Origin: Selaginella moellendorffii
Taxonomy: Eukaryota; Plantae; Lycopodiophyta
Assembly: GCF_000143415.4 (NCBI RefSeq)
Contig: NW_003314349.1
Coordinates: 691,172-755,171 of the forward strand
Direction: 5' to 3'
Length of the DNA stretch: 64,000 bases
This document shows, in pieces, positions 1-64,000 of this stretch. The number at the start of each line of letters is the position of its first letter. Position 1 is the first letter of the stretch. The position numbers were made by a program, and so were the translations under genes. The notes under the pieces were generated by a model. That model was not told the origin of the DNA. It saw only the letters and a program-made list of their open reading frames with translations, and searched no databases.

Positions 1-697
1 AGCTCACCAAGGCGATGGCGCAGCGCTGCCAATGGATTTCGCTGCGTGCTATGCAATTGGTACGGGTATGACCAGTTGCCATCGATGCCAGCGAGGGTGG
101 CGCTCGAATGGCAGCCGCTGCTGAAGAATCGCCAAAGTTCGCTAGCCTGGCGCCTCGAAGAACCACGGGAGCGCAGTTTGAAATTTTCAAGCTTTTGGAC
201 TAAAATTTATTATTATATAATATTAAATAAACTAATATATGTTTTTGTCAATGAAATGTTGCCATCTTAGTCTCGACGTGGAACTTGGAAAAGCAACAAG
301 AAGGAAATAAGATGCAGTAGTGGAGACAAAATTTTCAACGAATCTGATCGTTTTCCCAAGACAAAGTCTAGCAATTACATACACCAACCACGTCCCCTCT
401 CTCGATCGAAAGTGAAATGAAACACTTCTAAAGATCGTGAAGATCCAGCAATTTATTTGGATGTTTGTCCTTTTCAGTGGCAGTGAAGTCTATAGCAATG
501 GCGCGTGGTGATGCATGAGTTCAATAATATATATTATATAAACTGTGCCTTTACTCATATGGATTCATGTTGTTCTATGTCCCAGCATTATAAAAAGGAA
601 AAGGAATTGACAAACACGGAACGATTTCCTCGACTAACTTTCAAAGGACAAAGTGATGCCGCCCCAAGAGACGTTACAGCATTGTATGCTGACTCCA

Positions 698-903
698 GCT
701 ATAAAGACGAGCGGCCTCACACTTCTCTCGAATATACTCGTTGAACTCTTAGTTTTAGCAGCAAATCATGGAGAACCAAGGCTTGCTTGGTGTTGTTTTC
801 GGTGCTTGCCATGTTTGTGCTGATGCTGGCCATGAGAGTGGACGTGGGAGGAATTGCACCTCGAGGATGGCGCTAGTATGGCGGCAGCTGCCACCGTAAC
901 TAG
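698..903 (+). pseudogene. Possible frameshifted small secreted-peptide gene
   Basis: A TATA-like CTATAAAG lies near 699 and an ATG at 768. The adjacent frame reads RTKACLVLFSVLAMFVLMLAMRVDVGG (signal-peptide-like) and then hits a stop. Confidence 0.3.
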
Positions 904-1059
904 AAAGCTAGCTCCTCTCTGTTATCGTAAGTTTCCTCTCGGCAATTTTGAATGTATAATTCAACTATGAAGAACAAGTTGAGGGAACACACTATGACCA
1001 ACAAATCCAATTGCCCATGTACGCTTATTCGCCATTGACAAATCAAAGCTCTATCTTGT

Positions 1060-1745
1060 CCGTCAAGAGAGTTTACTGTATTCCAGGAAAATGCCGGTAA
1101 AAGCAAAGGAAATGATCGATGCCAAAGGTTGCATGTGGGGAGATGGGTAGTAATATCACGTCCATGCCTAATAGTCTTGTTGTTTCCAGGACAAGTTTGG
1201 TCACATAAGACCTGTGGCCATCAACAATGCGAGTGTGGTAGTTGTAGGCGAACAGATTTCATAAAGTGTTCAAGCCAATAGATTTTATATCATTCAAACT
1301 TTCTCACTGATGGCGAGTGTAACTCTTACTTTGCAATCTGCAATCCAATTTTGCATCCTCCACTTGCCTTTGAAGATATAGGATCCAGGTAGCAGCATTC
1401 ACTGCCACAAGAATAGTCATCTGCTCAGTGTTGTTTGGGACAATTCAGGAGCTGAATCTGACACTTGGGGTGTCCAAAACTTTGACACCTCTACAACAAT
1501 TGGCTCAGACACTACTTTTGTCAGCATTCCAAATGTGATTTGGCTTGTAACTGCTTGCAACATAAGATGCATCAAGATTCTCATAGAATCGTGATGCAAC
1601 TTCTTTGCTTAGGAACTTTGCATGTTGGAGCTCCAAGGCCTCCCCAAGCTTGCTACTGATCTCTGGGTGCCATTTCATGAAGCTACTGCTCCACTTTCGG
1701 CTCGGTTTTCTGTCTGTCCAGCTTAGTGCTATAGATGCCTGGAAA
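1060..1745 (-). mobile_element. Pogo/Fot1-like (Tc1/mariner, DDE_1) transposase relic
   Basis: Manual minus-strand translation gives KPSRKWSSSFMKWHPEISSK...VASRFYENL...PNHIWNADKSS...EQMTILVAVNAA...YIFKGK...IVDGHRSYV...HMQPL. These match the WNxDE, IFKG, DGHxSH and QPLD motifs of Pogo-family transposases. Stops and frameshifts are present. Confidence 0.8.
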
Positions 1746-2981
1746 CAACAAGAAGAGAAGTAAGTTGGTTCTCTTTCTTTTATCTTTTACCTTTTCAGAT
1801 TGGCTTTCACTGACAAGAGCTGCCTGACAATTTTTCTGCACAACAGGCTAAAAGTGGTTTAATTAAGACCTCAAAGGACTTATAGTGTACCTCTGGATGC
1901 AATGACGGCCCAGAACGGGATAGAAGTGTTTGCACACAAGCTCTTCAAAGTAAGGTTGTACCTTTTGGACCAGCCAACGAAGTATTGTAAGATTTGCTCC
2001 GTGTAATGTTGTTCTGGCTGAGATTTGCAGTTGATGTAACAGTAAATCTTGTGATCGGATCTAGAAAACATAAAAGAAAGAAATGCTTTCCTTTTTACAA
2101 GAATGTTCTTACCTCAAGATTCTATGCACTTTCCTAGTCCACTCTTGAGACTAGTATATTTTAAGTCTATCCACTACAATTATTTTGTCTCAGAAGTCTC
2201 CTTGTGTTTCTCCTCCATGTTTAATGTAGTATTTAGGTTATGCTCCCACAATTCTTCACGTGGTCAGAGCCTCTCGCATGTGGATCGTTCGCCAAGGGAT
2301 AGCCACATAAAGCGATTCGTTTCTGGAGCTTTATTCCTTTCTTCTGCAACATTGATTTTGCGATGGCGCTTGCCATGTACCATATATCCACAAACAACAC
2401 TACTGCCACCAACTATTGTTGCTTTGCTCAAATCCTTTATAGTGCCCACCGGTTGCAACTCCACCATTTTGTGGAGCACGGAGCAAATCTATTCCCTGCC
2501 TCTGTTTGAAGATCCCGAGCGTGGATTTGCAGGCTCTCCATGCCTTGATGCTTGCAAGCAGACCTTACCAGTTCATGTTTTGTGGCTTCTCTTGCCTTTA
2601 AAACGTTTCCTTTGGTGTAGAAAAGGAGTGGCTTTCATTCAAGGAGCCTGCGGTTTAATCCCCAAAGACTTAGAAAGAAATGTCCAGGACACTGCATTAA
2701 CTTTGACTTATCAAGGTGCGAGCTTCTTCTGAATAGCATGGAACCAAGGTGAAGTTCCAGAGATCCAACCAAGAAAGCTCTTGTCTTAGTAAGCAAAGTG
2801 TGGAAGCGATGGACCAAGGATGAAGGCCTTTCTGAAGCAGAGAAGTGGTTTGCCAAAGTTCAAGCTTAACAATTTTAAGACTGATTCAGCCAACATTTCT
2901 ACAAATAAATGCATCAATTTAGAATGCTCTACTTGATTGCTAGACTTTTGATGGGATGTGTCTAAGGCAGATCCTAGACAT

Positions 2982-4210
2982 TCATTTAATTTCAGAAAAC
3001 TTCATCAAAATAAACCTACAAATCTCTTCAAAAGCCTTCATTGTTGTTTCAGCATGAGATGCAGTTCCTGCTGAAATCTCCACACAACCAATATCTGTCT
3101 TAGTTGGAGGTAATTTAGTGTTGGAGCGACTAAAACACCAATATCCCTTTCTTGATGTTATTTCCTTCTTCTCTGAACTTGATGTTCTCATGATCGTTCC
3201 TAAAGGCATGGAGCTTGAAACCCATTCTTTACAATTTTGTACCACAAACATCCGAGAAGTACAAGAAAGATTCTGTAAAAATAAAATAATATATAAAAAA
3301 GAAAAAAGAACATATGTTTTACCTTCACATATGAGCTTTGTCCAGCATCAGTGAAAGCAATGCATTTGAGACGTTGTAACACCTCTAACTCTGTAAAGTT
3401 CATAATAAATATAAAATATATCAAGTAAATAATTAAACCTCGATATTTTAGAAGCTCATAAGCATCATATCCACCACATGAATGTGCAATAATAGCAAGT
3501 TGTTTAGCTGGAAGTTTTTGACATATATTATCCCATACAGATATAATATGTTCTCTCCGATTCTTAAAGTATGACTCCTATAATAAAAACATTAATAAGT
3601 AAAGGTAGAATAAGAAAACTTAAAATTATATTACCGTTTTTAGAGAGGCATGATTTGGATTCAAAACTAATATTGCAATGTTCCTCTTGTGTGCCCACTC
3701 TAATAAAATATAAAGTTATATCTGACTAAAATACTAATTTTCTTAAAATTTACCAAGAAATGGCAAAACACTCCCAATCTTTAGTGAACCCTGTACCAAA
3801 ATTTAAATTCAGTCTCAAATTGGAAACTTATAAAGAACTTACATTAATACATAGCTTCCGAGCCCATTGCCCTGCACTGATATAAAACAAAACCAGAAAT
3901 TAAATCCCTGTACTAAAATTAATAGAGTTAAAAAACTTACGCTACTTTTCCAGCTCCACAGCCAAGAATAACAAGCTCATTAGCTTCAACAGCATTCTTA
4001 GATAAGAAAACAAAACACTGAAAAAGCACATAAGGTTTTAAAATCTCAAATTGAATCTAACCACTAAAACCTTTTGTGAGGGTAGCTCCACTCTCTCCAT
4101 ACCATACTTCTAGAAATAAAACAGTTAGCACGATTTTTTTTTACTTAACTAGTACCGTTTCCATAAGCTGATGCACAATAATCTCCAGAGCATCGCCTAC
4201 ACACTCATAA
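2982..4210 (-). CDS. FAM172A/ARB2A-like (Arb2 domain, alpha/beta-hydrolase fold) protein; at least 9 exons, 5' end uncertain
   Basis: Exons joined at GT-AG introns stay in phase: HYECVGDALEIIVHQLMET / KYGMERVELPSQK / CFVFLSKNAVEANELVILGCGAGKVA / AGQWARKLCIN / GSLKIGSVLPFL / EWAHKRNIAILVLNPN / HIISVWDNICQKLPAKQLAIIAHSCGG / RLKCIAFTDA / NCKEWVSSSMPLGT...CVEISAGTASHAETT. These are colinear with FAM172A motifs AGQWAR, VLNPN, VWD, AHSxGG, LTD, WVSS and SAGT-H. It lacks 56 nt present in the paralog near the 5' end. Confidence 0.85.
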
Positions 4211-4718
4211 TGAGATTGGCTTACAAACTGAAAACCAGCACCAGTCGCTATATGTCGCAGTTCTAAGCTTTCTTCATCTAATCTATAGCCCAACTCTTCC
4301 AATCTCTCCATCAAAGCAAACCCTAACTAGGTTTTAAAATAACATATACATATATTCCTTTTATCAAGGAAGAGCTCAGAATCACAAGACACTTGCATTG
4401 CATAGAGAATTGGATATATGCCAGTTGTTACTTGTTCTTAGTCTTTGCTTGCCACCATGGCTTCTACCTCAAGCTCTCAAGCTTGTCAAGCAGGAATCTC
4501 CTGATAAGCCTATATGGTCTTGAGAATGAATTTTTCTTTGCGAATGCTCTACTGGATGCGTCCTCGATTGCTTCCAATCTGGTCGTAGTGGCTACTAAGA
4601 GCTTTTGCAAAGCATCGATGCTTTGGAGTGGGCGTGTTTGCAAGAGCCACAGTAGCTTAGCTTGGAATAAAAAGAGCGGGCTTATTTGAAATGCTCTTAC
4701 TCTTAGGTCTAATCGAGA

Positions 4719-6480
4719 ATGCGGGCGATTCATTCGATCGCGGTGGCTGGAGCTCCTGGAGATCGCGGCGGGCGCCGGCAATCTCCTGGCCATGGCGCTG
4801 CCACTGGCGCCGGCGCTGGATCATCGAGGTAAGAATTCTCGCTCCAGTTTCAGGGTTTTCAATCGCGTTTCTTTCGCAGATGGAGAACTCCCAAGAACAA
4901 GAGCGGCTCCAATGCTGGAATTCCGTCGATCTACGACGCGTTGCAGCAGGCGGGAGCGATTCCGGGCGTTGGTGTCGTGCTTGCGGCATTGACAGCGTGT
5001 AGAAACTCGCGAGACCTCCAAACAGGTAAGCGAGTCCATAGCTACGTTGCCGAGCGAACGAATTACTGTTCTTCAAACAGCGTGGTGGCGAACTCTGTGC
5101 TGGATATGTACGCAAAGTGTGGAAGCATGGAGGACGCGTTGCAAGCTTTCTCTGAGATGAAGCATCGGGACGTCGTTTCGTGGACTTCCATGATCTCCGG
5201 ATATGCAAGGTGTGGAGATGGCGCTCTGGCTCTCAAGTTCTTCTTGCGCATGCAAGAAGAAGGCTGTGAGCCGGATCGTGTCACGGTCATCGCAGCAGTG
5301 AAGGCATGCTCTAGCTGCGCAGAGAAGGAAGAAGTTCGCGTGATACTAGGAAGAGCAGTGAAGATCAAATCGCTGGAACAGGGAAGAGCTCTTCATTCTC
5401 GAGTCGCCAGAGCAGGATTTGTCCGGGACCTTGCTGTGGCAAACTCGCTGGTGGATATGTACTCCAAGTGTGGGAGCATGGAAGATGCACAAAAGGTGTT
5501 TGAGAGCATGAGGCAGCGGGACGTGATTTCATGGACTTCGATAATTTCGGGTTATGCACAGGCTGGGGAAGCGGAGTTTGCTCTCGAGCTTTACTCGCGA
5601 ATGCAAGACGAAGGCTGCGCTCCAGATCGTGTGACTCTCCTCGCTGCGCTCAAGGCTTGTGCTAGCTTGGCCGAAGGAGAGAAAGATGGTCCCTCGAGAC
5701 AACAGTGGCTGGAGCAGGGGAGGGCTATTCATTCCAAGGCCGTGGCAAGTGGAAACCAGTCGGCAAACTCTCTACTCGACTTCTACGCGAAGTGTGGGAG
5801 CATGGAAGACGCTTGCACTGTGTTTCAAGCTATGGGTCGTCACAGCTCAATCTCGTGGAAGTGCATGATCCTGGGATATGTCTACAACGGGGAGTTCGAG
5901 CAAGCTCTCGAGTTTTACAAGCGCATGCAACTTTTCTAGCCAGCACGCTCGTCAGCTTCTACGCCAGTGTGGAAACATCCGGGACGCCTGGAAAGTGTTC
6001 CAAAAGGTGCGCCGTCACGACGCGCTGTCCTGGACTCGGGCTCTGCAACTAATGCGACGACGCGTCAACTTTCGTGGCTGCTCTAGCAGCAGCGCGGGAG
6101 CCCTGGAGCAGATATCTCCAGGTGTGGACTCGAGGACGCGAACGTCCTCGTTGATGGCTATGGGAAAACCGGGAACGCAAAGGCACAGCAGGCCTTCAAG
6201 TCACTGGCGAAACCAGACGAGGTTGCCTGGACGTCCGTGATAGCAGCACACAGCCGCGACGCGAAGCTCTTCGGCTTCTTTGCGTGCTCACGGCGTGCAG
6301 CCATACCGGGCTTGTCCGCCAAGCGCAGCGCTGCTCCAATGAGATGGAAGAAAAGTATGGAGTTCGTCCTGCCGAGCACTTGCGTGCCTTCGATCGGCTG
6401 GTTCAAGGGAGGCGAGGGACGAGGCGGGGTACTTGTTGATGGAGGCGATTTACTTGAGGGAGGAGCATGCTCAAATCATT
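4719..6480 (+). pseudogene. Chimeric PLS-PPR pseudogene (PPR-A 5' half fused to decayed PPR-B 3' half)
   Basis: Near-identical to 10425-11649 up to ...YKRMQ. At about 5931 it switches to FLASTLVSFYA..RDAWKVFQKVR, which matches the PPR-B family at 43390-44790. Stop at 5937-5939, followed by many indels. Confidence 0.9.
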
Positions 6481-6880
6481 TGAGAACGCGCTCTTTTTTT
6501 ACAAGCACAATGTACATACCAAAGAATATCCTCTTTCATTTCTACAAGGCGGCAAAATTTGATAAGATGCCGAGAAGATGCTGTTTTGACACGTGGCCGT
6601 GTCCTATTTGCTGCTGGGCGAAGCTTTGAAGCTCGTAGAGCCTGCCGTCCCCTTGGTTGCTAGGTTTATTGCATTCTCTATACGCGCTCTTCGTCTCCAA
6701 CAGCTAGGGCGTCGAAAATCCATCGTCTTTGTGCGCGCCCGGGCCTCGCGCTCTTATAATCCGGCTTCCGGCCGCCAGCAGGTACTGTGATGTGATCGCG
6801 CTCGATCAATCCTGTCTCCGATGTCGAAGCATTTCTAATCTTGCCGCTGCTGGCGCCAATGCAAAGATTTCGAGCGTGCC

Positions 6881-8111
6881 ATGGAGCCTGGCAGTGGAGG
6901 AGACGGAGAAATTCTAGAAATCTCGGCAAAGGTACGCTTGTACGTTATAATCCCTTTGCCGGCAGCGCTGTAGTGGATCTGTTCCACAGAACGATGAGCC
7001 ACGACTAGCCGCGCAACCTCTCGAGGAGTTTCCGGTACAATGCAGATTTCTTTCATCTCGGAATCTGGCAATATTCTTTCACGCAGGGAAATGAGAACCC
7101 AGCGCTCGAGCAACCGGTATGCTTTCAAAGATTCGACTCGATCTTCTCTTTAGTCGTTAAACGTTTCTTCTACTAAATTCTAGGCCCCGCGAGCTCACGG
7201 CAAATTGGTACAAGCGTTGTTCTTGCCAAAGTATGAGTCCGAGCGCTGTGTGTTTTGCAGCAAGGATTGGCGAGTCTATGTTGCTGGGCCTTATCATCTT
7301 TGGTAACCTTGTGTGCTTCTGCGTGCTCTCGACAGTCCAAGGAAAAGGTTCGTTTACAACTTTAGCTTACTTTGCTGATAGAATTGTTTCTATTGCAGAA
7401 TCTGCAGAACGACCAATCTCACCAAGCTGACATTGAGGATGACGACGCGGTTGAACTGGTATCCTGTCCGGATATTTGCCTGCTTAAGCTTTTCCTGCTC
7501 AGGAAATGCAGCCTCGCCGAGGACTCTCCTATATAGTGTCGTGTTCGTTCATCAAGAAACTGATCAGGAACATGGAGTGCAGTGATGTGCGCATCTCGCT
7601 CAAGCGGAATTCTTTCCTCACGGTGCAAAATCGCGAGACATACGCTCCCTACACCCGGTTTAAGGCAGCATATGAAGCGATGGAAAAGGACCATCCCGAT
7701 CTTGGTAAGAGCTCAGTGTTTCTTATGGAATTCTTTTCAATTTGAGCACGACCAGGTAACATCAGTGCTGAATTCGAACCAGCTGACGCCCCAGAGGTGT
7801 TGAAGTTCCTGTGGCACGGCACCCAAACGAAGAACGTTGCCTCGATCATGGAGAGGGGAATGCTCTCAAACCGGGCGAATGCTTACGGGAGGCGTGAGGC
7901 TTACTTCTGGTTCACACCCACTGTCAGATATGCGAGGCTCCACACCAGCAATGACACGAAGGAATACACGATTGTGCTATGTGCTACACTCTCCGCGCAA
8001 AAGCTGGACGAAGATCGTTTCACGGTGGACAGCGAGCGCCCAGATCTCGTGCTTCCCCTAGCGGAGTGGCATCTTCGCCGTGCGGAGCTCCAGCCCGGCC
8101 AAATGCGATAG
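6881..8111 (+). CDS. Stand-alone PARP-like (ARTD) ADP-ribosyltransferase-domain protein, 8 exons, about 290 aa
   Basis: ATG at 6881; seven GT-AG introns give an open frame: MEPGSGGDGEILEISAK / RCSG..EFP / GNENPALEQP / APRAHGKL / QGLASLCCWALSSLVTLCASACSRQSKEK / NLQ..VEL / EMQPRR..YTRFKAAYE..PDLG / NISAE..FLWHGT..IMERGM..NAYGRREAYF..VRYA..IVLC..DRFTV..VLPLAEW. The HGT, YG..YF, YA, LC and FxV..P order is the PARP catalytic fold. Confidence 0.8.
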
Positions 8112-8864
8112 CTAAATACCTATTTCTCAAACGAAACGAATATTCTCTAGCATTTACAATTAGCATTGACTTTTATTGGTCAAAGCCTCTTGCATAGCCA
8201 ATTTTCTCCTGTTTTGCGATGGCGCTTGTCATGTACCATACATCCACAAACAACACTACTGCCACCAGCTATTGTTGCTTTGCTCAAATCCTTATAATGC
8301 CCACTGGTGGTTGCAACTCCGCCACCATTTTGCTCCACAAGATCACACTCTATTCTCTGCCTTTGTCTTGAAGATCCCAAGCGTGGATTTGCAGGCTCTC
8401 CATTCTTTGATGCTTGCGAGCAGGCCTTACCAGTCCATGTTTTAGGCTTTTCTTGCTTTCAGAACGTTTCCTTTGGTGAAGAAGAAGAGTGGCTTTCATT
8501 CAAGGAGGCTGCGGTTTAATTCCCAAAGCCTTAGAAAGAAATGTTCAGGACACTGCATTAACTTTGACTTATCAAGGTGTGAGCTTTTTCTGAATGACAT
8601 GGAACCAAGGTGAAGTTCCAGAATCCAACCAAGAAAGCTCTTGGTCTTAGTAAGCAAAGTGTAGAAGCTTACTTATAGATGGACCAAGGATGAAAGCCTT
8701 TCTGAAGCAGAAAAGTTGTTTGCCAAAGTTGTTACTGACATTCCTCAAGTTTAACAATTTTAAGACTGATTCCAACATTAAAATGCATCAATTTAGAATG
8801 CGATTGTTAAAATTTTAATGGGAGGTTATTTAAGAATGTGTCTGATACAAAGAACTTTATACAT

Positions 8865-10110
8865 TCGTTTAATTTCAGAAAACTTCGTCAAAATACAAAA
8901 GCCTTCATGGTTGTTTCAGCATGAGATCCAGTTCCTGCTGAAATCTCCACACAACCAATATCTGTCTTAATTGGAGGTAATTTAGTGTTGGAGCGACTAA
9001 AACACCAATATCCCTTTCTTGATGTTATTTCCTTCTTCTCTGAACTTGATGTTGTCATGATCGTTCCCAAAGGCACGGAGCTTGAAACCCATTCTTTACA
9101 ATTTTGTACCACAAACATCTGAGAAGTAAAAGAAGATTCTGTAAAAATAAATTAATATATAATATAGAAAATAGAACATATGTTTTACCTTCACATATGA
9201 GCTTTGTCCAGCATCAGTGAAAGCAATGCATTTGAGACGTTGTAGCACCTCTAACTCTGTAAAGTCTAAAATAGACTAAAACCTCGATATTTTAGGAGCT
9301 CGTAAGCATGTGCAATAATAGCAATTTGTTTAGCTGGAAGTTTTTGACATACATATACAGATATAATATGTTGTCTCCATTCTCAAAGTATGACTCCTAT
9401 AATTCAAGCATGAATAAGGTAGAATAAAAAACTTAAAATTATAACCGTTTTTAGAGAGGTATGATTTGGATTCAAACCTAACATTCCTCTTGTGTGCCCA
9501 CTCTAATAAAATATCAAGTTATATCTGATTAAAATACTAATTTTCTTTAAAATTTACCAAGAAATGGCAAAACACTCCCAATCTTTAGTGAACCCTGTAC
9601 TACAAACTTAAATTCAGTCTCAATATAAGGAACTTACATTAATACATAGCTTTCGAGCCCACTGCTCTGCACTGATAATAACAAAACCAGAAATTAAATC
9701 TTTGTACTAAAACTAATTAAGTTAGAAAACTTACGCTACATTTCCAGCTCCACAGCCAAGAATAACAAGCTCGCTAGCTTTAACAGCATTCTTAGATAAG
9801 AAAACAAACCACTGACGGACAAAAGGTTTTAAAAATATAAATTGAATCTAACCACTAGAACCTTTTGTGAGGGTAACTCCATTCTCTCCATACCATACTT
9901 GTAGAAATAAATCAGTTAGCATGTGAAATTTCTACCTAAGTAGTACCGTTTCCATAAGCTAATCTCCAGAGCATCGCCTACACACTCATAATGAGGTTGG
10001 CTTACATCGCAATGGAGCTCGAACAAAACGGACTCTTCATCGATGAGGGGGGATCCCCCGGTAACTGAAAGCCAGCATCAGTCGCTATATGCCGCAGTTC
10101 TAAGCTTTCT
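8865..10110 (-). pseudogene. FAM172A/Arb2-like paralog, disrupted
   Basis: Colinear copy of 2982-4270. Deletions remove the SCGG nucleophile motif (near 9305-9312) and parts of other exons. Confidence 0.85.
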
Positions 10111-10424
10111 TTCTATTAAAATTATATTCCTTTATCCTTTGCTTGCCGTACCTCAAGCTTGTCAAGCAGGATAAGGCTATATGGAAGTCCGTTGACACGG
10201 TCTAAATGAAATTTTCCTTGTGAATGCTCTACTGGATGCGTTCTTGATTGCTTCCAATCCATGGTCGTATTGGCTACTAAGAGCTTTTGCAAAACATCGA
10301 TGCTTTGGAGTGGACGTGTTTTTGCAAGAGCCACAGTAGCTTCGCTGTGCCTGCTAATAACAGGAGCTTGGAATAAAAAGAGCGGGCTTATTTGAAATGC
10401 TCTTACTCTTAGGTCTAATCGAGA

Positions 10425-12731
10425 ATGCGGGCGATTCATTCGATCGCGGCGGCTGGAGCTCCTGGAGATCGCGGCGGGAACCGGAAATCTCCTGGCTATG
10501 GCGCTGCCACTGGCGCCGGCGCTGGATCATCGAGGTAAGAATTCTCGCTCCAGTTTCAGGGTTTTCAATCGCGTTTCTGTCGCAGGTGGAGAACTCCCAA
10601 GAACAAGAGCGGCTCCAATCCTGGAATTCCGTCGATCTACGACGCGTTGCAGCAGGCGGGAGCGATTCCTGGCGTTGGTGTCGTGCTTGCGGCATTGACA
10701 GCGTGTAGAAACTCGCGAGACCTCCAAACAGGTAAGCGAGTCCATAGCTACGTTGCCGAGCGAACGAATTACTGTTCTTCAAACAGCGTGGTGGCGAACT
10801 CTGTGCTGGATATGTACGCAAAGTGTGGAAGCATGGCGGACGCGTTGCAAGCTTTCTCTGAGATGAAGCATCGGGACGTCGTTTCTTGGACTTCCATGAT
10901 CTCGGGATATGCAAGGTGTGGAGATGGCGCTCTGGCTCTTAAGTTCTTCGCGCGCATGCAAGAAGAAGGCTGTGAGCCGGATCGTGTCACGGTCATCGCA
11001 GCAGTGAAGGCATGCTCTAGCTGCGCAGAGAAGGAAGAAGCTCGCGTGATACTAGGAAGAGCAGTGAAGATCACATCGCTGGAACAGGGAAGAGCTCTTC
11101 ATTCTAGAGTCGCCAGAGCAGGATTTGTCCGGGACCTTGCTGTGGCAAACTCGCTGGTGGATATGTACTCCAAGTGTGGGAGCATGGAAGATGCACAAAA
11201 GGTGTTTGAGAGCATGAGGCAGCGGGATGTGATTTCATGGACTTCGATCATTTCGGGTTATGCACAGGCTGGGGAAGCGGAGTTTGCTCTCGAGCTTTAC
11301 TCGCGAATGCAAGACGAAGACTGCGCTCCAGATCGTGTGACTCTCCTCGCTGCGCTCAAGGCTTGTGCTAGCTTGGCGGAAGGAGAGAAAGATGGTCCCT
11401 CGAGACAACAGTGGCTGGAGCAGGGAAGGGCTATTCATTCCAAGGCCGTGGCAAGTGGAAACCAGTCGGATCACTTCGTGGCAAACTCTCTACTCGACTT
11501 CTACGCGAAGTGTGGGAGCATGGAAGACGCTTGCACTGTATTTCAGGCTATGGGTCGTCACAGCTCAATCTCGTGGAAGTGCATGATCCTGGGATATGTC
11601 CACAACGGGGAGTCCGAGCAAGCTCTCGAGTTTTACAAGCGCATGCAATCAACAGGGTGTGTGGCGGATCGTGTGACTTTACTGGCAACTTTGAAAGCTT
11701 GCTCTACCTTGACGGCGGCAGGGGCATCAGAAGAAGCACTGGGAACTGCTGAGAAAGAAAGGCTCGTAAAGTTCAGGCTCAAGTGTCTCGAAACAGGAGC
11801 ACGCATCCATTCTCAAGCTGGAACGCTGGACCTTGCAGTGGCAAACTCTCTAATCGATCTCTACGCGAAGTGCGGTCGCATCATACTTGCTCGCAATCTC
11901 TTCGAAAGCCTTCCACATAAGAACACCGTCTCATGGAACTGTATCATCATCGGGTATGCGGAGTGTGGGGAAGGCGCCGTGTCTTTGGAACTCTACAGAC
12001 AGATGCGTCACACCTCAGGCTGTGCTCCAGATGCCGGTACTTTCGTGGCCGTTTTAAAAGCTTGCTCCAGCTTGGTGGCACTGGAATTCGGGAGGCAAAT
12101 CCAGATGGAAGCTCGCAGTTTTGGACTAGAGAGAGATCCCATCGTCGCAAACGCGCTCGTTAGTTTCTTCACGAAGTGTGGGAGCATGGCCGAGGCCGAA
12201 GAGGTATTTAGTTCCATTTCGAAGAAAGATTTAGTGACATGGAGCTCATTGATCGCAGGCTATAGCTGCCGAGGCGACGCAACTCGGGTGCTGGACCTCT
12301 TCGAGAGAATGGAGAAAGTTGGCGGTGTGAAGCCAGACGGTGTTACGCTCCTCTCCGTCCTCACTGCCTGTAGCCACGCCGGCCTGGTCGACAGAGCGAA
12401 GGACGAATTCAGAGCAATGCCCCGCAAGCATGGGATTGCTCCCACGATTCAACACTACACTTGCATGGTGGAGCTTCTCGGCCGCGCGAATCAACTCGAC
12501 GAGGCAGTGAAATTGGTGAAAGGGATGAGCTGCAAGCCGGATGTTGTGATATGGAAGGCAGTGCTGGGAGCTTGCTGGAAGTGGAAGAACGTGGCGCTCG
12601 GGAGGCTTGCTTTCGAGTCCATCATGGAGCTCGACAATCAAAATGCCCCGGCTTACGTGCTCATGGCCAATCTTTATGCTGAGGCTGGGATGCTGGAAGA
12701 AGCCGCAAGGATGCGCCGAAGCGTAAGTTAA
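10425..12731 (+). CDS. PLS-class pentatricopeptide repeat protein, E subgroup without DYW (PPR-A), 2 exons, about 751 aa
   Basis: Exon 1 is 10425-10534 (MRAIHSIAAAGAPG...). A phase-2 GT-AG intron (10535-10585) joins it in frame to the 694-codon ORF. Repeated NSLVDMYSKCGSMEDA..F..M..DVISWT and PDRVT motifs; C-terminal HYTCMVELLGRA...WKAVLGAC...AYVLMANLYA E domain. Confidence 0.95.
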
Positions 12732-13179
12732 CTATCTGGTACGTGACACTTTGAGTCCCCCGTGTTAACTTTCTAAATGCCTTGTAGAAGCGATTGACAA
12801 TACAAGATCCAAAGAAGGTTATTACGGGAGGATTTTATCACTTTCGGTACCTACGGAGAAGAAACAGGTGTGAAGAGATTTTCTCATGAAGGAATTGCTT
12901 GGCTAACTGCGATCGCAATAGTTCGTTTGAAGAAAGAGTGTGCTTGCCACTTGCAACTGTAAAGCCTGGCTTGTTTTGTTTCTCTGCAAGTAAAGCACTG
13001 AGTTCGTACTGGAAGAACTATAAATCGCATGGTACGTACTCTTCGATCCAGATTTCTCCATCGTCATTGGCACTCTTAGGTGGCGAAGTTCACTTATTCT
13101 CTGGCCCTGGGCTGGTTCCGGTCGAGAACTTCTGCGTCCAAGTCGGGGGAAAGTCCTTTGAGACCTGTTCGTTTAGCCC

Positions 13180-13690
13180 AAGGCTAGCAGCAGCGTGGGA
13201 GCTTTGGAGCCTCTGAAGGGAATTGACGCAGATATCTTCAGGTGTGGACTCGAGGACATACAAGCTCCAAGGTTACTTCATGTACGCTGTGCACAGGCTG
13301 AGGCCGAACTATTTGCTGCTTCCTGCGAACGCTCCCAAGTATGGAGTCCAATTCATGAGGATGATACAAGGCTACAAGTTTCAGGCAAGAGTATTAGTGA
13401 GGGTGAACAAGATTCTGTAAGGTGACTCCAGACGCAGTTGCCTAGACGTCCATGATCCGCGATGGGGACACACGAATGGTTTTAAGCTCTTCAATGAGAT
13501 GCAAGACGAATGGCACTTCTTTGTGTGCTCACGGCGTGCAGCCATCCCAGGCTTGTCCGTGCTAAGCAAAAGTATGGAGTTTGTCTATTGACTGAAGCGC
13601 CGAGCTGGAGGAAGCGGCGAAAATGGTTCAAAGCCAGCTGCTTGACAAGAAGTGGAAGAATGCGGGCTTACTTTCGATTGGCTTGGTGAG
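13180..13690 (+). pseudogene. PPR-B remnant
   Basis: VGALEPLKGIDADIFRCGLED and later FKLFNEMQDE match PPR-B. The copy is heavily deleted and interrupted. Confidence 0.75.
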
Positions 13691-13729
13691 GAAAAATAAA
13701 AGTTAAGAAAACGATAAAAAAATTTAGAT

Positions 13730-13754
13730 TGGGGATGCCAGGAATCGAACCCGG
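13730..13754 (-). other. 3' half (T-arm and acceptor strand) of the recurring tRNA-like element
   Basis: Reverse complement CCGGGTTCGATTCCTGGCATCCCCA sits just downstream of the PPR-B remnant, as in the other copies. Confidence 0.6.
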
Positions 13755-14034
13755 AGTCTTTTTGTTTGGTCAAATAGAGGATTAACCCGAATAAAAGACC
13801 TTGCTTAGTGACATCTACGTAAAAAAAGATACTTGAAGTTTCAGGGACGTTAATCCTTTATAGAAGTGTCTCGTCGAAGGATTAAAGACCAGTACGTGTT
13901 GATCTCGACTTGTTTAAATCATAATGTTTACACGACAATGTGAAAAACATCCATTGCTCTTTTTTTTTTTTTTATAATATAGGAATTTTAAAACTTTGCG
14001 TCATAACGACTAAAGAAAGTCACAAAGATTCGAT

Positions 14035-14270
14035 GAAGCTAGCAGAAGAACGAAATCTCGGCGCTCGCTGTGACCGTGAATCGATCTTCGTCACCTTTTG
14101 TGTGGAGAGTGTAGCACACGATATATGTGAGGCTTGAAGGAGTAGCTTGACATTCCCTCCAAGCAACGTTCATCGTTTTGGTGCTGTGCCACAGGAACTT
14201 TAACACCCTTGGTGAGTTAGCTGAATTCAGCAATGATGTTATAACCTGGTCATGCTTAAATTGAAAAGAA
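14035..14270 (-). pseudogene. ART last-exon remnant, inverted relative to unit 1
   Basis: VLKFLWHSTKTMNVA...DEDRFTV is homologous to 7760-8070, with an internal deletion and frameshifts. Confidence 0.8.
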
Positions 14271-14899
14271 CTTGACCATGAATTATAATAATAAATTCTT
14301 GGCTAGTACCACAACAGGTGACCACTGATGGGATGTGCAAGACCATCTTTCTTTAATAAAGTTAATCTTTAATAGTTATAATAATAATTAATTTTAGTAA
14401 TTATTAATTTGCTTAAGCAAAGGAATGGGGTGGTAGTGAGTATACTTAGAATATTCTTGGATATTCAAGGATATTTTACCATCTAACGGTTATTATTCAT
14501 TTAGATTAATCTTATATTTATCATACCCTTATTTAAATGTGTTATTGGCATATGGCATCTGGTGAATCTAACGGTTCAAATTCAAAAACTTCAAATAGAT
14601 GGCATAGATCAAGTGCCAAAGGGGTGGCAATGCTTCAATGTGATTTTAGTGACACTTCAAATCAAGTGAAACTTTTTAGGGTGATAGGGCAGATTGTGAG
14701 CTATTCTGTGTGTGTGTGTGTGTGTTAATGTTTCCTTTTCCTTTAGTTGGAGCAAGGTTTTCATGTGCCCAGATGAGACAAGCCATTTGCTGCTTCTCAC
14801 AGCTTGCGCTCACAGTGGAGAAGTGGGCCATTGACTGAAGCTATGCCGCTCTTCTTTAGAACCTTGAAAGTAAGATTTTCAATGTTTTTTGAGAGTTTC

Positions 14900-15740
14900 C
14901 ATCTATTTATCTTTGCAGGAAAAAGATCCAGACTGGTAGTCAAGTCGCCAGAGAGAAAAGCTGAGAAAATTGGTGAAATGGCTTTATATTTTTTCGTTTT
15001 TGTGTTAGAACTAAAACTTTGCAGCTTTCTTTCAGCCTATGCAAGACAATGATTTAAATCCAAGCCTTCAGGAGGAGTACATCCCTGCTGTAAACAACTC
15101 TCCTCCATCCCCCTTGCTGCCATCAGCAAATGGTGGAACAATGTCCAGGTATGTAGTGTTTTGCTCTTTAATAACTGATGTTGCACCTTTGCCATAGGTG
15201 CTCAATCTAAGAACACTCACCTGGTCCAAAGTTGAGCAAAAGCTCCCAATGTCTCCTTTTGTCCTTGTCCATGCCACTGATCCCACCTTGTGCTGGTCAT
15301 AGCCTGGTAATTTTTTTAGCTTTTTACTTTCATCTTACAATATTCCGGAGTGTTTTCAGATTCTGAAGAACAGATGCTACTTGTTGGTGGCCACTTGAGA
15401 AACCCTTGACTCTGTCTCAGGTTAATATAATGCATTTCAGTGTCTCGCTTCAGTGCTCTCTATCTCCAGTTCATGTTTTTGATATACAGACTTTCACTTG
15501 GTTGCTTTTTCCAACATATGGACAAGCTCCGGTGCATGTGACATACTGTATCACGAACCTGAGATTGACCATTTGCTGTTTGAGGGGCCAGTCTGTTTCG
15601 CTGATCGGATCCTGTTTAGTGGAGTCATGTTTGGTGGAGAAGACTCCAATAGGTGTCTACTCAATGACCTCAACATCTGTGATCTGGAAACAATGACATG
15701 GGAGGCAATATAAGCCAGCACGGACGTATATTGCATGTGA
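14900..15740 (+). pseudogene. Kelch-repeat gene fragment (ACBP4/5-like kelch region), frameshifted
   Basis: Spliced pieces VLNLRTLTWSKVEQ, MLLVGGH, VHVFDIQTFTWLLFPTYGQAP, RGQSVSLIGSCL and MFGGEDSNRCLLNDLNICDLETMTWEAI fall in different frames. Confidence 0.7.
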
Positions 15741-17499
15741 GGTATGCTATTTTGATTATCCTTCCTGGCCTTACTCTGATTCCATTTGTCATTTTCTGTC
15801 CTGCCTAGAGATTGAGTCTCGTCTTCATGTGTTTGAATGGAGAAGAAACATTAATAGCCTTGGTTTTTTTTGAGACTGTGACTTGTATTGAGGTGGAAGC
15901 TGTCAGATGCATGTACTGAAGACATGCAAAAGCCAATCAGAGGTGTCTCCTGCTCTGAGTATTGGTGGAAGCCATTTTATAGAGGTTGGAGAATCTGCAA
16001 ATGTGCCCAAGAGCTCAATAATTTTGAAGGAATCATTAGATCGTCAGCCTATGGTATCATGTTTTTGTGCGTCTCTTCCCTGTTTGATAATGTTATTTTA
16101 CTTCTTTCCAGGAGAATGGCAGCTACAACACACCAAAGTTGCTGGAGCTTAAACAGGAGCTTGAGGTGGCTCTAGCATCACGCTAAGACGAAATAGCATG
16201 TACAGCTATGACTGGTCGAATATAAAGAAACCCTTAGCTTTTGTGAATTGCTTTAATGGCAAGGAGCTTATGCAGCATGATAGTTCATGGTAGAATGAAA
16301 TAGAGGTACTCCAGGTTTGGCATTCTTGTTGGATGTCTCTATGCTTCTCTCTGAAAGTGATGAAAAGAATGAGATTGCTACGCTCCAGGTCGTGTCAGTG
16401 CTGCTGTTGTCCACCAGCAGTGACATTCCCACCAGTGTTGCTTGCGGCAAGATCAAGATCATCATTGAGTTTTAGGCAAATTGATGAAGATGCCTGGAAA
16501 ATGAGAGATGAAAACAAGAATAGAAAGAAAAAAAAGAACCAAAAAGGCTCTGGAAATATCTGTATAGCTGAGGGCAGAGGCTCTGTATAGCTGTGAGAAG
16601 ATGCTCTGGAAATGGTTGATTAGAAACTTGAGTCTCATGATTAGAATCTTGGAGGGGTCAGGAAAACTTCCTAGCAGAGAGTAGAATTTTAAACCTTGGG
16701 AGAAAAGAAAGCTTGGATGACAAAAGCAAAGTACCTTGAGCATGTTGCATTGCATAAAATCCTGTCTTGGCTTCTTAAGACAGGAGGACATTGTGCACAT
16801 CCAAAATGTTCAACTCATGTCAAAAGTGTTTCTAAGAAGGATTTTCAAATAGAGACAGACTTGGATAGGACATTTAGATTCATACCTTGTGAAGATGCTC
16901 TCCATGTGCTTGAAAAAACTTTGGGAGGATGTAATGAGAAGGATTCCAAGTTGATGGCATTACTTGCATGTGCTTCTTGATGGCTTACAATCACTGGCCA
17001 TCGAGTGACAAGGAGTGGAAGAATTGGTGACAAAATAAATGGAAAGTGTGCATTTCAATGGCAAACCTTATTGTTTTAATCATTTTCTTGCAAAAGAATT
17101 TTGAACTAGAGAGGATAAATGTTGGTGATTTAGTGTTCTACATTCTTTGTCAAGTGTTTTAGGTTTTGGTCGTGATGAAGCAAGAGTAGTTACAACATTT
17201 TAAAAAATTCAAATAAGATCTGGAAGATGATAGTGGTTGAATTTCCATATTTATGGGAATTTGTTTTAGGACTCGGAGCATTGCTTCCTGGTAAACATTT
17301 TTTAAAGAGTCATGTGTTAAATGTACATCACAATAGTGAAATAGATTGTGCTCCCTATTTTCAACTAAGAAAAAAATTACATAAGTGACCACTAAATCTC
17401 ATTACTAAGAGAATCACAATAAATCATTATTCTGTTGTTTTATTTTTAAAAGATGTATTGTTCTATTACAAAGTATGGACAACTACATCTTCTCAAATT

Positions 17500-18800
17500 G
17501 AAATGTTCTCTACTTCTCCCGGTGGAGTTGGGGTCCCTATTAACTTATGTGTCCATTTAGAGTTAGCAGCTGGATAGCAGAGGCTTTACCACAATTGCCT
17601 ACAAGTAGAGGTGTAATTGGGAGCTTCATTCTCATTCACTGTGCAGGCAGGTTCCCACGGTCTTGGAAGGATGCCCTTCGCAGCATGACTCATCAGCTCA
17701 GTAGCAAGAATGTCTTGGTAATTGTTACTAGAGGTGGCCAGCACTAAGTGAGTAGGTTGTTATTAGTGACATGGTATGCGATGTACTACTTGAGCCATCA
17801 CATTGCCTCTTGCAATGAACAGGGCTGACTGCTTGGAAATGCACACACTAGGTGAGGGATGTGAAGCCAATGCTGGTGGTATAGGCACCAAAGAAAAGGC
17901 CAAACAACTGACTGCTGCTGCTATCATTGGCCTCTGCCCACCATTGTTTGTTTTACGTGGCTTCCAGTTCACAGCTAGGAAAGGAAGTTAAAGTTTTGCT
18001 GTGTGAAGCCAGGTTAGTATGTTAACAACATAGGCCCTACCTCCAAAGTTGGGCACCACCATCTTCTAACTCACAAAGTCCAACTTAACATACATACTGA
18101 TGGTAAAGTTGCATGACTCCCTTTTACATGCTTTTCTTTTCCATCCCAAACCAAGGAATGAATAAGCCTTTATTGCACCATAGGATGTCATGAATTATTA
18201 TTGTAATTTCTTTGTACTATACCATGTACTTTGATAAGGCAATCCTAGGAAGACCTTCTTTTGGTAATTTTTGAAGGAAATGAGCATATTTCCATAACAT
18301 CACTCCACCAAGCAAGATAATAGTAATATAGTTACTCATTAGCATTTAGACCCTGTTGGGCAAATAAACATAAATTTTGAATGAGCAGTATACCAACATC
18401 CACTTTTTGCTATCAAATTTGGCAGCAACAATAAATTCCCGAAGTACCATTATACTCTTTCTTTCGGTTTTAAAGTTATGCATAATCAACTTAGCTGCAA
18501 AGACTCATGGCAAAAGCTCATTATCATTGGATAAATTGCTAGAAGACTTGCTAGCAGTGGGGAGGATGCAAAGAGAGAATTAATGGCAACACTACTATAT
18601 TTCCTCCTTTTCCCCTCTTCCCTTTTTTTATTTTTTATAAACTATGGCCTATCAGCCTTAGAAAAGGACAATCCTAGTATCTTTGCCAGTAATTCTTCCC
18701 CTCTTCTATATGGCAAGAGTGGATGCAAGTTCTTAGCACTTGCATCATGCACCTACAAAGTTACTATGACTAACTTGTAACATCAAAAGTTGTAAATGAC
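17500..18800 (-). mobile_element. Possible non-LTR (LINE) retrotransposon relic
   Basis: Only weak, decayed motifs (FLGLP; RLIHSLVWDGKRK...VVPNFGG) resembling the region after the RT domain of L1. Confidence 0.35.
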
Positions 18801-18979
18801 TATTAACTTGTTAGACATGGCTATCTCTTTTATTTTTTTCAGACTTATGTTGTTCTGCTCCAAAGTATATATAACAACATCTTTCCATCTTTACTTTTCC
18901 TAGCTCCACTGAAAAGAAGATGTATTTATCTTAGGTATGCTATATCTCCCAGCGAAGCTGGGGTCTTTGCTAGTAACTT

Positions 18980-19860
18980 ATAAACACATTTATAATTTAT
19001 AAAATTTCTCAAACAATTCCTAGTATATTCTAGTTTATCCTACCATCTAATCATTGATATTTAATAAGATTAATCTTGTGTTTATAAATTATAAACATGT
19101 TTATAATTATAATTTTCCATTTGATTAATTGGATTAATAAATAGAAATAACACTACTATTAAGAAAACTAAGCATTGCTGCCTGCAAAGCATAATCAACA
19201 ACTGAACAATATCCATAGCACAATCAAAATTTGACATATCAATGTGATTGATTAACAGAATTACCTCTAGTAAAAGGAGCCAAAAAATAAACTAGACTTC
19301 ACTGGAAACAAAAAAGAATAAAACTTTGAGCTAAAAATTAAAATCAATCAACTTGCCATAGGGTGACTCGATTTCATTAGACATGCTTTGGGTTTGAGAA
19401 TATGCCCCAGCACAGCATCATCTCTACTACAGGGGATGGAATAGCACGCCCTATTGAGATGAAATACAGCCACTTGGGATGTAAAATGTTAAAGGTGATA
19501 GTGTTCCATTCAACCTCATCTCCCAAAACATCTCCAAAGACTCCTTGCTCCTTCCATTATGAGCATAGCAAGAGAGGATCAAGTTCCAGGATGGTTCATC
19601 CACAGATCCTGGAACACTAGTATGGAGTCACACACATGGAGATTAATGGGTTTCTATGGTGTTCTTGCTTGCTGGTGTCTCCCATGATCTAAGAGACTTA
19701 AATTCCCCATACCAGCACAAGCATTAATCATTGATAGTAGTTGAGATCATTGAGCTTGATACCATGAGCCTAGAAACTTTGAGAGCTCCCTTGCAATTGC
19801 CATTCTGGATGTAAAACCCAATCAATGCATTGTAAGTTACAGTGTTTCTTTGGCTTATGC
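18980..19860 (-). pseudogene. AT-rich dispersed repeat followed by an old PPR relic (PPR-C)
   Basis: The same block recurs at about 35.2-37.2, 41.8-43.2, 45.5-47.1 and 55.3-56.0 kb. The minus strand of a paralog reads ILSYYAQNGRSKESLEMF..GFYQPNTITF. Confidence 0.7.
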
Positions 19861-20089
19861 CAAAAGACCTCATAAGCTCATGATGATACAAAGTGCTTAA
19901 AGAAGTTTATAAATTATAAAATTCTTATAAAGTTAATCTTCATTAGTTATAAATAATAATTAATTTTAGTAATTGTTTTATACTTTTGTATATAATTCAA
20001 GACTAAATAAATGTTGTTGAACTTTGAAATATTACTCTATATATAAATAAATTGCTACGCCTTGTATGTAGTAACATTTGGTTTGCTTA

Positions 20090-20730
20090 ATAGTAGTTTC
20101 ATTTCCCAACAAATGGTAAATCTGACATGACAAATTAATTTAACTTTCTTTAGAGATTTAGATAATTGTTATGATGGGTTTGAGGTTCTAGTGGCTAGAT
20201 TCATGTTTGGGGGATCATTGAGACCAATAAGAGCTCTTGGTTGCATGTGCAAACTCATAAATCTAGAGTTTTCGCCATTATTTTTCCACTTTTTTCCATT
20301 TTGTTCAGTTTTGAAGAGATTTCTGGTGATAGACACATTCATTTTGGCTGTGCCTTGTTTAGTCAAAGTGGCTTCTCCTCCTCTTTACAATGAGTTAAAG
20401 AACCCATGATTTGGTAAAGAATTAAGCCATGTGCAAATGTTTTTCTCTTGCATTCTCCCTTATCATTACTGCTTAATTTTGGGAGTTTAAACTTGAGATT
20501 TTGGCATGGATTTGAAGAATTGCTTAGTGTGTGTTTAGATTTGGTCATGAAGATTCTAAAAAGTCCTTTCTTGATGAATGGAGCAAAAAAAAGGCATTTA
20601 GGGAATATAAAAGAGCTTAAGTTTGTGATAAAGGCATGAAAACCTTATGTCAAAGAAGTTGGGAGATATCACTCATCCCAACAAATGGTGAACCTAACAT
20701 AACAAATTAGTCTAGCTTTTTTTGGAGTGG
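20090..20730 (+). repeat. Dispersed repeat family member (also 29130-29680 + and 30600-31430 -)
   Basis: Shared blocks such as TTTTGGCATGGATTTGAAGAATTGCTT..TTTAGATTTGGTCATGA. The motif TCCCAACAAATGGT recurs at about 20104 and 20676. Confidence 0.7.
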
Positions 20731-21487
20731 AGAGATTTCAAGGTTTTAGTGTATATATTGTTAAAAAAATTACCATGTCTACTGGTTCCACCATGGTGAG
20801 CTCCACCTCCAGGGGAATGTGAGCATAATAGCATACACAACGTAGATACTACACAAAATACGTCCACTTGGTAGCACCCGATTCATCCAATCCCTTCCTC
20901 TTTGGCATCGCTCCGACTTCCAGTAGAACCCCAGCATAGAAAAGACCTGGCCATTGGATCTCTTGCCATAAAGCAATCTCAGCCGTGTTTGTGGTGACCA
21001 GTAACATTTTACAAAAATGATAATCAGTATTTTCAGAAAGCTAATTTCACGAGCGAGGCTACGTCTTTGGTATCTGATTTCATCTGTCATGCGAATTGCA
21101 TCAGCCTGGAAACCAACGAACGAGGCAGAAAGCTTATCTGATCGAAGTGAGACTGCACAACTTTTCCAGGTCTTGAGGCTGAGCATCTCTATGACTTGCT
21201 TCTGCTAACGAGGCTTGGAGCCGAATGATAGAAGTGTAAGGGAACCACGTTGCTGACATTCTCTTCCGTCTCACAATGTCAGCTGGTCTCTGTTGTAAGC
21301 AAGCAAAGAAGGCGAGATAAGTTTCGAGAATTCCACACATAACAAGCTATCGATCGAGCATAGAAGTCGAGTGAGCTTACGTGCTTAAGGTGCTTGATCG
21401 TCTTAGAGTCTGCTGGAATGACCTCCTAGTTGCCAAGCAGCATCACGACATTAGAAAATGGGCCGAAGCCTTGCAATGAACGGACAG

Positions 21488-21566
21488 CAGCTCGCAGCTC
21501 CTTGCCTTGAAGTGCACTGGGACCTTCAGCTCGCAGCTCCTCGCCTTGAAGTGCACTGGGACCTTC
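21488..21566. repeat. 39-bp tandem duplication
   Basis: CAGCTCGCAGCTCCTYGCCTTGAAGTGCACTGGGACCTT occurs twice in tandem. Confidence 0.9.
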
Positions 21567-21700
21567 GGACTTGGGAGAGTAGTTTTGAGCGCTTGTTAAT
21601 ACAAGTCGAAAATAAACATTTATTAGGATGATCAGCTTAACAAACACAAACCGCGCTTTCAAGCAAGGAAAAGATTTAGCACCGGAAGTGTAAACTAGGA

Positions 21701-23836
21701 TCAGATTTCCATATAGTCCTCTTCTTTGTAGTCTTCTTCTTCTTCTTCTGTCTGTTCTGCTGGAAATACCAGCATCAACTTCCTAGAAGCTCTCCGATTT
21801 GATCTAATGACAACAGATGCTGTTGCACCCGACCAGCAGACCTGGTAGGCAGCATCATCTGCGCCACTAACTGCCTCGAGGCGCAGCATGTTCAAAACCA
21901 AAGGATTAGAAAACTCCTTGTCTGGCAAAAGCCGCTGCAAATAAAAACTACTCACTGAAACACACTTTATGAATGAATGAATGCTTACCTCGTTCACAAA
22001 AAGCGTCAGCTCTCGTCCAGCTAGTTTACCAGCCGTGCACTGGATAGTCAAAACAGTTTTCTCCACGGAATCACTGCCTTCTTTGGTGCGAACAGCTTCA
22101 ATCCATGCGCCAAAAACGGGAACCCCGTCCATTTCTTCCTCGTACTGGATGCTTCCCTTCCCTGATGAGTAAACTAGATTCAAAAGACCACGCAATTTAG
22201 GAGAGGGAAAAGTACCTTGGCGCATCAATACTCTTGCAAAGTCCGCCTCTTCTCTTTTAATGTCCGCAAACTTGAGTGCTCCAGTATAGACTGCACCGTC
22301 CATTCTTGCACAGACAATGTCGTGTATCTGTTGAAGGGACGGGTAGTCAAGCGTGTCGGGAACAGTATGGTCCATCTTGAGAGCAATGGTCATCTGGAAA
22401 GGCAGGAACGTCCTCTTTTTCATTACCCCTGCTGTCTCCCCTTGCTTGACCTTGGAAATGCTCCTCTGTGTACGTGCTCTCTTTCGTGCCGACCGGCGAG
22501 GAGCCGTTTCATTCGCTGGAGCGTCTTCCGGAGCGTCTTCCACCATGCACAGGCGTTGCGAATGCTTTGCATTGTCACCCTCCATCTTCACTAGAATAGC
22601 GTGCACTCGGTTCGGCTCCGGCACACCTTCCAGGCCCGACGGAATATCAGGGTGCTCGTTTCTGAACGCCATCAAAGAAGAGCACAAGGCATCGTAGTCA
22701 CACTTCTTCATTGGTCTCTGCTTCGTGGCAATAGAGATCTGGAAAAGGACGAGTGGAGGATACACCGAGTCTATCACAGGGAATGACGTGCTACTGGGTT
22801 GTAAGTAGTAGAGGCCAGGTATTTGCAGATCAAGACTGTTACTGGAGAAATACTTCACTTCCCGCTTCTCCAAATGAAGCTTTCTGGTCGGATCGTCAAT
22901 GCTACAAAAGTCACCACCCATCGAGAGTCGATAATGAGCAACACGTTCGAACAGAACTCCAGCTGCACTCCGCAATGAACGGTTCGCTGCCAAAAATAAA
23001 GTGGACGCGATCCAGTTCTTGATCTGACCATTGAAGCATGCGATTGCAAAACAATCCGCTGCCCACTCCGAAGCAAAGGAGAAATGGTCCACGCGGGTGA
23101 AGTCGAGAGTTGGCCAGGAAACGAAGATCTCGTGTGCCTTCAATAATGTCGCGTTCAGCACCCCGCCATCCACAACTTTCTCGACGGCCGTGAGTTTCTC
23201 GCTGAGGACCTTTATCAAAGGCGTGACGTAGTGCCTTATGATTGGCCCGGCAACGTAATACTTCGCCCAGAACTCCATGTATTCGCCTTCATTCTCGGGA
23301 TCTGAAAAATAGACGGCCTGCAACTCGTCGACAGACCAAGGCGGCATGTAAAGCGTCGTGAACTTGCGTTCCTGCATAGTCTTTTCTGCTTGTATCCACT
23401 TATCTTTCTCGGGTGACGCGAACAAGACCGTGGTTCCGTTCCAAGCCCTGTGCCCAACAAATGCCTCATCAGTAAGAAGCCAAACCCCCGGGCGGTTGTA
23501 ATCCGGTGAATCTTCCGCGTCGCAACTCCCATCCTGCTTGAAGACGAAAGCATTCACGGTGATTCCTACGAGGAGCTCTACTATGACGGCCGTCTCTCCA
23601 TCGTCGAGGAGCCTCCTGAGAACGTACCACAGAAAACACGACTTGCCGATTCCGGGGTCCCCCGAGATGTGGATGTAGCGCTTGCCCACGCTCGCGAGCT
23701 CCCTGATGTCGGTGTAGACGTCGCTATAGCACTCACGAATCCACACTCTATCCTTGTTGGACATAGCAGGGGTATTGAACCAGCTCCCCACCTCCATTGT
23801 CGCCGCCATCGGGACCAAGTCGCGGCCCAGGACCAT
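21701..23836 (-). CDS. Crinkler/RHS-type (CR) protein: P-loop NTPase, PD-(D/E)xK-fold nuclease and unknown C-terminal region
   Basis: 711-codon ORF. NTPase motifs: IRECY, Walker A GDPGIGKSCFLWY, Walker B WLLTDE, VLFASP, YMPPWSVDEL, GPIIR, FASEW. Nuclease motifs: AGVLFERVAH...YYLQPSSTSFPVIDSV..LVLFQISIA. Basic patch PRRSARKRAR. Probable in-frame 54-nt intron at 21935-21988. Confidence 0.88.
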   Translation of the reverse strand: MVLGRDLVPMAATMEVGSWFNTPAMSNKDRVWIRECYSDVYTDIRELASVGKRYIHISGDPGIGKSCFLWYVLRRLLDDGETAVIVELLVGITVNAFVFKQDGSCDAEDSPDYNRPGVWLLTDEAFVGHRAWNGTTVLFASPEKDKWIQAEKTMQERKFTTLYMPPWSVDELQAVYFSDPENEGEYMEFWAKYYVAGPIIRHYVTPLIKVLSEKLTAVEKVVDGGVLNATLLKAHEIFVSWPTLDFTRVDHFSFASEWAADCFAIACFNGQIKNWIASTLFLAANRSLRSAAGVLFERVAHYRLSMGGDFCSIDDPTRKLHLEKREVKYFSSNSLDLQIPGLYYLQPSSTSFPVIDSVYPPLVLFQISIATKQRPMKKCDYDALCSSLMAFRNEHPDIPSGLEGVPEPNRVHAILVKMEGDNAKHSQRLCMVEDAPEDAPANETAPRRSARKRARTQRSISKVKQGETAGVMKKRTFLPFQMTIALKMDHTVPDTLDYPSLQQIHDIVCARMDGAVYTGALKFADIKREEADFARVLMRQGTFPSPKLRGLLNLVYSSGKGSIQYEEEMDGVPVFGAWIEAVRTKEGSDSVEKTVLTIQCTAGKLAGRELTLFVNEVSIHSFIKCVSVSSFYLQRLLPDKEFSNPLVLNMLRLEAVSGADDAAYQVCWSGATASVVIRSNRRASRKLMLVFPAEQTEEEEEDYKEEDYMEI

Positions 23837-24139
23837 AAGGTTTGTTGACCTAATTCGGTGGATATGATTGACAGGTACAACTCGCTTCAGTGACAGGTAC
23901 TGTGACTTGCTTCAGCGGCTACTTTGGTTCGCTGCCACGATTGTCCCCAATCGTTGCCTTAAGCAAATCCATGTGCTAAAATTGCTGGGCATATATGTTG
24001 TTCCTTCCAAGCTAGACCAAGGTAAGGAGGTCAATTGAATTTTGCTCTGTTCACATGCGTACCTCTTTCAGCCAATGATGTAACTTTGAAGATCTGGCAA
24101 ATTCATAGTTCAACATTAGATTTGGAGTACCAACAACTC

Positions 24140-24385
24140 CTTGAACTGGTGGAAGATCAGTCACAAAGTCCATTGAGATGCAAGACCAGGGCATAGTTGG
24201 AGCTGGAAGTGGTTGAAGAAGACCATACAGATGGTGTTGAGGAAACTCGGACCAGGCGCAAATGTCGCAGGTGTGGATAAACTCTTCCATAGACTGACAA
24301 AGATGAGGCCACCGACCAATTCCACTGTTTTCATAATGCCAAAGTGCCCAGCAACTGGAGTCTCATGATGAGACTCTGACAATCC
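24140..24385 (-). mobile_element. Ty3/Gypsy integrase fragment
   Basis: HHETPVAGHFGIMKT ... HTCDICA ... GLLQPLPAPTMPWSCISMDFVTDLP: the HHCC zinc finger and start of the rve domain, frameshifted. Confidence 0.9.
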
Positions 24386-24899
24386 ACCTCACACAAGTAC
24401 GGATACAGTCTAATGTGGGTTAAAGGCTAAACCACGTTTTAGGGTTCTACAAATCTTCTTCTGCAAATTCAACTCCTAGTTGTACCTTGGCAATCCTTGC
24501 CCACAACCCCACGCAATGGCGCCTATGACCCTGGTGGGCACAACTAGCCATAATTGACCTAAAAACGTTTCCATTCACACTTGCTTTGTTCCCAATTTCT
24601 AGAGGTAAACAATCAATTCAACTTCATATTGATTCAAAATCATTCAAGATCCCCTATGGCTTGATGAGGTGTAAGAATTCCATGAAAAAGATTATTTTTG
24701 TGCAGATGATTTAGATTAAATCAAATGAAAATATAACTCCTTTTTTTCACTTTCATTTATTTTTCGTTGTATATATTATAGAAGGATGTGAATAAGTTTT
24801 TAAATGGTGAGAAGAAGGGGTGATAGAGTGTATTTTTGGTGATTTTCCAACAAAAATTGTGATCTGGAGATTTAAAATGACCCAAAAACACAAGCTTTT

Positions 24900-26700
24900 T
24901 ATCATTAATCAAGTATATTTTCTTAACAGAATATAATTACTAACTTCTTGACATAGATATTGGTGTGAATATGGAAAACAAAATGCTTGTGAAACATCCT
25001 CTACAATTGCTAAATCTACACCAAAGTCAGGACTTGGAAATAGACCAAGTCAAAGTTCTAACAAGCAAGGTTGCCTTTGCAATTTTTTGGTCAAACAGTT
25101 TTACAAATGGCTTGATTATGTGCAGATTATGTATTATCATAGAGAGCATTGTGATAAGAATGGGATTCTTTATCATGGTCAACTTGAACTAAGTGGAGGA
25201 AAGTCATTATTCTTTTAGAAGCTTCCAGCAAATATTCGACATTAGGTGATTCATATGATCTAGCAGGATTTCATATCAAATCAGATTTATAATAAGCATA
25301 TACAAATTGTGGGAAGAAATAAATCAGCTCGTGAACCTCCTTGTCAAGATGATTTTCTAACTATGTAAGATATCAACAATCTGTATAGAAAGTATTTGCT
25401 TTCAATTTATTGACTATATAAGAATGATGTATAGAGTGTATGTATTTGGAAGAACACAAATCTTGAGAAAGTATTTTTCCTGTTTTACCATAGAAATTCA
25501 CACAACTTAGCAACTGCAAAAGATGGTGGATTTTGCAAATAATAATTTGTTGAGTCTTGATACAATTTTTGCAACTAATCGCTATAAGTTAAAATTTTCA
25601 TTTATTTTTAAGTGAACAATATTTAATAGTTTACGGTTCCCATTATACACTATGCTTGTTTTTTGTTATTATGGAAATGGTATTTCAATTGTATGAGTTT
25701 TAACTTTTAGTGAGAAAGGAAAACATATAAAGAATTGGATAATAGCTCTTTAAAAACGAGTTTTAGAACACATGCTAGATTAAATTATATCATATCAAAT
25801 TAATTACTTTATAGCATTAATCTCTACTTGAACACCATCAATCATTATTGCAACTTTTTTTTAATAGAGATACAGTTGATTGTCAAATTCTATTATGTAT
25901 TTAGCATGTAAGGAAGAATTGGCTCAAACATATTATTCATAAGGTGAAATCTTGGGATATCAGGATAGAAATATGAAAATGTCTTGGAGATATTATGTAT
26001 TATTTAATTCACGCAGCTTTTCACAATAACAATATTATACAAGCTGAGATTAAACAACTTATTGAATATTTTGAAATGGATTTTCAAAAAGAAGTAGCTT
26101 TTATCAAGTATTTTCAAGATGAATGGAAGGACAAAGTTGATAAGTGAATTAATATTTTGATTTTAATAATTTATTTTAATTTATATTTGATAGATATGTG
26201 GGTTGTTGCTACTCAAAATTTCCCTCATGCTACCAAGGAGACAAATAGTTCAATTGAGGTATTCCATGCAAATATAAAAGCTATACTCTCATCCAAAAAA
26301 AATACATACTCATAATTAAATGATGGATTAGGCAATTCATCAATTTACTACTAAGGTTTATGGAAGGTACTGGTTTATTAGTTATTACAAATATCATGGT
26401 TTTATTCAAAACCATGCATACAAAAAATTAATCAATGGTGTGATTGTTAAATCAAGAAATATTAACGACTTTCAAATAAAATTTGATAAGGACAATACTT
26501 GCAAATTTTAGTACAATCCTCTTTAAATCCAGCTATATAGTATTTTGTTGTTGGAGATGAAGGACATAGTGATTGGGATTTTTTAACTTGGTGTAATTAT
26601 CTGTGTGCAACTAAAGAAAACTTTTGCAAGCATCAAGCAAAAATTATTATGTTAAAACAAGGAGAAAAAATAACTGGACTATAATTAATTATGAGGTTCA
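24900..26700 (+). mobile_element. Degenerate MULE-like transposase with SWIM zinc finger
   Basis: FIKYFQDEWKDK, ETNSSIEVFHANIK (TNN.xE.xH motif) and WCNYLCATKENFCKH (SWIM-like). Many stops; AT-rich. Confidence 0.65.
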
Positions 26701-26844
26701 ACCATCACAATCACATGCAATCTTAAAACCTCTGTTAGATGACTTATTTTATTGTCATCAAGATTTTGAAGCACTTGACTTGGAAGTTATGATATAGATA
26801 TTTCACTTATTAATTAAAATTTTGAAATACTTATAAAATTTTGA

Positions 26845-27357
26845 GTAGGAAAATATTTATTAAAATGTTTATCATGAGTAAGTAATTCAGTTGGAGACTA
26901 TAATAGAGGTAAACTAGCATATTTTATATATTAATATATATGAATATTGAGTAGGAAGATATCTATCGAAATGTGCAGCATCAACAAGAAATTCAACTAA
27001 GGACTACTATAAAGGTAATTTACACTAAACAAATTTTAAATATTGATATGAACTTTGAATAGGAAAATATCACTCTATCAAAAGTTATAAAAATGATATT
27101 GTAGGAAAATATTTATTAAAATGTTTATCATGAGTAAGTAATTCAGTTGGAGACTATAATAGATGTAAACTAGCATATTTTATATATTAATATATATGAA
27201 TATTGAGTAGGAAGATATCTATCGAAATGTGCAGCATCAACAAGAAATTCAACTAACGACTACTATAAAGGTAATTTACACTAAACAAATTTTAAATATT
27301 GATATGAACTTTGAATAGGAAAATATCACTCTATCAAAAGTTATAAAAATGATATTG
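26845..27357. repeat. 256-bp near-perfect tandem duplication
   Basis: GTAGGAAAATATTTATTAAAATGTTTATCATGAG... starts at 26845 and again at 27101. Confidence 0.92.
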
Positions 27358-29129
27358 CAGCAAAAGATGATGAATATCTTACAAAATCTTCTTGGTGAAG
27401 AAGCTTTTTTATCTAGTGGGCTTTAGAGTTTAGGGTTTATAAATGTATGAGGGTGACTCTCAGCTTTGATCTATCAAATGCAAGTCTACTGAGTTTGTTT
27501 GTTTAGTAAGAACATTACCACATGGGTGCACAAGCCTTTGGCATGACTTGAACCTTAGACCTTTTTTATCAGATTCTATACACTAACCACAAAACCACTT
27601 ACCAGGTGGTTGTGATGGAACCATCCTAATCCCACTTGAAGATTGTAGTCCGTCACAGAGTGGTGGGATCACTCCCATTGATCATGTGACTGAGTTGAGT
27701 ATGGTAAACCATGCTATACCATGATCAAGTCAGGGTTCTGCCTCAAGGCAGGGTGTTTTGTTAGGGTTGCATTAGCAAGCCTAATCCCCATGTTTGGGTT
27801 TGCAAGTGTGTGAGGGCGACTATCAGCTTCGATTGATCCAATGCAAGTCTACTGAGCTTGTCACACATTGTGTGCCTCCAGAAAGCCCTTAATTAGTACC
27901 AGTATTTACCCTGGTCTTCAATTCACCCACGGCATCAAAAGCTTTCTTTTGTTCATGGAGAACTCCATCATTACATTCTACAAGAAAGTGACCAAGAGCA
28001 TTTCTTGCTCCTCCGGGATTTATTCTATAAGCACTTACATTCCCTAAATTATAGAATAAATCCCGGTTCAAGGTTCGAGTCATGCCAAAGGCTCATGCAC
28101 TCATGGTTTAAGACCTCTTCAGCAAATGCCCTCGTAGCAAATGCCTTGTTCTGACTTGGCCAAATCTTGCCAAGTCTTAAGGCCATGCGGAGGTTACTAG
28201 CCAGCCTTAAGTCTTAGTCTGACACAACTACACTAGCTCTAAGCAACTAAGAGAGAGATCATTGGACAAGAATAGGTGCCTCGAGATCTAGTGATAAGTC
28301 CCATTGAGACTTGAGTGATTCCATTACAACTAGAAATGGAAAAAGATCTAATTGGTACATAATTGGCCCTTAATAGGACCCCTACCTTACATGAAATAGA
28401 AAAAGCTTAGAAAAGAATGGAGCGATCAAAGAATAATGTGCAAACTGAAGTGAATAATCTTGTAAGTAATAACTGTGTCGACTCTAACTACTCCGACTTC
28501 TAAACTTGTATTTGCTAGCTCTTGCAAGCTTGAGCAAAAGTTGAGAAAGTTTAATGTGACAACACTACCCTTCCACTCAGTTTGAGTCTCTACAAAACCA
28601 ACTTTGGATGAAGCCAACCAAACTTTACAAGACTAAACTATTTTTCCCTATTGAGATCAATGAAAGTTAAACTTCCATAGTGTGTCCTCCTTTGGACCAC
28701 ACCCAAGTTGCCATTGGGTCTGCCATGACTTCCATGCCACACAAGTTGCATTTCCAAACAAAGTGTCTTACCTTTCCTTCGTCCCATCTACCAAGCAAAC
28801 ACAGGCATGTACAACATGAGAGGGGCCATACTTGGACACCAGGGTGTCACCCACCTTTATCTCAATATGAGTTCTCCTACTCAGGTTTCCACTACACCAG
28901 TTTCAAGTAGTTAGTTTCTAGGAGCCTAGCTAGCAACTTGTGCTACAGCTAGAGAGACACTCAACTTACTTGTCACAACAAGTCATCGATCCTTAAATAT
29001 TGTAACTGGGGACCTCCCCTTTACGTAATCACAACCCTACAACCTTACTTTAAAGGTGGCTACAATGTGGATTCATCTAACTTTGTAGGAACTCTTAGGA
29101 TCATACATCTAGTGTTCTTATTATATTTC

Positions 29130-31170
29130 GCTCAGTTTTAAAGAGATTTATGGTGATAAAAGCATCCATTTTGATTGCACTTTATTTGGGTCAAAGTGGC
29201 TTCTCCAAATGAGCTGATTTTGTAAAGAATCAAGTTGCATACAAACATTTTTCTTTTGCATTCTCCTCTATTTTCACCAATTAAATTTGGAGGTTTAAGA
29301 TTTTGGCATGGATTTGAAGAATTGCTTGTGTAGGTGTTTAGATTTGGTCATGAGGATTCTGAAGAATGCTTTTTGATGAAAGAAGTTGAGAGATCTTTCA
29401 CCTTTTTTCATGATTCAGTTCTAGAGTTTTGAAAGTGAAAGTTTCTGAGTATTCTTTGAAATTTCTTTTGTGGGTCTTTCCTTTGCTTCCTAGCTTTCAT
29501 AGAAGTCCTCCTTATTTGCAAAGGAATTCATAAAGAATTGTGAGTTTTGGTGCTGCTTATCTTATATATTATACACTTATGAAAAGTTTCATCATTTGTT
29601 TTTGAGTGTATTGCAAGGAAAGCTTTCTACCATGTGTTTGCATGCAAGATTTGATGCAAGTTTGTGGATTTTGGAGCAATTCACCACTTATACTCATTTA
29701 TTTGAGTACAAAGAGTGGTTTCAGTTGCTTTCACTCAATTTTGAGTGGTTGTGGTGATGAATAGTTAAATGAAGCAAAGGTGATGGATCCCAAAAACAGG
29801 TGAGGACTCACCAAGAAACTGTAGAGCTCACATACAAAATGAGTTGATACAACCTCATGGCTAAAACCCAATCTGGAACTCATAGTCTAAGGTAGCAAAG
29901 CTTGAAAATAGAAGAGGAGAGGTGAAAAAAGTGGAGAAAAGGAAAAAGAAAGAAAAAGGAAAGAAATCTCCACATGATTGCTTTGAGGTGGTGATAATTG
30001 TGAGCATATGGAAGCTCACAACTAGTCTCATCTGTGAGCATGTAGGAACCACCCTCCACCTGGCATTGGATGAAGTAGAGGCCAAGCCACCACGGAAAGA
30101 ACTTAGAGGAGGGAGTGAACTCTTCGAGAAAAATGAGTTTCCCAGGAGAAAAGAAGATTGAATTAGAAACTTTGGAGTTAATGGTCACCATGAGCTTGTG
30201 CTTTGTAGCAAAAAGATGCTTAACTATGGCCCTACACTGCTTATCAAGGGCAAGGATCTCCATGTCATAAGCATGAAGCTTGGCTGTGTTGGAAAGTTGG
30301 AAGTCTATAGCATGGCACAAAGATAGTGCAAGTGATGGAGCTCCACTAGAACAATCTTATAGACTAAGGAGAAGAGAGTCACATAAATTGAAAGATGTTT
30401 GAAAGGCCCAAAGTGGTGCTTATGTCCACAAGCTTGTAGAGATAAAAACATGAATATCTCAAGCTCTGCAGCACCAAAAATTTTGAGTATGAATGCGTCA
30501 GAAAGCCCAACTATGACCACAAAAAGAGACATCTGTGAAAAAGAGTGAAAATGGCCAAAACCACTTTATATACTTAAAATAGATAAATACAAGCCAAACT
30601 CCTTAAATTGGCGTCAAATCTCATATGCAAGCATATGGTAGAAAGTTTTGGAGGATATCTATCTAAGATGCTCAAGAAAGATGGAAATGGTGATGAAACA
30701 AAAAAGAACAAACCCCTCAAATTTGTAGTTGTGGAGTGTATGACATAAATAACACCAAAACACACAATTCTATGTGAATTCCCTTGCAAGAAAGGACTCC
30801 TATGAATGCTAACAAGCAAAGGAGAGACTCACAAAAAAATTTCAAAGAATGCTTAAGAAATTTCACTCTTAAAGCTATAAAACTCAATTGTGAAAATAAA
30901 AGAGAAAAGAGTGAAAAAAAGTGAAAGATCTTTCAACTCTTTACACTCTGCTCATCAAAAAAGCACTCTTTGGAATCTTTATGACCAAATCTAAATACCC
31001 ATACAAGCAATTCTTCAAATCTGTAACCTCCAAAAATAAGTGGTGAAGATAGAGGAGAATACAAAAGAAAAATGTTTATATGCGGTTTGATTCTTAGAAA
31101 CCACTTCAAACTAAATAAGGCACAATCAAAATGAATGCTTCTATCACCATAAATTTTTTTGAAACTGAGT
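29130..31170. repeat. Diverged inverted repeat pair (about 29130-29670 and 30600-31170)
   Basis: CTCAGTTTTAAAGAGATTTATGGTGATAAAAGCATCCATTTTGATTG at 29131 matches the reverse complement near 31120-31170. The inner ends match at about 29630-29670 and 30600-30645. Confidence 0.75.
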
Positions 31171-32127
31171 GAAATAAAAAAAAGCTTTAGATTTATAATT
31201 TTGTGCTTCAAATTTGTGCAAGAGGGAGCTCTTATTAATCTCAATGATCCCTCAAACATGAATTAGCCACTAGAACCCCAAAAAATCTCTTTACCCATCA
31301 AGTAATTTATATAAAAAAAAAGCTACACTAGTTTGTTATGTTAGGTTCACCATTTGTTAGGAGATGAGGGTCTCTATCTCTCTAACATAAGTTTTTCATG
31401 CCTCCATCACAAACTCAAGCTCTTTTCAATTGCCTTTCTTTTGCCCTTGCTCACTTGCAGAGCTTTTATATAAAGAAAAAAGAATATTCTAGAAATCAAA
31501 ATATTCCGAATGCTCTATATGTCCCATATTGATATTTAGTGTGGGGCAAATTTGCATTCACTATCACTAAGAGGTGTGAATCCATTTGGTTCACTTGAAA
31601 TAAATAAAATTGAGGGACACGTATAAGGTTAGGTAGGAATAGTAACCTTTGGAAATTCATTGTAACACCATCCATCCATCCACAAAATCACAGAGTAATT
31701 GCTAAACTTTGTGGACTAATTGCAAATGTTAGATAACTTGGTAAATATGTCAATTTCAAGAGAACAAGATAAGCTAGTGTGCTCTTGGAGCTTCTGTTTG
31801 ATCAACATAAGGTTCACATCTTTTAGCTAAGCATTCAATAGGAAATAAATATTTTATTATCTTCAAGTGTTCATGGCTTTGTGCTTATAATAGTGCTTGT
31901 TGGATTCAACTCCCATGCTTGCACTCTATTTTTTATCTATTATCTGGAAAGTTTCTTCTTTTATTTCTTTTACAAAGTTAAATTTCTCAGCTTGTTTGCG
32001 ATCAACAAATATCCCTAACATTTATTTAAAAAATTCTTAAATCTTTGGCCTCTGACGATAGCATTACAAAAGTATAAATCACTTGATCCAATTACATGGT
32101 TCAGGTTGATTGGCTTGGTACTTCATT

Positions 32128-32281
32128 NNNNNNNNNNNNNNNNNNNNNNNNNNNNNNNNNNNNNNNNNNNNNNNNNNNNNNNNNNNNNNNNNNNNNNNNN
32201 NNNNNNNNNNNNNNNNNNNNNNNNNNNNNNNNNNNNNNNNNNNNNNNNNNNNNNNNNNNNNNNNNNNNNNNNNNNNNNNNN
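32128..32281. other. Assembly gap
   Basis: Run of N. Confidence 0.99.
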
Positions 32282-32300
32282 ATTAGGGTTTTTGGTAGGC

Positions 32301-45530: not shown

Positions 45531-47599
45531 CTTTATATAAGAATTTTCCTAAGCTGGAATTATAATTCACGTCCATAATCGGGGATAAATCTTCACTAGT
45601 TATAATAATAATTAATTTTAGTAATTATTGGTTAACCTATAGGGAAATATAGATATTTAAGTATGTTCTACCATCTATCTGTTGTTATTCATTCAGATTA
45701 ATCTTATATTTATCATTTATAACCATTTTTATTAATTAATTAAATAATTAATTTTATTTTGAAACTTTTTTATAATTTATAAACTTTCCTAAACACTTCC
45801 TAGTATATTCTAGTTTATTTTACCATCTAATCATTAATATTCAATAATATTAATCTTGTTTTTATAATTATAAACTTCCATTTGATTAATTGGGTTAATA
45901 AATAGGAATAAAACTACTATTAAGCAAACTAAGCATTGCTACATGCAAAGCATAATTGATAACTGAACAATATCTATAGCACAGTCATATCTATGTGATT
46001 GATTAAACAGAATTACCTTTAGTTAATTTATACTAGTAAGAAGAGGCAAACATAAACTAGACTTCACTTTGAAGAATTGAAAACAAAAAAGAATAAAACT
46101 TTGAGCTAAAATTTAAAATCCATCAACTTGCCAAATAAGCCAAGTATACAAACCCATTTCGTAAGCCAAGTAAAAGTTAATTACATCTTAGACCTTCACT
46201 CTGTCTTTGAGAATATCCAGCACAATATCGTCTCTACTACAAGGGATGGAATAGTGCACCCTATTGAGATGAAATACAGCTGTCTACAAAAGGTGATGGT
46301 GTGTGGCTAACAAAATCCATTTAGCCTTATCTCCCAAAACATCTCCAAAGACTCCTTGCTCCTTCCATTCTGAGCATAGCAAGAGAGGATCAAGTTCCAT
46401 GATACAATATCATGATGGTTTTATCCATGAACCTTGGAACACTAATATGGAGTCTCCACACTGGCCATACATGGAGATTAATGTGTTCTTGCTTGCTGGT
46501 GTCTCCCATGATCTAAGAGACTTGGCTTGTCATACCAGCACAAGCATCAATCATTGATAGTAGCTGAGATCATTGAGCTTGATACCATGAGTCTGGAAAC
46601 TTTGAGAGCTCCTTTGCAATTCCTGAGAAGCACTAACTTCTCTTACCAAGATTGGGATGATCCTGCAACATTGATTCATATGCAAACCAGGTGCATTTGC
46701 ACCGTGAAGAAAGGATTCCTTTTGAGCAAGACATGCACATCATGTTGTTCTGGAAAAATGAGAAAAGACACAATGTACAGAACTTAGAGGCATTTCCTGA
46801 GCTGGAAATGAAGGAGACGAACTAAGAAAATAACATACCAAATCAAATGTGTTAGCTTCATGAGCTTTTGTTTTGTAGAGTTTGCAAATTTTGTATCAGC
46901 AACATAAGCTAAAGATTGTACCAGAGATGATAAAGCAACATAGACTCGGCATTACCAAGAACAACACTTAACTATATCTTGAAAATTAGATATACTGAAG
47001 TATTTAATTCATAACCTATTGAAAATACCTCAATCCTTGTTTATTTCAATGGAAGCAAGCAATGGATAAAGAAAACATGTCTATCATTCATTTGTATGCA
47101 CATTTTCTATAAAGTGGTTCTTCCAATTTCAATTATAACTCTTAGGAGTTGATGGGTCAATAAGACAAAACTCAACTCTAATGGTTTTATCAACTGTCAT
47201 AAAGTTTAACCCATTGTACAAGGCTACAAAAAAACAACATGGTATAGATTATCTTAAGACATACTCTTCAATGGTGAAGATGATAAGTGTTAAACTTTTG
47301 TTTACTTTTGCTATTTGAGATTTATCACATTGATATCAAGTCTACTCTCCTAAATAGAAATTTGCAAGAAGATCTATATTTAATAGCCAAAAGACTATAC
47401 TTAATCTATATATCTTGTGGAAGTTAAAAAAAAGTTCTTTATAACTTTAAATAAACCTTTAAAGTATTGTGGTAGAAAATTAATACTTTTTTCAAAGCTG
47501 AAGGATTTTCTTACACTCCTAAATCCAATATTTATATCAAGTGATAAGGGAACAATTTATTTATTATTGCTCTCTACTATGATAAGTCATTTTGTATTA

Positions 47600-48420
47600 G
47601 CAAAAATTGTGAATATTTAGAGATTTTCAAGGCTAAACTTAGAAATTCTTTTTTAATAGAAGAACTTAGAGAAACTTTGATACTTTATTGATTTTAAGAT
47701 TCACCATGATAGAAAAATAGAATCTTTTAACATCTCCCATAACAAAAATACTTGACTAAAGTACTTAAAAGTTGTGGATAAATCCTTCTCATTTGCCTAT
47801 AAAACATGAAAATATTAAGTTTTTAACAAATGCTAAATGTCTAAGCCATAAAAATGTATTAATTTGAAATTTTCTTGGGAGTTTTATGTACGTTGTGGTG
47901 TGGCTTTGATTATCAACCAATTTTCTCCTAATTTTGGTAGAAAATATTGGAACATCTAAATCTGTGATATGCTATATAAAGCAAACTATTGCTTTTGGAG
48001 TGCTTTATAGTTCAAGTTATAATGACAGCAATTTGTTAGATTACAAAGGTAATCATAAATCCACAAAGGGTAGGGTTTTACTAAAAAAATAAATTTATAT
48101 TAGGGTATATTGCTATTTTTAGGTAAATTCTTTGGTTTCAAGAATGTCTTGGAGGTTTTGGGCAATTCTCCATACCAATTGCTCTTTATGTTGATAAGAA
48201 AATAGTTAAAATACCGCAATACTAGAAGTTATGACATAATGTCAAAACACTATTACTATGTAAAGAATTTAGTATACAAAAATTACTAAAGGTTCAATAC
48301 ATTTTCTCTTGACAATAACTTGCCAAGATCTTTACAAAACCATTAGCCAAAATTTTATATGTGGAACATAAGAATTTTATTTAAGTCATAGCCATGCCTT
48401 GATTGAGGAGGAGGTAGTAG
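47600..48420 (+). mobile_element. Ty1/Copia RT-RNaseH relic
   Basis: PIALYVD and LAKIFTKPL (ADIFTKPL-like) motifs followed by purine tract TTGAGGAGGAGG. Strongly AT-decayed. Confidence 0.6.
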
Positions 48421-49324
48421 TAACCCTTAGCTTTAAAAAGAGTATTGGAGCCAAAAGTTAGATATATGCTTTGCATCATGGAGATCAAGAGTTATATTTA
48501 ATGGCAATTTCAGGAGAGATTTCTAGATTTAGCTAACATCTAATTAGTAGTGCTTTTTTATTTCAAACAAAAAATTGTTTTTAGTTTCCTTTGAAAAGAT
48601 TTAATTCATTTTTTGATCTCATTGCAGTAGCAATAGTCACACCCTTGGCTTTAGGAGTGTTGGAGCTGAAATCTAAAGTGTAATAAGTGGCTTAAATTAT
48701 GGTGATAAAAATTCATATTCAATGTTAGATCAATGTAACTAGAATATAATTAGTAGTTCTTTCTTGTTTCAAAACACATAAACACTCATTGAATAAAAAA
48801 CTTAATATATATTAAATATTTTAAAGAAATTGTATAAATAATTCATTGAAGCTTACACATACTCTATTACAATATAGATAGATACAGCACAACAAATGAT
48901 TTCTTCTAACTGAAACAAAAGGTCATATACTTCAAAGTGTTTCATTTTATGTTATTCAAGGATATATTTTAACAAAAATAAATTAGCCTTTGTAGTTATG
49001 CCATAGGTGTAAGTAAGGACACACTCAGATAGCAACACACAAAAAATAAATAAGAGGTGCAAGTACACAAGTAGTATTATTATTTAGAAGAAGGCCAACC
49101 AACTTAATCTAATAGCAAACAAGAAATCCATGTCCAAATCAGCCATTAGGAGCTCTGAAAGTGGAAAAAAGGTGTTGATGCCTTTACAAGTCAATTGTTT
49201 TGAAGATATCAATGTCCATATATATAAATTATGACAATGACAAAAGCTCAAGAAAATAGAGCTTAATCTTGGGTTTGAAATTTAGGGTATGACAATGACA
49301 AAAGCCCAAAAAAATGAAATTTAA

Positions 49325-49980
49325 TGTAAGTAACCAAAGAGAATGACTCAACAGAAAATCCATAAAGATTTAAATATAAAAGGAAAAGACCTATGAATAA
49401 AAGTACACCCTTTTTTCCAATTAATTAAGGGTTTTGGGATACTATGTCTTTGGGTTTAAATAGTACTGGGTTTGGGTTTGAATAGTATTGGGTTGGGATT
49501 AAACGTCCTTAGTACTAGATTAGGGTTAAACGTCATTGGGTTTGAATAGTATTAGGTTAAGTGGCTTCTTGAGAAGTCCAAATTCAAGAGCTAACATTTC
49601 ATATTAGAGCAATCTTGGATTTGACTCTATTAGTTGGCTAGGGGAATCACACCATATATTAATTGATATTTAATAGGTTTAGCTGGGCTCGACTCGAGGG
49701 TTAGGGTGTCAAAAGAGTAGGGCTCTCGAGAAAGCTACGGGTTTTAACTTCAATTCACGAGGGCATGAATTTGTAAGGAAGGATAGTACATTAAACAAAA
49801 AAGAACAATTTAAAAGATGATTCATAAAAGTTTAAATATAGAGGGAAAAAATTTATAAATAAGAGTGTACCTTTTTTTTCAATTGATTAAGGGTCTTAAA
49901 ATATTTGGGGTTAAACATTTTTAAGTTTGAATAGTATTGAGTTTGTGGCCTCTTTGGAAGTTCAAATTCAAAAGCTTACA
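49325..49980 (+). mobile_element. Old Cassandra-type TRIM
   Basis: TGTAAG...CTTACA ends, two decayed LTRs with a 5S-like TAGTA..GGAAGTCC segment, and flanks TTTAA/CTTAA. Confidence 0.75.
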
Positions 49981-51390
49981 CTTAATCTTGGGTTTACACT
50001 TAGTTTTGGGTTTGAAGTTTAGAGTATGATAACCAAGAAAATGGAAGTTTAGGGTTTAGGGTAAAAAGTTAAACTAATTGCTTTTGAATTTTTTGTTTGC
50101 TTAAACAAATTTTTAAGAGAGTAAATATATTTTAATATGCTTGGATATTCTGGAATATTTTACAATCTAGTAGTTGTTATTCATTTAGATTAATCTTATA
50201 TTTGTAATTTATAAAATTTTACTTTATACCATCTAATGATTGATATGTGGTAAGATTAATCTTGTATTTATAAATTATACACTTTCAACTTAAACATGAT
50301 CATATTTTTAAAATAAGTTTTTCTAAATGGTGCTCAAACACTGTAAAGAGTATAGTTGGACTGTAAACACTTATAATATGGTTGATTTCAAGAAGTTATA
50401 TTGTTATTTAAAGAGATCGAACTACATGTTTACTTAAATAGTTCATTATGGAGTATAATACGAAATCACTAGTTAAATATAAACTTGGAATTCTCAACAA
50501 AATTTATTTTTGGCATATAATTATTGTGAATGTATAATAAAAATGTGGTTTATCTTTTATGCCCATAATACTCATTCAGCTTCATATAAACTTTTCTCCT
50601 TTGCAAAAATTTGAGAATTTTTTTAATGAACTATACATTGAGCAACTTGATAAACAAGAATAACACTATTATTACATACACTGTTTGGCTGTCAAATTAA
50701 AGTAAAAGTATTATTAAGTATTGTCAAATTTGTAATTAAATTTCCAAACCGTCCAGCTCTTATAAAACTTGTCAATTCCTTGCAAGCTGAAAAGAGTAAG
50801 TGCTACCTCCAGCCAAGAATGGTCATCACATTCCATAAGCATTGGTCCTGATTGGCAAACTCTAGTTGTCACGATCTTCATCTCCGACATCTTGCAATCT
50901 TTGCTGCATGCGAATGCTGGATTTTTAACTTGGTTCCAAGCCATTCGGAAAAAGCTTGCACTTTGATAAATCAAACTTGATATTTCTTTTTAAGGCTTTG
51001 CGTGATGGAATAGCAAAAGAAAAAGACCCAAATTGACAAACCAACCTTGGCACAAGAATGATCTTGCTCCATGGCCCGACCTCGTCCCGTTCCATCGCAT
51101 TTCTCTCAGGTCCCTAGCTCGGCCAGAGTCGAGACGAAAAGAGGAAATTAATTATTACTCCTGAATAAGCAAGCCCGAGAAAGAGCCGTTGACTTACATT
51201 GACTTTTATTGGTCAAAGAATCGTTGTCGAGATCCGCGATTCGTTAGTAAAGCTTTCTTCTGCAACAGTGATTTTTTTATGGCGCTTGTTCGCGGAAATC
51301 CGGTGAAGTAGCGAGGAAAAGAAAATTCTTTCTGGGCTATCGGTCTTGTCTTTTTTTCTTTGTGTATCTTCTTTCTAATGTTTTCTCCCG

Positions 51391-52652
51391 CTAGCACATT
51401 TGGCCGGGCTGGAGCTCTTGGCGACGAAGATGCCACTCCGCTAGCGGAAGAACGAGATATGGGCGCTCGCTGTCCACCGTGAAACGATCATCGTCCACCT
51501 TATGCGCGAAGAGTGTAGCACACAGCACAAGTGTGTAGTCCTTGGAGTCATTGCTAGCGGGAGCCTCGCATAACTGGGCGTGGGTGTGAACCAGAAGTAA
51601 GTCTCAGGCCTCCCGTAAGCATTAGCCCAGCTTGACTGCATTCCGTTCGCCATGATCGAAGCAACGTTCCTCGTTTCGGTCCCGTGCCACAGGAACTTCA
51701 ACATTGCTGGGGCGTCAGCTGGTTCGAATTCGTCACTGATGTTACCTGGTGATCATGCTCAAGCTGAAAAGAATTCCATAAGAAACAGTGAGTTCTTACC
51801 AAGATCGGGACGATACATTCGCAACCATTCATATGCTTCCGCAAACCGGGTGTAGGGAGCGTATGTCCCGCGATTTTGCACCGTGAGGAAAGGATTCCGC
51901 TTGAGCGAGATGGGCACATCGGTGCACTCCGTGTTGTTGACCAGTTTCTGGATAAACGAGCATGACACGATGTAGGGTAGCCCTCGGAGAGGCTGCATAT
52001 CCTGAGCACGATTTCAAAGCTCAAATGCAAAGATCCGGACCAGGAAAATAGCATACCAATTCAAGTGCGTCGTCGTCATCCTCAATGTCAGCTTGGTGAG
52101 CTTGGTCGTCTTGGAGATTCTGCATTAGAAAGCAGGAGATTCTGCTTTCTATCAGCAAAGCAAGCTAAAGCTGTGAACGAACCTTTTCCTTGGACTGACG
52201 AGAGCACGCAGAAGCACAGAGGGCTACCAGAGATGATGAGGCCCAGCAACATAGACTCGCCAGTCCTTGCTATAAAACACATATCGCTCGGACTCATATT
52301 TTGGCAAGAACAACGCTTGTACCAATTTGCTGTGAGCTCGCGGGGCCTGGAATTTAGCACAAGAAACTTTTAACGACTTTTAAAAAGAAGATCGAGTCAA
52401 AGCATACCGGTTGCTCGAGCGCCGGGTTCTCATTTCCCTGCATGAAAGAATATTGCCAGATTTCGAGATAAGTCCTAGGAAAGAAATCTGCATTGTACCG
52501 GAAACTCCTCGAGAGGTTGCGCGGCTAGTCGTGGCTCATCGTTCTGAGGAACAGATGCACTATAGCGCTGCCGGCAAAGGGATTATAACATCGCACCGTA
52601 CCTTTGCCGAGATTTCTAGAATTTCTTCGTCTCCTCCACTGCCAGGCTCCAT
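51391..52652 (-). pseudogene. ART paralog with a 1-nt frameshift after the YF..YA motifs
   Basis: LWHGTETRNVASIMANGMQSSWANAYGRPETYFWFTPTPSYARL, then GAGGCTCC-CGCTAG (versus GAGGCTCCACGCTAG in the 38.6-kb copy) shifts the frame. Confidence 0.82.
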
Positions 52653-53027
52653 CGCACGCTCGAAATCTTTGCATTGGCGCCAGCAGCAGAAACATTAGAA
52701 ATGCTTGACATCGGAGAAAGGATCGATCGAGCGCGATCACTTGCCTGCTGGCGGTCGGAAGCAGGATTATAAGAGCGCGAGGCTCGGGCGCGCATGGATT
52801 TCGAGCTGTTGGAGGCGAAGATGCGATAACCTAGCAAGCAACGGGCTCTTCTTCCCTCTACGAGCTTAAACCTTCACAGCCTCGCCAAACAGCAAATAGA
52901 AGACGACCACGTGTCAAAATAGCATATTCTGGCATCTTTTCAAAATTTCTCCCGGCTTCTTATTTTTCTCTTTAATAGTTGCCATATATAACAAACCGAA
53001 AGCGCATTTCTTCTGCAAGCTCTTAAA

Positions 53028-53095
53028 GGGGGTGTAGTGGTTTCCAAATTTTCAATACTGAAAAGATTTCCCGGGTTCGACTTCTGGCATCCCCA
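53028..53095 (+). ncRNA. tRNA-like cloverleaf element, copy
   Basis: GGGGGTG TA GTGGTTTCCAA A TTTTCAATACTGAAAA GATTTC CCGGGTTCGACTTCTGG CATCCCCA. Confidence 0.55.
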
Positions 53096-53119
53096 ACCTT
53101 AAATTTTTTGCTCTATCTA

Positions 53120-54502
53120 TACCTGGATATTCTTTGGTATGTTCTTCCTTCTCAACTCCTAAACTTGAGCTTGCTCCTCCCTCATGCCACTGCTCGCGTA
53201 GATCGCCTCCATCAACAAATACCCCGCCTCGTGCCTCGCCTCCACTTCAACCAGCCGATCGAAAGCAAGCCTCCCGACCGCCGCATTCTTCCACTTCTTG
53301 CAAGCGCCCAGCACCGTTCTCCAAGCAACACCACTCGCCTCGCAAGGCATGGCTTCCACCATCTCCACCGCTTCCTCCAGCTCGTTTGCGCGGCCGAGAG
53401 CGTCCACCATGCAGTGGTAGTGCTCGGCCCCGGGACGAACTCCATACTCATCTCCTTGAAGTAGCGCTTCGCTTGGTGGACAAGCCCGCCATGGCTGCAC
53501 GCCGTGAGCACGCAAAGAAGTGCGATCCCATCTGGTTGCAAGCCTTCGTCTTGCATCTCGTCAAAGACCTTGAAAACCATTCGCGTGTCCCCGTCACGGC
53601 TGTGTGCTGCTATCACGGACGTCCAGGCAACCGCGTCTGGTTTCTCCAGGGACTCGAAGACCAGCTGTGCCTTCGCTGCGGCCCCGGCTTTTCCATAGCC
53701 ATCGACGACGCCGTTCGCGACAACGGGATCGTCCTCGAGTCCACACCTGGAGATATCTGCCTGAATTCCCTTCAGAGGCTCCAAGGCTCCCACACTGCTG
53801 CTAGCTTTGAGAGCAGCCACGAAAGTTGGCGCGTCGGTTTTGTATCCCTGTGCTCGCATTCGATGGAAGAGTTGCAGGGAAAGCACCCCCTGACCACTTT
53901 CGGCGAGCCCGAGTATCATCACAGTCCATGACACCGCGTCGTGAAGGCGCACCTTTTGGAACACCTTCCAGGCGTCCCGGATGCTTCCACACTTGGCGTA
54001 GAAGCTGACGAGCGCGCTGGCTAGAAAAGTGTCCGAGTCGAATTCAAAGCTGGCCGCCCGAGCGTGAATTCCCACGGCTTTCTCGAGTGCCTCCTCATCT
54101 GTCTTCCCTGCTAGACTGCTGCAAGCCTTGAGTGCCGCACAAAACGTTCAAGAGGTTGGAACGCAGCTACTGTTTGTCTCGAAGATACTCAAGGCCTCTT
54201 CTGCTTCCCCGTTTGTGACATATCCCAGGATCAAAGCGTTCCCGAGACGGGATCCTGAGGCGTCATCCCATCAAAAACTTTTCGAGCGTCGGCCAAACTC
54301 CCACACTTGACGTACATGTCCACCAATGCGTTCGCCACACTGACGTCCGTGTCGTAGCCACTCTTGAATGCTTGAGAGCAAAGCTGCGCCTGTTCCCAGC
54401 GACTCAGCCTTCACCATCCTGCCTTCAACTTCCTTGGCTTCCTTTGTTGCTCTTAATACACTGCAGGCCCTGATCGCAACAGCAAAACTGTACACATTTG
54501 GT
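53120..54502 (-). pseudogene. PPR-B copy with several frameshifts, 5'-truncated
   Basis: ORFs 54271-54522, 53212-54075 and 53159-53515 give PPR and E motifs in different frames. Confidence 0.9.
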
Positions 54503-55270
54503 AGAAAGTGGAAAGGGAACAATATTTAAGTTTAGAATCGAAGAAATTCTTCCCTTCAATTTCTGCATTCCTGCAAGTATGCAAGCTTTGAAGTTCCGGC
54601 TGCCACCTGGTACAAAGTTTGGACGTCTGACACATCAGCCTCATCAGATACATATAGCAGATGTATTTCAGGCCTTCCTAAGAGACAACAGTTAGCAGTT
54701 TTATTAGGTTGGTGTTGGCAACCGTGGACCTGATAGCATCATCCATTTACAGCTGATGGATGCTGAGAATAAGCTGCAGTACTTCTTTTTATTTATTGAG
54801 AGCAAACACAGGCATACAAAATCTTTATAAAGCTCAATATAATGTACAGTAACAAAAATGGACAGCAAGCCAATTGAGAAGAAAACTTTGAGAAAAAAAT
54901 ATGGATGATAAAGCAATGGATGAATGAAGGTATCTATTTTCTAGTTGTGGGAGGTTAATTGTGTGCCTTTTCTGGTCTTTATGACAGATCAAGCATTGGG
55001 TAACTTGATTTCCAAAGTCAAAAAATCTAAAAGGATGGTGGTGCTTGTGCCAAAGGTTCATCAATGTTTATATGGGTAAGAGTCCAAGTTTTTTTAAAGC
55101 TCTTATTATTAGTTTTCTTTATGCTTTATTTGTATGTGTGTTTTGATCTTGTGTACAAACCTAGTAACGAGCAAGATGGCAGTTTTGATGAAGAGCCCAG
55201 CACGAAGAGGAATCGTTGGTGTTTTTAAAATGCTGTTACCATATTTAATATTAAACATAAAAGGATGTTT
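54503..55270 (+). pseudogene. Duplicated 3' (nuclease) exons of the second CR gene
   Basis: GKGTIFKFRIEEILPFNFCIPASMQALKF...FIESKH, with the same junction to PPR-B as at 44793. Confidence 0.88.
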
Positions 55271-55715
55271 AAACACTATGTGAAGATTTATCCTGTGTGT
55301 TTTGTCATTATAATTCCAGCTTAGGAAAATTCTTATATAAAGCTAATCTTCAATAGTTATAATAATAATTAATTTTAGTAATTATTGGTTAACCTATAGG
55401 GGTGGAAATACTTAGAATATTCTTAGATATTTAAGGATATTCTACCATCCAATGGTTGTTATTCATTTAGATTAATCCTTTATTTATAATTTATAAACAT
55501 TTTATTATTTTATATTAATTTTTATTAATTATTTTTGAACTTTTTTATGTTGTATAAACTTTCCTAAACACTTCCTAGTATATTCTAGTTTATTTTACCA
55601 TCTAATCATTTAATCTTGTGTTTATATTTATAAACTTCCATTTGATTAATTAGGTTAATAAATAGGAATAACACTATTATAAAACTTTGAGCTAAAAATT
55701 AAAATCTATCAACTT

Positions 55716-55772
55716 GCCAAATAAGCCAAATGAGCCAAATAAGCCAAATCAGCCAAATAAGCCAAATGAGCC
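55716..55772. repeat. 9-bp tandem repeat (GCCAAATNA, six units) at a deletion junction
   Basis: gccaaataa gccaaatga gccaaataa gccaaatca gccaaataa gccaaatga gcc. Confidence 0.9.
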
Positions 55773-57263
55773 TGGAAACTTTGAGAGCTCCCTTGCAATT
55801 CATGAGAAGCACTAACTTCTCTTACCAAGATTGGGATGATCCTTTCACATTGATTCATATGCAAACCAGGTGCATTTGCACTGTGAAGAAAGGATTCCTT
55901 TTGAGCAAGACATGCACATCGTGTTGTTCTGGAAAAATGAGAAAAGACACAATGTACAGATGACTCAGAGGACAGGAGCGAGTGGTCTGGATTGAAACCA
56001 ATCCGACGGCTACCAAAATCCCACTACGCTAATATTAGTATACGGCATCGTAGCCATACACTTGACCCTCACACTATAAAAATTATTAAATATTTATTTC
56101 AAAATTTGTATAAAGGTTATGATTGTGCCATAATTGAAATCCATTCAGTAACATAACAACCTAAATTGGGATGAAATTTCATCTTTTTTAAATACATGTT
56201 ATATATCTACTCTAGAGGTGATCTAGAGACTTTCTAAATTTAAAATGCATGGTCATTCAACCCTTTTAATCCGACTCCTATCCATCTTCTAAAATTTTAA
56301 AATGTCTATTTTATAAAAGGTTCTAAACAAATAACACTTCAAAAAGCTACTCAAAATGGTATAATATTGATAAAATAATTGAACTAAATATAAATGACCT
56401 AAATGCTAGACAATATCCATTTCCTAAAATAACTAACAATATACCATCCTGTCCTTTATATCAGGTATGGAGGACACCACCTCTGCCGCCACCCTTCAAG
56501 CTGTAAAGCTCCTCCTCTACTTCTTGGTAAGTTGCTCTAGATTTTGAATTAAGTCAAAGTGTTCTAGTCAAACTGTTAGTTGGGAATGTAAACATTTTTT
56601 GTGCATTTATATTATACATTTAACTTTACACTTATTGGCAAATTTGACATACAAGAAATGTTATTCCCCAAATGTATTCTATGTCACTATCCAATGTTAA
56701 ATTATGTCACTTATATATAATTTTCCTCCATAAAAGAGGTGTTACATCTTATAACAACTTTGTAAGCAACCAAAGAGAACTGTAAGAGACTAATGTTTCC
56801 ATTATATTTTAGCCACTTAATCACACTTTTGACTATTTAGAGAAGTCTCACTCATAACCTCCATAAGTTTTATTCCTGCATTGGGGACATGCTATCCTCT
56901 TGAATGGCATCTATGCCATTTAACCTTTGCACTTGGTCTAAGTGCTTTATGTGTTCAATCCCATAAATAACATCTAAAGGTACCACTGACATATCGGACT
57001 GTTACACTAAATACATGTTCATTCACCCTTGTCACGTCGATAATACAAAACCATTTGCATCATAATCCCGTCTCTTAAAGACTGGGCCATCTCTCTATGA
57101 CTGGTCATCCTTTGACCACATTTTAGCACCTTTATGATGCCCAAAAATATGGGAAACACCCTTATCCAATGTCTTTTATTCCATTCCCACTAAGTCCCTT
57201 TCTATCCACGGCCGTGCTTACCAACACTACCACCAAGTTAAGGCCCAAAGGCCCGACCACTAA

Positions 57264-57626
57264 GGGTGGGTTCCATGTGTCCCCCACCTGGAAATTTCTC
57301 ACCTTAAAAAACAAAAACTTCCCCCTTCTAAAATTTTAAGGTTATATGTAACCCACCCTTAAAAATGCTATGTGATAATATAGTTTTTCCCAACTTAGTT
57401 AAATTCATTTTGTCTTTTTCAAGTAATAATTACTATTTTTATATGTGGCACTATTTTATTAACTTGTTCTACTGAGTTCCAGGCATTAGAAGAAATTTTC
57501 AAAGGGGACACCAAATTCCCCCTTCCCTCAAATTCCATTGCTATGTCAGTGGGGTGCATGGAACAAGGGGTTAAAAGTTTCCCCTCTTGAAAAACTTCCC
57601 TTAAAGGGACACATGGAACCCCATCC
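57264..57626. mobile_element. Tourist-like (PIF/Harbinger) MITE
   Basis: Terminal inverted repeats GGGTGGGTTCCATGTGTCCC and GGGACACATGGAACCCCATCC, with TAA on both sides. Confidence 0.8.
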
Positions 57627-58229
57627 TAAGTTCCACTAACCTTTGGGACTTCTTCACTATGTGATTGTATCCTTGGTCACTACACCAAAAAATTACTCTT
57701 TTTTCCTTTCATAGTCTGGGACTTTGGGATGATATTTTAAAACACCATGGCTCTACACGAACCTTGTGGTACTCTCTCCACCTTCCATCCTTAAGTGCCC
57801 TAACCATATGGTTAAAGTGAGGTTTTGATGAGCTATATTAAGTATCCAAGTAAATAGTGCCACCCACATTTGGATTAGGAGCATTGACCATTCGATCTCC
57901 TAGAAGAGCTAGAGTTAACTTTTGAACACTTCACCAAGTACCCCATTTGCTTGTCCATATTCACTCTAGCCTTGGGACTCGTCAGTGGTAATATTATCAC
58001 CCAACACGTGAGTATATCCTTCCTTCATCACACTGGCATTTCCTAACTAAATTGGCTCCACTAGAACCTTCCCTCTACACTCTCCCTAATATACTTTTGG
58101 AACCCCTTGCATCCTGCCCTCTGGGAGACGATCGCTTTGGGCTTTCACCCCACATACCCTTTATTGGTTTTCAGACTTAAACTTGGACTTGGATTCGGTC
58201 TCAGACTTGATCTTGGTCTTGATCTCAAT

Positions 58230-59775
58230 CTTGGTCTCCACCTCGGGTCCATCTTGGACTCCATCTCAGGTCCATCTCAAACTCCATCTTGGACTCCATC
58301 TCGGGTTTATCTTGGACTCCATTTTAGGTCTATTTGGGACTCCATCTTAAGTCCATCTAGGACTCCATCTTGGTCCATCTTGGACTCCATCTTGGGTCCA
58401 TCTCGGACTCCATCTTAGGTCCATCTCAGAATCCATCCCAAACTCTATCTTGGACTCCATTTAGGGTTTATCTCAGGTCCATCTCAGACTCCATCTCGAA
58501 CTCCATCTCAGGTCCATCTTGGACTTAGGGTTGTAGTGCATGTGATCATGGGATGAGATTTGGATATACTGTCACCGTGGATCCTTGGAACCTTGGGGGA
58601 TAAATGGGGATAAAATAGCCACTAAGGGCTCTCTCATCAAGCAATTGCCCCTTTTTCAGTTGGTTTAAGGGGAGAGAGATAAGGTGCGTTACAGTTGGTA
58701 TCGAAGCAAATGGCACGGGTTCGATTCCCATTAATTAGTGGCTACTTAAAAGTATAATATACCCTTGAACAAGGTATATTCCTACCTCTAAATTTGAAAT
58801 CGTACATATTGGGCATCCGTATGTCCTTCCTCTTGTGTGGAGTATCCACGGACGAAGGTATCCACCGTGGGACTGCGGTACGGGTGGATGACTAGTTGCT
58901 TCACATGGAATAGCTAATCTACACAATGGAAGGATTGGTAGATTAAGTGCGGAAATGGAGGTGCTGGTTCCCCTTGGTTTAATAGGGGTTGTTAGTCAAT
59001 AGTCAATGAGTGCGGAAATGGAGGTGCTGGTTCCCCTTGGGGGATAAATAGGGATAAAATAGCCACTAAGGGGTGAGTGTAGCGCATGTGATCATGGGAT
59101 GAGATTTGGATATACTGTCACCGTGGATCCTTAGAACTTTAAACCAAGGGTTGTTAGTTAATAGTCAATAAGGACATTGACATCTCTCAAGGATGAGATT
59201 TGGATATACTGTCACCGTGGATCCTTGGAACTTTAAACCAAGGGTTGTTAGTCAATAGTCAATAAGGACATTGACATCTCTCAAGGGGGGGTGAGTGTAG
59301 CGCATATGATCATGGGATGAGATTTGGATATACTGTCACCGTGGATCCTTGGAACCTTGGGGGATAAATGGGGATAAAATAGCCACTAAGGGCTCTCTCA
59401 TCAAGCAATTGCCCCTTTTCCAGTTGGCTTAAGGGGAGAGAGATAAGGTGTGCTACAGGGGTCCATCTTAAGTCTATCTCGGGTTTATCTCGGACTTCAT
59501 CTTAGACTTCATCTCAGGTTTATCTCAAATTCCATCTTAAACTCCATCTCAAGTCCATCTTAGACTCCATTTAGGGTCCATCTCGAATTCCATCCCAAAC
59601 TCCATCTGCGGTCCATCTTGGACTCCATCTGGAGTCCATCTCAAGTCCATCTTGTGTCCATCTTGGACTTCATCTCGAACTCCATCTGGGGTCCATCTTG
59701 GACTACATCTAGGGTCCATATCAAGTCCATCTCGGGTCCATCTTGGACTCAACCTTAGACTCCATCTTAGACTAT
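58230..59775. repeat. 11-12-bp minisatellite (GGACTCCATCTT / GGGTCCATCTT), split by a TRIM
   Basis: Dozens of TCCATCT-core units at about 58230-58525 and 59458-59775. Confidence 0.9.
58532..59457 (+). mobile_element. Non-autonomous LTR element (TRIM) with 162-bp LTRs
   Basis: LTRs 58532-58693 and 59296-59457 (TGTA..TACA), PBS-like TGGTATCGAAGC at 58696, PPT AAGGGGGGGTGAG, flanks AGGGT/GGGGT, and no coding capacity. Confidence 0.88.
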
Positions 59776-60004
59776 TTCATGTGTTATGTGTTAGTCTTCT
59801 TGTATCCCTTTTCTAGAGACTCACTTATTGCTCGCTTTGTGCTTATTTCTCGAGCACTTTGGTGGAAGTTCCATTCCCACTCTTGGATTTTCAAGTTGAA
59901 GCTTTTAATCCAAATGTGTTATGCTTGGTTAGCTTTGCTTCAGCCACTACCACGTGGCACCTTTTCGGCTCTATTTTGGGGCTTAGGGGTTTGTGTCTTA
60001 CAAA

Positions 60005-60500
60005 AATGACTTGAAAGATGATCCATAAGAGTTCAAATATAAAGGGAAAGGGTCTATGAATAATAATACACCCCTTTTTTTAATTAGTTAAAGGTACTAG
60101 AAGATTTGGGGTTAAGTGTCTTTGGGTTTGAGTAATACTGGGCTAAGTGACCTCCTGAAAAATTCAAATTCAGGAGTTTACATTTGATATCAAAAGAGTG
60201 TTCAGGTTGATTCTAGGTTGGCTAAAGGAATCACACTACATGTTGAGATTAATATTTAGTGGTCTAATTTGGTTTGGTTGGATGTCCTTCCATTCATAAG
60301 GGCTTTAAAAGGAAACATGGTGGATCATAAGTAACCAAAGACAATAATTCAAAAGATGATCCATCGAAATTCAAATATAAAGAAAAAATACCCATAAACA
60401 AAAATGCACCCTTTTTTTTAATTAGTTAAGGGTTTTGGGATATTTTAAATTAAGTGTCCTTGGGTTTGAGTAATATTTTGGGTGAGCTCCCAGGAAGTTT
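60005..60500 (+). mobile_element. Old, truncated Cassandra-type TRIM
   Basis: GGGGTTAAGTGTCTTTGGGTTTGAGTAATACTGGGCTAAGTGACCTCC.. occurs twice in decayed form, with PBS-like TGATATCA between. Confidence 0.7.
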
Positions 60501-61746
60501 AGGGTTTATCTTACAAACCTCAAAACAGTTAACAATAGTTATTATAACACAGTTCAATAAGTTGTAGATATAATGGGTTTTTAGTTGATGATACCGAATG
60601 GAAAAAATGTTTATAAAATCCTTGCTTTTTTAGAATGCCCTCACAATTAAGATAATTATTTGTATTACTTTTTTTCTTATACACTCTAAAAGATCTTTAC
60701 TTCTTATGAGATAAATATTAAAACTTCCTCTCTAAGGATTTCATGCAAATAAATCTATTTTTTCATTATTAATATGCTTTACATAATATAAATATTAAAA
60801 TGACAAATGCATGGCAAAACTAATCAAAACTACTATTTACTTCTACCGTCTAAAATAGTGTTGATGAAAATATTATCAACTTAACACAAATATATAAAAA
60901 TGTTGAATAAAATATTCCTCTATCCAATGAAGAATAGTTAAATATTTTTAATGATATCATTAATGTTATTAATCACCTAAATGAGTATAATCAATACAGT
61001 TTTATTGATGGCCCTAGTGGTTCTAGTAAAACATTTCTTCTTAACACTCTTATAAATATTTTATAACTAAAATAAATAAATGTTATTAATATATCTTGGA
61101 TAGGAATTGCAAGTATTTTATTCTATAATAGGCACAATTCACACATTACTTTTAAACTTGCTATTCTAATAAATGAAACATCAATTTCTATTATAATTAT
61201 TAATAGTAAAGCAGGTAAAAGAATCAAAAGTGCTAAGACATTACTATGGGATGAAGTAAGTATAATTCATACTCATGCACTCATTGATGTTGATTGAGTG
61301 TTGCGAGACTTAAATAATACACCATTACATTTTGGTAGCATAACTATTGTTACTAATGGTGACTTTAGATAGACACTTATAGTCATTCCATATGGATATA
61401 GGGTATAAATTGTTTCAAGTTCTGTAAAAATGAATAAATTATGAATAAATTATGGTAATTCTTTAAAAAACTATCTTTGAAAATAAATATGCAACTTGCT
61501 AAAAGTGATAAATCATGGGGTGATTGACTTCTCCAAGTTGGAAATGATGAAATTTTTTAAAATTTACCATATTTACTTTTTAATTCCATTTTATTAACTC
61601 ATACACAACTAATTTATTCATCTATTATCAATTTTTTCTACCCTTCAATACTTGATATTTCAAACCATTATATTACAACCAATATTACACCACTTAACGA
61701 TGACACATTTCCAATTAACAACATTGTTGCTCTAGATTACAAGGTG

Positions 61747-61812
<66 letters not shown>

Positions 61813-61875
61813 CTGTTGTGTGTGTGTGTGTGTGTATGTGTATATAAATATGTGTATATGTATATGTATATATAT
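61747..61875. repeat. Compound (TA)n/(TG)n microsatellite
   Basis: Directly visible in the sequence. Confidence 0.95.
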
Positions 61876-62183
61876 TTATGAAAGTGTTAATTTTGTTGAC
61901 ACTGAATATCCTAAAACCTTTTCAACAAAATTCCTAAATTCTATCACACCTTCCAGTCTCCCACCACATAAACTCTTTCATATAAGATGCCATATTTATC
62001 TTGCTAAGGAATATGTCTCCATCCATTTCATCCTAAAAAATGCACTACCAAATGTTTTAGATTATGAAATTATGATGTGGCAATTTAAAGAGACAAGAGT
62101 TTTTATCCCATATATCACACTAATGCCATTAAATGTAAAAATTCCATTCAAATATCCGAAAGGCAGTTTCAAATCCATTTGAG

Positions 62184-62776
62184 TGTAAGCTCCTGAGTTT
62201 GGACTTCCCGGGAGGTCACCCAGCCCAGTACTATTCAAACCCAAGGACGCTTAACCCCAAATATCCCAAGACCCTTAACCGATTGGAAAAGGGGGTGCAC
62301 TCTTGTTCATGGGCCCTTTCCCTCTATATTTGAACCCCATGGATCGTCTCTCAAGTCGTTCCCTTTGGTTGCTTACAATCCACCACGCTTCCCTGCAAGT
62401 TCACGCCCTCGTGAACGGAAGCTGAGAGCTGCAGCTCTCCCGAGAGCCTCGCTCTCTTGACACCCTACCCCTCGGGTCGAGCCCAGCGGGAGCAAACTGG
62501 ACCAGCCAGATGTCAATCAACATGTGGTGTGATTCCCTTAGCCAACCAACAGAGTCGGACCCGAGACCGCTCTGATACCAAATGTAAGCTCCTGAGTTTG
62601 GACTTCCCGGGAGGTCACCCAGCCTAGTACTATTCAAACCCAAGGACGCTTAACCCCAAATATCCCAAGACCCTTAACCGATTGGAAAAGGGGGTGCACT
62701 CTTGTTCATGGGCCCTTTCCCTCTATATTTGAACCCCATGGATCGTCTCTCAAGTCGTTCCCTTTGGTTGCTTACA
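62184..62776 (-). mobile_element. Young Cassandra-type TRIM with 5S rRNA-derived LTRs
   Basis: 194-bp LTRs at 62184-62377 and 62583-62776 (one mismatch seen), TTGAG target-site duplication, and Met-tRNA PBS TGGTATCAGAGC (62569-62580, minus). The LTR contains GGTTAAGCGTCCTTGGGTTTGAATAGTACTAGGCTGGGTGACCTCCCGGGAAGTCC, matching the 5S internal control region. Confidence 0.95.
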
Positions 62777-63371
62777 TTGAGTTACTACTTAACAATCTTT
62801 AAATGCCAAAGATAAACATTTGACTGAAGTTTCCCCATATAGTTTTCACTCATGGACAGTTTTATATGGCTTTATCAAGATGCACAACACACCATAGATT
62901 TAGAATTAAAGTTCAAAACACCACACATTAGGGTTGCCTCTTTTCTCTGTTTTTACAATCAACAGTCTATAAAGAGGTTTTATATAAAACTTCTTTCTAA
63001 ACCACCCAGCATTTCTTGGGCAATATTTAATGCATATATGGTGCGCTAATGCATGCCAATGTGTAAGAAAAAAGTTCTGCTCAAAATATTATTTTATGAG
63101 TTAAACATGTATATTACAATAATTTAAGCATACATGTGTTTTTTTTTTCATATATTTTGCAGGTTTGCAAATTGTTTTGCCAAGCCACCCACCCTATATA
63201 CACTACCTCCCCCCCCAAAGTGCAATCACAAATTGCTTGCTATACTATATCCAAAATTATAAGTAGAAAGAGGTAAAAGATTTGGCTCATTTTAAATAGA
63301 TTGATTTTGTTAAAATCTTCAATTATTTTTTGATTTGTTATAATCTCTATAACTTTTATATTAGTAGAAAT

Positions 63372-63932
63372 CTAACAAAGTGTATTTGAATCCCAAACTT
63401 TTCTTTTTACTGATTTAGTGCTAAATGTCCTTTGATATGAGAAATATAAAACTAAATTACAATTATTTTGTAATTCTAAGTGTGAATTTTCATAGCAATT
63501 ATAATACTTACAATAAGTACCAGAAGCCCAAATACTTTTTTTATTAGAAGAATATAAAACTAAATTTCCATCTTCTTGTAATCTTAATACACAATTATTG
63601 CCTTTATTTGTTATTTTTGCAAACCATAAACTTATATTTTTAGTATATAATATTAGAGTACAATCACTACTTAAGTATAAATATGCTTTATGATTTAAAG
63701 AAACTAGGAAATATGCTGATAATAAATGCTGGTTTGGCATATTAGTATACCCACTTATTAACATATTTATTAAAATGTTACACCTAAAATTTCTCATTGC
63801 AAGTATTTGATGACTACGAGGTGTATAGTTTCTAATGTAATAAAATATAACAAAATGTTCAGTAGTTATAGTTATAGAAGAAGCAGCAAAATTTATGAAA
63901 TCATTATAGGATTGTTCTAAAATATTTGTCAA
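63372..63932 (-). CDS. Bulb-type (GNA-related) mannose-binding lectin domain protein
   Basis: Three beta-prism II subdomains: LSSDCTLILY..LW, LQEDGNLVLY..IWASGT (canonical QxDxNxVxY) and LQNNCNLVLY..VWDSNT. The start codon is uncertain. Confidence 0.85.
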   Translation of the reverse strand: MTNILEQSYNDFINFAASSITITTEHFVIFYYIRNYTPRSHQILAMRNFRCNILINMLISGYTNMPNQHLLSAYFLVSLNHKAYLYLSSDCTLILYTKNISLWFAKITNKGNNCVLRLQEDGNLVLYSSNKKSIWASGTYCKYYNCYENSHLELQNNCNLVLYFSYQRTFSTKSVKRKVWDSNTLC

Positions 63933-64000
63933 TGTGTTTCAAATGATAGAGCCTACATCTTCTCCACCACCTTCATTATTTGAACCACAAAGTTGTGCAA

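Follow-up and report, generated by a model that had tools for sequence, protein, structure and literature searches.

A plausible lineage-specific gene for a compact PARP-like domain in Selaginella moellendorffii

Introduction

In PARP-type ADP-ribosyltransferases (ARTs), the third residue of the triad, at the start of the fifth strand, is Glu in polymerases and Ile, Leu, Tyr, Thr or Val in mono-ARTs. Human mono-ARTs of the PARP10/14 type are H-Y-I/L enzymes, and PARP16, which is small and has one hydrophobic segment, is a membrane-anchored H-Y-Y enzyme. The spacing from His to the Tyr-Phe motif is 32-34 residues in a published list of PARPs, and the Tyr precedes the third triad residue by 57-68 residues in human mono-ARTs and by 92-94 in PARP1 and AtPARP1 (PMC2848248, Table 2). 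SROs typically lose the His and/or the Tyr (PMC2848248). Another group, the ART-associated Crinkler-like proteins or AACRN(L), is reported from animals and fungi, not plants, and joins an N-terminal Ubl header, sometimes degenerate, to a diphtheria-toxin-like H-Y-Y ART (PMC12957317).

Here we describe copy A, a plausible lineage-specific compact PARP-like gene in a 64-kb stretch of Selaginella moellendorffii DNA, the window. Copy A (~6571-8111, +) would be the sole undamaged member of a small family that encodes a compact ART-derived domain and that we encountered in no other species; we give this explanation, taken as a whole, a slightly better than even chance. Two paralogues, copies B and C, lie in the same window, and copy H is the other haplotype of copy A (locus L001).

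Copy A shares with PARPs (PF00644) a strand-His-Gly-Ser/Thr-helix motif that HMMER aligns to the LLWHGS region of PARP1. With the mono-ART PARPs it has in common a candidate Tyr-Phe motif, placed 29 residues past the His against the 32-34 of PMC2848248, and the lack of a recognisable catalytic Glu context. It differs from PARPs in the distance from Tyr to the candidate third triad residue (38-54 residues, short of both ranges given above), in a score below the Pfam cut-off, in the absence of partner domains (helical PARP_reg, WGR, WWE, macro, zinc finger) and in the confinement of its family to one species. Plant PARP1-3 carry WGR and helical PARP_reg N-terminal to the catalytic domain; the scanned parts of copy A contain neither. 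By analogy the product recalls PARP16, being likewise small with one hydrophobic segment, but this segment is N-terminal to the domain instead of forming a C-terminal tail anchor.

[quoted passage not shown] Copy A resembles them as a PARP-like domain from a plant whose triad is degenerate, and among its distant neighbours in the Atlas protein-language-model comparison there are SRO clusters (score 0.84). Copy A, in contrast, has neither RST nor WWE and appears to keep both His and Tyr, and no similarity to any SRO was detectable in an exhaustive phmmer search. Tpt1/KptA, an RNA 2'-phosphotransferase of the ART superfamily, also matches weakly around the His motif (Pfam, E 0.26; NCBIfam, where Tpt1 is the sole match, E 0.013; PDB), but the scores stay far below the cut-offs (15.4 bits against 239 in NCBIfam and 11.7 against 26 in Pfam) and the similarity covers only about 30 residues.

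Gene structure and transcription

Between 6881 and 8111 (+), eight open segments can be joined through seven GT..AG introns of 44-67 nt each into a frame of 855 nt encoding 284 aa, in agreement with the spliced protein of about 290 aa first proposed. Copy A is transcribed and four introns are spliced: contigs of RNA run X1, 100% identical to the window, contain four GT..AG junctions, those of introns 1, 3 and 5 and of one intron in the 5' untranslated region. The 5' untranslated exon (6571..6781, +) has its 5' end at or upstream of 6571; X1 contig 1 spans 6571-6779 and joins 6865-6931. The corresponding 85-nt GT..AG intron (6782..6866, +; joint 6779>6865, cut +2) was absent from the original prediction. 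In the spliced mRNA this exon contains an in-frame stop ahead of ATG 6881.

The gene is not as fully hidden as first proposed: exons 2, 5, 7 and 8 lie inside the chimeric RefSeq models XP_024517979.1 (1500 aa) and XP_024519991.1 (1488 aa), which join PPR, ART and PPR. As these models have it, a PPR-ART(-PPR) fusion protein would have the ART exons as its C-terminal portion, and RNA reaching upstream of 6571, toward the PPR stop codon at 6483, could be read in the same way. Against this, the PPR frame is frameshifted and terminated by a stop, the models leave out exon 6867-6931, which the RNA confirms, and run on through the 5'UTR, and the observed spliced RNA carries the in-frame stop just described. 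We rejected the fusion, which conflicts with the RNA junctions and stop codons and is extremely improbable. The stop before ATG 6881, together with an RNA junction (6781/6867) that contradicts the chimeric path, bears out the proposal of a stand-alone gene. Chimeric PPR-ART-PPR models of this kind can mask a small gene.

Exon 1 (6867..6931, +) contains ATG 6881, which opens a coding part of 17 acidic codons. Intron 1 (6932..6989, +; 58 nt) is RNA-confirmed, being spliced in X1 contig 3, with contig 2 representing the unspliced form. Exon 2 (6990..7034, +; 15 codons) is the same in copy C and has 4 changes in copy B. It is followed by the proposed intron 2 (7035..7086, +; 52 nt), whose GT/AG is conserved in all copies and which is kept in X1 contig 4 (contiguous 6988-7115). 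The RNA-confirmed intron 3 (7117..7183, +; 67 nt; joint 7115>7183, cut +1) sets the 3' boundary of exon 3, a 30-nt micro-exon (7087..7116, +), and the 5' boundary of exon 4, a 24-nt micro-exon (7184..7207, +) whose 3' boundary is predicted. The proposed intron 4 (7208..7260, +; 53 nt) is likewise kept in contig 4 (contiguous 7183-7345) and has a conserved GT/AG.

Exon 5 (7261..7347, +) encodes the expected Cys-rich hydrophobic segment LASLCCWALSSLVTLCASAC, with a 19-residue Kyte-Doolittle maximum of 1.74, borderline as a membrane helix. After the RNA-confirmed intron 5 (7348..7398, +; 51 nt; joint 7345>7397, cut +2) comes exon 6 (7399..7458, +), an acidic linker in which the indels of copies B and C (9 and 3 nt) are in frame. 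The proposed intron 6 (7459..7502, +; 44 nt) is again kept in contig 4 (contiguous 7397-7681). Exon 7 (7503..7704, +) provides the N-terminal half of the PARP-like domain. The proposed intron 7 (7705..7755, +; 51 nt) lies outside the RNA contig coverage; its GT/AG is conserved in all copies, it is used by the RefSeq models, and stops close both flanking frames unless it is spliced out. Exon 8 (7756..8111, +) contains the His motif FLWHGT and the Tyr motif AYGRREAYF, as well as the DRFTVDSERP..LVLPLAEWH block, which is invariant, and it includes the stop codon; the protein ends about 11 residues past the last conserved block (LVLPLAEWH). The acidic N-terminus foreseen for the product is present too: its first 50 residues include 10 D/E and 4 K/R.

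The RNA supports the eight-exon model only in part: introns 1, 3 and 5 are confirmed, and introns 2, 4 and 6 are unspliced in contig 4. Contig 4, of 576 nt, is the only transcript contig spanning the 5' half, and retention of any one of these three introns brings a stop into the 284-aa frame, so that their retention cuts the ORF to 51 aa. A contig of run X2 is fully unspliced over 6565-7199, and another RNA contig of this run spans 7900-8059, within exon 8. The gene is expressed weakly and unevenly, at a contig word depth of ~3-12. RNA-labelled runs of several studies contain parts of the gene, exons 7-8 included, of which runs X5 and X7 contain more; among raw-read runs, X15 yielded no read (0) and X16 yielded 2. 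We infer that introns 2, 4, 6 and 7 are in use. Introns 2, 4 and 6 may be spliced inefficiently or under regulation, in which case much of the transcript pool would be non-productive.

The retained introns lend themselves to another reading, which we consider rather improbable: only a 184-aa ORF from ATG 7506, opened when intron 6 is retained, would be translated, giving a bare ART-like domain that lacks the acidic and hydrophobic N-terminus, and everything upstream would be a long multi-intron 5' leader. The X1 isoform does leave this ORF open, given splicing of intron 7, and the Atlas neighbours of the domain are PARP-only proteins of 150-190 aa. The leader, however, would be ~670 nt long and would hold not only several upstream ATGs but also two ORFs, of 51 and 90 aa. 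Moreover, the 284-aa frame is still open in copies B and C, and the substitution pattern described below shows exons 1-6 to be constrained as coding sequence in that frame.

Coding constraint on the spliced frame

An open spliced frame is no evidence by itself, because 25-49% of controls can be threaded: a frame with up to six GT..AG introns (44-67 nt) passes through 49 of 200 other stretches of the window and 97 of 200 shuffles. Openness as proof in its own right was ruled out by this chance control. All seven GT/AG pairs (14 splice dinucleotides) are conserved in the four copies A, H, B and C, and in both haplotypes the frame of 284 codons is unbroken and none of the 14 dinucleotides is altered. 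Across exons 1-6, the differences between paralogues divide into 13 synonymous and 13 nonsynonymous in the 284-aa frame, against 8:18 and 5:21 in the shifted frames of the same region and 2:24 in the intron-retaining ORF. Judged from these alignments, the substitution pattern favours the 284-aa frame, in which the dN/dS of exons 1-6 is 0.25-0.31. The 90-aa ORF of the intron-retaining isoform (7040-7430) was ruled out as the true coding frame by its 2 synonymous and 24 nonsynonymous differences. Moreover, copies A, H, B and C are stop-free after 88-94 substitutions, which has P ~0.03 under random substitution.

The domain has a dN/dS of 0.57-0.88 for copy A against B or C, and exons 7-8 diverge by 13-16% compared with 4-14% in the introns. 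These values are compatible with relaxed constraint. FLWHGT, NVASIM and DRFTVDSERP..LVLPLAEWH are invariant across copies, and the flanking surface residues are variable; under the favoured explanation the protein would combine a fast-evolving surface with conserved motifs.

Similarity to PARP-type ADP-ribosyltransferases

The product of copy A probably includes a PARP-type ADP-ribosyltransferase-like domain, one that is very short and has diverged strongly. The Pfam profile PF00644 (PARP) matches exon 8 with E 7e-5 and 22.8 bits over residues 4-40 and the spliced domain with 21.3-21.8 bits, both under the gathering threshold of 26.7 bits; the match covers about 37 residues, profile positions 37-76 of 199 only. 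In a profile search of the PDB, 33 of the 35 weak matches were PARP1/PARP3 or Tpt1, located at the WHGT motif and aligned as LLWHGS..N.A.I...G, and a single-sequence phmmer search against the PDB returned no PARP. Among the Atlas neighbours (score 0.95), 61 of 100 carry PF00644, and adding exon 7 raised the PARP score from 0.93 to 0.95. PADLOC returned nothing.

The motifs named in the original prediction (WHGT, AYG..AYF, VRYA, IVLC, DRFTV and VLPL) are all present in exon 8. The His is part of a strand-H-G-S/T-helix motif, FLWHGTQTKNVASIMERGM, which HMMER aligns to LLWHGSRTTNFAGILSQGL of PARP1 and which is invariant in A, H, B and C. The alignable similarity ends at about 35 residues, and the Tyr motif AYGRREAYF, the candidate counterpart of the G-x-G-x-Y-F motif with its NAD-stacking Tyr, is beyond the reach of the tool alignments; A, H and C share it, whereas the deletion in B has removed it. 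The third triad residue can be placed by hand alignment only, as R87 (DRFTV), L97 (PDLVL) or E103 (AEWH) of exon 8. The proposed replacement of Glu by Arg is one candidate placement, L97 and E103 being equally possible. An H..Y..Y pattern is also present in the domain.

AlphaFold2 gave the spliced domain (P0001:563-737) a pLDDT of 35.8 from the single sequence and 38.1 with an 8-row paralogue alignment. Because of this failure the ART fold, a split beta-sheet sandwich, is unproven. Foldseek is meaningless on a model of such pLDDT (36-38); run against the PDB, it listed nothing at E <= 0.001, and the PARP14 chain that it ranked 14th (E 1.0) is noise. Of the PARP fold originally assigned to the locus, what stands is a weak similarity around the His motif in the 3' exons; it is below cut-off and ~37 residues long. 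The partner domains were correctly described as missing from the parts scanned, exons 2, 5, 7 and 8: with Pfam at E <= 10, neither the spliced domain nor a 246-aa piece of P0001 in which exons 2 and 5 precede it gave a hit to WGR, PARP_reg, WWE or RST.

In the favoured explanation, the last two exons would give a compact domain of ~180 aa, descended from an H-Y-type ART fold (PARP/diphtheria-toxin clade). It would have kept the His-Gly-Thr strand-helix motif and the Tyr-Phe motif for NAD+ binding, with the canonical catalytic Glu context unrecognisable and the stretch from the Tyr motif to the last strands apparently 20-50 residues shorter than in known PARPs. The six short 5' exons of a fully spliced mRNA would add an acidic tail and the conserved Cys-rich hydrophobic segment. 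We infer an ART fold, NAD+ binding, any activity and membrane association; the product would most likely be an NAD+-binding protein, at best a mono-ADP-ribosyltransferase and perhaps a non-catalytic derivative. Catalysis and membrane anchoring are speculative, and S-acylation, the anchoring and mono-ART activity would be purely conjectural properties. An orphan domain is a plausible but unproven description. If the protein is made and binds NAD+, the domain would be among the smallest of the PARP type known; as a plant ART outside PARP1-3 and SRO, it would help to define how small an ART fold can be and to study what ADP-ribosylation does in plants apart from DNA repair.

A family confined to one species

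An exhaustive phmmer search of 1.84 billion representative proteins found no relative outside S. moellendorffii; the only matches were the chimeric models of this species, P0003-P0005 being repeat artefacts. Word-index searches with the 175-aa domain and the exon-8 alignment gave nothing at E <= 10, and scans of metagenome and viral contigs revealed no relative. The suggestion of a lineage-specific gene is borne out in that matches are confined to S. moellendorffii proteins.

The neighbourhood offers a different origin, to which we assign a very slight chance: the domain would be an ART of toxin type, akin to that of AACRN(L) and belonging with the Crinkler/RHS (CR) effectors, persisting in an island of selfish or conflict genes and not derived from PARP-family housekeeping genes. 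A 711-aa ORF 14 kb away (21704-23836, -) is Crinkler/RHS-like by Atlas features (0.98, 233/256 shared), so that a gene of this type shares the window with copy A. The Atlas neighbours of copy A include unnamed clusters whose recorded members are mostly Cnidaria and Rotifera and one Chordata cluster with PARP, Exotox-A_cataly and ART-PolyVal families; these are phyla with reported AACRN(L), whose NAD-binding motif is H-Y-Y (PMC12957317), a pattern found here too. Compared by description, both would be H-Y-Y-type mono-ART domains in locally amplifying and decaying families of free-living eukaryotes. Yet no Ubl or Crinkler header was found upstream of the copy A domain, the association is mere proximity within 64 kb, and the copies are directly linked to PPR genes, not CR genes. 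A more elaborate joint reading is highly improbable. In it, a lineage-born, ultra-compact, membrane-tethered plant mono-ART would use an H-Y-(R/L) site, and its domain would fall 20-50 residues short of every PARP characterised so far. This enzyme would be one of the toxin-type ARTs that go with conflict genes of the Crinkler/RHS kind, would have been amplified with PPR genes and would be checked by regulated intron retention.

Three full copies lie in the window together with five or more relics, and the majority of these sit just downstream of an E-class PPR gene. The PPR gene adjoining copy A is itself frameshifted. Every copy other than A and its haplotype is damaged. Paralogue B (38640..40140, -; 81% nt identity) has exon deletions of 9, 12 and 51 nt, all in frame, the 51-nt deletion taking out the Tyr motif. 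Paralogue C (51390..52948, -; 83% nt identity) has lost 1 nt opposite position 7942, which throws exon 8 out of frame. Searching the window with the gene model by tblastn and blastn also identified a decayed exon 8 relic (14038..14270, -) and other relics with stops (~36750-36876, 42895-43120, 46546-46984 and 55797-55929, all -).

This decay raises the question of whether copy A is itself a transcribed relic of a family dying out, merely spared a disabling mutation so far, with mostly unspliced transcripts and no functional protein. The damage to B and C and the stops in at least five relics fit such a course, as do the introns retained in the X1 and X2 contigs, the low and patchy expression, the dN/dS of the domain, the lack of relatives in other species, the failure of AlphaFold to fold the domain and the frameshift in the adjoining PPR gene. 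On the other hand, the frame and the splice dinucleotides are whole in both haplotypes, the 284-aa frame has a synonymous excess, and the absence of stops would be uncommon under neutrality. Copy A also shares the old-relic state AYE.M.KDHP.LG, from which B and C have diverged. On balance we regard a dying relic as unlikely, though still to be reckoned with, and favour an intact family member.

Birth, amplification and decay of a family in one species make this locus a compact case of gene turnover. The copies also differ in smaller ways: exon 5 has 7 differences between A and C, 2 of them protein-changing, intron 2 has 9 extra bases in copies B and C relative to copy A, and intron 6 is 11-15 nt shorter in copy A than in copies B and C.

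Coding frame and paralogues

Copy A, the gene under study (about 6571-8111, + strand), shows only short open stretches in the three forward frames between 6881 and 8111. As the original prediction held, these fragments can be spliced into one open protein: eight segments (6881-6931, 6990-7034, 7087-7116, 7184-7207, 7261-7347, 7399-7458, 7503-7704 and 7756-8111), joined across seven GT..AG introns of 44-67 nt, give an 855-nt frame of 284 codons. Introns this short are in keeping with Selaginella moellendorffii. Every motif quoted in that prediction lies in the frame, and the N-terminus is indeed acidic (10 D/E against 4 K/R within residues 1-50); the Cys-rich segment peaks at 1.74 on the Kyte-Doolittle scale averaged over 19 residues, a marginal value for a membrane helix.

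The openness of this frame is by itself not beyond chance, since threading with at most six GT..AG introns (44-67 nt each) over a 622-nt span found an open frame in 49 of 200 other stretches of the window and in 97 of 200 shuffles. Its support comes instead from comparing paralogues. Two full copies, B (40140-38640, - strand) and C (52948-51390, - strand), share 81-83% identity with A over exons and introns, and a fourth, H, lies at locus L001. The donor and acceptor dinucleotides of all seven introns are kept in A, H, B and C, and the frame is stop-free in all four despite 88-94 substitutions (p ~0.03 under random substitution). Over exons 1-6 it accumulated 13 synonymous and 13 nonsynonymous differences (dN/dS 0.25-0.31), with the second codon position varying least; the corresponding ratios are 8:18 and 5:21 in the two shifted frames and 2:24 in the 90-aa ORF of an intron-retaining isoform. 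Indels in the proposed introns are likewise often multiples of three, so in-frame exon indels carry little weight. On balance, these comparisons suggest that the eight-exon frame was a coding frame during the history of the family.

The family has evidently turned over within the window. Copy C has an exon 8 frameshift caused by a 1-nt deletion opposite position 7942. Copy B has lost 9, 12 and 51 nt, the last deletion removing the Tyr motif; all three exon deletions (38644-38943, - strand) are in-frame and the copy is free of stops, so B may still encode a protein without the Tyr motif rather than being a dead gene. At least five older, stop-bearing relics lie near 14.1, 36.8, 43.0, 46.7 and 55.9 kb. 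They are nearer to A than to B or C in the block AYE.M.KDHP.LG, and copy A therefore seems to retain the older state. Domain dN/dS is 0.88 for A-B, 0.57 for A-C and 0.28 for B-C, and exons 7-8 have diverged more than the introns.

Transcription and splicing

RNA contigs from one run (X1) match the window without mismatch and contain four GT..AG junctions, namely introns 1, 3 and 5 and a 5'UTR intron (6782-6866) absent from the original model. Of the predicted junctions, those of introns 1, 3 and 5 are thus borne out by RNA, whereas a 576-nt contig carrying junctions 3 and 5 is unspliced across introns 2, 4 and 6. Intron 1 occurs in spliced and unspliced form; contig coverage spans introns 1-6, leaving out intron 7. 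In the intron-retaining isoform the ORF from ATG 6881 ends after 51 codons, and the PARP-like frame would start at ATG 7506 and encode 184 aa. In A and H, intron 2 is 9 nt and intron 6 is 11-15 nt shorter than in B and C, and this shortening may weaken their splicing.

A contig from a second run (X2) covers 6565-7199 entirely unspliced. Relative to the window it has five substitutions, lacks 1 nt and carries 9 inserted nt, CTAGGACTT, also present in intron 2 of copies B and C; these differences point to a third allele, an additional paralogue or genomic DNA contamination. In RNA-labelled runs of several studies, 7-43% of sampled words are present, exons 7-8 included, and the locus is therefore transcribed at a low level.

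Taken with the conserved splice sites and frame, these data incline us slightly towards a real, species-restricted gene with a compact, diverged PARP-type domain of putative activity and three inefficiently spliced introns. The main rival, a transcribed gene heading for decay, would have the retained introns and the early stop as signs of failure; it has to be set beside a frame kept open in four copies, and we regard it as rather improbable. The original observation is partly confirmed and its interpretation partly supported.

A probable diverged PARP-type domain

The predicted PARP-fold domain is met by a weak, one-directional sequence signal at the His motif. Pfam PF00644 (PARP) matches exon 8 at E 7e-5 with 22.8 bits, under the 26.7-bit cut-off, aligning residues 4-40 to profile positions 38-76 of 199. 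Tpt1/KptA gives a fainter Pfam match on the same stretch, and Tpt1 is the sole NCBIfam family matched (E 0.013). A profile of the copies yielded 35 PDB matches at E 0.5-3; PARP1, PARP3 or Tpt1 account for 33, every one aligned at LLWHGS..N.A.I...G. Single-sequence phmmer found no PARP in PDB. In protein-language-model space, PF00644 clusters make up 67 of the 100 neighbours of exon 8 (score 0.93). For exons 7 and 8 together, the Atlas neighbour search returned PF00644 in 61 of 100 and, as top match, a 152-aa PARP-only cluster (0.95, 160 of 256 features shared), so that adding exon 7 also supports the exon 7/8 junction. The structural side of the prediction fared less well: AlphaFold2 reached pLDDT of only 35.8 and 38.1, and Foldseek on this model was uninformative. 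We consider it likely that the domain descends from an H-Y-type ART domain, and are less certain that copy A has an intact ART fold.

The candidate triad His is exon-8 residue 20, by tool alignment, and the candidate Tyr is residue 49 (AYF), by pattern only. Tool alignments stop short of the third position, for which hand alignments to PARP sequences provide leads rather than tests. Alignment to the PARP1-like 'NEYIVY' gives R87 of DRFTV, as originally chosen; the mono-ART pattern 'DS.V.....P.(I/L)FV' would give L97 of PDLVL and a PARP14-like H-Y-L triad. E103 (AEWH) is a further possible candidate. FLWHGT, NVASIM and DRFTVDSERP..LVLPLAEWH are invariant across the copies and the intervening residues vary, consistent with a conserved core and a rapidly evolving surface. 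His and Tyr are 29 residues apart, compared with 32-34 in the tabulated PARPs, and the Tyr-to-third-residue distance would be 38, 48 or 54 residues depending on the candidate, whereas human mono-ARTs have 57-68 and PARP1 and AtPARP1 have 92-94 (PMC2848248, Table 2). The domain would thus be unusually compact, or truncated.

Annotation and species range

Exon 8, searched exhaustively with phmmer in 1.84 billion representative proteins, gave two real matches, both S. moellendorffii RefSeq models. One (XP_024519991.1, 1488 aa), like its cluster mate XP_024517979.1 (1500 aa), is a chimera in which the ART exons lie between two fused PPR genes; the other is a PPR protein fused to a frameshifted ART exon. 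The 1488-aa model maps to GCA_000143415.2 scaffold GL377673.1 (L001), which is collinear with window positions 1665-8822 at 97% identity and hence represents the other haplotype or assembly. The RefSeq PPR-ART fusion path was rejected: spliced RNA has an in-frame stop ahead of ATG 6881, which together with the 6781/6867 junction argues against it. A stand-alone protein of 64-306 aa with the domain was absent from a 5.8-billion-cluster collection, and relatives outside S. moellendorffii were found neither there nor among the representative proteins or metagenome and viral contigs. The proposed lineage specificity therefore agrees with protein matches confined to this species. Full-text literature searches on PARP catalytic domains in Selaginella and allied subjects returned no description of the family.

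Genomic neighbourhood

Copy A is located in a repeated Arb2-like/PPR/ART unit, duplicated nearby, as indicated by tandem pairs of the flanking Arb2-like (2356-4341 and 8212-10006) and PPR genes (4434-5930 and 10152-11648), both with 83-93% identity through L001. An E-class PPR gene immediately precedes each of copies A, B and C, and the 43.0-kb relic as well. The PPR gene 5' of copy A (4941-6483, + strand) has at least two frame changes in the last 300 nt before its stop at 6483 and is probably a pseudogene; in the 1488- and 1500-aa models it is fused to the ART exons and, beyond them, to the following PPR gene. Across 1-64000, PPR-ART spacers included, ARAGORN found no tRNA and Rfam no RNA family at gathering thresholds.

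An intact Crinkler/RHS-like ORF of 711 aa (21704-23836, - strand; Atlas 0.98, 233 of 256 features shared) has neighbours in Basidiomycota, Chytridiomycota, Oomycota and Euglenozoa, and no Pfam match at E <= 0.01. ART-associated Crinkler-like proteins, AACRN(L), with an H-Y-Y mono-ART were described from animals and fungi in 2026 (PMC12957317), and some Atlas neighbours of the copy A domain belong to the animal phyla concerned. The connection is a lead only. Towards the end of the window, an ORF at 63375-63932 (- strand) encodes a D-mannose-binding (bulb-type) lectin domain (B_lectin, Pfam E 7e-12).
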